Below, piece by piece: positions 1 to 17,144 of a stretch of 17,144 nucleotides of DNA. The notes beneath the pieces are model-generated. The model was not told the DNA's origin. It saw nothing but the letters and a program-made list of their open reading frames with translations, and did no database searches. How positions within the stretch are numbered: the first letter of the stretch is position 1; every line of letters begins with the position of its first letter. The translations under genes and the position numbers were made by a program. Source of the DNA: Nanopusillaceae archaeon (GTDB lineage: Archaea > Nanobdellota > Nanobdellia > Nanobdellales > Nanobdellaceae); contig JBMFJD010000013.1 of assembly GCA_049974095.1 (NCBI GenBank), positions 1 through 17,144 on the forward strand. The letters run 5' to 3'.

Positions 1-396
1 TTCTATTGTAATATTTTGTGTTAGATTTACTCCATATGTATTTACATAATGCTCTATAAATTTCTCTGTTATTCCTGACATATTTTCATAAACAACCATA
101 TTAATATATGTTACTCTATTTTCATGTATAAACTCTACTACTGTTTCATTTGTTCCATTTTGTGTAACTGTCATCTCTCCATGGAATACCATATTGAAAT
201 TTCCATGTTTTGTCTCTACTGTTATTGTTCCGTTTGTTGTCATAAATGGTAGGTTAACGTATCCATTAGATATTACTAAATTATTGCTTCCTATTTGTAC
301 ATTATAGATTCCTATCAATTGTGCTTGGATTCCTGGTTGAGCAAACACTACTGGCAATGCTAACAATGGTAAAAACAGTGTAATTACCTTTCTCAT
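1..396 (-). CDS. Secreted, N-glycosylatable protein; N-terminal 132 aa only, gene continues past the window start
   Basis: I checked codon by codon that the minus-strand frame is open from the ATG (396-394) to base 1. It is missing from the ORF track because no stop lies in the window. Translation starts MRKVITLFLPLLALPVVFAQPGIQ, a signal-peptide-like n/h/c region. There are six N-x-S/T sequons (NGT x2, NET, NMS, NLT, NIT). The 'AQP' after the hydrophobic core also occurs in the 614-aa glycoprotein. Confidence 0.6.
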   Translation of the reverse strand, partial: MRKVITLFLPLLALPVVFAQPGIQAQLIGIYNVQIGSNNLVISNGYVNLPFMTTNGTITVETKHGNFNMVFHGEMTVTQNGTNETVVEFIHENRVTYINMVVYENMSGITEKFIEHYVNTYGVNLTQNITIE

Positions 397-420
397 AATA
401 TATAATTAACACTTATTACT

Positions 421-453
421 TAAATGTTTATAGTGTAATAAATATAAACATTT
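421..453. promoter_or_regulatory. Perfect 11-bp inverted repeat (aaatgtttata-N10-tataaacattt) in the divergent promoter between the secreted-protein gene and the RHH gene
   Basis: Arms at 422-432 and 443-453 are exact reverse complements. The right arm holds a TATA-like 'tataaa' 27 nt upstream of ATG 470. The left arm read on the minus strand lies 36 nt upstream of ATG 396. The 12-mer taaatgtttata recurs at 12448-12459. Confidence 0.5.
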
Positions 454-469
454 GTTAGATACATATAAT

Positions 470-691
470 ATGGACAAAGAGAAGAAACTCAAAAATGTTA
501 CAACAACTGTACCAATAGAAATATATGAAAAAATTAAGGAAATGAAGATACCAATATCTAGACTTATATTACTAGGATACGAATCAGCCACTAAACAAAA
601 AGAAGAGGACAATCAAATAAGAGACTTACTAATAAGAATATATAACAAATTGTTAGATATTGAAGAATTAATAAAAAAGCCTAAATCTTAA
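470..691 (+). CDS. Ribbon-helix-helix (CopG/Arc/MetJ-like) DNA-binding protein, 73 aa
   Basis: The track ORF 452..691 starts at a TTG. The in-frame ATG at 470 sits 27 nt from the TATA-like box. MDKEKKLKNVTTTVPIEIYEKIKEMKIPISRLILLGYES fits a beta-strand/helix/turn/helix RHH pattern, followed by a coiled-coil-like tail. Confidence 0.55.
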   Translation: MDKEKKLKNVTTTVPIEIYEKIKEMKIPISRLILLGYESATKQKEEDNQIRDLLIRIYNKLLDIEELIKKPKS

Positions 692-1340
692 GAAAGTTAA
701 CATAGTTCCTATTCATATATAGTTTCTTTAAGAAATCATATAATTTTCTAATATTATTAACATCTCTTAGATTATACTCTACTAATTTATTAATATCGCT
801 ATATAAATCTTCTGTAAATTCATATTTTTCATCTAAATTTAACTCTTGAACTATATCTTTTAAAGAATAAAACTTAAAATCTCCTTTCTTTGCATACATA
901 TATATTGCTGTTGGTACAACAAGATCTAATATAGATACTATACTAAAGAATCTGGTCAGTGGTTTTATATTATACTTTCTAGCTTTATATATTAATAATG
1001 GAATATCTAAATACATTATACCATATCCAACGATTTGTCCAATTAACTTATTATATAATATTTTCCCAAGATGCTCTAATATTCTTTTTTCATCATCTAT
1101 ACCTCCATAAACAGTAAATGGTTCTAATTCATATTCATCAGTTACAATATTTCCACTATTTACAACATGGTTAACTGGTAATAACATAGCGACAGAGATT
1201 ATATGTACATTATCAAAACTAAGATTTTCATCAAATTTTGGATATGTTTCTATATCTATGAACCCGACATATCTATTATCATATAATCTAAACAAATTAT
1301 GAAAGTGTATATTCCAAGACCTTATCAACGCCTCATCCAT
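681..1340 (-). CDS. Stand-alone DEDDy-type 3'-5' exonuclease (RNase H-like fold; PolB exonuclease-domain / YprB-like), 219 aa
   Basis: Exo I-like motif YVGFIDIETYP. Exo II-like motif IVGYGIMYLDIPLLIYKARKYNI. Exo III-like motif YNLRDVNNIRKLYDFL (Y-x3-D). The first 19 codons of the track ORF (to 1397) run through the promoter region, so I start at the internal Met (MDEALIRSW, 1340), which is 28 nt from a TATA box. Confidence 0.6.
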   Translation of the reverse strand: MDEALIRSWNIHFHNLFRLYDNRYVGFIDIETYPKFDENLSFDNVHIISVAMLLPVNHVVNSGNIVTDEYELEPFTVYGGIDDEKRILEHLGKILYNKLIGQIVGYGIMYLDIPLLIYKARKYNIKPLTRFFSIVSILDLVVPTAIYMYAKKGDFKFYSLKDIVQELNLDEKYEFTEDLYSDINKLVEYNLRDVNNIRKLYDFLKKLYMNRNYVNFLKI

Positions 1341-1406
1341 TACTATATGATATAACAAATATTTATATGTGTTAAAGAATATAATTATATAAAACAAATA
1401 TTAATA
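1341..1406. promoter_or_regulatory. Divergent promoter region for the exonuclease and membrane-protein genes
   Basis: The element aaatatttatatgtgtt (1357-1373) is 28 nt from minus-strand ATG 1340. A second TATA-like box, ataattatataaaac, lies about 25 nt before plus-strand ATG 1407. Bases 1352-1373 are a perfect 22-bp reverse-complement match to 15740-15761. Confidence 0.5.
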
Positions 1407-2057
1407 ATGAAGGAAGAGACATACATATATATACTATTGTTTCTAGCAACATTACTCTTATTATTAACAGGATATAATCAATTAGCATATAACCCTGCAA
1501 ACGCAGCAATACTAGGATTTATCGTATTTTCAATATCCGTAGGACTATCTTTCCTATTATTATACTATATAGTACTATTTATTATTAGAAAAGAAATGTT
1601 TAATCCAATCTTGTTATTCTTTCCACTATTAGCAGCATTAGGATATTCATTAGCAAAGAAAGCAATAACTGGAGTATCAGTACAGGTATTAGGATCCACT
1701 GGACCACAAGCAGCATTATTACAGATAGTATCATTACTATCAGGATATGGAACTACAATAGAAATATTCGGAGCATGGCTTGGTTTTATAGTAATAGGTG
1801 CTTCTATTGCTTTAATCTTATTTGTATTAATATTAGCATCATATAACCAGATAGAAATGAATAGAGCATTAGAAGTAGCAATATTAGCGGGATTTGGTAT
1901 AGCCGCAGGGTTCGTTACAGGTCATTTAGCAACAACATCATTCTTATATCCTTTCGCAGCAACTGGAGGACCAACAATATATATCCCAGTATTCGGTATA
2001 ACATTAACTATTGGATTAGCTGCATTAGTAGGATCTATATACTTACTTAGACTTTAA
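1407..2057 (+). CDS. Polytopic membrane protein, 216 aa, about 6 predicted TM helices
   Basis: Long ORF with repeated about 20-residue hydrophobic stretches, e.g. IYILLFLATLLLLLTGY, AILGFIVFSISVGLSFLLLYYIVLFII and GFIVIGASIALILFVLILA. Promoter is upstream. Confidence 0.65.
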   Translation: MKEETYIYILLFLATLLLLLTGYNQLAYNPANAAILGFIVFSISVGLSFLLLYYIVLFIIRKEMFNPILLFFPLLAALGYSLAKKAITGVSVQVLGSTGPQAALLQIVSLLSGYGTTIEIFGAWLGFIVIGASIALILFVLILASYNQIEMNRALEVAILAGFGIAAGFVTGHLATTSFLYPFAATGGPTIYIPVFGITLTIGLAALVGSIYLLRL

Positions 2058-3123
2058 CTGCTCTAGGCATTAATACACCTTCAAACATAGATACTATATC
2101 TTCAATACTATATCTTAGGTAATCCCAAGGTAATAATGCCTTCATTATTACTCTATCTACTCCCCTTAGATAATCTATAATGTAGAAGTATGCAGGTAAT
2201 ACATCAACCATCTTTTTATTTTGATCATCTCTTTTCTTTAATTCAGATACATCATCTTTTACTTCAACACCAATTTGTGCTGCAAGAGCAATCATATCCT
2301 TTTCAACAACAGCTGCATCTGTATCACTTAAATCTTCATGAGGAGATATCCTTAATATATATTCCCAATCACCTATAGAACCATAACCAAGAGTCCTTTG
2401 TTCTTCAGAGAACAAATATGATGGAAATACTACATCATACCCAGATACTATTGATAATGATCTCATTACTTTAATATTATATAATACAAATGGTTCAAAT
2501 GTACCTATCTGTAAATCATTATTAACCTCATACATAAAGTTTTCAATATGTACAAATGTACCAAGAATAAATTCAAATGCACCTTTGCCACCAGTACCAA
2601 CATAATCTGTAGAGATATCTATTAATGTCTTAACCATTTTATTATAATAGTCATAAAATTCAGGATAAATTGGTTTTAATATATTCTCACCAAGGCTAAA
2701 TGTATATACTACTCTATTTATCCATCCATGTAAATTAATTAAGAAGGTCATATAATTTTCCCCATTAACAACCATCCTAAGATCTTCACCCATAGTAATA
2801 AATTCGTCCAATAATGATATTGGCAATATATCCGATATTTGCCTATATCTATTGTATAAATCCCTATATTGATTTAAATAAGGTTCAATCCTCTGTCTAG
2901 TAGATTTGCTAGACCTTGAATAAACTGCCACAAATAAACCAAAAAACCTAGGTATATCATTATATCTTATATTTCTAACAGTAGTATTTGGGAATGCTGA
3001 TCTCCATATCTGTGTAGCTTGATTAGAAAATGTTGTAGTCAATCTATTTCTAAATTCTCTTAATAATCCCAATAAACCATCTCTTTTTCTATACTTATCT
3101 ATAAGGTCCCTTGCACTTACCAT
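2047..3123 (-). CDS. Hypothetical protein, 358 aa; no family recognised, possible virion protein
   Basis: Long ORF with balanced composition. It has its own promoter, tttatatgtgtt, 29 nt upstream of the ATG. I found no diagnostic motif. Confidence 0.6.
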   Translation of the reverse strand: MVSARDLIDKYRKRDGLLGLLREFRNRLTTTFSNQATQIWRSAFPNTTVRNIRYNDIPRFFGLFVAVYSRSSKSTRQRIEPYLNQYRDLYNRYRQISDILPISLLDEFITMGEDLRMVVNGENYMTFLINLHGWINRVVYTFSLGENILKPIYPEFYDYYNKMVKTLIDISTDYVGTGGKGAFEFILGTFVHIENFMYEVNNDLQIGTFEPFVLYNIKVMRSLSIVSGYDVVFPSYLFSEEQRTLGYGSIGDWEYILRISPHEDLSDTDAAVVEKDMIALAAQIGVEVKDDVSELKKRDDQNKKMVDVLPAYFYIIDYLRGVDRVIMKALLPWDYLRYSIEDIVSMFEGVLMPRAVKV

Positions 3124-3152
3124 AAAAATAATATGTGATCAACACATATAAA
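3124..3152 (-). promoter_or_regulatory. Promoter of the 358-aa gene with palindrome atatgtg-atcaa-cacatat
   Basis: Inverted repeat at 3131-3149 (7-bp arms, 5-nt spacer). The 13-mer aacacatataaat (3141-3153) is identical to 15740-15752. Read on the minus strand, tttatatgtgtt starts 29 nt before the ATG. Confidence 0.5.
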
Positions 3153-3776
3153 TTATATACCAACAGCAATAATTGTCACAACCAGTAATAATATAACATC
3201 CATTAATAATATTTGCTGATATGTTAATGCAGCTAAGAAGAATCCACCTAAACCCAAGGATAATATAAAAAGTATTATAAACCCGATAACCATAGATAAT
3301 CTACCAATCCTTGGATATAGTGCATATACAAAGTATGTATAGAATAATAATAATACAAAATATGGAATAAGAATATCTGATAAAGGTACTTTATACATTG
3401 TCATATAATACATCAAATCACTATAGAATTTTAGAATTAAAGCAAGATCTGTTGGAGAAGCAAGAGTTGTAGTAACATTTGTATTAACAACTGTAGTATT
3501 ATTTTGCACTATTGTAAATGTATGAGGTACATAAACGGGTAAATAGTAAATAAATACAAGGATATATGCTACTGCCATTACTATTGTAAAAAATCCAAAT
3601 TTAGGAATGATAGAAGATAAAATATTTCTTATTACTAATGAAATTAAGAATAATAATATGACAACAAATATTATAATTAATATTGTAGATATTTCAAAAC
3701 CATGAAATAAAGAAGATATATTTGATACTGTAGAAGAAATAGAGCTATTAGTTACATTAAATATTGTTATATTCAT
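3153..3776 (-). CDS. Polytopic membrane protein, 207 aa, with N-glycosylation sequons
   Basis: Hydrophobic segments include ILIIIFVVILLFLISLVI, FFTIVMAVAYILVFIYYL, YFVLLLFYTYFVYALY and VIGFIILFILSLGLGGFFLAAL. Loops contain NVT, NSS, NIS, NTT and NVT. The start overlaps the upstream stop in an ATGA. Confidence 0.65.
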   Translation of the reverse strand: MNITIFNVTNSSISSTVSNISSLFHGFEISTILIIIFVVILLFLISLVIRNILSSIIPKFGFFTIVMAVAYILVFIYYLPVYVPHTFTIVQNNTTVVNTNVTTTLASPTDLALILKFYSDLMYYMTMYKVPLSDILIPYFVLLLFYTYFVYALYPRIGRLSMVIGFIILFILSLGLGGFFLAALTYQQILLMDVILLLVVTIIAVGI

Positions 3777-4222
3777 CTTAATAAATTGCTTATCCTATCT
3801 AATACTTTCACTTCAGCTTCATAATTATATGGCCTACTATTAAATACTTCATGGGCATAACGATATATAACTTCATATGCATTTGCAGTAAGATTATATA
3901 TTAAATTATTTGCCAATCCCGTCAATTCTGGAACAGGCAATTGATTTGTCCTTAATAATGTAACATCTCTATCAAATCTTCTCATAAAGTATATTTGCAT
4001 ATCTGCAAGCTCCGGATCTAACTTAGTACCTAATACATATTTCTCAGATAGAGGATGATAAAATAAAGGTTCTCTTGGATCTATTTCTGATAATTTATAA
4101 TGATCTTCATCAAAGTCGAATTTTAATTTAAATTGATATTGATATCCTGGGAAAAATATTAATCTTCTAAAAGAAAACATACAAAATGGACATCCTCTAC
4201 TATATCTTACAACCCAGGTCAT
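3773..4222 (-). CDS. Thioredoxin-fold (glutaredoxin-like) protein with a CPFC motif, 149 aa
   Basis: The N-terminus TWVVRYSRGCPFCMFSFRRL matches the beta1-CxxC-alpha1 glutaredoxin pattern (CPYC/CPFC class). A downstream LPVPEL could be the cis-Pro loop. ATGA overlaps at both ends. Confidence 0.4.
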   Translation of the reverse strand: MTWVVRYSRGCPFCMFSFRRLIFFPGYQYQFKLKFDFDEDHYKLSEIDPREPLFYHPLSEKYVLGTKLDPELADMQIYFMRRFDRDVTLLRTNQLPVPELTGLANNLIYNLTANAYEVIYRYAHEVFNSRPYNYEAEVKVLDRISNLLR

Positions 4223-4545
4223 CCTCTTATAAATTTCCTAATCTTTTTAGCCAATTCAGGATATCTATATAATAGATATGTTATATCGAATGTAAATAGA
4301 TCTATCTTTGTTGGCTTTGGCTTGAATATATTAATAACTTTATCAGTTATATCTCTAAATCCATATGATTGATATTTTCTTCTATTTAATGGAGTATCCG
4401 CATCAATTCCTACAAGATTTATTTTACCAGATATAGGATCCATCTCATATAGATATAATAATCTATTGAACATTTCATTACCATATATTCCTAACCATCC
4501 CTCAACATATTTATCAGGTACAGATATCATAAATCTTAGTGTCAT
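4219..4545 (-). CDS. Hypothetical protein, 108 aa
   Basis: ORF in the ATGA-coupled chain. No recognisable motif. Confidence 0.5.
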   Translation of the reverse strand: MTLRFMISVPDKYVEGWLGIYGNEMFNRLLYLYEMDPISGKINLVGIDADTPLNRRKYQSYGFRDITDKVINIFKPKPTKIDLFTFDITYLLYRYPELAKKIRKFIRG

Positions 4546-5546
4546 GGTAATCCTAAATTAAGGAATACTTGGGCTATATCTGGATGAGCCTGTGCTATCT
4601 TATTTAATGATTTCCTAAATATATCTGGATCTATTGATACATATTCTACTTCCTTACCAGTTGCTGCATCTGTCTCCTTATGTACTGTAATAAATAGTCC
4701 CATACCATATACTTTACATTTATTCCATATAGAGTTTATTAGCTCGCGAGTATCTTTAGGATCCATACTAAGGGTTGATGCTAGTTCATCGATAGATATA
4801 CTTAACTTTGGATATAATGCTCCTCTTTGTAATAATGTTAATATAAGATTTACTTCATTATCACTAAATATTGGCTTAGGTGATACTAATGGTCTATTAT
4901 ATAATGATTTTATATACTCCAATTTAGCATCAGTAGCTGCACTAGATAATTCTTCTGTCCTATTACTTTCCTCTGTTTCAGGTTGTTCTGCAACTTCTTC
5001 TACAGTCTGTCTTAATTCCTTAATCTTTTTAGCAATTTTACTTCTTTCCTCTACCAATGCAGAAATATATTGTCTTCTATATAATAAATATGCTATAACA
5101 TCATCAATTGGTCTTGTAAATATTTCTTTATAGAATTCTATTAAATCACCAAAATATGATAATAATTGAGAAACAGATAATATCCTTGGTACCTCACCTC
5201 TAACCTTTGTTAATATTGTCTCTATTAATGCTTGTATATAATTTAATGTAATACTAACTTGTGTATTTATTAAATCTGCAACACTCTTAGCCAATTCTTT
5301 ATTATCTGGATTTCTTATTAATAAATATGTAACTACATAATCTATTGCAATTCCCCTTATTACATCAATCCATCCAATTTTCTTAACCAATTGTTCTACT
5401 TCCTCACGTTCATATAAATAATTCAACTTATCTAATAATACAATTGCATCCATATACCTACTAAATAATCCTGTAGATACTAGTACCTTATACTTCTCAG
5501 GATTTTCATATATTAAATTTCTAATAACTTCAGTATATAGCGTCAT
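4542..5546 (-). CDS. Hypothetical helical protein, 334 aa, with an acidic linker and a possible C-terminal winged-helix
   Basis: ORF in the ATGA-coupled chain. Acidic stretch EEVAEQPETEESNRTEE. The C-terminal ISIDELASTLSMDPKDTRELINSIWNKCKVYGMGLFITV resembles HTH plus wing. Confidence 0.55.
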   Translation of the reverse strand: MTLYTEVIRNLIYENPEKYKVLVSTGLFSRYMDAIVLLDKLNYLYEREEVEQLVKKIGWIDVIRGIAIDYVVTYLLIRNPDNKELAKSVADLINTQVSITLNYIQALIETILTKVRGEVPRILSVSQLLSYFGDLIEFYKEIFTRPIDDVIAYLLYRRQYISALVEERSKIAKKIKELRQTVEEVAEQPETEESNRTEELSSAATDAKLEYIKSLYNRPLVSPKPIFSDNEVNLILTLLQRGALYPKLSISIDELASTLSMDPKDTRELINSIWNKCKVYGMGLFITVHKETDAATGKEVEYVSIDPDIFRKSLNKIAQAHPDIAQVFLNLGLP

Positions 5547-6685
5547 GCTTGTTGTTGAGGTGGTTGTTGTTGGCCTTGAGGTTGTTGTGGTGCTTGTGGT
5601 ATAGATATATTACCAGATAATATACCTCTAATTTCTGCCAATTGTGCAGACAATTGCTTTAATTTATCTATTACATCATTTTGTACTGCAATAATTTTTT
5701 CTGGAGCTAATGATGTTTCTAATGTTTTAATCCTTGCTGAATATTCATTAATCAGATCTTGTAAGTGCTCAGATTTTGATCTTTCTTGAGCAACATCCAA
5801 TTGCATTGCAGTACTAGATTCTACTGCTGCGAGTGTCGTAGGTAATACAATATTCTTAATATCTCTCATTGTTTTTTCATATAGATTCAATGAAGCAGTA
5901 GATACCGTACTAGCTACAGAGTTATATACCTTCTGTATCTGATTCTGTACAGATATCATCTCAGCATTAACCTTCGTAGATTCTAAATCATTTACTAATC
6001 TATTAATTGTTTGTTGTAATTCACCAATTATCTTTTCTGCTGGTTCACCACCATACATTCTATTCAATAAGTATGCAGGTACCTTTACAAGATTACCAGT
6101 TGGATCCTTATATAATAATAATGTAATTGATTCTGGAAGTTGTGATGCTAAATTTTCTGGATGGAATATTGCTTCCCATAATGAACCAAAGGGAGGTGTC
6201 ATAAATTCTTCTTTACCAGCTTTAATAACAAAGGCAATACCACCATCAGGATGTATAATTATATCTTTTAAATATCCTAACTTTTGTTTTGTTATATCAT
6301 AAACAACAGGAGGTTTTCTGAATGGAAGTAATCCTGCAGATCTAGCCCTCCTTAATAGATCATATAGTGATATTGGTAATTTACCAGTAGCCTTTTCTTC
6401 CTCATATAATTCTTCTAATATCTTACCAAATGCTTGCGACCTTAATTTATTTAACTCCTCTTCTAATTGTTTAGCTTTCTCCTCGCTTAATATTTTTTCC
6501 TGTCTTTCCTTTAATAATTGCTCGGTTAAAATTCTTGTTTGCTCATCTCTTGGTAATTGGGATATATCAATATTAGTAGGTTTAATTACACCAGCTGCTT
6601 TACCAAACTTATACTTAATATAATTAATCATTAAAGAGAAGGTATATTTATAGGCTTCCAATAATGTTTTAAATGGATTCTTCAT
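5543..6685 (-). CDS. Coiled-coil protein, 380 aa, with a Q/P-rich C-terminal tail
   Basis: Heptad-like charged segments (EQLLKERQEKILSEEKAKQLEEELNKLRSQ, and the C-terminal half). Tail is PQAPQQPQGQQQPPQQQA. ATGA overlaps at both ends. Confidence 0.6.
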   Translation of the reverse strand: MKNPFKTLLEAYKYTFSLMINYIKYKFGKAAGVIKPTNIDISQLPRDEQTRILTEQLLKERQEKILSEEKAKQLEEELNKLRSQAFGKILEELYEEEKATGKLPISLYDLLRRARSAGLLPFRKPPVVYDITKQKLGYLKDIIIHPDGGIAFVIKAGKEEFMTPPFGSLWEAIFHPENLASQLPESITLLLYKDPTGNLVKVPAYLLNRMYGGEPAEKIIGELQQTINRLVNDLESTKVNAEMISVQNQIQKVYNSVASTVSTASLNLYEKTMRDIKNIVLPTTLAAVESSTAMQLDVAQERSKSEHLQDLINEYSARIKTLETSLAPEKIIAVQNDVIDKLKQLSAQLAEIRGILSGNISIPQAPQQPQGQQQPPQQQA

Positions 6686-8526
6686 TGTTTTCTAATTTCC
6701 TGAGTAATTTTCTCAGCCAATTCAGTAACACCTTTAGAAGAAGATTTTCTGTATATTATTATTGATATCAATGTAAATGCTAAGATTGCTATAACTATAT
6801 ATAATACATTACCTTCCAACCAAGAGGTAATATTGAATGATGGTTTTGGTGGAGGAATATATGGAGGTGAAATATAAATTGTATATGTAGTAGTATTAAT
6901 TAGAGGTCCTGAGATATCCAATTCATATTGTCCAATTGTAAAGTTATATGTTAATGATCCAGTACCAGTTGCTTCCTGTACTCTAGTACCATTAATATAT
7001 TCATATAATATTAATTGCGCCTGATCTACAAAATCACCTTGTGCTTGTATTGTATATTCTCCAGGTGTAGTTGGTAAATTACTTACAGTTATTGGTGTAT
7101 AACCAAGAAGGGTAATGTTTGTTAATGAATAACCTGGTGCGGATATTGTAATCATATTTTGACCTTCTTGTATGGGGAATGTTGTAGAATATGTAGGTAT
7201 ACCATTATAATAGAATGTTGCTCCAAGTACAGGTTGCATTGAATTACAATCATAAACACTCTGTATAGTTACATTAGTTCCATCTGGATAATATATGTTT
7301 CCATTATATTGCTGTCCTTTTGGAGATATTATATAACATAAAGGTCTTGGAGGTGCTTGAACACATGAGAAGAATGGTACATAATTTTGCGCATACGAGT
7401 ATATACAATATGTCTGTCCAGGAATAACAGGTATAGGATATTGATATGATAATGCTTGACCATTTGGTCCTATTACTAATATATTTGCATTTGGTATATA
7501 GTATGTGGATCCATTATAATATACATATGCGCCTTGAATAAATAGATAACCAGAAGATATTGTATAATTAACCTGTAATGGTAATTGAACAGTAGCGGGA
7601 ATTGGACTTGTTTGTTGTGTAGTAGATTGCGTATTAGTAATATTTTGTCCTAATGAACTTATAACATATAAATCAATACTGGTTTGAGCATTATAAACTT
7701 TATTATCAGCTTCTCCAGTATATACTATGACTATATTATATTGTCCTAGAGGCATTCCGGCAGTATTAATATATAAAGTCATATATGCATACTGTCCCGG
7801 TGCCAATGTTCCAACCCCTCCTTGAATATAAGCATTTTGAGGTGGTAATCCTTGAATAAGTACATTTAATATTGTTAAATTATCATTACCTGTATTTATA
7901 ATACCAATTGGATACTCATATGTTTGATTTGTATATAAGGTTAGTGATGCAAATGAATATAATGGAGTTATAGGATTAGATACATTTGTTGTTGGTGGTG
8001 TAGACACAGTAGTGGTAGTAGTAACATTAGAGGTTGGAGTTGTAGTAGTAACATTCTGTAAAGTAGTTGTAGTACCAACATTAAATACAAAACCATAAGT
8101 AATATTATAAGTAGTTAATGTGGTACCATTTGTATTATTGACATTTGGTACAAAAAAGAAACTTATCATACCAGATCCTGATTGCGCAACCGACAATTGT
8201 AATGGTGTAATACCAGTAAGTATAGAAATATTAGCAGAATAAGATTGCCCAGATGCTAAATATGAACCTGCAGAATATAATGCTGTAGGAGAACCAGAAT
8301 AGGTTATTGTAACATTATATGGAACCTCTGTATTATATATATTCAGATATACGAACGGAGAACTAGGGTTAAGATTACACATATATGAAGCCGGAGAAGA
8401 TTGGACACAGTTAGGTACTGTTATTGCTGGTTGAGCTTTAACAGAAAAAATAAATATTAGGGACATTAACAATACACTGATATACCTTCTGACCCTATCA
8501 CGAATTGTCTTTACTTCACCATTCAT
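6682..8526 (-). CDS. Membrane-anchored, heavily N-glycosylatable surface or adhesin-like protein, about 614 aa: signal peptide, Thr-rich linker, CARDB/Ig-like beta-rich regions, C-terminal TM anchor
   Basis: The track ORF begins at a TTG (8583). ATGs lie at 8541 and 8526. The 8526 ATG is about 28 nt from the TATA-like ttataaatataaat. N-terminus is MNGEVKTIRDRVRRYISVLLMSLIFIFSVKAQP. Linker is NVTTTTPTSNVTTTTTVSTPPTTNVS. There are dozens of N-x-S/T sequons. LAPGQYAYMTLYINTAGMPLGQYNIVIVYTGE resembles a CARDB-type beta-sandwich. C-terminal anchor is LYIVIAILAFTLISIIIYRK. Confidence 0.7.
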   Translation of the reverse strand: MNGEVKTIRDRVRRYISVLLMSLIFIFSVKAQPAITVPNCVQSSPASYMCNLNPSSPFVYLNIYNTEVPYNVTITYSGSPTALYSAGSYLASGQSYSANISILTGITPLQLSVAQSGSGMISFFFVPNVNNTNGTTLTTYNITYGFVFNVGTTTTLQNVTTTTPTSNVTTTTTVSTPPTTNVSNPITPLYSFASLTLYTNQTYEYPIGIINTGNDNLTILNVLIQGLPPQNAYIQGGVGTLAPGQYAYMTLYINTAGMPLGQYNIVIVYTGEADNKVYNAQTSIDLYVISSLGQNITNTQSTTQQTSPIPATVQLPLQVNYTISSGYLFIQGAYVYYNGSTYYIPNANILVIGPNGQALSYQYPIPVIPGQTYCIYSYAQNYVPFFSCVQAPPRPLCYIISPKGQQYNGNIYYPDGTNVTIQSVYDCNSMQPVLGATFYYNGIPTYSTTFPIQEGQNMITISAPGYSLTNITLLGYTPITVSNLPTTPGEYTIQAQGDFVDQAQLILYEYINGTRVQEATGTGSLTYNFTIGQYELDISGPLINTTTYTIYISPPYIPPPKPSFNITSWLEGNVLYIVIAILAFTLISIIIYRKSSSKGVTELAEKITQEIRKQ

Positions 8527-8541
8527 AAAATATGAATACAT

Positions 8542-8575
8542 ATTTATATTTATAAGTGTTGCTAAATGTATCAAA
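8542..8575 (-). promoter_or_regulatory. Probable promoter of the glycoprotein operon
   Basis: The minus strand reads acacttataaatataaat directly upstream of the two candidate ATGs. Spacing favours a leaderless start at 8526. Confidence 0.4.
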
Positions 8576-8583
8576 GCGTACAA

Positions 8584-8937
8584 AGATACTATGAACTTAT
8601 AACAAAATACGGGTTACTACTTACATATACTTGGCACTTAATAATTTATTACTAGTAAATACTTATAAATAAACTGTTTAAATGAGACGAATTAGGTAGT
8701 ACTCATTACGCTATACGAAGAACCACAGACTTGGCACTGGAAAAAAAGATGATAAATGAAACAAATTAATTTTAACTTGGAATTAATACAGGGCACACCC
8801 CCTACTATATTATTTATTGCCAAATATTATAAGTTTTCCGCCAAATATGGTGGTATTAGCATAAACAGTATATGGATTATATAGTGCTAGAATAATTAAT
8901 AATATGGCTAGAAAAATATATAATAAAGTTATAGGCC
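8584..8937. other. About 350-bp non-coding region with short dispersed direct repeats
   Basis: No ORF longer than about 12 codons with an ATG on the minus strand. acttggcac occurs at about 8629 and about 8729. gccaaatat occurs at about 8819 and about 8840. There is a G/C island gggcacaccccc (8791-8802) and a 6-bp hairpin aatgag-N15-ctcatt. Confidence 0.5.
8908..8937 (-). terminator. Possible oligo-T terminator after the RAMP-like gene
   Basis: Immediately after the TGA, the minus strand reads ggcctataactttattatatatttttct. Archaeal termination typically uses T-runs. Confidence 0.3.
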
Positions 8938-9558
8938 TCATCTTTTATTATTTACAGGTCTTAATTTACATACTCCATAACCTAAATTCCTACCTCTTCC
9001 TATTTTTATTGTTATTTCCTCATTTAAATCCGACTGTGCTTCAATTAAGAATCTACTACCATCAGTAATCGCTTCTAATATTACTGGTGATTTTGTTTTA
9101 CTATTATAGTTAGCATATAACATTAAGGATATATTTTCAGGTTTTACATCTGTTAATATAAAATCTGCACCACCATCATATTTCACTGCATATCTTAATG
9201 GTCTAATAAAGTAAGACCACCAGTCAATCCATGATAAATAATCCTCATAAGTTTTAATTTTACCAATATCTGCATGTTTTCTCGGAAATAAATAATCAAT
9301 TTTTATGTATCCATCGTCAAGTAATGGTTTCTCTAATTCCTTCTTTTTAATCTTATAAACCTCTTTCAGTGCTGAATCCCTGTCCATTTTCTCAAATAGA
9401 TCCTTATACTTTGCTATATCTTCCTCCGTTAGTACAATTTTATGCTCTAATATCTTAAAATCTTTCATATCCATTTTTGCAAATACCCTAAAAGAAAATA
9501 CTTCCTTATTCAATCCACCCAATATCGGAGTTATAACTTCTAGCTCGTATGATGCCAT
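8938..9558 (-). CDS. RAMP / Cas6-like protein, 206 aa (putative RNA-binding protein or endoribonuclease)
   Basis: The C-terminal glycine-rich loop IKIGRGRNLGYGVCKL fits the RAMP G-x-G-x3-G-x-G loop near the C-terminus (compare the Cas6e-type GIGxxKxxGxGLL). The N-terminal YELEVITPILGG resembles the beta1 'TPxxxGG' of Cmr1/Cas7-type RAMPs. It is the last gene of the operon. Confidence 0.4.
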   Translation of the reverse strand: MASYELEVITPILGGLNKEVFSFRVFAKMDMKDFKILEHKIVLTEEDIAKYKDLFEKMDRDSALKEVYKIKKKELEKPLLDDGYIKIDYLFPRKHADIGKIKTYEDYLSWIDWWSYFIRPLRYAVKYDGGADFILTDVKPENISLMLYANYNSKTKSPVILEAITDGSRFLIEAQSDLNEEITIKIGRGRNLGYGVCKLRPVNNKR

Positions 9559-9563
9559 ACATA

Positions 9564-9836
9564 CTAATATGTGTAAATACTCTTAAAAACCTTAAGGTTT
9601 GGTATTATTATATATAATTTTCCATCTACTTCAGATACAATACCCAATGATTTTAATATAGATATAACATCCTTATCAAATGAGTATGAATCTAGAAAGT
9701 ATATTACACCATCAAGAGTACCATAATTATCTATAAGCTTTTTAATAATATCCTGTATTTTTGGGTCTGTTATAAGATCAAGTAGTTTATATATATCTAT
9801 ATTATCTAAAATGAATAATCTATAACCTATAGACAT
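9564..9836 (-). CDS. Small winged-helix-like protein, 90 aa
   Basis: ISILKSLGIVSEVDGKLYIIIP resembles a recognition helix plus beta-wing. It overlaps the upstream gene by 17 nt and ends 5 nt before the next start. Confidence 0.4.
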   Translation of the reverse strand: MSIGYRLFILDNIDIYKLLDLITDPKIQDIIKKLIDNYGTLDGVIYFLDSYSFDKDVISILKSLGIVSEVDGKLYIIIPNLKVFKSIYTY

Positions 9837-11601
9837 CGTTTTCTAATTTAATTTCTTTTCTTGCAACCATTTCATTCAATATTCTGTCTAATACTAGTAA
9901 TACATTAGTTTCTCTCTTAATAATTATTTGCCTATTTTCTACCATATTTTGTATTATTTGTCTCAGTTCATTTAACCTTTTTGGACCAGTAGATAAAATA
10001 TTCTTTATAACACCTTCTAGATCTTTTTGTGATGATATAATATACTGTATCTTAATATTACAATATTTATCATAAAATACACCGAGGTATGATTTATAGA
10101 AATCTAATACATTCTTTGCCTGTAGTGTAGTATTCATAAAAGATAATAAATGCATTAATGAAAAAAATGCAATAGCATATTTTACTTCATCAATAGTAAT
10201 AGTAGTCCTATTATTTAATACAGCAAATATCTTAGCCATTTTACTTATTGTCTCCTTTCTTTCATATAAGAACTCATAGAATTGTGGATAAAATCTATTT
10301 ATATTTTTAGCCTCATCCTCAAATAACTTATCGAAATTACCAGTAATATTATAACTATTCAACATATGCTTAACAAATTGGATATAATCATACATATTAT
10401 ACCCAGATACCTGTAATGGTATATCTACAGCAATTGGTACTAAGAAATCTACTTTCTCAACATAGTATTGGAACATCCTTAACAAAGTATTATATAATGA
10501 TGTAAAGGACGAGAAATCTGTATACTTAGAAGATTTATATACTAATATTATATTTTTACCCTCATATAATGCTTTGTCTATCTTTATCTTTAATTCCTTA
10601 GTAGTCTGTTGTACATTATTAATTATCATATTATCATCAATAATAGACGGACTACTAGTAACCCTATAATGTAATATTGAAGCTATTTTATCAATATATA
10701 TTTGCTTGGCATCAATATACATTACAGAAAAGTTATAGAATAAATTGAATACTACAGGTAATGTGGTTAATACATCATCAATATCTAAATATGCTAAAAG
10801 ATGTAATAATTTCTCATCAGGTCTTAACTTTAATATATTTAACATATTATACATATTATACTCATAGTCGTCAATAATGTACAAACCTATCGCAAGATAA
10901 GCTTTCGTAACAACCTTCCTATGTATAATTTCCTGAGCAAGCTCCCTATCCATTTCAATAGCAATATATTTATATCTTAGCTTACTCTCCTTAGCAAACC
11001 TGTATAATTCTTCAGGTATTATTAAAGCAATATTACCCAATCTAGTATCTTCCCCATATATCTTTACCCCATTAAGAACAACCCTAGTAAATCCTACAAT
11101 AGATGATACATTACCCTTAAATGAACATACAGGACATGATAATGGAGGATATTTCTTTAATGATAATATATGATGACCTCTCTCACATGTAGATCTATTA
11201 ATGTATATCGATTCCATTACCACCCTATTTGGCTTAACATTTAATTCTAAAAGGTTATATACAGATTTTAATCTTTGATATAATGGATTCTTTAAATCTC
11301 TAATAATTAGGAATACCATAGGTATATTAGATAATATCTTTATTTTCTCATTTTCTAATGAGAATAATGCATATGATGAATTTTCAAGATAAGTTGTTAA
11401 ATCATTACCAGATAGCAAAAAGTTATATACATCATATAGTGGAGAATATTTATTATCTGGTTCATCACCCATGATATAATAATATTGATCTAGATCAATG
11501 AATAAAGAATTATTATATAATAAACCTACATGTATATCTGGTGGAGTATTTACAATAAAATTATATGGGTTCTTATTAGTAATTATTTTAGTAGGAAGCA
11601 T
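9820..11601 (-). CDS. Large Zn-ribbon protein, 593 aa. Either an MCM-like N-terminal domain with a degenerate ATPase and C-terminal wH, or an AEP primase-like N-terminus. Unresolved.
   Basis: C139/H143-H144/C156/C159 (STCERGHHILSLKKYPPLSCPVCSFKG) parallels the MCM Zn module of the neighbouring MCM (HEKCGYEF...ICPKCGESG) and is roughly collinear with it. There is no intact Walker A or B; the closest is IILVYKSSKYT. It has a lid-like helix ISKMAKIFAVLNNRTTITIDEVKYAIAFF and a wH-like C-terminus ...MVARKEIKLENDVYRL. Alternatively, LFIDLD (hhhDhD) and ERGHHIL resemble AEP primase motifs I and II. Confidence 0.35.
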   Translation of the reverse strand: MLPTKIITNKNPYNFIVNTPPDIHVGLLYNNSLFIDLDQYYYIMGDEPDNKYSPLYDVYNFLLSGNDLTTYLENSSYALFSLENEKIKILSNIPMVFLIIRDLKNPLYQRLKSVYNLLELNVKPNRVVMESIYINRSTCERGHHILSLKKYPPLSCPVCSFKGNVSSIVGFTRVVLNGVKIYGEDTRLGNIALIIPEELYRFAKESKLRYKYIAIEMDRELAQEIIHRKVVTKAYLAIGLYIIDDYEYNMYNMLNILKLRPDEKLLHLLAYLDIDDVLTTLPVVFNLFYNFSVMYIDAKQIYIDKIASILHYRVTSSPSIIDDNMIINNVQQTTKELKIKIDKALYEGKNIILVYKSSKYTDFSSFTSLYNTLLRMFQYYVEKVDFLVPIAVDIPLQVSGYNMYDYIQFVKHMLNSYNITGNFDKLFEDEAKNINRFYPQFYEFLYERKETISKMAKIFAVLNNRTTITIDEVKYAIAFFSLMHLLSFMNTTLQAKNVLDFYKSYLGVFYDKYCNIKIQYIISSQKDLEGVIKNILSTGPKRLNELRQIIQNMVENRQIIIKRETNVLLVLDRILNEMVARKEIKLENDVYRL

Positions 11602-12430
11602 ATCCTAATAATGGATTGGCAACACTAATAAAATATTTTAAGGCCTCTTCAATATACTGTTCCTTAACAATATTATCTCCATAACTTCTAGCAATTGCCT
11701 TCGCTAACCTTATTATTGTATTTACCCTCCTACCAGTAAAATATAAACCAGTATATGATATATTTAGATTAACCCTAATATTTTCTGGTACCTGTACATT
11801 AATACTTCTAACCGTGTTCAAATAATTCAATAGCTCATTATTATCAAAAGTATATGTCTCTTCAGTATGAGAACCAAACGATCTATTTAATAAAAATATT
11901 AGATCAAGTCTATCAATAACAGTACCTGGTAAATCAAGTTCATCTAAATAGTTCTTACTCTCAAAGAAATCCTTTCTTGGGTTAGCTGCAGCAAGTACTG
12001 CAAGATTAACATCATAAGATACATCAACCTTTGCCTTTTCAATAGTTACTTTAAGATCCTCTAATAACTCATTTAATGAATTTTTGAATGTCTTATTAGC
12101 CTTATCAAGCTCATCTATACATAATATATTATTTACTTTAGATATTGTACCATGTACAAACCCTACTTTTCTATCAGGATATCCATATAATCCAGGTATT
12201 GTAGTAGTTTGTGCATTAACATATAGAGAACCAGGTATATTACTAACAAATTTTAGGATATGAGTCTTACCAGTACCTGGTATCCCGTATAGTAATATAT
12301 GTATCGAATCTCTGAAGAATTGACTCTTACCAATAGATATTAATTGGTAAGCAATACCTAACCTTATCTTAGCATAAATATTACCCTTGAGTGAAGGGAA
12401 CAAACCATTAATAAGATCCTGGAAATCCAT
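11588..12430 (-). CDS. MCM-family AAA+ ATPase core without the N-terminal (Zn/OB) or C-terminal wH domains, 280 aa
   Basis: Walker A LLYGIPGTGKTHIL. Walker B ILCIDELDKA (MCM IDEFDK type). VTIEKAKVDVSYDVNLAVLAAANP matches KAGI...AAANP (pre-sensor-1 hairpin and sensor 1). VIDRLDLIFLL is the SRFDLIF arginine-finger region. TGRRVNTIIRLAKAIARS is the sensor 2 / lid. The protein starts where the MCM ATPase domain normally starts (FPSLKGNIYAKIRLGIAYQL). It overlaps the downstream gene by 14 nt. Confidence 0.8.
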   Translation of the reverse strand: MDFQDLINGLFPSLKGNIYAKIRLGIAYQLISIGKSQFFRDSIHILLYGIPGTGKTHILKFVSNIPGSLYVNAQTTTIPGLYGYPDRKVGFVHGTISKVNNILCIDELDKANKTFKNSLNELLEDLKVTIEKAKVDVSYDVNLAVLAAANPRKDFFESKNYLDELDLPGTVIDRLDLIFLLNRSFGSHTEETYTFDNNELLNYLNTVRSINVQVPENIRVNLNISYTGLYFTGRRVNTIIRLAKAIARSYGDNIVKEQYIEEALKYFISVANPLLGYASY

Positions 12431-12498
12431 ACTTTATATATTGTAAATAAATGTTTATATTTGTTCAAACATATAAATGTTTGTAATAATAATATCTT
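12431..12498. promoter_or_regulatory. Divergent promoter / operator region between the mini-MCM operon and the 68-aa gene
   Basis: taaatgtttata (12448-12459) is identical to 421-432. On the minus strand it gives tataaacattt 29 nt before ATG 12430. The palindrome caaacat-ataa-atgtttg (12466-12483) includes a tataaa 27 nt before ATG 12499. Confidence 0.5.
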
Positions 12499-12705
12499 AT
12501 GGATCAAATAGAAGCAAAATGTAGGGCAGTAAGAGATTTTTATGCACAATTTCTTGGAGAGGAAAATGTATCATATAAAGTTGAAAATGGCTTATGTTTA
12601 ATAGATATAAAGTTGCCACCAGACCAATTACAAAGAGAATACACAACTGTATTAGCTTATCTCGGTCCACAGCAACAACAAACACAGCAACAGCTACAAC
12701 TATAG
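12499..12705 (+). CDS. Small hypothetical protein, 68 aa, with a Q-rich C-terminal tail
   Basis: The ATG is well spaced from the TATA box. Composition is balanced (MDQIEAKCRAVRDFYAQFLGEENVSYKVENGLCLIDIKLPPDQLQREY...) and ends GPQQQQTQQQLQL. A T-rich tract follows. Confidence 0.5.
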   Translation: MDQIEAKCRAVRDFYAQFLGEENVSYKVENGLCLIDIKLPPDQLQREYTTVLAYLGPQQQQTQQQLQL

Positions 12706-12724
12706 GTTTTCTTATTTTTAGTTT
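12706..12724 (+). terminator. Possible T-rich terminator after the 68-aa gene
   Basis: gttttcttatttttagttt lies directly after the stop codon. Confidence 0.3.
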
Positions 12725-12729
12725 AACAC

Positions 12730-12769
12730 ATATGAATAAGTATATAAAGGTTTTTTACAATATGAATAA
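12730..12769 (+). promoter_or_regulatory. MCM promoter: TATA box flanked by a direct repeat
   Basis: tatataaa at 12741-12748 is about 25 nt upstream of ATG 12770. atatgaataa occurs at 12730-12739 and 12760-12769, bracketing it. Confidence 0.5.
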
Positions 12770-14902
12770 ATGGTAGTAGGATATGAAGAAATTATTAATA
12801 AAATAGATCTAAAATCTCTTTTTTTAAAATATATAGCAGTACAGAAGAAGGTAGATAGAGAGATGATGTTTTTACAATATATGGATGAAACCCCAGTAAA
12901 AGAAGCATTATTATTATATGAGAAAATAAAGGATGATCTATCAGATTCTATTAAAAAGAATAAATCTGTTGTTGCCATTCCTGCTTCAAAGCTTTTTGAA
13001 TCGTTTGGAGTATTAGCTTTAGATATTTTAAATGATGCAGAAACATATGAATTGTTCACAAAATTTATGGAATATATATTAGACTGGAGATTTCACTCTG
13101 CATATCCAATAAATGTTACTATTGCAAAATTACCAGCAGAAGAGGAGGAAGATCCAAAAAGAAGAGCATTTACAAAGGAGATAAGATTAATAAATAAGAG
13201 CATGTTAAACAGGGTAATACAAATACCTGCAATAGTAGTAGCAACTACAGAGAATTATATTCATGTAGCATCAATAAAATATAGACATGAGAAATGTGGG
13301 TATGAATTTGAAGTACCACAAGGACCATTTACAAAAGAAAAACCAAAGATATGTCCAAAATGTGGGGAATCTGGTAAATTCATAGAGGTAGAATATAAAA
13401 AGACAAATGGTAAGAAGTTATTATTATCAGATTTACCAGAAAACCTGAAGGTAGGAAAACCTGGAGTAATAATGGCCCTCATGTATAGAGATTATTTATT
13501 TGATCCATACAATGAAGTAAATGTATATCCAGGTATGCGTGCATATATAGTTGGTATAGTAAAATCTGCAAAAAAGGAAAAAGAGAAGGAAGAACAATTA
13601 TACATAGATGTATTATGGATAGAACCATTAGAAGAAAAGAAGATTGAATTAACAGATAAGGATAAAGAACAATTAAAAAACATGTTACCAGAGGGTGATG
13701 TTATAAAGTTCATTGCAGATACTATGTTCCCAAATATTTATGGTACACAATACTCATTTATTAAACAAGCAATATTATTAGCAATAGTATCTGGATATGA
13801 TAAGATAGATGATAACATAAAGAAATATTATAAACTAGACAGGTTAAATATACATGTGTTAATGGTAGGTGGACCTGGTACTGGTAAATCAACAATATTA
13901 GAAAGAGTAGTAAGGTTAGTACCAAGATCTTCATACATTACATTAACAACCGCAACAACAACAGGTTTAACAGCATCTGTTAGAAAAGATCCTGTATTGG
14001 GAGATTGGGTATTAGAAGTTGGTGCCATACCTCTAGTAGCTAATGGTGTTGCATGTATAGATGAGATCGATAAAATACCAAAACAAGAAATAACAAAACT
14101 ACATGAAGTAATGGAACAGCAAACAATTACAATACATAAAGCAAACATTCATACATTAATAGAATCTCCAGTATCAATTATAGCAGCAGCAAATCCAAAG
14201 TTTGGAAAATGGGATATACATCAAGACATATTAGCACAAATAGATCTACCACAAACAATATTAGACAGATTTGATCTAATATTTGCAATAATACCAGAAC
14301 AACAAGAAATGAAGGTAATTGGTAAAGAGATAATTAGAAATGTAAATATTAGTGAAACACCAACAATCGATGATCAAACATTAACAAAATATATAGTATA
14401 TGCTAGGAGTATCATACCTGAATGGACAGATCCTGCAATAGGAGAACTAGATAAATTATATGAAGAATTATCTAGTAAACCTGGTATATATATTACAACA
14501 AGACAGATAAATACAATAGTAAGGTTGGCAATTGCATCAGCAAAGGCAAGGTTATCAAAATATATAACAGAGTGGGATGTACAAAAAGCAAAAGAGATAT
14601 ATCTTTCATCCTTATATAGTATAGGAGTAGATCCATTTACACACCAGGTAGATATAACAATAAAAGAAACTGGATTTTCAAGATCAGAAGCAACATTAGC
14701 ACAATTAGTAGTAGATTCTATAAAAGAATTAGAAAAAGATTTTCCAAATGGTGTACCAATATCAGAAATTGTAAATTCGATAAAGAATAAAAATGTTGAT
14801 GTAGATGAAGAATCTGTAAAATATATAATAGAAAAATTGAAGAAGGTTGGTGAAGTATATGAATCTGGAGAAAATAAAGTAAAAAGAATAGTAAAAAGCT
14901 AA
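12770..14902 (+). CDS. mcm: Full-length archaeal-type MCM replicative helicase, 710 aa
   Basis: N-terminal domain with Zn module HEKCGYEF...KICPKCGESG. Walker A VLMVGGPGTGKST. Walker B VACIDEIDK. ITIHKANIHTLIESPVSIIAAANP. Arginine finger LDRFDLIFAI. Sensor 2 / lid ITTRQINTIVRLAIASAKA. C-terminal wH-like tail. Length is typical for archaeal MCM and gives no sign of an intein. Confidence 0.92.
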   Translation: MVVGYEEIINKIDLKSLFLKYIAVQKKVDREMMFLQYMDETPVKEALLLYEKIKDDLSDSIKKNKSVVAIPASKLFESFGVLALDILNDAETYELFTKFMEYILDWRFHSAYPINVTIAKLPAEEEEDPKRRAFTKEIRLINKSMLNRVIQIPAIVVATTENYIHVASIKYRHEKCGYEFEVPQGPFTKEKPKICPKCGESGKFIEVEYKKTNGKKLLLSDLPENLKVGKPGVIMALMYRDYLFDPYNEVNVYPGMRAYIVGIVKSAKKEKEKEEQLYIDVLWIEPLEEKKIELTDKDKEQLKNMLPEGDVIKFIADTMFPNIYGTQYSFIKQAILLAIVSGYDKIDDNIKKYYKLDRLNIHVLMVGGPGTGKSTILERVVRLVPRSSYITLTTATTTGLTASVRKDPVLGDWVLEVGAIPLVANGVACIDEIDKIPKQEITKLHEVMEQQTITIHKANIHTLIESPVSIIAAANPKFGKWDIHQDILAQIDLPQTILDRFDLIFAIIPEQQEMKVIGKEIIRNVNISETPTIDDQTLTKYIVYARSIIPEWTDPAIGELDKLYEELSSKPGIYITTRQINTIVRLAIASAKARLSKYITEWDVQKAKEIYLSSLYSIGVDPFTHQVDITIKETGFSRSEATLAQLVVDSIKELEKDFPNGVPISEIVNSIKNKNVDVDEESVKYIIEKLKKVGEVYESGENKVKRIVKS

Positions 14903-15135
14903 GATATTTTTTGCTTTATTAAATTCAACATTTCAAAATACCTTTTTTTAATCTTCTCCTTTAATTCTGGATCATTTACATTATTATATACAAATACATA
15001 AAACTCATCGAATAAGATTAATAAATTCTCTATTAATGCTCTTTTTTGTCTTTGTAATGTATATATCTGTGCTCTAACCTCTTCAATAGATTGCCTTATT
15101 TCATTAACAAGATCTTGTAATTCTTGTAGTTCCAT
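14899..15135 (-). CDS. Small coiled-coil protein, 78 aa
   Basis: MELQELQDLVNEIRQSIEEVRAQIYTLQRQKRALIENL has heptad character. Its stop codon overlaps the MCM stop (ctaa at 14899-14902). Confidence 0.5.
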   Translation of the reverse strand: MELQELQDLVNEIRQSIEEVRAQIYTLQRQKRALIENLLILFDEFYVFVYNNVNDPELKEKIKKRYFEMLNLIKQKIS

Positions 15136-15158
15136 ACTAGGTTATACTACTCTGTAAG

Positions 15159-15722
15159 TTATAAATCTAATTTTTTAGCCCTTACATATACTAAGCCCCA
15201 TGCTATAATATTTGATATTAATCCACCAAAGAAGAATATAAATTCTATTATTGCAAATGCTAAAACTGCTTCTAAACTTTCACCTAATGAAACACTAGCA
15301 AATGGAATCATGAGTATAATAGCTATTAATAATAATACTACTGTTAACTTCAATAATTTTGCTGGTGTCTTTAAATTACCATTAATTCTCTCTAATATAC
15401 CTGCCAAGAATGGATAACCTATTATAGGTATGAAGAAAGATAGTATTGATATTGCTGGTGATCCTACCTTCTTTACTTTATTATAATCACGAATTGCTAC
15501 ATACAATAAAACATAACCGTATAAAGCTAGTATAAATGCTACTGTAAATCCAAAATATAACACCATTAATAAATTAACAATCATTGGACTTGCTGTACTA
15601 GTCATATCAAAACTCGATGAAGCAAGTGACATAAATGCTATTCCATACATTATTGCTAGAAACACATACATTGCTAGCGTCGAATAAAAAATATATGTTG
15701 CTGCATCACTTAACGATCCCAT
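15159..15722 (-). CDS. Polytopic membrane protein, 187 aa, about 5-6 TM helices
   Basis: Hydrophobic helices include YIFYSTLAMYVFLAIMYGIAFMSLA, MIVNLLMVLYFGFTVAFILALYGYVLLYVAI and LTVVLLLIAIILMIPFA. The promoter tttatatgtgtt is 29 nt upstream. Confidence 0.65.
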   Translation of the reverse strand: MGSLSDAATYIFYSTLAMYVFLAIMYGIAFMSLASSSFDMTSTASPMIVNLLMVLYFGFTVAFILALYGYVLLYVAIRDYNKVKKVGSPAISILSFFIPIIGYPFLAGILERINGNLKTPAKLLKLTVVLLLIAIILMIPFASVSLGESLEAVLAFAIIEFIFFFGGLISNIIAWGLVYVRAKKLDL

Positions 15723-15761
15723 TCATAATATATGTAAAAAACACATATAAATATTTGTTAT
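15723..15761 (-). promoter_or_regulatory. Promoter of the 187-aa membrane-protein gene; carries the 22-bp element shared with 1352-1373
   Basis: 15740-15761 is the exact reverse complement of 1352-1373. There is also a palindrome tatatgt-N7-acatata (15729-15749). Confidence 0.5.
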
Positions 15762-16123
15762 TGCTCAGGCCTATTAGTATCTATGTTAGAGGATGTATTA
15801 GTAAGATTCGATACTTCTCCCTTGATCATATTAAGTAAAACATTAAGATTTGTAGCTTTTTTATCTAAATAATCCATTGTAGTTCTAAAATCTTGTACCT
15901 CATCTTTAAGTTTATGTAATTCTGCATATACCTCTTCATATTTCTGAGTTATAGAGGCTAACAAATTTTTTATTACCTCAACCATTTCCTTTAATTCATG
16001 CGCATATAATATATAATCGACTCCCGCATTGAATATATCTGTTGGTGTATAGTCCTCTTCTAATAGTTTCTTTACTAATCCCTCCCTTTTTTTACCTAGA
16101 TAGACAGATAAGTGGCTACCCAT
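15758..16123 (-). CDS. Ribbon-helix-helix-like DNA-binding protein with a coiled-coil C-terminal half, 121 aa
   Basis: HLSVYLGKKREGLVKKLLEEDYTPTDIFNAGVDYILYAHE fits strand/helix/turn/helix of RHH. The rest is heptad-like (QKYEEVYAELHKLKDEVQDF). A TATA-like aatttataaaga lies about 28 nt upstream, abutting repeat R1. Confidence 0.5.
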   Translation of the reverse strand: MGSHLSVYLGKKREGLVKKLLEEDYTPTDIFNAGVDYILYAHELKEMVEVIKNLLASITQKYEEVYAELHKLKDEVQDFRTTMDYLDKKATNLNVLLNMIKGEVSNLTNTSSNIDTNRPEQ

Positions 16124-16151
16124 ATATAGATATTATACAATTATCTTTATA

Positions 16152-16256
16152 AATTGTTATCACTGTTTACGAGGAATATACCCAACTACCATGCTTCCCA
16201 AAAAATATATATAATATATATTTTTTTACGCGTAAGGTTTTGTGTAGAACACATAT
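16152..16256 (+). repeat. About 105-bp repeat unit R1 (box1 - A/T spacer - box2)
   Basis: aattgttatcactgtttacgaggaatatacc...cttccc / aaaaaatatatataatatatattttttt / acgcgtaaggttttgtgtagaacacatatt. Aligns by eye with R2 at roughly three-quarters identity. Confidence 0.8.
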
Positions 16257-16274
16257 TATTATAGTAAAATATAG

Positions 16275-16380
16275 AATTGTTATTACTCTTTACGGGTATT
16301 ATACCTTCCATTGAGTTTCCCAAAGGAAATATATATATATTATTTTTTTACGCATGGGGTTTTGTGTAGAATATGTGTTC
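16275..16380 (+). repeat. About 105-bp repeat unit R2, direct copy of R1 about 123 bp downstream
   Basis: aattgttattactctttacgggtattatacc...gtttccc / aaaggaaatatatatatattattttttt / acgcatggggttttgtgtagaatatgtgtt. Confidence 0.8.
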
Positions 16381-16716
16381 TATTATATATTATTATTATA
16401 TAAATATTATAATATAATATAATAAAAATATTTATATATTATTATATAACTATTTATTACTAATAAATAGTAAAAAAATCTCTTTTAATATATATTTTTA
16501 ATAAATATTAATATGTGTTTATTATTATATTATATAATATTATTTATTATTATAACAAATATTTAACAAATATTAAAAAGGTATATATAAAGGAAATTTT
16601 TTACTATTTATTAGTAATAAATAATAACAATATTATTTATAAATATTATATAATATATTATTAATAATTATTATTTTTTAATAATAATTTTTTATATAAT
16701 AATAAATAATAATAAT
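16381..16716. promoter_or_regulatory. About 336-bp extreme A+T core; candidate DNA-unwinding element of a replication origin
   Basis: My hand count gives about 16 G/C in 336 nt, or about 95% A+T. No ORF. It is bracketed by R2 and inverted R3. Confidence 0.55.
16451..16623. repeat. Perfect 27-bp inverted repeat inside the A+T core (arms 16451-16477 and 16597-16623, 119-bp spacer)
   Basis: tatttattactaataaatagtaaaaaa versus ttttttactatttattagtaataaata, which are exact reverse complements. Each arm also holds its own 9-bp palindrome, tatttatta-N-taataaata. Confidence 0.85.
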
Positions 16717-16820
16717 AACATGTGTTTAACACAACAGGGTCTTCGTGAAAAATTATATAATATATATTTTTTTTCGGAGACCCCCTGGTAGGTCATATTC
16801 CTGGTAATAAGTAGTAACAT
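16717..16820 (-). repeat. About 105-bp repeat unit R3, inverted copy of R1/R2
   Basis: Its reverse complement reads atgttactacttattaccaggaatatgacctaccagggggtctcc / gaaaaaaaatatatattatataattttt / cacgaagaccctgttgtgttaaacacatgtt. It is collinear with R1 at roughly 65-80% identity per segment by eye. Confidence 0.7.
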
Positions 16821-16917
16821 AAGGACATATATCTTGAACGGATGTAACATCCACAAAAGTCCCTTTTAGTGTCCCTTCAAAAAGTATGAAGTGACCTTCA
16901 GGTCCCTTGGATCCCAT
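16753..16917 (-). CDS. Possible small ORF, 54 aa, below the ORF-track cutoff
   Basis: Hand translation gives MGSKGPEGHFILFEGTLKGTFVDVTSVQDICPYVTTYYQEYDLPGGLRKKIYII. It lies in a locally G/C-richer patch. Its 3' third overlaps repeat R3. The promoter is only weak. It could instead be non-coding binding sites (gtccctt x3). Confidence 0.25.
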   Translation of the reverse strand: MGSKGPEGHFILFEGTLKGTFVDVTSVQDICPYVTTYYQEYDLPGGLRKKIYII

Positions 16918-16988
16918 CAAAAGAACCAATAACTTATTATCCAGTGATAGTAGCTAAGACTTATAAATAATTATAACATAATAATATT

Positions 16989-17144
16989 ATGATAAAAGCA
17001 AAGAAAGTAATAGGAAAGGTTCGGGATATTGAATATGTAGTTGATGATATGGATGATAAGGAAGACAAACCTATAGATAAACCTATCCACCTACTAATCG
17101 ATCCCTACTACGAACCATCAAGACTTCCACCAATAAAAGGAAAA
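16989..17144 (+). CDS. Hypothetical protein, N-terminal 52 aa; continues beyond the window end
   Basis: The ATG at 16989 is about 25 nt downstream of cttataaataa. The frame is open to the window end: MIKAKKVIGKVRDIEYVVDDMDDKEDKPIDKPIHLLIDPYYEPSRLPPIKGK. Confidence 0.5.
   Translation, partial: MIKAKKVIGKVRDIEYVVDDMDDKEDKPIDKPIHLLIDPYYEPSRLPPIKGK

Follow-up and report, generated by a model that had tools for sequence, protein, structure and literature searches.

A conserved four-gene unit of an archaeal virus: a possible split MCM-derived helicase beside a RAMP-like protein

Gene layout, expression signals, and conservation of the locus

The window analysed here (the whole stretch of 17,144 nt; 28% GC) comes from an archaeal virus of hot springs that is uncultivated; its contig had been placed in the bin of a Nanopusillaceae genome. 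Its minus strand carries four ORFs that encode, in transcription order, proteins of 280, 593, 90, and 206 aa. The features of the locus are as follows.

8584..8937, minus strand: non-coding gap of 354 nt that ends the unit, putative terminator region (sequence)
8938..9558, minus strand: 206-aa RAMP-like protein (weak RAMP profile matches, Csm3 motif alignment)
9564..9836, minus strand: 90-aa small protein, possibly a winged helix (PADLOC, profile matches, alignment)
9820..11601, minus strand: 593-aa protein, probable catalytically inactive MCM paralogue (hhalign, alignments)
11588..12430, minus strand: mini-MCM, 280 aa (Pfam MCM, motif alignment)
12431..12500, minus strand: putative promoter region of the four-gene unit (motif search, sequence)
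12770..14902, plus strand: full-length MCM, 710 aa, outside the operon and given as context (Pfam)

The genes are tightly coupled, with virtually no intergenic space in the cluster. The ORF listing agreed with the original prediction on coordinates, on the overlaps of 14 nt (11588-11601) and 17 nt (9820-9836), and on the 5-nt gap (9559-9563). The four genes are evidently real, because long ORFs are improbable by chance at this GC content and all four gave dN/dS values of 0.09-0.26 relative to two relatives. The same values indicate that all four are under purifying selection. The listing also revealed that 4-nt gene overlaps are the norm throughout this genome; therefore, dense packing alone is not distinctive of these genes.

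The putative promoter region falls in the spacer common to the unit and the divergent MCM gene. In this region the motif AAACATTTAT[AT]T occurs twice as an exact match, at 12445-12456 and 12471-12482, i.e. 15 and 41 nt upstream of the first ATG. A motif search gave 7 matches in the window (2.6 expected) and no copy inside the four-gene cluster. The four genes may be controlled by a single putative promoter in the shared spacer, which cannot be proven. At the other end, the 354-nt gap contains a T5 run at 8912-8916, 22 nt past the last stop codon; a second run in the gap, T7 at 8741-8747, precedes the block of structural genes. Oligo-T signals are usual in archaeal termination; because the two runs resemble such signals, the gap may function as a terminator. 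Upstream of the operon, across a 339-nt spacer, the full-length MCM is transcribed divergently. It matched Pfam MCM_OB, MCM (E 7e-66), and MCM_lid, with a weak match to the archaeal MCM winged helix, so that the complete MCM predicted to lie back-to-back with the operon is indeed present at 12770-14902 (+).

Gene order was the same in five virus lineages, i.e. the window and L010, L011, L012, and L013. In the latter four, overlaps of 7-23 nt join genes 1 to 3, and a gap of 8-22 nt separates genes 3 and 4. The order is kept down to about 20-58% protein identity between lineages, and the full-length MCM is upstream and divergent on all four contigs that extend that far. Identity between lineages was 55-59% for the mini-MCM, 29-31% for the full MCM, and 31-38% for the 593-aa protein. 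Relative to L002, dS was 0.2-0.3 for the MCM and mini-MCM genes and 1.0-1.4 for the other three genes. This jump points to recombination at the junction of the mini-MCM and 593-aa genes, and hence to modularity. All lineages with this synteny belong to one collinear virus family, so that its conservation is no proof of functional linkage. A search for relatives in IMG/VR and INPHARED (GenBank phage and archaeal-virus records) found none.

A stand-alone MCM core and its large zinc-binding neighbour

The mini-MCM matched Pfam PF00493 (MCM) with 103.2 bits (E 1.4e-29; cut-off 23.3 bits) and the NF040949 MCM domain at E 1.2e-24; its Pfam match to MCM_lid was weak. No Pfam match to MCM_N, MCM_OB, or a winged helix was obtained. 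The protein is 31% identical to residues 317-613 of the adjoining full MCM; its start is equivalent to MCM residue 317 and its end lies just after the lid. Walker A (GIPGTGKT), Walker B (CIDELDK), sensor 1 (AAANP), and sensor 2 (GRR) line up with those of the full MCM. The motif cores GxPGTGK[TS], DE, AA[AS]NP, DR.D, and RR were conserved in nine aligned members from five lineages; the arginine-finger motif reads DRLD in the window and DRFD in the eight other members, and only its R is conserved. The mini-MCM is a genuine MCM AAA+ core and lid on its own, none of its ATPase motifs being lost, and its earlier description as an N-terminally truncated MCM ATPase stands.

The viral proteins form a distinct clade. 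Its members are 278-286 aa long and were retrieved at E<=1e-129, whereas the next MCM was at 1e-43; they have their own conserved start and no flanking MCM pieces. Short ORFs with only the MCM AAA+ domain also occur on two DPANN-type contigs (L018 and L019). Unlike the viral mini-MCM, these have an MCM_N/OB ORF directly upstream, a winged-helix ORF downstream, and TBP adjoining; they are one cellular MCM gene that was split or frameshifted. Mobile elements of archaea also carry truncated or extra MCM genes; one viral MCM ATPase without the N-terminal tier is the Thermococcus prieurii virus 1 gene annotated 'C-terminal part of the MCM2-like helicase'; however, identity is 30% over only half of the protein. 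That virus showed no sign of 593-, 90-, or 206-aa partners, and the 593-aa protein was unmatched in the phage collection.

The 593-aa protein can be divided into five parts.

Residues 1-125: domain matching nothing; its first 45 aa are strongly conserved (PYNF..N, IDLDQY)
Residues about 126-200: zinc ribbon (C139, H143, C156, C159)
Residues about 200-375: region without a P-loop
Residues 377-481: MCM-like Arg-finger strand and lid
Residues 505-593: helical tail, possibly winged-helix

No Pfam family, MCM included, matched this protein at threshold. The zinc ligands C139, H143, C156, and C159 (C-H-C-C) are invariant in 8/8 family members, and three of them, C139, C156, and C159, correspond in the alignment to C176, C195, and C198 of the H/C-C-C motif in the viral MCM. 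GxxGxGK[ST] is absent from the whole protein; where MCM has Walker A, Walker B, and the arginine finger, the alignment shows LPVVFNLF, NNVQQ, and K/R/Y. The predicted zinc-ribbon protein without intact ATPase motifs was thereby confirmed.

Profile comparison of the 593-aa family with viral MCMs by hhalign gave a score of 35.6 (P 0.002) over 347 collinear columns; none of 160 composition-preserving column shuffles reached this score, although one shuffle scored 33.5. The zinc region matched a 119-sequence MCM profile at P 1.8e-4 (probability 48%). Residues 377-481 matched the mini-MCM profile at P 0.0045, a score reached by 0/120 shuffles. The hhalign probabilities of these 593-aa/MCM comparisons were 8-48%, all below 50%, and without the zinc region the score against full MCMs was within noise. 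The N-terminal residues (1-125/128), the most conserved part of the protein, had no hhalign match. Single-sequence tests against MCMs gave P 0.001-0.003 for those of the window lineage and 0.05-0.09 for the other three; the like-for-like test against Cas10 gave P 0.23. Of the 16 top Foldseek matches, 12 were MCM or Mg-chelatase AAA+ chains, none significant. Two AlphaFold models were too poor to use (pLDDT 38 and 46, the latter for the 206-aa protein).

Because these individually weak profile comparisons are collinear, we read the 593-aa protein as probably MCM-derived, with the zinc subdomain, Arg-finger strand, and lid kept and the catalytic motifs gone. That it is most likely a degenerate MCM paralogue had been overlooked in the original prediction. 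A degenerate MCM makes a split helicase of MCM origin the likelier picture, at the expense of a Cas8/Cas10-like protein or a primase.

The 90-aa and 206-aa proteins

Among the four proteins, the 90-aa one varies most, with 20-31% identity between lineages. It matched the PADLOC JetB C-terminal domain at E 7.7e-5; matches of its family to DnaD_N (E 0.032) and the MCM_C winged helix (E 0.13) each came from a single member. These matches lend weak support to the predicted winged helix.

The 206-aa protein has motifs in a Csm3-like order: N-terminal LEVITPI.aG, D30, PV..E...GS.F, and the C-terminal glycine-rich loop GR.R..G[YF]G. Motif alignment gave the same order in T. thermophilus Csm3. D30 was conserved in all members examined, and G/A-R-x-[RK]-x-x-G-[YF]-G lies 5-12 residues from the C-terminus in all family members. 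The L016 homologue matched PF03787 (RAMPs) at E 0.0011, with 19.9 bits against a gathering score of 22.1. Other members matched TIGR01907 Cas6e (E 0.0046-0.14), TIGR01899 Csm5 (0.017, 0.15), and TIGR02581 Csx7 (0.062) at equivalent positions, far under the cut-offs of these models. Neither the window protein nor the family consensus matched the profile models, and no family member exceeded a curated RAMP threshold, the L016 homologue alone giving the best match. When 36 T. thermophilus proteins were compared with the 206-aa family, all seven RAMPs ranked within the top 11. Foldseek matches of the AlphaFold model were noise.

The evidence that the 206-aa protein is RAMP-like is weak but convergent, since the matches converge on CRISPR RAMP models. 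The predicted RAMP assignment is thus favoured by motif order and converging matches; the curated thresholds were missed. In comparison with type III Cas7-group RAMPs (Csm3, Cmr4, Csm5, Csx7; PF03787) and Cas6e, the protein is close in size to a small Csm3; it shares the C-terminal glycine-rich loop, the E...G[ST].F strand, and an N-terminal T/P-h-h-h-G strand followed by a conserved Asp, and its family weakly matches four RAMP models, under every curated threshold. It differs in having no helix where one is expected between the last two motifs, and its gene is viral and lies beside MCM-type genes, with no CRISPR array or other cas genes. A 39%-identical homologue was found on an unrelated 7.4-kb contig, amid a TnpB-like gene, a resolvase fragment, and a PIN-like gene; neither a mini-MCM nor a 593-aa gene is present on that contig.

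Interpretation of the unit

Our leading, still tentative, reading is that the module is an accessory MCM-derived helicase of an archaeal virus, with motor and DNA-binding collar on separate polypeptides. The sequence shows that gene 1 encodes an MCM AAA+ motor on its own, complete in its catalytic elements and with most of those for DNA translocation. Gene 2 would provide an MCM-type zinc subdomain, Arg-finger strand, lid, and C-terminal helical tail, an assignment that is moderately supported; its product, apparently without Walker A, Walker B, and arginine finger, may serve the motor in trans as a collar that binds DNA, as a loader, or as a processivity clamp. The possibly winged-helix small protein and the Csm3-like RAMP encoded by genes 3 and 4 may bind nucleic acid; they would bind the displaced single strand or RNA and so supply the motor's substrate or target. 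The four genes would be transcribed as one unit from the spacer common with the canonical viral MCM gene, and their products, if they co-assemble, could serve genome replication, recombination, or R-loop processing beside the full-length MCM.

In favour of such a helicase, the mini-MCM is intact and far more conserved than the full MCM or the 593-aa protein, and the zinc motif of the latter falls on the MCM zinc motif while its catalytic positions are replaced. The split design also has an experimental precedent: in Sulfolobus MCM, the AAA+ domain alone works as a minimal helicase, which the N-terminal half stimulates in trans, with altered processivity and substrate choice (PMC1807962). Against it, the kinship of the 593-aa protein with MCM rests on weak profile scores, and in a mixed ring, a dead subunit that lacks the arginine finger would leave ATP sites incomplete.

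The four genes could also be co-transcribed without forming one machine, which we regard as somewhat unlikely. The mini-MCM and 593-aa protein would then perhaps be a replication pair and the RAMP-like protein independent, with or without the small protein, either as an RNA-binding or RNA-processing factor or as an anti-CRISPR decoy that mimics the Cas7 backbone subunit of host effector complexes. Consistent with separate functions are the homologue on the 7.4-kb contig without mini-MCM or 593-aa genes, the generality of gene overlaps in this genome, and the dS jump relative to L002 (from 0.2-0.3 to 1.0-1.4) at the mini-MCM/593-aa junction. However, gene order and translational coupling are kept in five lineages, even at 20-46% identity, and the 206-aa protein matched no anti-CRISPR family and no PADLOC model. 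The statement of the original prediction that the four proteins probably act together is not established, since packing is genome-wide and synteny comes from one virus family; the 7.4-kb contig weakens it further. An accessory primase-helicase, likened to the primase-helicase fusions of plasmids and prophages, is very improbable. Here a divergent archaeo-eukaryotic primase, using the conserved acidic IDLD motif and the zinc finger, would make up the N-terminal part of the 593-aa protein and work with the mini-MCM. The hhhDhD-like LFIDLD (residues 33-38) is invariant in the 593-aa family, no recognisable primase is encoded in the window, and phrog_3022, annotated 'DNA primase', matches the protein at E 0.002; however, the last match spans residues 445-566 (lid and tail) and no primase domain. 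Of the archaeo-eukaryotic primase motif set (DxD, sxH, hD), only the DxD-like IDLD is present in the N-terminus. A conserved histidine (motif II) is missing from the stretch that separates the acidic motif from the RD dipeptide. Six members gave no match to Pfam or NCBIfam primase models, E values up to 10 included, and hhalign left the N-terminal 128 residues unmatched.

A helicase, a large zinc protein, a small protein, and a RAMP on a virus recall the layout of type IV CRISPR-Cas, in which a plasmid-borne Cascade-like complex is accompanied by the DinG helicase; the analogy is one of working only. A CRISPR-derived Cascade-like or type IV-like module, carried by a mobile element for defence against competitors or for counter-defence, is nevertheless unlikely. 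The 593-aa protein would be its large subunit, the 90-aa protein its small subunit, and the 206-aa protein a Cas7-like backbone holding an RNA guide, with an MCM motor recruited instead of DinG or Cas3. RAMP models are the only recurrent family matches of the 206-aa family, whose motifs are Csm3-like, and with the 593-aa profile the two Cas10 proteins came first and second among 36 T. thermophilus proteins, yet at noise level. The window has one RAMP gene only; no CRISPR array, other cas genes, or Rfam matches were found in it. The 593-aa protein fits MCMs much better than Cas10 in the single-sequence tests, the small protein resembles a winged helix rather than the Cas11 helical bundle, and no PADLOC model matched the 206- or 593-aa protein. 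The unit shares with type IV a RAMP-containing set of small and large subunits, a mobile element, and a paired helicase; it differs in having no Cas5, Cas6, Csf1, or array, in a helicase that is an AAA+ MCM and not SF2 DinG, and in a large protein that looks MCM-derived. Slightly more doubtful still is a Cas7-like RAMP filament that holds RNA or a single DNA strand and is coupled to the MCM-type AAA+ motor through a dead MCM adaptor. This would be an array-less RNA-guided system (MCM for Cas3/DinG) or a relic of a RAMP-helicase association; if true, the relic would be of the kind from which class 1 effectors were recruited.

As anticipated in the original prediction, our search found no described system with this four-gene combination. 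Relative to the archaeal homohexameric MCM (PF00493, PF17207, PF17855), the unit keeps the AAA+ core and lid with all ATPase motifs in the 280-aa protein, and apparently the zinc subdomain and lid in the 593-aa protein. It differs from that MCM in that the mini-MCM has no N-terminal OB/zinc tier or C-terminal winged helix and is shorter in the regions of the helix-2 insert and external hairpin, in that the putative collar lacks Walker A, Walker B, and arginine finger, and in that the two functions would be on separate polypeptides, with the motor gene first. The proposed design of AAA+ motor and trans-acting N-terminal partner resembles the split Sulfolobus solfataricus MCM (Barry et al. 2007, PMC1807962). 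There, a single protein was dissected by engineering, whereas a natural conserved two-gene arrangement would apply here, and the viral trans partner also has a probable dead AAA+ remnant and a 125-aa N-terminal domain.

A four-gene cluster conserved in a family of archaeal viruses

The ORF listing of the window recovered exactly the four minus-strand genes of the original prediction, with overlaps of 14 and 17 nt and a gap of 5 nt:

11588-12430, minus strand, 280-aa mini-MCM
9820-11601, minus strand, 593-aa zinc protein
9564-9836, minus strand, 90-aa protein
8938-9558, minus strand, 206-aa RAMP-like protein

The complete MCM gene expected back-to-back with them was also present, as a divergent 710-aa ORF beginning at 12770. 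In the 339-nt spacer upstream of the module, AAACATTTAT[AT]T occurred as two exact copies, which lie 15 nt and 41 nt ahead of the first ATG; a motif search of the window found no copy within the four-gene cluster. A T5 run lay 22 nt past the last stop codon of the module, within a 354-nt non-coding gap. A bacterial promoter/terminator scan of the window was set aside as inapplicable to archaea. Overlaps of 4 nt are common along the whole window genome; thus, packing alone does not set the four module genes apart. Relative to two related contigs, each of the four had a dN/dS of 0.09-0.26, and all four are therefore real coding genes, evidently under purifying selection. The spacer also contains a 68-aa ORF (12499-12705, plus strand). 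Its counterpart is called as a gene (62-68 aa) in the related contigs L001-L004, and a similar 61-aa protein with the 'YKVEN..C.I' motif in common is encoded elsewhere in the replication region of L010, another relative; the predicted product is a conserved small protein.

No relatives of the window were found in the phage collection (INPHARED, GenBank phage and archaeal-virus records) or in IMG/VR, and the 593-aa family had no match in GTDB genomes. The relatives are metagenome contigs only, several of them apparently from hot springs. Identity of the 593-aa protein was 83-97% to L001-L003, 37-38% to L008 and L012, and 31-32% to L010, L011 and L013. A neighbourhood check supported the original grouping of the genes: the order mini-MCM, large, small and 206-aa protein was kept in all these relatives, where the module genes overlap or nearly abut. 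Contigs of sufficient length had a divergent MCM of 683-711 aa upstream and the same structural block downstream. Judged by gene order, the four-gene organisation is operon-like and kept in five lineages, and the relatives and the window (GC 22-32%) form one collinear archaeal virus family of roughly 17-20 kb or larger. The module marks a virus family, probably infecting Nanoarchaeota, not found in the IMG/VR or INPHARED set searched.

A gene block without family matches in the window resembles a virion module. It includes a probable glycosylated envelope or adsorption protein (633 aa, rich in Thr/Asn/Ser; 6682-8583, minus strand) with a hydrophobic N-terminus and a hydrophobic C-terminal segment, whose gene carries a 27-nt threefold tandem repeat (8011-8082) and heads the structural block, collinear in all relatives. 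Between the window and L002, dS was 0.21-0.31 for the MCM and mini-MCM genes and 0.97-1.44 for the 593-, 90- and 206-aa genes; this jump suggests a recombination breakpoint close to where the mini-MCM and 593-aa genes meet, and hence a mosaic history. A second mini-MCM (MGC9133248.1), 56% identical, is encoded on a 59.9-kb contig in the same Nanopusillaceae bin as the window. That contig could be an integrated or larger relative, in which case it would bear on host assignment.

The mini-MCM and the 593-aa zinc protein

The 280-aa protein was confirmed as an MCM ATPase without the N-terminal domain. Against the Pfam MCM P-loop domain it scored 103 bits (E 1.4e-29); it also matched MCM_lid weakly, and aligned to residues 317-613 of the adjacent full MCM with 31% identity. 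Walker A, Walker B, sensor 1, arginine finger and sensor 2 were invariant across all mini-MCM lineages, and the helix-2 insert and the stretch before Walker A were shorter than in the full MCM. The mini-MCM clade was tight (278-286 aa, E<=1e-129; next MCM 1e-43). When the window was compared with L010, L011 and L013, identity was 55-59% for the mini-MCM vs. 29-31% for the full MCM, the opposite of what is expected of a decaying duplicate. By sequence, the 280-aa protein is an intact, stand-alone MCM motor. Other short MCM matches in the database were not accepted as mini-MCMs in their own right, since they are fragments of cellular MCM genes that have been split, with an MCM_N/OB ORF just upstream, a situation different from that of the viral gene. 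Two DPANN-type contigs (L018, 5295-7133; L019, 5359-7361) have a TBP-adjacent cellular MCM that appears split into MCM_N/OB, AAA+ and winged-helix ORFs, reflecting either genuine DPANN-type split genes or assembly frameshift errors.

The 593-aa protein had no significant family in any library searched (Pfam, PHROG, PADLOC, NCBIfam, PDB sequences), and only two distant relatives among 1.84 billion representative proteins scanned. Its description as a Zn-ribbon protein without intact ATPase motifs held: C139, H143, C156 and C159 were invariant and the P-loop was absent, marking it by sequence as a conserved zinc protein that lacks ATPase motifs. Profile-profile comparison revealed resemblance to MCM at two sites, separate from one another and collinear with MCM. 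The comparison with viral MCMs scored 35.6 (P 0.002) in an alignment of 347 columns that begins at the zinc motif and ends at the lid; the zinc ligands coincided, and other residues stood at the positions of Walker A, Walker B and the arginine finger. The zinc region alone matched a 119-sequence MCM profile with P 1.8e-4 (probability 48%). Residues 377-481 matched the arginine-finger strand and lid of the mini-MCM profile, with 'RKETISKMAKIFA' on 'RRVNTIIRLAKAIA' (P 0.0045). Reversed profiles scored 16-18, and composition-keeping column shuffles had a mean of 17.0 (sd 3.0, max 33.5), with 0 of 160 reaching the observed score; in the lid test, none of 120 shuffles did so. Single-sequence tests gave scores of up to 36.3 for MCMs and 22-24 for three MCMs of other lineages. 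Once the zinc region was removed, the score against full MCMs fell within noise, and no match was obtained for residues 1-125, which are the best conserved. The protein is probably MCM-derived and catalytically dead, and its MCM ancestry is moderately supported by these profile comparisons.

AlphaFold2 and Foldseek were run on both unfamiliar proteins, with shallow alignments; however, the models were unusable (pLDDT 45.9 for the 206-aa and 38.3 for the 593-aa protein), and Foldseek gave no significant match for either. Among the top 16 chains for the poor 593-aa model, 12 were MCM subunits or the related Mg-chelatase ATPase, none significant. PDB sequence searches gave no match.

The 90-aa and 206-aa proteins

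Of the four proteins, the 90-aa one varied most from lineage to lineage (20-31% identity). The winged-helix assignment was retained in weakened form: its sole matches were weak winged-helix ones, including the JetB C-terminal region (E 7.7e-5), and single members of the family gave weak matches to DnaD_N and MCM_C.

The 206-aa protein had been called RAMP/Cas6-like. The window protein alone matched nothing in Pfam, PADLOC, NCBIfam or PDB sequences, and the family consensus matched no Pfam or NCBIfam model; however, when family members were scanned singly, CRISPR RAMPs were almost the sole recurring families, Cas6e among them.

Weak RAMP matches of single members of the 206-aa family
PF03787 RAMPs: homologue on contig L016; E 0.0011, 19.9 bits vs. 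cut-off 22.1; nearly whole model
TIGR01907 Cas6e: three members; E 0.0046-0.14; C-terminus of the protein aligned to that of the model
TIGR01899 Csm5: two divergent members; E 0.017 and 0.15; same region in both
TIGR02581 Csx7: one member; E 0.062

When the 206-aa profile was compared with 36 T. thermophilus pTT27 proteins, all seven RAMPs ranked in the top 11, none significant alone; this ranking carries no formal probability because it was noticed after the fact. In the alignment to Csm3, 'PVILEAITDGSRF' fell on 'PRTTERVPAGARF' and 'IGRGRNLGYG' fell on 'LGGHISRGYG'; the 206-aa protein lacks the helix that normally lies between these two motifs. Membership of the RAMP superfamily is quite likely, and RAMP ancestry is moderately supported.

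A homologue with 39% identity was found at 3972-4697 of L016 (CAZYDL010000177.1), a 7.4-kb contig of 37% GC from an element unrelated to the window virus; its binning as Desulfobacula looks doubtful. The homologue's neighbourhood comprises a TnpB-like gene (592-1998), a fragment of a resolvase and a PIN-like gene. A conserved winged-helix and RAMP pair on L016 was considered and rejected; the small neighbouring genes there have no detectable relation to the 90-aa family.

Possible functions of the module

The combination had not originally been recognised as a described system, and the libraries and papers that were searched contained no such system. Every part is, or probably is, a member of a known superfamily, and there is a small chance that the module is something categorically new. 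We propose that the 593-aa protein, as a dead MCM paralogue, would serve the mini-MCM motor in trans as its DNA-binding collar, loader or processivity clamp, and that the 90- and 206-aa proteins would bind nucleic acid and supply the motor's substrate. Since the mini-MCM carries its cis as well as its trans ATP-site residues, and the 593-aa protein lacks the arginine finger, a mixed ring seems less plausible than a homohexameric mini-MCM ring that docks onto a distinct ring or adaptor. Dissection of Sulfolobus MCM provides a precedent for such a split motor and trans partner: the isolated AAA+ domain is the minimal helicase, which is stimulated, and altered in its processivity and substrate choice, when the N-terminal half is supplied in trans (PMC1807962).

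The conserved synteny is real, but all of it comes from a single family, and no MCM-type gene was present on the L016 contig; the 206-aa gene is therefore separable from the module. It is rather unlikely that the genes are co-transcribed but have separate functions, and that the RAMP-like protein works by itself, e.g. as an anti-CRISPR decoy. The RAMP resemblance could also be read as the mark of a CRISPR-derived, type IV-like RNA-guided system using an MCM motor; however, no CRISPR array, tRNA or Rfam RNA was found within the window, and the 593-aa profile scored 18-19 against two T. thermophilus Cas10 proteins, which is noise. The 593-aa protein was accordingly rejected as a Cas10 or Cas8 large subunit, and such a system is improbable. 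A divergent primase-helicase is less probable still: the 593-aa protein was rejected as a primase, having only a DxD-like motif, with its PHROG 'primase' match lying elsewhere, in the lid and tail region.

If the split-motor proposal is true, the module is a natural case of an MCM helicase dismantled into a free motor and a catalytically dead, zinc-bearing partner, which would bear on the evolution, from homohexamers, of heteromeric MCM rings some of whose subunits are specialised or inactive, and would offer a compact thermophilic system for studying two-tier communication in trans. The 206-aa protein would then be one of few RAMP-fold proteins outside CRISPR loci, virus-encoded and tied to a replication-type motor, which makes a new function conceivable, either anti-defence or RNA-linked.

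Elsewhere in the window, an AT-rich non-coding region (16150-16780) without Rfam match contains two ~122-nt units, whose 55-nt cores (16195-16249 and 16317-16371) are 80% identical and each of which has a perfect A6(TA)n...T7 palindrome. The same region has a 103-nt inverted repeat (16427-16529 vs. 16545-16647), and a GC-clamped hairpin lies around 16735-16790. This region is probably a replication origin or other cis-acting region. A 238-aa ORF (681-1397, minus strand) showed weak RNase H-like or DEDD-exonuclease signals (PF13482, E 0.045; exonuclease part of a PHROG DNA polymerase family, E 0.005); it is the sole further candidate for a nucleic-acid enzyme in the window.

What the first reader, a model, noticed from the sequence alone, without database searches (positions are those of the whole stretch)
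8938..9558. RAMP / Cas6-like protein on a mobile element with no CRISPR array or other cas genes in view
The near-C-terminal loop IGRGRNLGYGV and the N-terminal beta-strand ending ITPILGG are the two hallmarks of RAMP (RRM-like) Cas proteins. The window has no CRISPR repeats and no other cas genes. An orphan RAMP on a virus or plasmid could process a virus-encoded RNA, act as a decoy or anti-CRISPR against host type I/III complexes, or be an exapted RNA-binding subunit for the MCM-like motor. The 350-bp non-coding, repeat-bearing region directly downstream (8584-8937) is a candidate RNA partner.
Basis: partly seen in the sequence, partly recalled or inferred. Interest (0 to 1): 0.7.

Follow-up and report, generated by a model that had tools for sequence, protein, structure and literature searches.

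The report
Orphan RAMP-like protein of archaeal viruses
This virus-like element from a hot-spring nanoarchaeal genome bin carries a conserved gene whose predicted protein most resembles the RNA-binding "RAMP" subunits of CRISPR complexes although no CRISPR system is nearby, and a distant relative sits among known anti-CRISPR genes of an Acidianus virus, so it may be a CRISPR-subunit mimic.

Summary
The ORF at 8938-9558 (-) is a real gene for a 206-aa protein, with dN/dS about 0.1. The motifs are TPxL[AG]G after strand 1 and IG[RK]x[RK]NxG[FY]G near the C-terminus.

No curated Cas profile reaches significance, and hhalign against Cmr1/3/4/6 and Cas6 is non-significant. A confident AlphaFold model (pLDDT 92.6) nevertheless finds almost only CRISPR RAMP chains among its 50 best PDB matches. 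Cmr3 ranks first, at E about 4e-3 over roughly 70 residues. No match reaches E 1e-3.

The best viral structural match, AFV7 gp13, is also a weak sequence relative. On its own it hits only RAMP models, all sub-threshold. It lies beside AcrIII-1, an AcrIIIB1 homologue and ADG.05.

In the window the gene is fourth in an operon: truncated MCM, a 593-aa protein, a 90-aa winged-helix-like protein, the RAMP-like protein, then a 43-aa membrane peptide. There are no cas genes, CRISPR array or Rfam hit. The "non-coding" downstream region is a conserved small ORF plus a promoter, not a structured RNA.

Verdict: "RAMP-like" is supported at motif and fold level. "Cas6-like" and the RNA partner are not. An anti-CRISPR subunit mimic is the leading but untested mechanism.

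The parts
8938..9558 (-). RAMP-like ORF, 206 aa (P0001); fourth gene of the operon
   Evidence: ORF list. Homologues and purifying selection. AlphaFold model with pLDDT 92.6. Foldseek top hits are CRISPR RAMPs.
9514..9534 (-). N-terminal motif ITPILGG (residues 9-15), directly after predicted strand 1; family consensus TPxL[AG]G
   Evidence: Comparable to T. thermophilus Cmr1 'TYTLLTPLFGGG' and Cmr4 'ALSPLHAGTG'.
9313..9441 (-). Charged helical insertion (about residues 40-82); absent from the shortest family members, so not part of the core
   Evidence: Secondary structure of the model. Gaps in P0012, P0013, P0021, P0022 and P0024 in the alignment.
8971..9003 (-). Glycine-rich loop IGRGRNLGYGV (residues 186-196), before the last strand; G193 and G195 invariant
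   Evidence: This is the region that local hhalign alignments pair with the G-rich loops of Cmr1, Cmr3, Cmr4, Cmr6 and Cas6. Similar to the Cmr4 C-terminus 'LQLGGKATVGRGLCRIVV'.
8810..8941 (-). Conserved 43-aa hydrophobic (single-pass membrane-like) peptide gene; its start overlaps the RAMP-like stop codon (ATGA)
   Evidence: Present in L017, L020-22, L008, L013 and L014.
8584..8809 (-). Intergenic region with two copies of AGTGCCAAGT and the TATA-like promoter of the 633-aa surface-protein gene; no evidence for a structured RNA
   Evidence: Alignment, motif count, folding z-score -0.81, no covariation.
9564..9836 (-). 90-aa protein immediately upstream (5-nt gap); weak match to the C-terminal part of JetB, which I read as a winged-helix domain; paired with the RAMP-like gene in relatives
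   Evidence: PADLOC JetB match, E 7.7e-5. Homologues precede the RAMP-like gene in L005, L011-13, L017 and L020.
9820..11601 (-). 593-aa protein of unknown function with a Cys/His cluster; second gene of the operon
   Evidence: Syntenic homologues in L005, L017 and L020.
11588..12430 (-). Truncated MCM-type AAA+ protein (280 aa); first gene of the operon; paralogue of the full-length MCM at 12770-14902 (+)
   Evidence: Pfam MCM, E 1.4e-29. 31% identity to the full-length MCM.

Best explanation
The gene encodes a compact, highly diverged protein of the RAMP type. RAMPs are the RNA-binding subunits of CRISPR effector complexes; the closest resemblance here is to type III Cas5-group (Cmr3) and Cas7-group (Csm3/Cmr4) subunits. 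The protein belongs to a small family carried as a stand-alone gene by archaeal viruses and virus-like elements.

Shown:
- It is a real gene under purifying selection.
- It has conserved RAMP-style motifs.
- Its predicted fold has RAMPs as its best matches.
- No cas gene or CRISPR array is nearby.
- It belongs to an early or replication-type operon.
- A distant homologue lies inside the anti-CRISPR gene cluster of AFV7.

Inferred:
- It binds RNA, or a CRISPR large subunit, through the surface formed by the glycine-rich loop, the loop after strand 1 and conserved basic residues (R24, R93, R/K188, R/K190).
- It lacks an obvious conserved catalytic Asp or His.

Most likely mechanism (inferred, untested): it is made early from the replication operon and acts as a defective stand-in for a host RAMP subunit. 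It would either take up crRNA or enter the host effector complex as a faulty subunit and so blunt CRISPR interference. This is the logic shown for the phage Cas5 homologue AcrIB3.

My probability that it is RAMP-derived is about 0.75. My probability for the anti-CRISPR mimic mechanism is about 0.35-0.4.
For: Fold:
- The AlphaFold model built on 24 diverse sequences has pLDDT 92.6 and pTM 0.84.
- Foldseek against the PDB: about 47 of the top 50 hits are chains from CRISPR entries, nearly all whose identity I could place being RAMP subunits. Ranks 1, 2, 4, 5, 6, 7 and 13 are Cmr3 of A. fulgidus and P. furiosus, with prob about 1.0, E 4e-3 to 0.17 and rmsd 2.3-5 over 70-72 columns. Chain identities were confirmed.
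- Foldseek against BFVD: rank 1 is AFV7 gp13 and rank 2 is a phage protein named 'Cas system-associated RAMP superfamily protein'.

Sequence:
- Both motifs are conserved.
- The commonest sub-threshold PADLOC and NCBIfam hits across the 24 family members are RAMP models: one Csm3 model in 6 members, Cas6e in 3, plus single hits to Cas7_IIId, gRAMP and TIGR03986.

Bridge to AFV7 gp13:
- The family HMM picks AFV7 ORF161 out of 186 ORFs at E 7.9e-6; the next best is 0.11.
- hhalign gives probability 55%.
- ORF161 alone hits seven PADLOC models, all RAMP (Cas5_IIIf, Csm3, Cas7_IIId, Cas5, Cas6). In Pfam it hits only PF03787 RAMPs and Cas6_C.

Anti-CRISPR context:
- AFV7 gp11 is AcrIII-1 (PF08960, E 9e-31).
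- gp12 is an AcrIIIB1 homologue and gp14 is ADG.05 (PMC11065993 supplement).
- gp13 lies between them on the same strand.
- gp13 is annotated 'hypothetical' where its neighbours are 'conserved hypothetical', and its only other hit in the phage collection is LAAV2 orf18. That is a patchy distribution.

Precedent: AcrIB3, a phage Cas5 homologue, inhibits type I-B Cascade (bioRxiv 10.1101/2023.06.24.545427).
Against: - No Cas or RAMP profile reaches its threshold for the window protein. Pfam, NCBIfam and PADLOC gave no RAMP or Cas match.
- hhalign against a 30-sequence Cmr3 alignment gives probability 0.13%. Against small Cmr1, Cmr4, Cmr6 and Cas6 alignments it stays below 3%, barely above the controls.
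- Structural matches are local and weak: no hit with E <= 1e-3, and TM 0.25-0.3.
- I could not inspect coordinates, so the RRM topology is unverified.
- In the window clade the gene is a fixed, strongly constrained member of a replication-type operon with overlapping reading frames. That is unlike typical fast-turnover acr genes.
- At least one terrestrial nanoarchaeon (Nst1) lacks CRISPR-Cas altogether (PMC3655853), and the host of this element is known only from binning.
- AFV7 gp13 itself was not listed as an anti-defence gene in PMC11065993.
- The link from the window protein to gp13 rests on weak scores (19 bits).

Confidence: 0.4

Rival explanations
1. It is an accessory factor of the element's own replication or expression module. 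A RAMP/RRM-type protein that binds single-stranded nucleic acid would work with the truncated MCM, the 593-aa protein and the small winged-helix-like protein. Possible roles are at the origin, on primers or on viral transcripts. It would have nothing to do with host CRISPR.
For: The gene order is fixed: short MCM, 593 aa, 90-99 aa, RAMP-like. Reading frames overlap or abut in the window, in L017 and L020, and in the 42%-identity relative L005. Purifying selection is strong. The gene is present in every colinear relative seen. The host lineage may lack CRISPR-Cas.
Against: The more distant homologues on L001/L002, L007 and L010, and in AFV7 and LAAV2, are not next to MCM or any recognisable replication gene. 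The family is therefore portable and independent of this module. I know of no precedent for a RAMP in replication. The AFV7 homologue sits among anti-CRISPR genes.
Confidence: 0.25
2. It is a Cas6- or Cas5d-like endoribonuclease that processes an RNA. The substrate could be a transcript of the element, or host pre-crRNA that it destroys or mis-processes.
For: RAMP-like fold and G-rich loop. Cas6 chains appear among the weaker Foldseek hits (ranks 35 and 42). A few members give sub-threshold Cas6/Cas6e hits. R93 and E162 are invariant, and H95 is present in 13 of 24 members.
Against: No repeated hairpin or array in the window. The downstream region shows no conserved structure. The shortest members (159-167 aa) are too small for a typical tandem-RRM Cas6. 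No His, Tyr or Lys catalytic set is conserved across the family. The best structural matches are the non-processing subunits Cmr3 and probable Csm3.
Confidence: 0.1
3. It is not RAMP-derived at all. It would be an unrelated small alpha/beta protein, perhaps a structural or membrane-associated partner of the adjacent 43-aa peptide, whose glycine-rich C-terminal loop and TPxLAG motif resemble RAMPs by convergence. That resemblance would pull weak Foldseek and HMM hits toward Cas proteins.
For: Every sequence comparison with Cas families is non-significant. A simple G-loop pattern also matches non-RAMP proteins of T. thermophilus pTT27. Foldseek E-values are all above 1e-3 and cover only a third of the protein. 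The gene is translationally coupled to a membrane peptide.
Against: RAMP chains from at least ten different Cas families fill the top 50 PDB hits, while unrelated folds appear only at E >= 1. A named RAMP protein ranks second among viral models. The distant homologue AFV7 gp13 independently hits only RAMP models in two libraries.
Confidence: 0.2

Closest known systems
Cmr3 (Cas5-group RAMP of type III-B effector complexes; Pfam PF09700)
   Same: Best structural matches (A. fulgidus and P. furiosus Cmr3). The aligned part is about 70 residues. The non-significant hhalign alignment places it in the C-terminal sheet, pairing the query's PVxxE and GSxF strands and its G[FY]G loop with Cmr3's PKPTRR, AGSVYF and DGFG.
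   Different: Cmr3 is 320-390 aa with two ferredoxin-like domains, is always encoded next to Cmr2/Cas10, and is recognised by PF09700. The window protein is 206 aa (family minimum 159 aa). It has no PF09700 hit, its hhalign probability is 0.13%, and it has no cas neighbours.
Csm3 / Cmr4 (Cas7-group backbone RAMPs of type III systems; Pfam PF03787)
   Same: Similar size (about 200-290 aa). Both have the motif [ST]P[LIV]xxG after strand 1 and a G-rich loop followed by the last strand at the extreme C-terminus. Many chains of about 190-235 aa from Csm complexes, which I take to be Csm3, are among the Foldseek hits. Csm3 models are the commonest sub-threshold PADLOC hits.
   Different: There is no conserved acidic residue in the loop after strand 1, where Csm3 and Cmr4 carry the target-RNA-cleaving Asp (my knowledge of those families). 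All scores are sub-threshold. The full-length Foldseek alignments superpose poorly (rmsd about 20). It is a solitary gene.
AcrIB3 (Listeria phage Cas5 homologue acting as an anti-CRISPR)
   Same: A virus-encoded, stand-alone RAMP-family protein outside any CRISPR-cas locus. AcrIB3 was proposed to inhibit as a faulty Cascade subunit (bioRxiv 10.1101/2023.06.24.545427). This is the mechanistic model adopted here.
   Different: AcrIB3 is 38% identical to its cognate Cas5 and its activity was shown experimentally. The present family has no significant sequence similarity to any Cas protein, is archaeal, and is untested.
AFV7 gp13 (ORF161) and Los Azufres archaeal virus 2 orf18
   Same: Probable distant homologues. 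They share the N-terminal E-[IV]-x-T-P-[IV]-[IL]-A and the C-terminal YE...GS...IGxKKNKGFG. AFV7 gp13 is the top structural hit among viral models.
   Different: They are shorter (161-166 aa) and lack the helical insertion and the FPR arginine (R93 is Ser in gp13). They are encoded in crenarchaeal viruses, in an anti-CRISPR gene cluster rather than a replication operon.
Cas6 endoribonucleases
   Same: C-terminal G-rich loop. Weak Foldseek hits (3zfv, 4ilm) and sub-threshold Cas6/Cas6e HMM hits in a few members.
   Different: No evidence of a tandem-RRM architecture, no conserved catalytic residues, no repeat substrate nearby. Cas6 chains rank well below Cmr3 and the Csm backbone chains.

Membership tests
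RAMP superfamily (Cas5/Cas6/Cas7 groups) | Ferredoxin-like (RRM) core fold | tested here: inconclusive
RAMP superfamily (Cas5/Cas6/Cas7 groups) | Glycine-rich loop immediately before the last core strand | tested here: met
   IG[RK]x[RK]NxG[FY]G lies between predicted strands 182-185 and 196-201. G193 and G195 are invariant in 24 sequences.
RAMP superfamily (Cas5/Cas6/Cas7 groups) | Significant match to a curated RAMP/Cas profile | tested here: not met
   The window protein has no RAMP or Cas match in Pfam, NCBIfam or PADLOC. Family members give only sub-threshold hits, E 1e-3 to 0.1. hhalign against Cmr1, Cmr3, Cmr4, Cmr6 and Cas6 stays below 3%.
RAMP superfamily (Cas5/Cas6/Cas7 groups) | Encoded in a cas operon or next to a CRISPR array | tested here: not met
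   None in the window. None in any homologue locus examined.
Cas6 | Two tandem RRM domains of about 240-280 aa, with a match to a Cas6 profile | tested here: not met
   The protein is 206 aa and the family minimum is 159 aa. There is a single N-terminal strand motif and a single G-loop. The window protein has no Cas6 profile hit. Cas6 chains rank only 35 and 42 in Foldseek.
Cas6 | Repeat-derived hairpin or RNA substrate nearby, and endonuclease activity | tested here: not met
   No array or repeated hairpin. The downstream region is not structured. Nuclease activity is not testable with these tools.
Csm3/Cmr4 (Cas7 group, type III) | Conserved catalytic Asp in the loop after strand 1 | tested here: not met
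   No invariant acidic residue in positions 9-23. The only invariant residues are M1, R93, E162, G193 and G195.
Cmr3 (PF09700) | Profile match and adjacency to Cmr2/Cas10 | tested here: not met
   No PF09700 hit. hhalign probability 0.13%. No Cas10 in the window.
Anti-CRISPR (viral Cas-homologue class, e.g. AcrIB3) | Inhibits a CRISPR-Cas system | not testable with these tools
   Requires interference assays.
Anti-CRISPR (viral Cas-homologue class, e.g. AcrIB3) | Genomic association with known acr or anti-defence genes | tested here: inconclusive
   Met for the distant homologue AFV7 gp13, which lies between AcrIII-1 / the AcrIIIB1 homologue and ADG.05. Not met in the window, where the neighbours are replication-type genes.

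The most novel reading that the evidence does not exclude
This would be a previously unrecognised family of RAMP-derived proteins spread among unrelated archaeal viruses. Carriers would include elements binned with DPANN archaea (Nanopusillaceae, Aenigmatarchaeota) and the crenarchaeal viruses AFV7 and LAAV2. The family would be the first RAMP-type anti-CRISPR of archaeal viruses: a minimal Cas5/Cas7 mimic that poisons type III (or type I) effector assembly or sequesters crRNA. In the window lineage it would have become hard-wired into the early replication operon.
Probability: 0.3. Interest if true: 0.75.

Novelty: new variant of a known kind. Interest (0 to 1): 0.6.

Why it matters
RAMP proteins are regarded as a signature of CRISPR-Cas systems. 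A conserved, stand-alone RAMP-like family on archaeal viruses, diverged beyond sequence recognition, would extend the recently shown idea that viruses turn cas genes against CRISPR. So far that idea rests on bacterial examples such as AcrIB3. This family would extend it to archaea, and possibly to viruses of DPANN archaea, whose virus-host biology is almost unknown.

It also gives a concrete candidate for testing in a tractable system. AFV7 gp13 lies beside AcrIII-1 and an AcrIIIB1 homologue, and it can be tested against Sulfolobales type III systems.

If the protein instead serves the MCM-based replication module, it would be the first RAMP exapted for a role outside CRISPR.

Tried and rejected
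- **Direct profile searches of the window protein.** Pfam, PHROGs, NCBIfam, PADLOC and PDB sequences gave no RAMP or Cas match.
- **AlphaFold on the six close homologues only.** The model was unusable at pLDDT 46. It was usable only after adding the distant representatives.
- **hhalign of the family.** Single T. thermophilus Cas proteins gave no signal. A 30-sequence Cmr3 alignment gave probability 0.13%. Small Cmr1, Cmr4, Cmr6 and Cas6 alignments from four further cmr loci all stayed below 3%, close to the controls.
- **Wider searches for relatives.** IMG/VR has no relative of the RAMP-like protein, the 593-aa protein or the short MCM. The GTDB genome scan found one locus on a probably mis-binned contig. 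The metagenome scan found five short loci.
- **The phage collection.** There is no nucleotide match to the window and no tblastn hit for the protein.
- **The downstream region as an RNA partner.** Rejected: a conserved 43-aa ORF, a promoter, z -0.81 and no covariation.
- **Circularity.** The contig has no terminal repeat.
- **The 593-aa neighbour.** No PDB sequence match. An AEP-primase reading based on 'FIDLD' and 'RGHH' strings is only my eye-reading and has no profile support.
Full report
**The object**

The window is a complete 17,144-bp contig that NCBI holds in a "Nanopusillaceae archaeon" MAG. Its G+C content is 22-32%. It has no terminal redundancy and no nucleotide match in the phage collection.

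The gene content looks like a small archaeal virus or plasmid:
- a full-length MCM at 12770-14902 (+), Pfam E 7e-66;
- a divergently transcribed truncated MCM-type AAA+ protein of 280 aa;
- several multi-pass membrane proteins;
- a 633-aa Thr-rich protein with an N-terminal hydrophobic segment and a C-terminal anchor;
- many ORFs with no database match.

**Checking the observation**

The ORF at 8938-9558 (-) encodes 206 aa. ITPILGG is at residues 9-15 and IGRGRNLGYGV at residues 186-196.

It is a real gene. Six close homologues (70-100% identity) come from hot-spring and other metagenomes. Pairwise dN/dS is 0.09-0.13 at dS up to 1.6.

An exhaustive HMM search of 1.8 billion cluster representatives found only 19, so the family is small. 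In the 24-sequence alignment the invariant positions are M1, R93, E162, G193 and G195. R24, F91 and I111 are nearly invariant. Both motifs are family features:
- T10 in 18 of 24 sequences, P11 in 21, A/G14 in 22, G15 in 19;
- the loop consensus is I-G-[RK]-x-[RK]-[NK]-x-G-[FY]-G, lying 6-14 residues from the C-terminus.

The window has no CRISPR-like array, tRNA or Rfam hit. Twenty ORFs scanned against Pfam show no Cas family.

**Is it a RAMP?**

By curated profiles the answer is no. The window protein has no RAMP or Cas match in Pfam, NCBIfam or PADLOC, and no PDB sequence match.

An AlphaFold model from the six close sequences was useless at pLDDT 46. With all 24 sequences the model is confident, at pLDDT 92.6 and pTM 0.84.

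Foldseek against the PDB gives no hit at E <= 1e-3, but the ranking is striking. About 47 of the first 50 chains come from CRISPR entries, nearly all of which I could place as RAMP subunits.
- Ranks 1, 2, 4, 5, 6, 7 and 13 are Cmr3 of A. fulgidus and P. furiosus (E 4e-3 to 0.17, prob about 1.0, 70-72 columns, rmsd 2.3-5.3). I confirmed these chain identities by sequence.
- They are followed by chains of type IV-B, I-D, III-D and VII complexes, many chains of 190-235 aa from Csm complexes that I take to be Csm3, then Cmr4, Cas6 and Cas5d.
- Unrelated folds appear only at E >= 1.

Against predicted viral structures, rank 1 is an uncharacterised betalipothrixvirus protein (A7WKN2, E 2e-3). Rank 2 is a phage protein named "Cas system-associated RAMP superfamily protein".

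At the sequence level the signal is weak but one-sided. Across the 24 members, the families most often hit below threshold are one Csm3 model (6 members) and Cas6e (3 members). There are single hits to Cas7_IIId, gRAMP and TIGR03986. In P0015 the Csm3 matches run from residue 44-47 to the profile's C-terminal end.

Cmr1 has "TYTLLTPLFGGG" and the Cmr4 C-terminus is "LQLGGKATVGRGLCRIVV".

Profile-profile tests are negative:
- hhalign against a 30-sequence Cmr3 alignment gives probability 0.13%. The alignment it chooses (query 124-199 against Cmr3 264-348, pairing GSxF with AGSVYF and GFG with GFG) has about the length of the Foldseek match.
- Small alignments of Cmr1, Cmr4, Cmr6 and Cas6 give below 3%, G-loop to G-loop, only slightly above the controls.

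I conclude that RAMP ancestry is probable (about 0.75) but not proven. The protein cannot be filed in any Cas family. "Cas6-like" is not favoured: the protein is small (family minimum 159 aa), has a single G-loop, and Cas6 chains rank low.

**A bridge to a cultured virus**

A7WKN2 corresponds to Acidianus filamentous virus 7 ORF161, also called gp13.
- The family HMM picks it out of the 186 ORFs of AFV7 and LAAV2 at E 7.9e-6, with the next best at 0.11.
- hhalign gives probability 55% over the C-terminal 42 columns.
- It shares the N-terminal "IIIEILTPVIAP" and the C-terminal "YEYLIAGS...LKIGAKKNKGFGIIKL".

On its own, gp13 hits seven PADLOC models, and all seven are RAMPs: Cas5_IIIf at 0.0012, two Csm3 models, two Cas7_IIId models, Cas5 and Cas6. 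In Pfam it hits only PF03787 "RAMPs" and Cas6_C. Its only other relative in the phage collection is Los Azufres archaeal virus 2 orf18.

The AFV7 context is informative:
- gp11 (ORF109) is the AcrIII-1 ring nuclease family (PF08960, E 9e-31).
- PMC11065993 lists gp11 as AcrIII-1, gp12 as an AcrIIIB1 homologue and gp14 as anti-defence gene ADG.05.
- gp13 lies between them on the same strand.
- That study did not itself call gp13 an anti-defence gene.

**Context in the window**

The gene is fourth in a tightly packed minus-strand operon:
- truncated MCM (12430-11588);
- a 593-aa protein (11601-9820), overlapping the first gene;
- a 90-aa protein with a weak match to the C-terminal part of JetB, which I read as a winged helix (9836-9564, E 7.7e-5);
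- the RAMP-like gene after a 5-nt gap;
- a 43-aa hydrophobic peptide whose ATG overlaps the RAMP-like stop codon (8941-8810).

The same order is kept in the colinear relatives L017 and L020 and in the 42%-identity relative L005. The small peptide is kept even in 41-46% relatives.

The more distant homologues on L001/L002, L007 and L010 sit among unrelated ORFs on virus-like contigs. These include RHH, Hjc, lectin-like and pectate-lyase-like proteins, and no MCM is nearby. No homologue lies near cas genes.

**The proposed RNA partner**

The stretch 8584-8937 consists of the conserved 43-aa ORF and a 226-nt spacer. The spacer has two copies of AGTGCCAAGT and the TATA-like promoter and start of the 633-aa gene. 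It folds no better than shuffled sequence (z -0.81) and shows no compensatory changes. It is not a good candidate RNA partner.

**Mechanism**

The following is shown:
- a constrained gene;
- RAMP-style motifs;
- a RAMP-like predicted fold;
- orphan status;
- membership of an early or replication-type operon;
- a distant homologue inside an anti-CRISPR island.

From these I infer binding of RNA or of a Cas large subunit. The binding surface would be the G-loop, the loop after strand 1 and conserved basic residues. There is no conserved catalytic Asp or His.

The reading I favour (about 0.35-0.4) is a subunit mimic that poisons or sequesters host CRISPR effector components. This follows the demonstrated case of AcrIB3, a phage Cas5 homologue (bioRxiv 10.1101/2023.06.24.545427).

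The rivals are:
- an accessory factor of the MCM-based replication or expression module (0.25), supported by the fixed synteny, and by the report that one terrestrial nanoarchaeon lacks CRISPR-Cas while N. equitans has type I-B (PMC3655853);
- a Cas6- or Cas5d-like RNA-processing enzyme (0.1);
- a non-RAMP protein with convergent motifs (0.2).

**Novelty and score**

Stand-alone viral cas homologues that act as anti-CRISPRs are known. A RAMP-like family that is this diverged, archaeal and spread over unrelated viruses did not turn up in my literature searches. I rate it a new variant of a known kind, with interest 0.6.

Noticed in passing
window 11588-12430 (-) and 12770-14902 (+): The element has two MCM-type genes in divergent orientation. 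One is a full-length MCM (OB, AAA+, lid and winged-helix domains). The other is a 280-aa copy with only the AAA+ and lid parts, 31% identical to the first. The pair is conserved in L005, L017 and L020. The inverted 'repeat' I2 (11696-11751 / 14481-14536) falls in the C-terminal parts of the two genes, on opposite strands, and probably reflects this paralogy.
   Followed up: partly
window 8810-8941 (-): A conserved 43-aa hydrophobic peptide gene is translationally coupled (ATGA overlap) to the RAMP-like gene. It is present in relatives down to 41% identity but not in L005.
   Followed up: yes
window 16150-16900: This is an almost pure A+T stretch (16380-16720) with a 103-nt imperfect inverted repeat (16427-16529 / 16545-16647). 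It is flanked by two or three copies of an element of about 55 nt: an AT palindrome bracketed by G/C-rich arms, at 16195-16249 and 16317-16371, with a partial copy at about 16740-16790. It looks like a replication origin rather than an RNA gene or mini-array. There is no Rfam hit.
   Followed up: partly
window 8630-8745 (-): A 10-nt motif AGTGCCAAGT (AGTRCCAWGT in relatives) occurs twice, about 100 nt apart, upstream of the 633-aa gene's TATA-like box. At least one copy is kept in L017 and both are kept in L020/L021. It may be an operator for a small DNA-binding protein.
   Followed up: partly
window 6682-8583 (-): A 633-aa Thr/Asn-rich protein with an N-terminal hydrophobic segment and a C-terminal membrane anchor, 56% identical to a homologue in L014. 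It is probably a glycosylated surface or spike protein, which suggests an enveloped or pleomorphic virion or a vesicle. The true start is probably the ATG at about 8529 (MNGEVK...), downstream of a conserved TATA-like box.
   Followed up: partly
window 9820-11601 (-): The 593-aa operon partner has the strings 'FIDLD' and 'ERGHH' and a Cys/His cluster (C-x4-H-H...C-P-V-C). It gives a weak PHROG match to the C-terminus of a DNA primase (E 0.002) and a weak AAA_lid_2 match. It could be a primase-like or degenerate MCM-like protein, but no profile supports either.
   Followed up: partly
window 681-1397 (-): A 238-aa protein has weak matches to RNase H-like / DnaQ-type exonuclease domains of B-family DNA polymerases (Pfam RNase_H_2 at 0.045; PHROG DNA polymerase at 0.005). 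It may be a stand-alone proofreading exonuclease.
   Followed up: no
L023 (AFV7, AM087122) 6199-9013: AFV7 ORF161/gp13, a distant homologue of the window protein with RAMP-only sub-threshold hits, lies between AcrIII-1 (gp11), an AcrIIIB1 homologue (gp12) and ADG.05 (gp14). It was not listed as an anti-defence gene in PMC11065993. It is a ready candidate for experimental testing.
   Followed up: yes
L016 (T. thermophilus pTT27) 29427-30146 (-): A 239-aa hypothetical protein in the gene block just upstream of cmr2 ends with a RAMP-style loop 'GGRLVGYG' 16 residues from its C-terminus. It may be an unannotated RAMP.
   Followed up: no

Follow-up and report, generated by a model that had tools for sequence, protein, structure and literature searches.

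Genomic context of the mini-MCM operon

The window, which is the whole stretch of 17,144 nucleotides that was analysed, is part of an uncultivated archaeal virus or plasmid of ~28 % G+C. A relative of this element was binned with Nanopusillaceae. The genes engaged in the present analysis are the following, listed from the full-length MCM to the end of the operon transcribed away from it:

12770..14902, plus strand: full-length MCM, 710 aa (Pfam MCM_OB, MCM, MCM_lid and MCM_WH_arc)
11588..12430, minus strand: mini-MCM, 280 aa, AAA+ core and lid only (Pfam MCM, 1.4e-29; PDB MCM4, 6e-22)
9820..11601, minus strand: target gene, 593-aa MCM-like protein without ATPase motifs (ORF list, ATG start)
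9564..9836, minus strand: 90-aa ORF, next gene of the operon, overlapping the 3' end of the target gene by 17 nt (conserved at all related loci)
8938..9558, minus strand: 206-aa ORF, last gene of the operon (conserved at all related loci; no family match)

The target gene is the second gene of an operon headed by the mini-MCM gene. The mini-MCM stop overlaps the target start by 14 nt in the window, and an overlap of 7–23 nt is found at each locus that has the junction (the window, L001–L008, L010 and L011). Due to this overlap the two proteins are probably produced in fixed proportion. The full-length MCM gene is found divergent from, and upstream of, the mini-MCM operon in every locus, and the element also encodes a complete MCM. 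The mini-MCM has 31 % identity to this full-length MCM over the AAA+ region. Across related loci it measures 278–286 aa, and 9 homologues all retain its Walker A and B motifs, sensor 1, arginine finger and sensor 2 unchanged. Since arginine finger and sensor 2 are both supplied by the mini-MCM itself, its active sites need no partner, a point against the partnership proposed below.

The window also features an imperfect inverted repeat of 103 nt and direct repeats at 16195–16647; an AT-rich repeat region lies at ~16200–16800. No Orc1/Cdc6, other initiator or primase was found among the ten window proteins scanned, and neither tRNA genes nor integration clues are present in the window or in the related loci.

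The target gene and its family

The 593-aa ORF delimited by the initial annotation at 9820..11601 of the minus strand was confirmed. It has an ATG start, is conserved, and displays dN/dS values of 0.06–0.10 versus close relatives (0.16 in its middle region). Such strong purifying selection shows that the gene is functional and excludes a pseudogene. The three strings cited from its product (LFIDLD, residues 33–38; ERGHHIL; IILVYKSSKYT, residues 351–361) are all present in the translation, as is the arrangement C139-E-R-G-H143-H144 ... C156-P-V-C159.

The protein is conserved at 31–38 % identity in four more clades, whose members were reached through synteny only. Conservation calls are based on 8–9 homologues and position-by-position invariance on four clade representatives. 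When 1.84 billion representatives were searched exhaustively with HMMER and a 4-sequence profile, only the protein's own three clusters were recovered. A word-index search with the 8-sequence alignment likewise retrieved just the three close relatives. The metagenome scan added fragments only, and the family is absent from the IMG/VR and GTDB genome scans. The GenBank collection of phages and archaeal viruses has no match at the DNA or protein level. No description of the element was found in the literature on "mini-MCM" or on viruses of nanoarchaea or of Nanopusillus that carry MCM.

Sequence comparison gave little outside one region of the protein. A direct BLASTP alignment to the full-length MCM of the window has no match, phmmer and profile hmmsearch against PDB sequences found no relevant match, and Pfam, PHROG, NCBIfam and PADLOC yielded sub-threshold noise only. 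The curated MCM models (Pfam PF00493 at its gathering score and NCBIfam NF040949) do not recognise the protein. Outside its OB/Zn region, no recognition as MCM was obtained with Pfam, NCBIfam, PDB phmmer/hmmsearch or the exhaustive HMMER search.

Similarity of the predicted structure to MCM subunits

The AF2 model of the protein (6 sequences, pLDDT 58, pTM 0.40) has 97 Foldseek matches in the PDB at E<=1e-3. The best 50 of these 97 are MCM chains throughout, from eukaryotic Mcm2-7 and archaeal MCM, with E-values of 2.7e-7 to 2.8e-5, probabilities of 0.89–1.0 and 509–775 aligned columns; their TM-scores are only ~0.2. Search of a viral structure library gave a sole significant match with comparable E-value and alignment span. 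An earlier AF2 model (4 near-identical sequences, pLDDT 38) served as control and has no significant match in Foldseek. As this poor model was built for the same sequence, amino acid composition is not behind the MCM matches. The best, non-significant matches of its carboxyl-terminal part are Mg-chelatase and MCM AAA+ modules. The overall fold resembles that of solved MCM subunits, at a TM-score of ~0.2 and a model pLDDT of 58.

Domain organization of the 593-aa protein

The protein is subdivided as follows, from its amino to its carboxyl terminus:

11467..11601, minus strand: residues 1–45, the most conserved module of the family, with the invariant motif SLxIDLDQY (17/45 positions invariant in four clade representatives)
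11317..11466, minus strand: residues 46–95, variable linker with clade-specific insertions (2/50 positions invariant; indels to ~13 residues)
10867..11316, minus strand: residues 96–245, MCM-type N-terminal OB fold with an inserted Zn-binding subdomain (hhalign and AF2 model)
11125..11187, minus strand: Zn module C139-x3-H143-x12-C156-x2-C159 (ligands and P157 invariant in 8–9 homologues)
10342..10866, minus strand: residues 246–420, presumed stripped-down and inactive AAA+ alpha/beta core (collinear low-confidence alignments)
10102..10341, minus strand: residues 421–500, AAA+ lid-like helical bundle (model pLDDT 64–81; 25 % of positions invariant)
9823..10101, minus strand: residues 501–593, carboxyl-terminal winged-helix-like domain (AF2: three helices then a beta-hairpin, pLDDT 69–88)

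The region with robust similarity to MCM is the OB/Zn domain. Residues 126–245 align to residues 163–289 of the MCM of the window with hhalign P-values of 7.6e-5 (whole protein) and 5.6e-6 (domain only), which bears out the OB-fold-like segment previously noted. Reversed controls gave P 0.18–0.35, and 40 column shuffles scored <=23.8 compared to 40.2 for the real alignment. Residues 96–245 are beta-rich in the AF2 model (pLDDT 60–83). The Zn module proposed at residues 139–159 also holds: its four ligands are invariant and in register with those of the window's own MCM, C139 corresponding to C176 and C156/C159 to C195/C198 (hhalign). Its first two ligands are spaced as C-x3-H instead of H/C-x2-C, the MCM pattern being CX2CXnCX2C with His allowed. 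The adjacent H144 varies across homologues (H/T/S/Y/N). The hhalign P-values and the invariant ligands together identify an MCM OB fold with an inserted Zn subdomain.

The amino terminus upstream of this domain appears to differ from MCM. The SLxIDLDQY motif occupies residues 32–40 (nt 11482–11508), of which S32, L33, I35, D36, L37, D38, Q39 and Y40 are invariant in the homologues (n=8–9); R101, D102 and N105 are invariant as well. Residues 1–45 have no Pfam match. Comparison of residues 1–125 to MCM residues 1–165 for the subdomain A helical bundle gave P 0.44 (hhalign), and the AF2 model shows short strands and helices at low confidence, with a strand predicted at 32–36. The best explanation is that MCM subdomain A has probably been replaced by the conserved 45-residue module and the variable linker.

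The middle region has lost the ATPase motifs. The Walker A P-loop signature GK[ST] is found in 0/9 family members. Its equivalent would be expected at ~275–300 according to the collinear, low-confidence alignment, in a stretch without any glycine; residues 240–347 lack Gly altogether. The DE of Walker B, the sensor-1 Asn and the "SRF" arginine finger are likewise not conserved in the family, as judged from the low-confidence alignment, in which the corresponding strings are IINNVQQ/IIPDIQY for Walker B, VYKSS/IYRGD for sensor 1 and EKVDF/DYVDF for the arginine finger. The initial annotation placed a degenerate Walker A at IILVYKSSKYT; in the collinear low-confidence alignments this string lies past the Walker-B-equivalent strand, near the pre-sensor-1/sensor-1 region, rather than at the Walker A position. 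Its broader claim of an ATPase-dead protein is borne out at the sequence level by the missing motifs throughout the family. The distance between OB and lid is ~175 residues versus ~250 in the MCM of the window, and the same alignments, also of low confidence, place deletions at both the h2i and the pre-sensor-1 hairpins. From its length and alignment, the core appears too short to accommodate these two DNA-translocating hairpins. The AAA+ fold of residues 246–420 is a putative one. Their match to the MCM profile is not significant (P 0.4, hhalign) and their model pLDDT is mostly <50, so that a degenerate AAA+ core is proposed from collinearity and context; a beta-alpha-beta pattern predicted at 291–390 is compatible with an ASCE core.

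Retention of an AAA+ lid-like bundle and of a carboxyl-terminal winged helix is moderately supported. Residues 450–479 align to MCM residues 581–610 with P 0.004 in one hhalign comparison and P 0.06–0.3 with other profiles, and an alignment to the mini-MCM that runs from the arginine-finger strand across the lid gave P 0.033. The Pfam AAA_lid_2 score of 0.07 is sub-threshold. PHROG 3022, a family named "DNA primase", has a weak score of 0.0019 over residues 445–566. At a sensor-2-like, "TRQ"-like position, K449 is conserved and so is R448, which is replaced by K in one clade. The carboxyl terminus aligns to the MCM carboxyl-terminal region with P 0.017 (hhalign).

A probable catalytically dead MCM paralogue as proposed partner of the mini-MCM

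The 593-aa protein is probably a strongly diverged paralogue of the archaeal MCM helicase that has lost catalytic activity, and a partner of the mini-MCM. Given their co-translation, the two look like one helicase divided naturally over two genes. The Foldseek matches to MCM chains, the OB/Zn profile match, the motif loss and the constant overlap with the mini-MCM gene all bear out the MCM-paralogue relationship put forward initially. Gene linkage suggests that the protein complements the mini-MCM, which is an intact AAA+ motor without N-terminal tier and winged helix. The dead paralogue may join it within a mixed ring or dock to it as an N-terminal collar. In either arrangement, the OB/Zn tier for DNA binding and oligomerisation and the winged helix, both missing from the mini-MCM, would be provided in trans. 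This would then set loading, processivity and substrate choice, ATP hydrolysis being carried out by the mini-MCM alone. This reading leaves the purpose of the invariant DxD module (residues 1–45) unaccounted for. A more elaborate version, to which we give only low credence, is an obligate two-gene MCM on a mobile element of DPANN/Nanoarchaeota-type archaea, in which mini-MCM and dead paralogue build a hetero-oligomeric ring and the DxD module of the dead subunit either catalyses a reaction, such as metal-dependent nucleotidyl transfer, or recruits another protein, such as a polymerase or primase that docks onto it. If true, such a two-gene MCM would mirror, in minimal prokaryotic form, the specialised subunits of eukaryotic Mcm2-7, and the DxD activity would be one not known from MCMs.

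Archaeal MCMs are simple homohexameric models of the eukaryotic Mcm2-7 heterohexamer, whose subunits differ in catalytic role. A naturally occurring motor-only MCM paired with a dead one that keeps the DNA-binding tier would, if the preferred reading is correct, be a minimal system for the in-trans role of the N-terminal tier and winged helix. The pair would also address in what way rings cope with, or make use of, inactive subunits and how heteromeric MCMs evolve via duplication and subfunctionalisation. With its three MCM-derived genes, the replication module of this locus extends the mobilome of small-genome archaea from hot environments, of which little is known. Note that synteny-guided collection of homologues combined with structure prediction can assign proteins missed by all sequence-family libraries.

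Alternative explanations

The protein could act on DNA without being a ring subunit. It would then be an origin-recognition/loading factor whose OB/Zn domain and winged helix bind a candidate origin, e.g. the ~16200–16800 repeats. Recruitment or loading of the mini-MCM, the full-length MCM or both would follow, in an Orc1/Cdc6- or Cdt1-like manner. The inverted and direct repeats at 16195–16647 would suit such a role, as would the lack of an initiator among the ten proteins scanned, the winged helix and lid being the best-conserved carboxyl-terminal parts of the protein, and the complete cis and trans ATPase residues of the mini-MCM, which could form a ring on its own. We consider this role unlikely: there is no likeness to Orc1/Cdc6 or Cdt1 in sequence or structure, the best structural matches are MCM subunits along the full length, and several small unassigned ORFs could encode the initiator instead. 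Somewhat less likely still is a chimera in which an MCM-like OB/Zn domain was joined to a helical region of unrelated origin and to a winged helix; the collinearity with MCM over the whole protein would then be a modelling artefact, the model being of low confidence. Such a composition agrees with the confinement of statistical similarity to the OB/Zn region, the pLDDT <50 and hhalign P 0.4 of the middle region, and the TM-scores of ~0.2. It does not account for Foldseek alignments that reach 509–775 columns, well beyond ~150, for the lid matches to MCM in one profile (P 0.004) and to the mini-MCM (P 0.033), for the Mg-chelatase and MCM AAA+ modules retrieved, non-significantly, with the carboxyl terminus of the poor model, or for the predicted beta-alpha-beta pattern at 291–390, which suits an ASCE core.

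The initial annotation had also proposed that the primase-MCM architecture of a Bacillus prophage protein is recreated in two polypeptides. The protein would partner the mini-MCM as an AEP-type primase or primase-polymerase, with D36, D38 and D102 as metal-binding catalytic site. This is very improbable. The invariance of D36, D38, R101, D102 and N105, the strong conservation of residues 1–45 and the lack of another primase among the window proteins scanned are in its favour. LFIDLD, read as AEP motif I, does have its two invariant Asp residues on the predicted strand 32–36, but a DxD string is not AEP-specific. D102, invariant like its neighbours R101 and N105, is a candidate for the acidic residue of motif III, in a part of the model with low confidence. 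ERGHHIL does not qualify as motif II: H143 is invariant but as Zn ligand of the MCM-type module, H144 varies, and no conserved His is found between the DxD and D102 (none at residues 39–138). The linker at residues 46–95 is variable, with indels, and only ~95–125 residues precede the OB domain; the AEP catalytic core is about twice that length. No AEP, Prim-Pol or D5_N family match was obtained in Pfam, PHROG or NCBIfam, even with isolated amino-terminal fragments at E<=10, and the weak match to the PHROG "DNA primase" family covers its non-catalytic lid/winged-helix part. Between the MCM N-terminal and AEP folds that the initial annotation set against each other, MCM chains are the best structural matches and no AEP structure is among the best 50 of the 97 Foldseek matches. 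The amino terminus of the Bacillus BcMCM itself showed no primase activity (PMC2715239).

Two further candidates were rejected. Poisoning of the host MCM in a dominant-negative way is unlikely given that no similarity to the ring-forming AAA+ tier is detectable and that linkage to the mini-MCM is strict. An Orc1/Cdc6 homologue finds no match by structure or sequence.

Comparison with known MCM systems

Archaeal MCM (S. solfataricus MCM, PDB 3F9V/4R7Y; PF17207, PF00493, PF17855 and PF21120) has the domain order predicted for the dead paralogue proposed here, namely OB/Zn, central alpha/beta region, lid-like bundle and winged helix. The target protein differs by the absence of Walker A/B, sensor 1 and a conserved arginine finger, by a central region ~75 residues shorter, and probably by an unrelated conserved 45-residue module in place of subdomain A.

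Methanopyrus kandleri MCM2 (PDB 3F8T) and eukaryotic MCMBP are naturally inactive MCM paralogues. The target protein can be grouped with them as its motifs are lost while selection is maintained; all derive from MCM, are no longer competent as ATPases and presumably assemble with or regulate active MCMs. M. kandleri MCM2 has no Zn subdomain, whereas the target protein retains one. Neither M. kandleri MCM2 nor MCMBP is known to show translational coupling to an active MCM with a truncated N-terminus. The target protein is also far more diverged than both and is located on a mobile element. The 3F8T structure is listed in PMC4619765.

The pairing of a motor-only AAA+ polypeptide with a separate N-terminal-tier polypeptide resembles the split MCM of S. 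solfataricus, whose isolated AAA+ domain is a minimal helicase (Barry et al. 2007, PMC1807962) and whose N-terminal half, added in trans in vitro, stimulates the motor and alters its processivity and substrate choice (PMC1807962). The split S. solfataricus MCM was engineered from one gene, while the mini-MCM and the target protein are products of separate, anciently diverged genes. In addition, the target protein, unlike the engineered N-terminal half, is also predicted to keep a dead AAA+-like body, lid and winged helix.

In the Bacillus cereus prophage protein BcMCM, a primase-like amino terminus is fused to an MCM AAA+ domain (PMC2715239). Both systems associate an MCM AAA+ motor from a mobile element with a non-canonical part that binds Zn and ssDNA, these activities being predicted for the target protein. 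BcMCM is a single polypeptide with an AEP-like amino terminus, whereas the N-terminal tier found here is MCM-like (OB/Zn) and coded by a separate gene.

Gene organization and conservation of the 593-aa protein

The 593-aa protein is encoded in the window (17,144 bp, G+C about 28 %) with the following neighboring genes:

8938-9558 (-), 206-aa ORF, last gene of the mini-MCM/593-aa protein operon; 199-213 aa in all related loci
9564-9836 (-), 90-aa ORF, overlapping the 3' end of the 593-aa protein gene by 17 nt; kept in all related loci
9820..11601 (-), ORF of the 593-aa protein, ATG start
11588..12430 (-), 280-aa ORF (mini-MCM), directly upstream of the 593-aa protein gene; Pfam MCM P-loop domain and lid (1.4e-29)
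12770..14902 (+), 710-aa ORF, divergent and upstream; Pfam MCM_OB, MCM, MCM_lid and archaeal winged helix, a complete MCM

The mini-MCM stop and the start of the 593-aa protein overlap by 14 nt. The strings quoted in the initial annotation are all present in the protein: LFIDLD at residues 33-38, the Zn-module string CERGHHILSLKKYPPLSCPVC at residues 139-159 and IILVYKSSKYT at residues 351-361. In Pfam, PHROGs, NCBIfam and PADLOC nothing matches the protein above noise; the only hints are a sub-threshold AAA_lid_2 (E 0.07, residues 452-478) and a weak similarity (E 0.0019) of residues 445-566 to the C-terminus of a PHROG called 'DNA primase'.

By word index, no more than three close relatives came up (97, 84 and 83 % identity). 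When 1.84 billion cluster representatives were searched exhaustively by HMMER with the close-relative profile, the yield was three clusters of this family plus a single fragment, and nothing else. The phage/archaeal-virus GenBank set, IMG/VR and GTDB representative genomes yielded no match. Distant members were reached indirectly, via mini-MCM homologues (55-58 % identity) on metagenomic contigs. Gene order on these contigs is that of the window: a full MCM on the opposite strand (683-711 aa), a mini-MCM (278-286 aa) and then proteins of 600-623 aa, about 90-100 aa and about 200-213 aa, beyond which the downstream genes, probably structural, also match those of the window. The 600-623 aa proteins have 31-38 % identity to the 593-aa protein over their full length (BLASTP 1e-73, 8e-66). 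In all loci containing the junction, the start of the family gene overlaps the mini-MCM gene end by 7-23 nt. Linkage to an intact motor-only MCM is strict and translationally coupled. The gene is under strong purifying selection, with a dN/dS of 0.06-0.10 overall and of 0.16 in the middle region, the least conserved. Family member P0045 (MGC9133249.1) and the adjoining mini-MCM MGC9133248.1 share a 59.9-kb contig from a MAG with the label Nanopusillaceae, and the proteins closest to the full MCM of the element in a pattern-limited scan are DPANN and Desulfurococcales MCMs (33-37 % identity), which points to a small hot-environment archaeon as the probable host.

Relationship to MCM proteins

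By profile comparison, the 593-aa protein carries an MCM-type OB/Zn N-terminal tier. Its residues 126-245 align by hhalign, against a profile of six element MCMs and 14 cellular MCMs, to residues 163-289 of the full-length MCM of the window, the stretch called MCM_OB by Pfam with its Zn insert (P 7.6e-5 for whole proteins, 5.6e-6 for isolated domains). Reversed-profile controls gave P 0.18-0.35, and 40 column shuffles of the segment scored 8.0-23.8 versus 40.2 for the real alignment. The Zn ligands are in register, C139 with MCM C176 and C156/C159 with C195/C198. The fourth ligand, H143, lies three residues past C139, whereas the window MCM instead has a His three residues before the corresponding Cys. 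All nine family members share C139, H143, C156, P157 and C159, whereas H144 varies. The alignment statistics and the invariant ligands agree with the C/H...CxxC Zn module followed by an OB-like segment that had been proposed. His-containing Zn motifs are known among MCMs (PMC4619765).

AlphaFold2 modelling of the protein gave a pLDDT of 38 from four near-identical sequences and of 58 (pTM 0.40) from six sequences including two distant clades. The confident parts of the six-sequence model are residues 96-245, which are beta-rich, and 420-593, a helical bundle followed by three helices and a beta-hairpin; confidence is low for residues 1-95 and most of 245-420. Foldseek comparison of this model to the PDB gave 97 matches at E<=1e-3, the best 50 of which are all MCM chains (Mcm2-7 of human, yeast, fly, worm and frog, and archaeal chains of S. 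solfataricus and M. acidophilum; E 2.7e-7 to 2.8e-5, probability 0.89-1.0, 509-775 columns aligned). Their TM-scores of only about 0.2 are expected if single domains match while the relative domain placement in the model is unreliable. Among predicted viral structures there was one significant match, an unnamed 560-residue protein with comparable statistics. The poor model (pLDDT 38) of the same sequence had no significant match (best E 0.67), its best non-significant ones being Mg-chelatase and MCM AAA+ modules, and the MCM matches are therefore not produced by sequence composition. Permissive hhalign alignments to MCM are collinear from N- to C-terminus. Residues 377-481 align to the mini-MCM family from the arginine-finger strand to the lid (P 0.033). 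The lid-like helix described previously falls in the confident helical bundle, while profile support for the lid segment (450-479 versus MCM 581-610) varies from P 0.004 in one profile to 0.06-0.3 in others. The winged-helix-like C-terminus corresponds to the confident three helices and beta-hairpin, and the C-terminal 90 residues align to the MCM winged-helix region with P 0.017. Two things underlie the MCM identification: the model, of medium confidence, and a single significant profile match at domain level.

As read from its sequence, the protein has lost all ATPase motifs. GK[ST] is absent anywhere in all family members and the window protein has no glycine at residues 240-347, which excludes a P-loop. 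This absence is independent of alignment; the following mappings come from collinear alignments whose middle region is without statistical support (P 0.4). Where MCM has the Walker B 'CIDEIDK', the family has IINNVQQ, IIPDIQY or ILVNVQD; the sensor-1 strand 'AAANP' is matched by a strand ending VYKSS or IYRGD, and the arginine finger 'SRFDL' by EKVDF or DYVDF, in which the Arg position holds K, R or Y. IILVYKSSKYT, formerly assigned to Walker A, is placed downstream of that position. The OB-to-lid span is about 175 residues versus about 250 in the MCM of the element, with deletions falling at the helix-2 insert and the pre-sensor-1 hairpin. A basic pair, R448 (K in one clade) and the invariant K449, occupies the position of the MCM lid sensor-2 'TRQ'. 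The middle region would be a stripped AAA+ core. The assignment as an ATPase-dead MCM is supported by the OB/Zn profile match, the MCM-only best 50 Foldseek matches and the missing GK[ST].

The N-terminal module and the primase alternative

An alternative reading saw in the protein an AEP primase-like partner, from two strings resembling AEP motifs I and II. The DxD of the first, LFIDLD, is indeed invariant in the family, and no part of the protein is better conserved than residues 1-45, where 38 % of positions are invariant among representatives of four clades; R101, D102 and N105 are also invariant. The His of the second, ERGHHIL, belongs to the Zn module, H144 being variable, and the family has no conserved His between the DxD and residue 138. 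Residues 46-95 have only 2/50 invariant positions and contain insertions reaching about 13 residues. With the MCM-type OB domain beginning by about residue 96-126, the stretch before it is about half as long as an AEP catalytic core. AEP/Prim-Pol families gave no match at E<=10 with whole proteins or isolated N-terminal fragments, and no AEP structure is among the Foldseek matches listed (PDB, predicted viral structures). Membership of AEP is rejected on these grounds, from the His placement to the lack of family or fold matches, and of the proposed motif I the conserved DxD is what stands. For the N-terminal module, a docking motif and a small metal-binding site are both conceivable.

The mini-MCM as a proposed partner in a possible hetero-oligomer

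Comparison of the mini-MCM (window 11588-12430) with its homologous proteins P0004-P0011 showed that Walker A (GxPGTGK[ST]), Walker B (DE), the sensor-1 Asn, the arginine finger (IDR[LF]D) and the sensor-2 RR are invariant. The chain begins about 43 residues ahead of Walker A and stops after the lid; it therefore has no N-terminal tier, as had been noted, and no winged helix. Its identity to the full MCM of the element is 31 % across the AAA+ region, so that it is no recent duplicate. Compared with the full MCM, the helix-2 insert lacks about 7 residues, and the pre-sensor-1 hairpin Lys (VTIEKAK / VTIAKAG) is replaced in three mini-MCM clades (VTISLGG, VTISAAG, VTISIAG). Taken with the invariant ATP-site residues, these changes imply that the DNA-contacting loops evolve faster than the ATPase.

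The 593-aa protein would act as a non-catalytic partner of the mini-MCM, and the two most likely form a hetero-oligomer, either a mixed ring or a docked collar. A direct in-vitro precedent is S. solfataricus MCM, whose isolated AAA+ domain is a minimal helicase and whose N-terminal half, provided in trans, stimulates the AAA+ helicase and alters its processivity and substrate choice (PMC1807962). The main functional rival is that the 593-aa protein is an origin-binding loader for the MCMs of the element.

Inactive MCM paralogues, as proposed for the 593-aa protein, are found in M. kandleri (MCM2) and in eukaryotes (MCMBP). The structure of M. kandleri MCM2 (PDB 3F8T) is listed in PMC4619765, and BcMCM is a mobile-element MCM motor with a non-canonical N-terminus (PMC2715239). 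New is the combination, in a single element with three MCM-derived genes including a complete MCM, of a dead Zn/OB-bearing paralogue too diverged for any sequence model, its novel, invariant N-terminal module and its putative obligate pairing with a motor-only mini-MCM.

Other genes and sequence elements

The 90-aa ORF product (9564-9836) weakly matches JetB in its C-terminal part (PADLOC, 7.7e-5; the C-terminal part being that of JetB) and may be a small winged-helix protein belonging to the replication operon. The 206-aa ORF product (8938-9558) has no match in Pfam, PHROGs, NCBIfam or PADLOC; its N-terminus (YELEVITPILGG) and C-terminus (IKIGRGRNLGYGVCKL) look like, respectively, the opening motif and the glycine-rich loop of RAMP/Cas6-type RRM proteins. 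Further features of the element are:

681-1397 (-), 238-aa ORF, weak RNase_H_2 (Pfam) and DNA-polymerase exonuclease (PHROG) similarity
6682-8583 (-), 5543-6685 (-), 3153-3776 (-), 1407-2057 (+), downstream block, syntenic in all related contigs
16195-16800, AT-rich non-coding region, about 22 % G+C
1361-1372, 3142-3153, 8548-8559, 12467-12478, 12726-12737, 15741-15752, 16507-16518, copies of motif ACACATATAAAT

The motif ACACATATAAAT (<=1 mismatch) occurs seven times in the window versus 1.0 expected, a number reached in 0/200 shuffles. Most copies are in or near intergenic regions. One precedes the full-length MCM start by 33 nt and another is upstream of a 68-aa ORF at 12499; none is found between mini-MCM and the 593-aa protein gene. 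The motif is probably the TATA/BRE-type promoter of the element or an operator. The 238-aa ORF may code for a DEDD-type 3'-5' exonuclease. The true start is probably downstream of the listed TTG, because the promoter-like motif at 1361-1372 is followed by an in-frame ATG (MDEAL...). The region 16195-16800 features a 103-nt imperfect inverted repeat (16427-16529 / 16545-16647), 55-nt direct repeats at 16195 and 16317 and several smaller repeats, and is a candidate replication origin.

Among the products of the downstream block are a Ser/Thr/Asn-rich protein of 633 aa that has a transmembrane helix at its C-terminus, a coiled-coil protein of 380 aa whose tail is rich in Gln and Pro, and several multi-pass membrane proteins. 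Of the block proteins scanned, none could be assigned to a capsid or integrase family. The block resembles the structural module that an enveloped or spindle-type archaeal virus would carry. In the distant clades, the gene that directly follows the full-length MCM codes for a 124-129 aa multi-Zn-ribbon protein with weak Zn_ribbon_RPB9 similarity, where the window's clade has no such gene (related loci L006 1025-1399, L007 7508-7888 and L011 834-1223).

Follow-up and report, generated by a model that had tools for sequence, protein, structure and literature searches.

On balance, we favor the reading that a Nanopusillaceae archaeon encodes a two-protein MCM, in which a 280-aa protein (mini-MCM) and an overlapping 593-aa protein would provide motor and scaffold in trans, beside a canonical MCM. 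The window that we analyzed is a 17,144-bp stretch of DNA that makes up the whole of one contig from a Nanopusillaceae (Nanobdellota) MAG, the host being a tiny hot-spring archaeon. Under the same reading, and with the same leaning, the contig would bear a replication module of three MCM-derived genes: the full MCM, the mini-MCM and the 593-aa partner. Helicase motor and DNA-binding scaffold may be separate proteins here because a motor-only MCM adjoins an MCM-shaped protein that lacks ATP motifs. The two MCM open reading frames proposed in the initial annotation, 11588..12430 on the minus strand (280 aa) and 12770..14902 on the plus strand (710 aa), were both found exactly as described. No window ORF other than these MCM genes had a Pfam match above the curated cut-off.

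The mini-MCM matched the Pfam MCM P-loop family PF00493 at 1.4e-29 (103.2 bits against a cut-off of 23.3) over profile positions 16-207 of 224, with a sub-threshold MCM_lid match at residues 226-265, and all 60 matches listed among PDB sequences were MCM chains. It carries Walker A GIPGTGKT (K55), Walker B CIDELDK, the PS1 hairpin EKAKV, sensor 1 AAANP (N150), the arginine finger DRLDLIF (R174) and sensor 2 FTGRR (R234/R235). The 710-aa MCM has CIDEIDK, HKANI, AAANP, DRFDLIF and TTRQ at Walker B, PS1, sensor 1, arginine finger and sensor 2, respectively, and the MCM-specific signatures that the initial annotation had attributed to both proteins are thus present. Judged by these motifs, the ATPase residues of the mini-MCM are all intact, both those used in cis (Walker A/B, sensor 1) and those used in trans (arginine finger, sensor 2).

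Residues 8-269 of the mini-MCM align to residues 317-613 of the 710-aa MCM with 31% identity (E 2e-28), and because the alignment is limited to this interval, the protein comprises the AAA+ core and lid only. The earlier proposal that it runs from the ATPase domain through the lid, without the N-terminal A/Zn/OB domains or the winged helix (wH), is borne out by this alignment, by a score of 86.6 bits against an NCBIfam full-length MCM model with a cut-off of 940, and by an in-frame stop that sits one codon before the ATG at 12430 and rules out an upstream start adding an N-terminal domain. Compared with the 710-aa MCM, h2i is shortened by ~6 residues and EXT by ~8. With 31% identity, and a sister relationship to its neighbor in no more than 2% of bootstraps, the mini-MCM is not a recent copy of the full MCM, as had also been supposed.

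The mini-MCM belongs to a family of nine sequences (clusters at 90% identity) of 278-286 aa from three lineages; none was found among GTDB species representatives. All nine begin MDF(Q/D)DL, and K55, D106/E107, N150, R174 and R234/R235 are invariant in 9/9; an in-frame stop precedes the start by 1-8 codons. These sequence criteria mark the mini-MCM as a genuine MCM AAA+ protein that is conserved and stands alone. The PS1 lysine is K in the window protein and L, A or I in P0004, P0007 and P0008; because it is replaced in these three members and EXT and h2i are shortened, the DNA contacts of the motor may be atypical.

Membership in the MCM family, and not among MoxR or ComM proteins, is upheld by 103 bits against Pfam MCM versus 39 for Mg_chelatase and 37-39 for MoxR-like proteins. 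Mg_chelatase was the next best Pfam match after MCM (38.7 bits, residues 93-152 only), while AAA_3 scored 29.6 bits and YifB 27.4 bits (cut-off 362). A MoxR, Mg-chelatase or ComM-YifB identity was rejected, since all such matches were weaker than the MCM match and nested within it. On an NJ tree, the split grouping the mini-MCM with the outgroup appeared in 42% of bootstraps, which fits a clade basal within MCM or just outside it.

The partner gene lies at 9820..11601 on the minus strand. Sequence searches with its 593-aa product gave no Pfam, NCBIfam or PDB match, and HMMER returned only four representatives among 1.84 billion proteins, with no relatives recognizable by sequence beyond its own very small family. 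We used AF2 to model two members, the window protein and P0052, which are 31% identical to each other. When both models were compared with the PDB using Foldseek, the best 50 matches of each were only MCM chains (MCM2-7 or archaeal), with E-values from 2.7e-7 for the window protein and from 2.4e-10 for P0052 and alignments of 470-775 columns; confidence of both models is low (mean pLDDT 57-58, Foldseek TM 0.15-0.32). A structure search of BFVD gave one significant match only, a 560-aa viral protein. Comparisons of the partner with full MCMs and with the mini-MCM family by hhalign were weak (9-26% probability), co-linear and mutually consistent in register, agreeing at the Zn knuckles, the Walker A/B positions, the R-finger strand and the lid helix.

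From these models and registers, together with a motif scan, we delimited an N-terminal subdomain (residues 1-95, low confidence), a beta-rich Zn/OB-like region (~96-245), a degenerate alpha/beta region without Walker A or B (~250-420), lid helices (~423-515) and, at the C terminus, a winged helix (~520-593). The Zn/OB-like region holds a C-x3-H...C-x2-C motif (C139, H143, C156, C159) that is invariant in all members and co-aligns with the Zn knuckles of the 710-aa MCM (H172-x3-C176...C195-x2-C198), marking a putative metal site. The alpha/beta region is the worst-modeled part of both AF2 models, and its label as a degenerate AAA+ domain is therefore based on position, beta-alpha-beta pattern and hhalign. 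No GK[ST] occurred in 8/8 family members, a conserved hhhhD[DE] was likewise absent, and the Walker A- and B-aligned positions read LPVVFNLF and IINNVQQ; lacking either motif, the partner is very likely ATPase-dead. About 100 alignment columns are invariant in the family, and the C-terminal third, which ends in the wH, is basic (pI 9.2). Taken as part of the two-protein reading and at its strength, the partner would seem to keep the overall MCM architecture while having lost the P-loop, Walker B and sensor 1.

The partner ATG precedes the mini-MCM stop, and the two genes overlap by 14 nt (11588..11601, minus strand; ATGCTTCCTACTAA), an arrangement that suggests translational coupling. The genes overlapped in 6/6 loci examined, by 7, 14 or 23 nt in differing frames, and wherever a locus was long enough to tell, both were present. 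The overlap speaks for co-expression and not for complex formation. It had been guessed that the mini-MCM borrows its missing domains from the overlapping 593-aa gene; computationally, this now appears likely and better founded than at first, the partner being predicted to be MCM-shaped (Zn/OB-like, lid, wH), to have no ATPase motifs and to be encoded by an always overlapping gene. Both genes are intact in three lineages diverged to 30-58% identity and are conserved in length, start site and overlap. Between lineages, identity was 53-58% for the mini-MCM, the most conserved gene of the module, 30-39% for the partner and 28-34% for the full MCM, which evolves at about twice the rate of the mini-MCM.

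The 710-aa protein has an N-terminal domain, an OB domain with the Zn motif, an AAA+ core, a lid and a winged helix. Pfam matches exceeded their cut-offs for MCM_OB (1.3e-8), MCM (7.3e-66) and MCM_lid (8.3e-16), MCM_WH_arc fell below its cut-off (1.8e-4; 21.9 bits against 26.1), and the NCBIfam MCM model gave 389 bits, below the 940 cut-off and indicative of divergence. In the database it is annotated as MGC9133557.1 'ATP-binding protein [Nanopusillaceae archaeon]'. By its domain content, it is a canonical but fast-evolving full-length MCM.

The initial annotation had regarded the interval between the two MCM genes as one 340-bp control region. That view did not hold, because the 339-nt spacer contains a conserved 68-aa gene and the divergent layout is lineage-specific. 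The 68-aa ORF (12499..12705, plus strand) is co-directional with the full MCM, has a Q-rich tail and had no family match. It is kept as a protein in L005, L006, L010 (62 aa) and L012, with mostly conservative substitutions and a variable tail, and is missing in L001 and L002, where the MCM spacer is 85-86 bp. Read directly from the sequence, positions 12431..12498 form a back-to-back AT-rich promoter-like region, with CAAATATAAACATTT (minus strand) ~25-34 nt upstream of the mini-MCM ATG and CAAACATATAAATGTTT (plus strand) ~22-29 nt upstream of the ATG of the 68-aa ORF; both are putative archaeal TATA boxes. The full MCM has its own upstream AT-rich stretch, separate from this region. Related loci include ones with 85 bp between the two MCM genes and ones in which both genes run in the same direction, separated by three others.

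Two further genes on the minus strand are conserved members of the operon. The first (9564..9836) overlaps the 3' end of the partner gene by 17 nt and encodes a 90-aa protein, probably a small winged-helix protein, with a homologue of 90-100 aa in every locus and a weak PADLOC match to the JetB C-terminal DUF2398 domain (7.7e-5). The second (8938..9558) encodes a 206-aa protein without a family match, homologues of which (199-213 aa, 38-47% identity between lineages) were likewise present in every locus. Judging from protein accessions, one MAG has three paralogous modules, so the element is probably mobile, and the three-MCM module probably sits on a mobile or viral element. The scarcity of Pfam matches in the window and the absence of the family from GTDB species representatives point the same way. 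We also noted an AT-rich, repeat-flanked candidate origin at 16150-16790, which showed no sequence-level conservation in the other loci compared, and a type IIG methyltransferase/Eco57I gene on one related contig.

In the two-protein reading, the overlapping genes would be made together and their products would assemble into a two-polypeptide MCM. An oligomer of the mini-MCM would hydrolyze ATP and move DNA, and the dead MCM would give it, in trans, an N-terminal DNA-binding and oligomerization collar and a wH domain. More speculatively, two conserved basic residues that the dead MCM has at the sensor-2 position could be offered to the ATP site of a neighboring mini-MCM. The result would be a second helicase, or a helicase-accessory complex, working beside the canonical MCM on the probably mobile or viral element. 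MCM sensor 2 and arginine finger work in trans (PMC4619765), and because both are invariant in the mini-MCM, it presumably touches another active P-loop, its own or that of the full MCM, and a simple ring in which it alternates with the dead partner could not be the whole story.

This same requirement for an active P-loop neighbor also speaks for an unlikely alternative, that the mini-MCM acts mainly with the full MCM, by ring insertion or capping (regulatory or poisoning) or in mixed AAA+ tiers, with the 593-aa protein in an unrelated role. In every locus extending far enough, the mini-MCM has a full-length MCM no more than 3.3 kb away, and the best non-family sequence matches of the mini-MCM are these co-located full MCMs, at 94-96 bits against no more than 87 for other MCMs. 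However, it is the 593-aa gene to which the mini-MCM gene is tightly and invariably coupled, while the distance and orientation of the MCM gene vary; the faster evolution of the full MCM would be odd for obligate ring partners, and the N-terminal collar that drives MCM rings to assemble is missing from the mini-MCM.

We likewise consider it improbable that the pair serves the element as initiator or helicase loader, as a functional counterpart of Orc1/Cdc6, in which case the dead MCM would read the origin via its Zn/OB and wH domains and the mini-MCM would be the ATP switch for melting DNA or for loading the canonical MCM. The window has no recognizable Orc1/Cdc6, primase or Rep protein, and both the candidate origin and the basic, wH-terminated end of the partner would suit such a role. 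Yet the mini-MCM of the window lineage retains the helicase-type PS1 lysine and an h2i remnant, and the lack of conservation of the candidate origin also tells against it.

Far less probable is anti-virus defense or another non-replicative AAA+ system of BrxL-, IetA- or MoxR-like type, with no helicase. Homologues bear faint BrxL_ATPase Pfam marks, PADLOC gave weak matches to DolB and IetA (21-26 bits), and the methyltransferase-bearing contig could be read in this way, but among PADLOC defense models the mini-MCM had only generic AAA+ matches (13-26 bits), four-fold weaker than its MCM match, the partner had none, and a canonical MCM is always in the module. That the two proteins are functionless, decaying remnants of duplicated MCM genes, as the loss of all ATPase motifs from one and of both flanking domains from the other might hint, is effectively refuted by the conservation pattern of both genes, including the invariant catalytic residues of the mini-MCM and invariant columns of the partner.

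Several MCM systems resemble parts of this arrangement. Small viruses and plasmids of archaea often have MCM as their one recognizable replication protein, and such MCMs are described as fast-evolving and host-captured (Krupovic et al. 2010, through PMC6972569 and bioRxiv 10.1101/2025.02.15.638363); those are single full-length genes, whereas here there is a trio of canonical, motor-only and apparently dead scaffold proteins. BcMCM of a Bacillus cereus prophage (PMC2715239), RepA-MCM of Sulfolobus plasmid pTAU4 (Greve 2005) and Cch of SCCmec (Mir-Sanchis 2016), the latter two as cited in PMC6972569, likewise place an MCM AAA+ motor without a canonical N-terminal domain in a mobile-element replication module, but fuse it to a non-MCM, primase- or Rep-like N-terminus, whereas the mini-MCM is a free 280-aa protein. 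The hetero-oligomeric MCMs, eukaryotic Mcm2-7 and the multi-MCM complexes of Methanococcales (mentioned in PMC12680538), also combine several diverged paralogues with unequal ATP-site contributions in one replication system; their subunits are all full-length with ATPase motifs, none being known as motor-only or as a dead scaffold.

Stand-alone MCM pieces are known as separate archaeal genes from the haloarchaeal 'outlier' MCMs, which consist of the N-terminal domain only (312-315 aa), extra MCM copies having been attributed to mobile elements (PMC3972481); they are the reciprocal fragment, and no coupling to an AAA+-only gene is described for them. Methanopyrus kandleri mkaMCM2 (PDB 3F8T), according to the papers that cite it (PMC2933578, PMC3972481), is a naturally inactive MCM homologue without the EXT hairpin and so resembles the partner, predicted to be ATPase-dead. 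It is still an MCM by sequence and is not reported to have a motor-only companion; the 593-aa family, by comparison, has no sequence-detectable homology, and its gene appears always to overlap that of a mini-MCM with an intact active site.

A close likeness is to Sulfolobus solfataricus MCM as dissected in vitro, where the AAA+ domain by itself acts as a minimal helicase and supplying the N-terminal half as a separate chain stimulates it, raising processivity and substrate selection (Barry et al. 2007, PMC1807962). A motor-only AAA+ protein with a separate N-terminal polypeptide is the arrangement that the gene pair suggests, although the 593-aa scaffold, unlike the SsoMCM N-terminal half, also has a degenerate alpha/beta region, lid and wH and has diverged past sequence recognition. 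The SsoMCM split was engineered from one protein, and the one proposed here would be natural. If our reading is correct, the pair would represent a natural motor/scaffold split of an MCM, of the kind previously engineered in SsoMCM.

The full-length MCM of the window (710 aa, MGC9133557.1, 12770..14902 on the plus strand) is complete: Pfam detected MCM_OB, the Zn ribbon, the MCM P-loop domain (7.3e-66) and MCM_lid, and MCM_WH_arc scored under the cut-off. Encoded on the opposite strand at 11588..12430, in a window of about 28% G+C, is a 280-aa mini-MCM, which matched the Pfam MCM P-loop profile at 1.4e-29 over profile positions 16-207 of 224 and MCM_lid at sub-threshold level over residues 226-265. 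MCM chains made up all 60 of its listed PDB sequence matches, and the MCM motifs quoted in the initial annotation were all found in both proteins. Residues 8-269 of the mini-MCM aligned to residues 317-613 of the full MCM with 31% identity (E 2e-28). Since it aligned to this section solely, the mini-MCM comprises the AAA+ core and the lid and no more, in keeping with its earlier description as running from the ATPase domain to the lid. An upstream exon or start adding an N-terminal domain had been raised as an unlikely possibility. Stop codons rule this out: one lies in frame a single codon 5' of the ATG, which makes an N-terminal extension impossible.

Other MCM genes without N-terminal domains, for which a search had been proposed, do exist. 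Querying with the mini-MCM returned eight clusters at 55-94% identity, with proteins 278-286 aa long; one cluster carries the name 'Nanopusillaceae archaeon', and cluster look-up added a further member of this size, P0054. In the family alignment, A6, all members begin MDF(Q/D)DL, and the residues of the ATPase site are invariant: Walker A K55, Walker B D106/E107 and sensor 1 N150, together with the arginine finger R174 and the sensor-2 pair R234/R235. The neighboring full MCM has longer EXT and h2i hairpins than the mini-MCM. Identity between the three lineages of the family (that of the window, that of loci L001 and L002, and that of locus L021) is 53-58% for the mini-MCM, 30-39% for the 593-aa protein encoded next to it and 28-34% for the full-length MCM; within the module, the mini-MCM is by this measure under the strongest constraint. 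The lysine of the PS1 hairpin is considered essential for MCM translocation. At that position (columns near residues 128-136 of the mini-MCM in the window), alignment A6 has L, A or I in three members (VTISLGG, VTISAAG, VTISIAG), in which the ATPase residues are still all invariant.

A neighbor-joining (NJ) tree of the AAA+ core recovered the mini-MCM family as monophyletic (96%), gave 2% or less support for a sister relationship to the adjacent full MCMs and did not fix the deep position of the clade. Together with the 31% identity, the low sister support upholds the earlier statement that the two genes are not a recent duplication. The best non-family phmmer matches of the mini-MCM were full MCMs of the window lineage (94-96 bits); other MCMs scored 40-87 bits, with the L001/L002 neighbors at 59. 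A placement with MoxR or ComM, outside the MCM clade, had been named in the initial annotation as a refuting outcome. The scores speak against it, MoxR-like proteins reaching 37-39 bits versus 94-96 for the neighboring full MCMs of the window lineage, although the tree leaves the deep placement unsettled.

The adjacent 593-aa protein (9820..11601, minus strand; MGC9133554.1) was nearly invisible to sequence searches. We found no match in Pfam, NCBIfam or PADLOC, none among phage records, and none in a PDB sequence search that included the family profile; a single sub-threshold PHROG match covered residues 445-566 (phrog_3022, 'DNA primase', E 0.0019). Word-indexed homologue searches, run with the single sequence or with an alignment that took in L001 and L002, yielded three near-identical proteins and nothing else; HMMER, applied exhaustively to 1.84 billion representatives, yielded only four, all members of the same family. 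Within the family alignment, C139-x3-H143...C156-x2-C159 is invariant and GK[ST] occurs nowhere in any member. K, R or Y occupies the position of the arginine finger, and at the sensor-2 position every member keeps a basic pair (R/K448 with K449 invariant).

The AF2 model of the 593-aa protein was of low confidence (mean pLDDT 58). In it, residues 96-242 are beta-rich, residues 290-420 form a beta-alpha-beta region that is poorly modelled, and residues 420-593 form a well-modelled helical region ending in a winged helix. When it was compared with the PDB by Foldseek, all of the best 50 matches were MCM2-7 or archaeal MCM chains (E 2.7e-7 to 2.8e-5, probability ~1, 509-775 columns). A replicate model of the homologue P0052 (611 aa, 31% identical) again had only MCMs among its best 50, with E values from 2.4e-10 and 242 matches at or below 1e-3. 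In BFVD, one 560-aa viral protein was the only significant match of the partner model. TM-scores of the partner models against MCM were low (0.15-0.32) because domain packing in the models is poor; what the evidence shows is therefore fold similarity that is local and co-linear.

Profile-profile comparisons with hhalign were each weak and mutually consistent. Against full MCMs the lid helix was aligned with a probability of 26%, and relaxed settings yielded a co-linear alignment of 513 columns in which the Zn knuckles of the partner fell on those of the 710-aa MCM. In this alignment LPVVFNLF is paired with the Walker A motif GPGTGKST, IINNVQQ with the Walker B motif CIDEIDK, EKVDFLV with the arginine-finger strand DRFDLIF, and ERKETISKMAKIF with the sensor 2 and lid segment TTRQINTIVRLA. 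Comparison with the mini-MCM family reproduced the same register (probability 25%, E 7.6e-4, 98 columns). From the models, these alignments and the lack of GK[ST] we consider it likely that the partner is derived from MCM, keeps its full architecture and has no ATPase site. At the spot equivalent to PS1, by the weak hhalign register, it has a conserved K or R (ILVYKSS, IIIYRGD, VMLFKYS).

The two genes are closely coupled. In all six loci examined the partner ATG overlaps the 3' end of the mini-MCM gene, by 7, 14 or 23 nt and in differing frames, which argues for two separate, co-translated products. The same overlaps argue against an assembly artefact, and a programmed frameshift fusing the two is unlikely, as overlap length and frame vary between lineages. 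An MCM-shaped partner overlapped in six of six loci fits, on computational grounds, the suggestion of the initial annotation that the missing domains come from the downstream gene.

Gene order is also conserved: the mini-MCM is followed by genes for proteins of ~600, ~90-100 and ~200-213 aa, then one of ~606-633 aa and further genes. In the window the 90-aa protein (9564-9836, minus strand) overlaps the 3' end of the partner gene by 17 nt. Judged by eye it resembles a small winged-helix protein, possibly one more subunit of the proposed complex; it had a weak PADLOC match to the DUF2398 region of the JetB C terminus (7.7e-5). The 633-aa protein (6682-8583, minus strand; 606-621 aa in related loci) has an N-terminal hydrophobic segment, a C-terminal membrane anchor (VLYIVIAILAFTLISIIIY) and, in long tracts rich in T, S and N, numerous N-x-T/S sites, features that suggest a surface or envelope glycoprotein; GC skew in its gene is opposite to that of neighboring genes. 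Farther along, a 238-aa ORF (681-1397, minus strand) carries motifs like those of DEDD exonucleases (GFIDIETYP ... YNLRDV) and a weak Pfam match to RNase_H_2 (E 0.045), and may add a 3'-5' exonuclease to the replication functions.

The spacer between the MCM genes, previously read as one 340-bp control region, proved to be more than that. Its 339 nt hold a 68-aa ORF (12499..12705, plus strand; MDQIEAKCRAVRDFYAQFLGEENVSYKVENGLCLIDIKLPPDQLQREYTTVLAYLGPQQQQTQQQLQL) that is kept as a protein in L005, L006, L010 (62 aa) and L012, with mostly conservative substitutions and a variable Q-rich tail; it had no family match. In the ~68 nt between this ORF and the mini-MCM ATG, two similar AT-rich boxes stand back to back, each ~22-34 nt from its own start codon. 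We infer that they are archaeal TATA boxes serving leaderless or short-leader transcripts; a sigma-70 promoter scan has no meaning for archaea. A recurrent motif of the type AACACATATAAAT / AAACATATAAATGTTT lies directly 5' of several start codons (3120-3153, 15719-15752, 1352-1373, 15740-15761, 12434-12489 and 413-468). Two of these stretches (1352-1373 / 15740-15761) form a perfect inverted pair of 22 nt, and the motif probably serves as a promoter (BRE/TATA) element shared across the contig. No Rfam match and no tRNA pointed to a non-coding RNA in the spacer or in the AT-rich region at 16150-16790. The divergent layout is lineage-specific: in L001 and L002 the 68-aa ORF is missing and the MCM genes are 85-86 bp apart, and in L021 (JGI 3300041912, 4654-10858) a co-directional full MCM of 714 aa lies 3.2 kb upstream of the mini-MCM, with three ORFs (of 305, 340 and 318 aa) between the two. 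At the edge of the L021 contig (6-1787) is a gene for a protease of the thermopsin family.

Cluster look-up showed the window to be an entire 17,144-bp contig of a Nanopusillaceae MAG. Two more mini-MCM modules (MGC9133248.1/249.1 on a 59,894-bp contig and MGC9133435.1 on a 35,048-bp contig) were assigned by accession and locus tag to the same MAG. The three paralogous modules differ by ~40-45% in protein sequence. In so small a genome their presence is unexpected, and may reflect mobile elements that are integrated or were binned with it. The MCM genes aside, no ORF of the window had a Pfam match above the curated cut-off; neighboring genes are fast-evolving ORFans, and the gene set is membrane- and glycoprotein-like. 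Together with the three diverged copies in a small-genome bin, these features suggest that the element may be mobile or viral. Scanning GTDB species representatives turned up none of the family, the one match being an unrelated Spirochaetia locus at 25% identity, and scans of IMG/VR contigs found none either; L008 is a 657-aa protein at 25% identity, and a metagenome scan added only short contigs. In L002 (1-3343; JGI 3300005801), genes for a type IIG-like N6-methyltransferase/Eco57I protein and a radical-SAM protein lie ~4.5-8 kb from the MCM module, so these elements adjoin or carry restriction-modification functions. A non-coding, very AT-rich stretch (16150-16790, GC ~0.22) ~1.3 kb past the full MCM gene is a candidate replication origin. 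It contains direct repeats at 16195-16249 and 16317-16371 (122-nt spacing, each ending in GGTTTTGTGTAGAA), an imperfect inverted repeat of 103 nt (16427-16529 / 16545-16647) and a palindrome, GGGTCTTCG...CGGAGACCC, around an AT core (~16737-16787). The 14-nt motif of the AT-rich repeats was absent from all other loci.

How might the pair work? In our main reading, of moderate confidence, the mini-MCM would be the ATP-driven motor; the dead MCM would give the Zn/OB collar and winged helix in trans, perhaps with trans-acting basic residues; and the pair would work beside the canonical MCM in replicating the element. A bolder reading, which we regard as possible and no stronger, is a natural bipartite MCM helicase in which a free catalytic AAA+ motor and a co-translated, ATPase-dead MCM-fold subunit donating an N-terminal DNA-binding collar form one ring or a two-tier machine. 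The isolated AAA+ domain of SsoMCM is a minimal helicase, and adding the N-terminal half in trans stimulates it (PMC1807962); the MCM arginine finger and sensor 2 work in trans at subunit interfaces (PMC4619765). In the bolder reading, the conserved sensor-2-like basic pair R/K448-K449 of the dead subunit may complete ATP sites of the motor. Because the mini-MCM's own trans residues are invariant, contacts of mini-MCMs with each other or with the full MCM are implied too. Less probably, the mini-MCM could regulate the full MCM, or the pair could act as an initiator or loader analogue. Gene decay, in which both would be remnants, is contradicted by the conservation of the pair, and we rejected membership in a defence system for want of support from PADLOC.

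Each ingredient of the bipartite helicase has precedents, among them MCMs borne by mobile elements, inactive and fragment MCMs, and motors with foreign N-termini. BcMCM is an MCM motor with a foreign N-terminus (PMC2715239), mkaMCM2 is an example of an inactive homologue (PMC2933578, PMC3972481), and haloarchaea have N-domain-only MCMs (PMC3972481). In small archaeal viruses and plasmids, MCM is often the sole replication protein (PMC6972569; bioRxiv 10.1101/2025.02.15.638363). In the literature searched, which took in few subscription journals, we found no account of a canonical MCM accompanied by an obligate pair made up of a free, motor-only MCM and a cryptic MCM with a dead ATPase. If true, the bipartite pair would be a prokaryotic parallel to the specialisation of eukaryotic Mcm2-7.

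MCM is the replicative helicase motor in archaea and eukaryotes, and the division of work among its N-terminal collar, AAA+ tier and single ATP sites is still probed with engineered truncations and mutants. If the bipartite reading is true, nature has run this dissection itself, with a motor-only MCM under strong constraint, a full-architecture MCM without catalysis and a canonical MCM in one module, and the MCM paralogues of a nanoarchaeal mobile element would have undergone extreme subfunctionalisation, with three paralogous copies kept in one MAG. Should the mini-MCM and its partner assemble, they would offer a minimal thermostable system for learning which functions need domains in cis and for testing hydrolysis with trans-acting residues of a dead subunit, and for asking how duplication and subfunctionalisation yield heteromeric MCM rings. 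The locus also draws attention to a family of elements, of ~15-20 kb or more and occurring three times in a single MAG, whose members are candidate nanoarchaeal viruses or plasmids. Finally, an MCM-fold protein of ~600 aa can escape every sequence method, including HMMER over 1.84 billion proteins, and MCM-derived genes of archaeal mobile elements may therefore be under-counted.

What the first reader, a model, noticed from the sequence alone, without database searches (positions are those of the whole stretch)
16152..16820. Nested palindromic architecture: two direct and one inverted ~105-bp repeat around a ~95% A+T core with a perfect 27-bp inverted repeat
R1 (16152-16256) and R2 (16275-16380) are direct copies. 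R3 (16717-16820) is the same unit inverted. Each unit has a G/C-containing box, an A/T spacer and a second box. Between R2 and R3 lie about 336 bp with only about 16 G/C. Inside that core, 16451-16477 and 16597-16623 are exact reverse complements, and each arm is itself palindromic. The symmetry centres of the outer repeats (about 16548) and inner repeats (about 16537) nearly coincide.
This is the layout expected of an origin: initiator-binding repeats in opposite orientation flanking a DNA-unwinding element. It lies about 1.2 kb from the MCM gene and next to an RHH gene whose TATA box abuts R1.
Alternative 1: a head-to-head junction of terminal inverted repeats of a linear genome, arising from a replicative intermediate or assembly circularisation.
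Alternative 2: a MITE-like insertion with ~105-bp TIRs.
Basis: partly seen in the sequence, partly recalled or inferred. Interest (0 to 1): 0.8.

Follow-up and report, generated by a model that had tools for sequence, protein, structure and literature searches.

The report
Candidate replication origin, nanoarchaeal MCM element
The nested repeats are real and conserved in related DNA from other hot-spring samples, and they most likely mark where an MCM-helicase-carrying mobile element of tiny parasitic archaea (Nanopusillaceae) starts copying its DNA, although this is inferred from sequence only.

Summary
R1 and R2 are direct copies (77% identity). R3 is the same unit inverted (72%). The 336-bp core has 16 G/C. 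The two 27-nt arms are exact reverse complements.

The window is a whole 17,144-nt contig of a Nanopusillaceae MAG. It carries an MCM gene, a truncated MCM paralogue and otherwise orphan genes.

Two other assemblies also hold the region.
- A JGI contig has a symmetric 2+2 layout. The window's R3 is a recombinant of its two right-hand units.
- A third contig keeps the same central ~180-bp palindrome. There the palindrome is flanked by an unrelated 84-bp repeat family, again two direct and one inverted.

The core is the contig's compositional outlier (4.8% GC; next lowest 20.5%). It lies in the largest non-coding gap, between divergently transcribed genes, 1.25 kb from MCM.

A MITE, a terminal-repeat junction and an RNA gene were each tested and are not supported.

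Best reading, at 0.6: a bidirectional replication origin with swappable recognition repeats around an unwinding region.

Caveats:
- There is no canonical ORB motif.
- No Orc1/Cdc6 or Rep gene was recognised.
- The RHH call is unconfirmed.
- The region is rich in promoter-like motifs.
- It lies at a gene-module junction.

The parts
16152..16256 (+). Repeat unit R1. Composition: box A (TGTTATCACTGTTTACGAGGAATATACC), box A' (..CTTCCCAAA), an A/T palindromic spacer at 16200-16228, and box B (ACGCGTAAGGTTTTGTGTAGAACACAT).
   Evidence: 77% identical to R2 and 72% to inverted R3. 83% identical to its orthologue J_U1 in L088. The box patterns are absent elsewhere in the window.
16275..16380 (+). Repeat unit R2, a direct copy of R1. 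Start-to-start spacing is 122-123 bp. Its A/T spacer is 16327-16349.
   Evidence: 86% identical to its orthologue J_U2.
16717..16820 (-). Repeat unit R3, inverted. Its A/T spacer is 16748-16774. It is a chimera of the two right-hand units of the JGI relative.
   Evidence: The outer half is 88% identical to J_U4 and 67% to J_U3. The inner half is 91% identical to J_U3 and 65% to J_U4. The alignment break falls in the A/T spacer.
16381..16716 (.). A+T core with 16 G/C in 336 bp; the candidate DNA-unwinding region.
   Evidence: Lowest GC and lowest nearest-neighbour duplex stability in the contig. The outer parts (16385-16450 and 16625-16716) are poorly conserved and carry indels. The centre is conserved.
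16451..16623 (.). Conserved central imperfect palindrome. Its outer stem is the exact 27-nt arm pair 16451-16477 / 16597-16623.
   Evidence: Exact arms. DNA fold z-score -5.8 in the window and -9.9 in L088. 88-89% identical to L088 and L098, against 75% at third codon positions of neighbouring genes. 70 consensus pairs, two of which changed on both sides and stayed complementary.
16575..16593 (+). Promoter-like box AAAAAGGTATATATAAAGG inside the core. An imperfect mirror copy, CTCTTTTAATATATATTTTT, lies at 16480-16499.
   Evidence: Identical in the window, L088 and L098. It resembles the TATA region upstream of the MCM gene. Related copies sit inside the S units of L098 (families D3 and I7).
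16511..16519 (+). ATATGTGTT motif. It also occurs at 16371-16379 (+, inner end of R2) and 16248-16256 (-, inner end of R1).
   Evidence: There are seven copies in the window. Three lie about 25-30 nt upstream of gene starts (1365, 3141, 15740), one lies at 12725 (-) upstream of a possible short ORF, and three lie in this region.
16145..16152 (-). TATA box of the left flanking gene (15758-16123, minus strand, 121 aa). The mRNA would be leaderless.
   Evidence: Read from the sequence. Conserved in L088.
16961..16968 (+). TATA box of the right flanking gene, which starts at 16989, runs off the contig end, and is 119 aa in L088.
   Evidence: Conserved in L088, L098 and L101.
15758..16123 (-). Left flanking gene, 121 aa. 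It has a short N-terminal helix and a long coiled coil, and is transcribed away from the region.
   Evidence: 84% amino-acid identity to the L088 orthologue.
12770..14902 (+). Full-length MCM helicase gene, 710 aa, with OB, P-loop, lid and winged-helix domains.
   Evidence: Pfam MCM E 7e-66. The nearest other MCMs are 40% identical and lie in housekeeping chromosomal contexts.
11588..12430 (-). Truncated MCM paralogue, 280 aa, with the AAA+ core and lid only.
   Evidence: Pfam MCM E 1.4e-29. Conserved in all related contigs.

Best explanation
The region is most likely the origin of bidirectional replication of an MCM-encoding mobile element associated with Nanopusillaceae (Nanoarchaeota). The element could be a plasmid, a virus or a captured genomic island.

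Proposed mechanism:
1. The large composite repeat units (R type here, S type in a relative) are arrays of binding sites for an origin-recognition protein. (Inferred.)
2. Their opposite orientation on the two sides directs two helicase-loading events of opposite polarity onto the 336-bp, 95% A+T core. (Inferred by analogy with archaeal oriC.)
3. The core is the easiest place in the element to melt. (Low stability is shown; melting is inferred.)
4. The conserved central palindrome, with its 27-bp arms and two outward-facing promoter-like boxes, is a second, sequence-specific component. It could be a symmetric protein-binding site, or a cruciform or transcription-activated opening site. (Inferred.)
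5. The element's own MCM, encoded 1.25 kb away, would be the loaded helicase. (Inferred.)

Shown: the anatomy, its uniqueness in the contig, its conservation and its variation among relatives.
Inferred: the binding proteins, the melting and the initiation.
For: 1. Composition. The core is 4.8% GC over 336 bp. The next-lowest stretch is 20.5% and the median is 28.6%. The three least stable 100-bp windows all lie in the core. In the JGI relative the core is 10.4% against 19.6%.

2. Non-coding space. The region sits in an 865-bp gap (976 bp in L088). The next largest gap in this tightly packed contig is 354 bp. The flanking genes are transcribed away from it from canonical TATA boxes.

3. Conserved layout, variable repeats.
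- L088 has two direct and two inverted units.
- The window's R3 is a recombinant of those two right-hand units, with the crossover in the A/T spacer.
- L098 keeps the same central palindrome and right flank. There the palindrome is flanked by an unrelated 84-bp repeat: two direct copies, 94% identical over 84 nt (100% over the first 77), and one inverted copy, 83-87%.
- S vs R identity is 52%, no better than shuffled sequence.

4. Constraint. The central palindrome is 88-89% identical between the window and the two relatives. Third codon positions of seven neighbouring genes average 75%. Two palindrome positions changed on both arms and stayed complementary.

5. Neighbourhood. The only functionally recognisable genes in 20 kb are a full MCM and a truncated MCM paralogue.

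6. Precedent. In the archaeal plasmids pTN2, pP12-1 and pT26-2, the largest and most A+T-rich intergenic region, with many direct and inverted repeats, lies next to the helicase or Rep gene and small regulator genes. Those regions are the predicted origins (PMC2926602). Archaeal origins are typically an A+T-rich unwinding region flanked by conserved repeats (PMC4010727).
Against: - No canonical ORB or mini-ORB. The pattern TTTCCASTGGAAA with up to 3 mismatches gives 2 matches where 4.1 are expected by chance.
- No Orc1/Cdc6, Rep, primase or other initiator was recognised in the window or in the 20-kb relative. This breaks the usual pairing of an origin with a neighbouring initiator gene.
- The cumulative GC-skew minimum is at about 12.4 kb in the window and 18.6 kb in the relative, not here. 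It follows gene orientation, and both contigs are incomplete.
- The units are 105-122 bp, far larger than known 13-36-bp ORBs or about 20-bp iterons.
- The region carries motifs shared with the element's promoters. Transcriptional control would also explain those.
- The 119-aa gene to the right has quite different left neighbours in two other contigs. The region therefore lies at a recombination junction.
- There is no read-level or experimental evidence of initiation.
Confidence: 0.6

Rival explanations
1. The region is a transcriptional control hub or a centromere-like partition site. The repeat units and the palindromic arms would be operator or centromere sites for small DNA-binding proteins of the element, such as the flanking 121-aa and 119-aa proteins. 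These would control the divergent flanking genes or segregate the element. The A+T richness would simply be intergenic composition.
For: - R1 abuts the TATA box of the 121-aa gene.
- ATATGTGTT occurs at three to four gene promoters and three times in the region.
- The core box GGTATATATAAAGG resembles the MCM promoter.
- A 16-nt copy of the palindromic arm, in the L088 spelling, lies in the second-largest intergenic gap at 8646-8661.
- Known plasmid centromeres are arrays of direct and inverted repeats bound by small dimeric proteins. (My own knowledge.)
Against: - No ParA, ParM or TubZ-type NTPase was recognised in 20 kb.
- R2, R3 and the extra unit in L088 are 120-300 bp from any gene promoter.
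- Operators or centromeres do not require a 336-bp stretch at 4.8% GC, and other intergenic gaps here are not nearly as A+T-rich.
- The copy at 8646 is not conserved in L088.
- The RHH fold of the 121-aa protein is not confirmed.
Confidence: 0.17
2. The region is a recombination, resolution or terminal structure. It could be a head-to-head junction of terminal inverted repeats, a telomere-resolution site of a linear element, or a site-specific inversion or dimer-resolution site lying at a module junction.
For: - The architecture is a nested palindrome.
- Unit number changes by recombination between units.
- One related contig (L089) ends inside R1 in a fold-back.
- The 119-aa gene module has other left neighbours elsewhere, so a recombination boundary lies within about 100-170 bp of R3.
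Against: - The arms are far from identical: left vs right units are 63-81% alike, and the central palindrome is about 80% self-complementary. Terminal repeats and hairpin-resolution sites are normally near-perfect.
- Three independent assemblies read through the structure in the same orientation into different unique flanks.
- The two arms of the L089 fold-back differ from each other, and one resembles the window's variant. That is what a strain-mixing assembly chimera at the A/T palindrome looks like, not a hairpin end.
- No recombinase, protelomerase, terminal protein or protein-primed polymerase was recognised.
Confidence: 0.08
3. The region is a MITE-like insertion with about 105-bp terminal inverted repeats (R2...R3), or a locus of small structured RNAs encoded by the units.
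For: Inverted units flank a non-coding core. The units contain A/T palindromes and short dyads.
Against: - There are no further copies in the window or in any of the 101 loci fetched.
- No genuine hits in viral contigs. The single match is in a giant-virus MAG, was judged chance and was not examined further.
- Only four chance hits, all in unrelated coding DNA, among 241 million metagenome records.
- No target-site duplication is evident in the flanks.
- No Rfam family matches.
- RNAalifold finds no consensus structure in one orientation and only -2.2 kcal/mol, without compensatory changes, in the other.
Confidence: 0.03

Closest known systems
Archaeal chromosomal origins of the ORB type. Examples are Pyrococcus oriC (two inverted 34-bp ORBs plus mini-ORBs and A+T-rich regions; PMC1904270), Sulfolobus oriC1 (three ORBs) and Aeropyrum pernix oriC1 (ORBs in pairs on both sides of the unwinding element). 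The last two are from my own knowledge.
   Same: An A+T-rich unwinding region is flanked by repeats in opposite orientation, in 2+1 or 2+2 layouts. It lies next to replication genes, with divergent transcription.
   Different: - The units are 105-122 bp (or 84 bp) composites, not 13-36-bp boxes.
- The TTCC..GGAA mini-ORB dyad is not enriched. Box A' (CCACCAGGTTTCCCAAAGGGAA in L088) only loosely recalls a C-string plus dyad, with different spacing.
- There is no adjacent orc1/cdc6 gene.
- There is an additional conserved ~175-bp palindrome in the centre.
Predicted origins of the hyperthermophilic archaeal plasmids pTN2, pP12-1 and pT26-2 (PMC2926602).
   Same: Each is the largest and most A+T-rich intergenic region, with many direct and inverted repeats. 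Each lies next to the helicase or replication cassette and small putative regulators. All are predicted only, from sequence.
   Different: - Those were supported by a cumulative GC-skew minimum. Here the skew is uninformative.
- The helicase here is an MCM.
- The repeat sequences are unrelated.
- The host lineage is different (Nanoarchaeota).
Iteron-type theta origins of bacterial plasmids. (My own knowledge.)
   Same: Repeated recognition units lie beside an A+T-rich melting region. Unit number varies, and unit families can be swapped between relatives in a way that resembles incompatibility groups.
   Different: - Iterons are about 17-22 bp, usually four or more direct copies, and are bound by an adjacent Rep.
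- Here there are few, very long units in mirror arrangement.
- No Rep gene was recognised.
Herpes simplex virus oriS/oriL and the SV40 and papillomavirus core origins. (My own knowledge.)
   Same: A central A+T sequence lies at the centre of a palindrome, flanked by initiator or helicase binding boxes in inverted orientation, with an extra box on one side. Transcription-factor and promoter elements act as auxiliary parts.
   Different: These are eukaryotic viral systems with unrelated proteins (UL9, large T antigen, E1) and much shorter elements. The resemblance is an analogy of layout only.

Membership tests
Archaeal ORB/Orc1-Cdc6-type origin | An A+T-rich unwinding element flanked by repeats in inverted orientation | tested here: met
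   Core of 4.8% GC flanked by R1, R2 (+) and R3 (-). The layout is 2+2 in L088 and 2+1 in L098.
Archaeal ORB/Orc1-Cdc6-type origin | ORB or mini-ORB consensus (TTCC..GGAA dyad, as in the P. furiosus ORBs of PMC1904270) | tested here: not met
   TTTCCASTGGAAA with up to 3 mismatches gives 2 matches in the window against 4.1 expected. Only one, with 3 mismatches, lies in R2. The ORB of the actual host is unknown, so a lineage-specific variant is not excluded.
Archaeal ORB/Orc1-Cdc6-type origin | An adjacent orc1/cdc6 (or whiP) initiator gene | tested here: not met
   No Orc1/Cdc6 hit in Pfam, NCBIfam or PHROGs for any ORF of the window or of the 20-kb relative. Only MCM-family AAA+ proteins were found.
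Archaeal ORB/Orc1-Cdc6-type origin | Replication initiates here (2D gels, marker frequency, autonomous-replication assay) | not testable with these tools
   No reads and no experiments were available.
Iteron-type plasmid origin | Several short (~20 bp) direct repeats bound by an adjacent Rep initiator | tested here: not met
   The units are 105-122 bp (84 bp in L098), with two direct copies per side. No Rep was recognised.
MITE / non-autonomous transposon | Multiple dispersed copies with terminal inverted repeats and target-site duplications | tested here: not met
   No other copies in the window or in any fetched locus. No genuine copies in viral contigs or metagenome contigs. No target-site duplication is seen in the flanks. 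The relevant host genomes may be poorly represented in those collections.
Junction of terminal inverted repeats / hairpin telomere site of a linear genome | Near-identical arms, with reads or contigs ending at the symmetry centre | tested here: not met
   The arms are 63-81% alike (units) and about 80% alike (central palindrome). The window, L088 and L098 all read through. The L089 fold-back has unequal arms. Read termini could not be examined.
Plasmid partition centromere (parS/parC type) | A repeat array next to a par operon, i.e. an NTPase plus a centromere-binding protein | tested here: inconclusive
   Repeats are present. No ParA, ParM or TubZ was detected. The flanking 121-aa protein is a helix plus coiled coil, and the RHH fold is not confirmed. 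Most ORFs are orphans, so absence is weak evidence.
Structured RNA gene | A conserved secondary structure with compensatory changes, or an Rfam match | tested here: not met
   No Rfam hit. No consensus structure for the units in either orientation.

The most novel reading that the evidence does not exclude
This is an Orc1/Cdc6-independent archaeal origin. Long, exchangeable recognition modules (R or S units) and a conserved palindromic core would be read by element-encoded proteins. Candidates are the truncated MCM paralogue, the adjacent orphan 593-aa zinc-finger protein, or the small flanking proteins. These would load the element's own MCM. That would be a new initiator-replicator system. 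It may sit on an element captured in a nanoarchaeal chromosome, where it could serve as a chromosomal origin.
Probability: 0.15. Interest if true: 0.8.

Novelty: new variant of a known kind. Interest (0 to 1): 0.5.

Why it matters
How MCM helicases encoded by archaeal viruses and plasmids are brought to their own origins is unknown. No replication origin has been described for any mobile element of Nanoarchaeota, nor, to my knowledge, mapped for their chromosomes.

This locus gives a compact, testable candidate.
- It has defined repeat units, a defined palindrome and a defined melting region.
- A natural experiment already exists: relatives with 3 or 4 units, and one with a different repeat family around the same core.
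- Finding which protein co-varies with the R-to-S swap would point directly to the origin-recognition factor.

If the region proves to be only a regulatory or partition site, it is still the main cis-acting control region of a new element family.

Tried and rejected
- **Close DNA relatives in GenBank phage and PLSDB plasmid collections:** none. A tblastn of an orphan protein against phages also found nothing. Viral MCMs there are at most 30% identical.
- **MCM-based locus searches:** genome and viral collections gave only distant (34% or less) chromosomal or viral MCMs.
- **MITE test:** box-pattern scans of viral contigs and metagenome contigs gave only chance hits. The core-arm pattern in viral contigs gave none.
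- **RNA gene:** Rfam and tRNA scans were empty. RNAalifold on the seven units in both orientations gave no supported structure.
- **Canonical ORB:** not enriched.
- **GC skew:** the minima follow gene orientation, so it is uninformative.
- **RHH fold of the 121-aa protein:** no PDB sequence match. The AlphaFold monomer is all-helical. A monomer model cannot show a dimer-dependent strand, so the result is inconclusive.
- **593-aa orphan as initiator:** no family or PDB hit. The AlphaFold model has pLDDT 38, so no fold search was run. hhalign against MCM gives only 23% probability, over the zinc-finger region.
- **Circularity:** there are no terminal overlaps in the window or the 20-kb relative, and the ORFs at the window ends do not join.
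- **Literature:** searches for nanoarchaeal viruses or plasmids with MCM found nothing matching.
Full report
**1. The observation**

- R1 and R2 are direct copies: 77% identity over 123 columns, E 4e-18.
- R3 is the same unit on the other strand: 72% over 108, E 6e-16.
- There is no further copy in the 17,144 bases.
- Consensus scans of the two G/C-containing boxes find only these copies, where shuffles give essentially none.
- The 336 bp between R2 and R3 contain 16 G/C.
- 16451-16477 and 16597-16623 are exact reverse complements. Each arm contains a 19-nt palindrome.

These arms are the outer stem of a larger imperfect palindrome, 16451-16623. It is 80% self-complementary over 175 nt and its DNA-fold z-score is -5.8.

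The core is a unique outlier at 4.8% GC. The next-lowest 336-bp window is 20.5% and the median is 28.6%. The three least stable 100-bp duplex windows all lie in the core.

The 865-bp non-coding gap that holds the whole structure is by far the largest in a tightly packed contig; the next is 354 bp.

**2. Where the window comes from**

The window is an entire 17,144-nt contig of a MAG labelled Nanopusillaceae archaeon (NCBI proteins MGC9133545-60). It has no terminal repeats. ORFs run off both ends and do not join, so it is a fragment.

Its gene content is as follows.
- A full-length MCM, 12770-14902.
- A 280-aa MCM paralogue with only the AAA+ core and lid, 11588-12430.
- Otherwise orphan ORFs.

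The nearest other MCMs are only 40% identical. They sit among ribosomal and translation genes on chromosomal contigs of small archaea. This fits an element that once recruited a host MCM. No integrase, ParA, Orc1/Cdc6, Rep or capsid protein was recognised.

**3. Relatives**

Only a handful of assemblies hold this element.

*The JGI contig (20,162 nt; L088 plus L090).*
- It is collinear with the window at 82-86% nucleotide identity.
- It spans the region with four units: two direct on the left and two inverted on the right.
- The window's single right-hand unit is a chimera. Its outer half matches the JGI outer unit (88% vs 67%). Its inner half matches the JGI inner unit (91% vs 65%). The crossover lies in the A/T palindromic spacer.

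*The third contig, L098, from another Nanopusillaceae MAG.*
- It keeps the central palindrome (89% identical to the window, nearly identical to the JGI copy) and the same right flank.
- The flanking repeats are a different 84-bp family ("S"). There are two direct copies, 94% identical over 84 nt (100% over the first 77), and one inverted copy at 83-87%.
- S is no more similar to the R units than shuffled sequence: 52% against a shuffle mean of 49% and maximum of 55%.

So the geometry is kept while the repeat sequence is exchanged. I regard this as the strongest sign that the mirror arrangement itself is functional.

*Conservation.* The central palindrome is more conserved (88-89%) than third codon positions of seven neighbouring genes (mean 75%). 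Two of its 70 consensus pairs changed on both arms and stayed complementary. One of these is the A-to-G change in both 27-nt arms.

*A contig that breaks in the region.* L089 ends inside R1 in a fold-back whose two arms differ. One arm resembles the window's variant. This is an assembly chimera at the A/T palindrome.

**4. Interpretation**

The best-supported reading is a bidirectional replication origin. Repeat units of opposite orientation would act as recognition and loading modules on either side of an exceptionally meltable core. The origin would lie next to the element's replication genes and between divergently transcribed genes.

This matches two descriptions in the literature.
- The general grammar of archaeal origins (PMC4010727; PMC1904270).
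- The way origins were predicted for the archaeal plasmids pTN2, pP12-1 and pT26-2 (PMC2926602).

The region is not a member of the ORB/Orc1 class as currently defined.
- The mini-ORB dyad is not enriched.
- No orc1/cdc6 gene is nearby.
- The units are three to eight times longer than ORBs.
- There is an extra conserved palindrome in the centre.

Who reads the repeats is unknown. The candidates are host Orc1/Cdc6, the MCM paralogue, the orphan 593-aa protein and the small flanking proteins.
- The 593-aa protein has a C-x3-HH...C-x2-C motif and a weak, 23%-probability profile match to the MCM zinc-finger region.
- The RHH assignment of the 121-aa protein could not be confirmed.

**5. Complications**

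The region is rich in motifs that also occur at the element's promoters.
- ATATGTGTT occurs seven times in the window. Three copies lie at TATA position upstream of gene starts, one lies upstream of a possible short ORF, and three lie in the region.
- The core box AAAAAGGTATATATAAAGG is identical in all three relatives. It resembles the MCM promoter and recurs in the S units.

These could be auxiliary origin elements, for example transcription-assisted opening. They could equally mean that the region is mainly regulatory or a partition site.

The 119-aa gene to the right has quite different left neighbours in two other contigs. In L101 it is a 317-aa ORF with only a 213-bp gap. In L099 it is a glycosyltransferase. 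Homology to the window begins about 100 nt upstream of the ATG. The region therefore sits at a module junction. The MCM block may be a replicon cassette or an inserted island.

GC skew is uninformative.

**6. Rivals**

- A MITE is not supported. There are no dispersed copies anywhere I could search, and no target-site duplication.
- A terminal-repeat junction or hairpin-resolution site is unlikely. The arms are only 63-81% alike. Three assemblies read through in one orientation. No matching enzymes were found.
- An RNA gene is not supported.

**7. Verdict**

The structure is real, conserved and non-random. It is most likely an origin of replication of a new MCM-encoding nanoarchaeal element (confidence about 0.6). 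It is a new variant of a known kind. Its unusual features are very long composite units, exchangeable repeat families around a conserved palindromic core, and no recognisable initiator gene. Function remains inferred. Read-depth profiling, long-read closure and binding assays would decide it.

Noticed in passing
L098:1-573 (NCBI JBMFJL010000066.1): A relative has the same central A+T palindrome, flanked by an unrelated 84-bp repeat family (two direct copies, one inverted) in place of the R units. The contig starts inside the array, so there may be more copies, and the left-flank genes are unknown.
   Followed up: partly
L089:13400-13585 (NCBI WPAA01076692.1): The contig ends in a fold-back. 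After the A/T palindromic spacer of R1 it runs back through a diverged reverse complement of R1 and the start of the 121-aa gene. The returning arm resembles the window's variant. This looks like a strain-mixing assembly chimera at a palindrome.
   Followed up: partly
L101:2229-3755 and L099:286-1905: The conserved 119/120-aa gene module (119, 139 and 116 aa, then a GT1 glycosyltransferase) has other left neighbours in other contigs: a 317-aa orphan ORF in L101 and a GT2 glycosyltransferase in L099. Homology to the window starts about 100 nt upstream of the ATG (window ~16900). The MCM block may therefore be a cassette or an insertion. L101's first ORF has a PAC2-like N-terminus fused to the GT1 domain.
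   Followed up: partly
window 8646-8661: TTATTACTAGTAAATA, the L088 spelling of the core's palindromic arm, occurs once more, in the second-largest intergenic gap (8584-8937) next to a TATA-like CTTATAAATAA. It is not present at the equivalent place in L088, and about 0.05 such matches are expected by chance.
   Followed up: partly
window 16840-16915 (L088:14185-14255; L098:585-680; L101:3185-3320): Between R3 and the right-hand promoter lie small dyads (GGATGTAACATCC; CCCTTCAA..TTGAAGGG in the relatives) and repeated (A)GGTCCC(T/A) motifs. Their number varies between relatives, and one hairpin is inverted in L101. The function is unknown; they could be operators for the 119-aa gene.
   Followed up: no
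window 9820-11601 (-) and 11588-12430 (-): A truncated MCM paralogue (AAA+ core and lid only) overlaps by 14 nt an orphan 593-aa ORF. That ORF has a C-x3-HH...C-x2-C motif and a likely C-terminal helical or winged-helix region. Only three homologous clusters exist among 5.8 billion clustered proteins. The profile match to the MCM N-terminal zinc-finger region is weak (23%).
   Followed up: partly
window 1365-1373, 3141-3149, 15740-15748 (and L091:80-100): Several genes share an almost identical promoter, ACAAATATTTATATGTGTT, placed so that the TATA box is about 26 nt upstream of the ATG. This implies leaderless mRNAs and a strong element-specific promoter consensus.
   Followed up: partly
window 681-1397 (-): The 238-aa ORF has weak hits to the RNase H-like superfamily (Pfam RNase_H_2, E 0.045) and to a PHROG DNA polymerase family (E 0.005). 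It may be a DnaQ-like exonuclease.
   Followed up: no
P0145 (L088:12980-13345, orthologue of window 15758-16123): IMG names this 121-aa protein 'predicted nuclease with TOPRIM domain'. Pfam, NCBIfam, PDB sequence search and the AlphaFold model give no support for a Toprim domain. The protein looks like a short helix plus a long coiled coil.
   Followed up: yes
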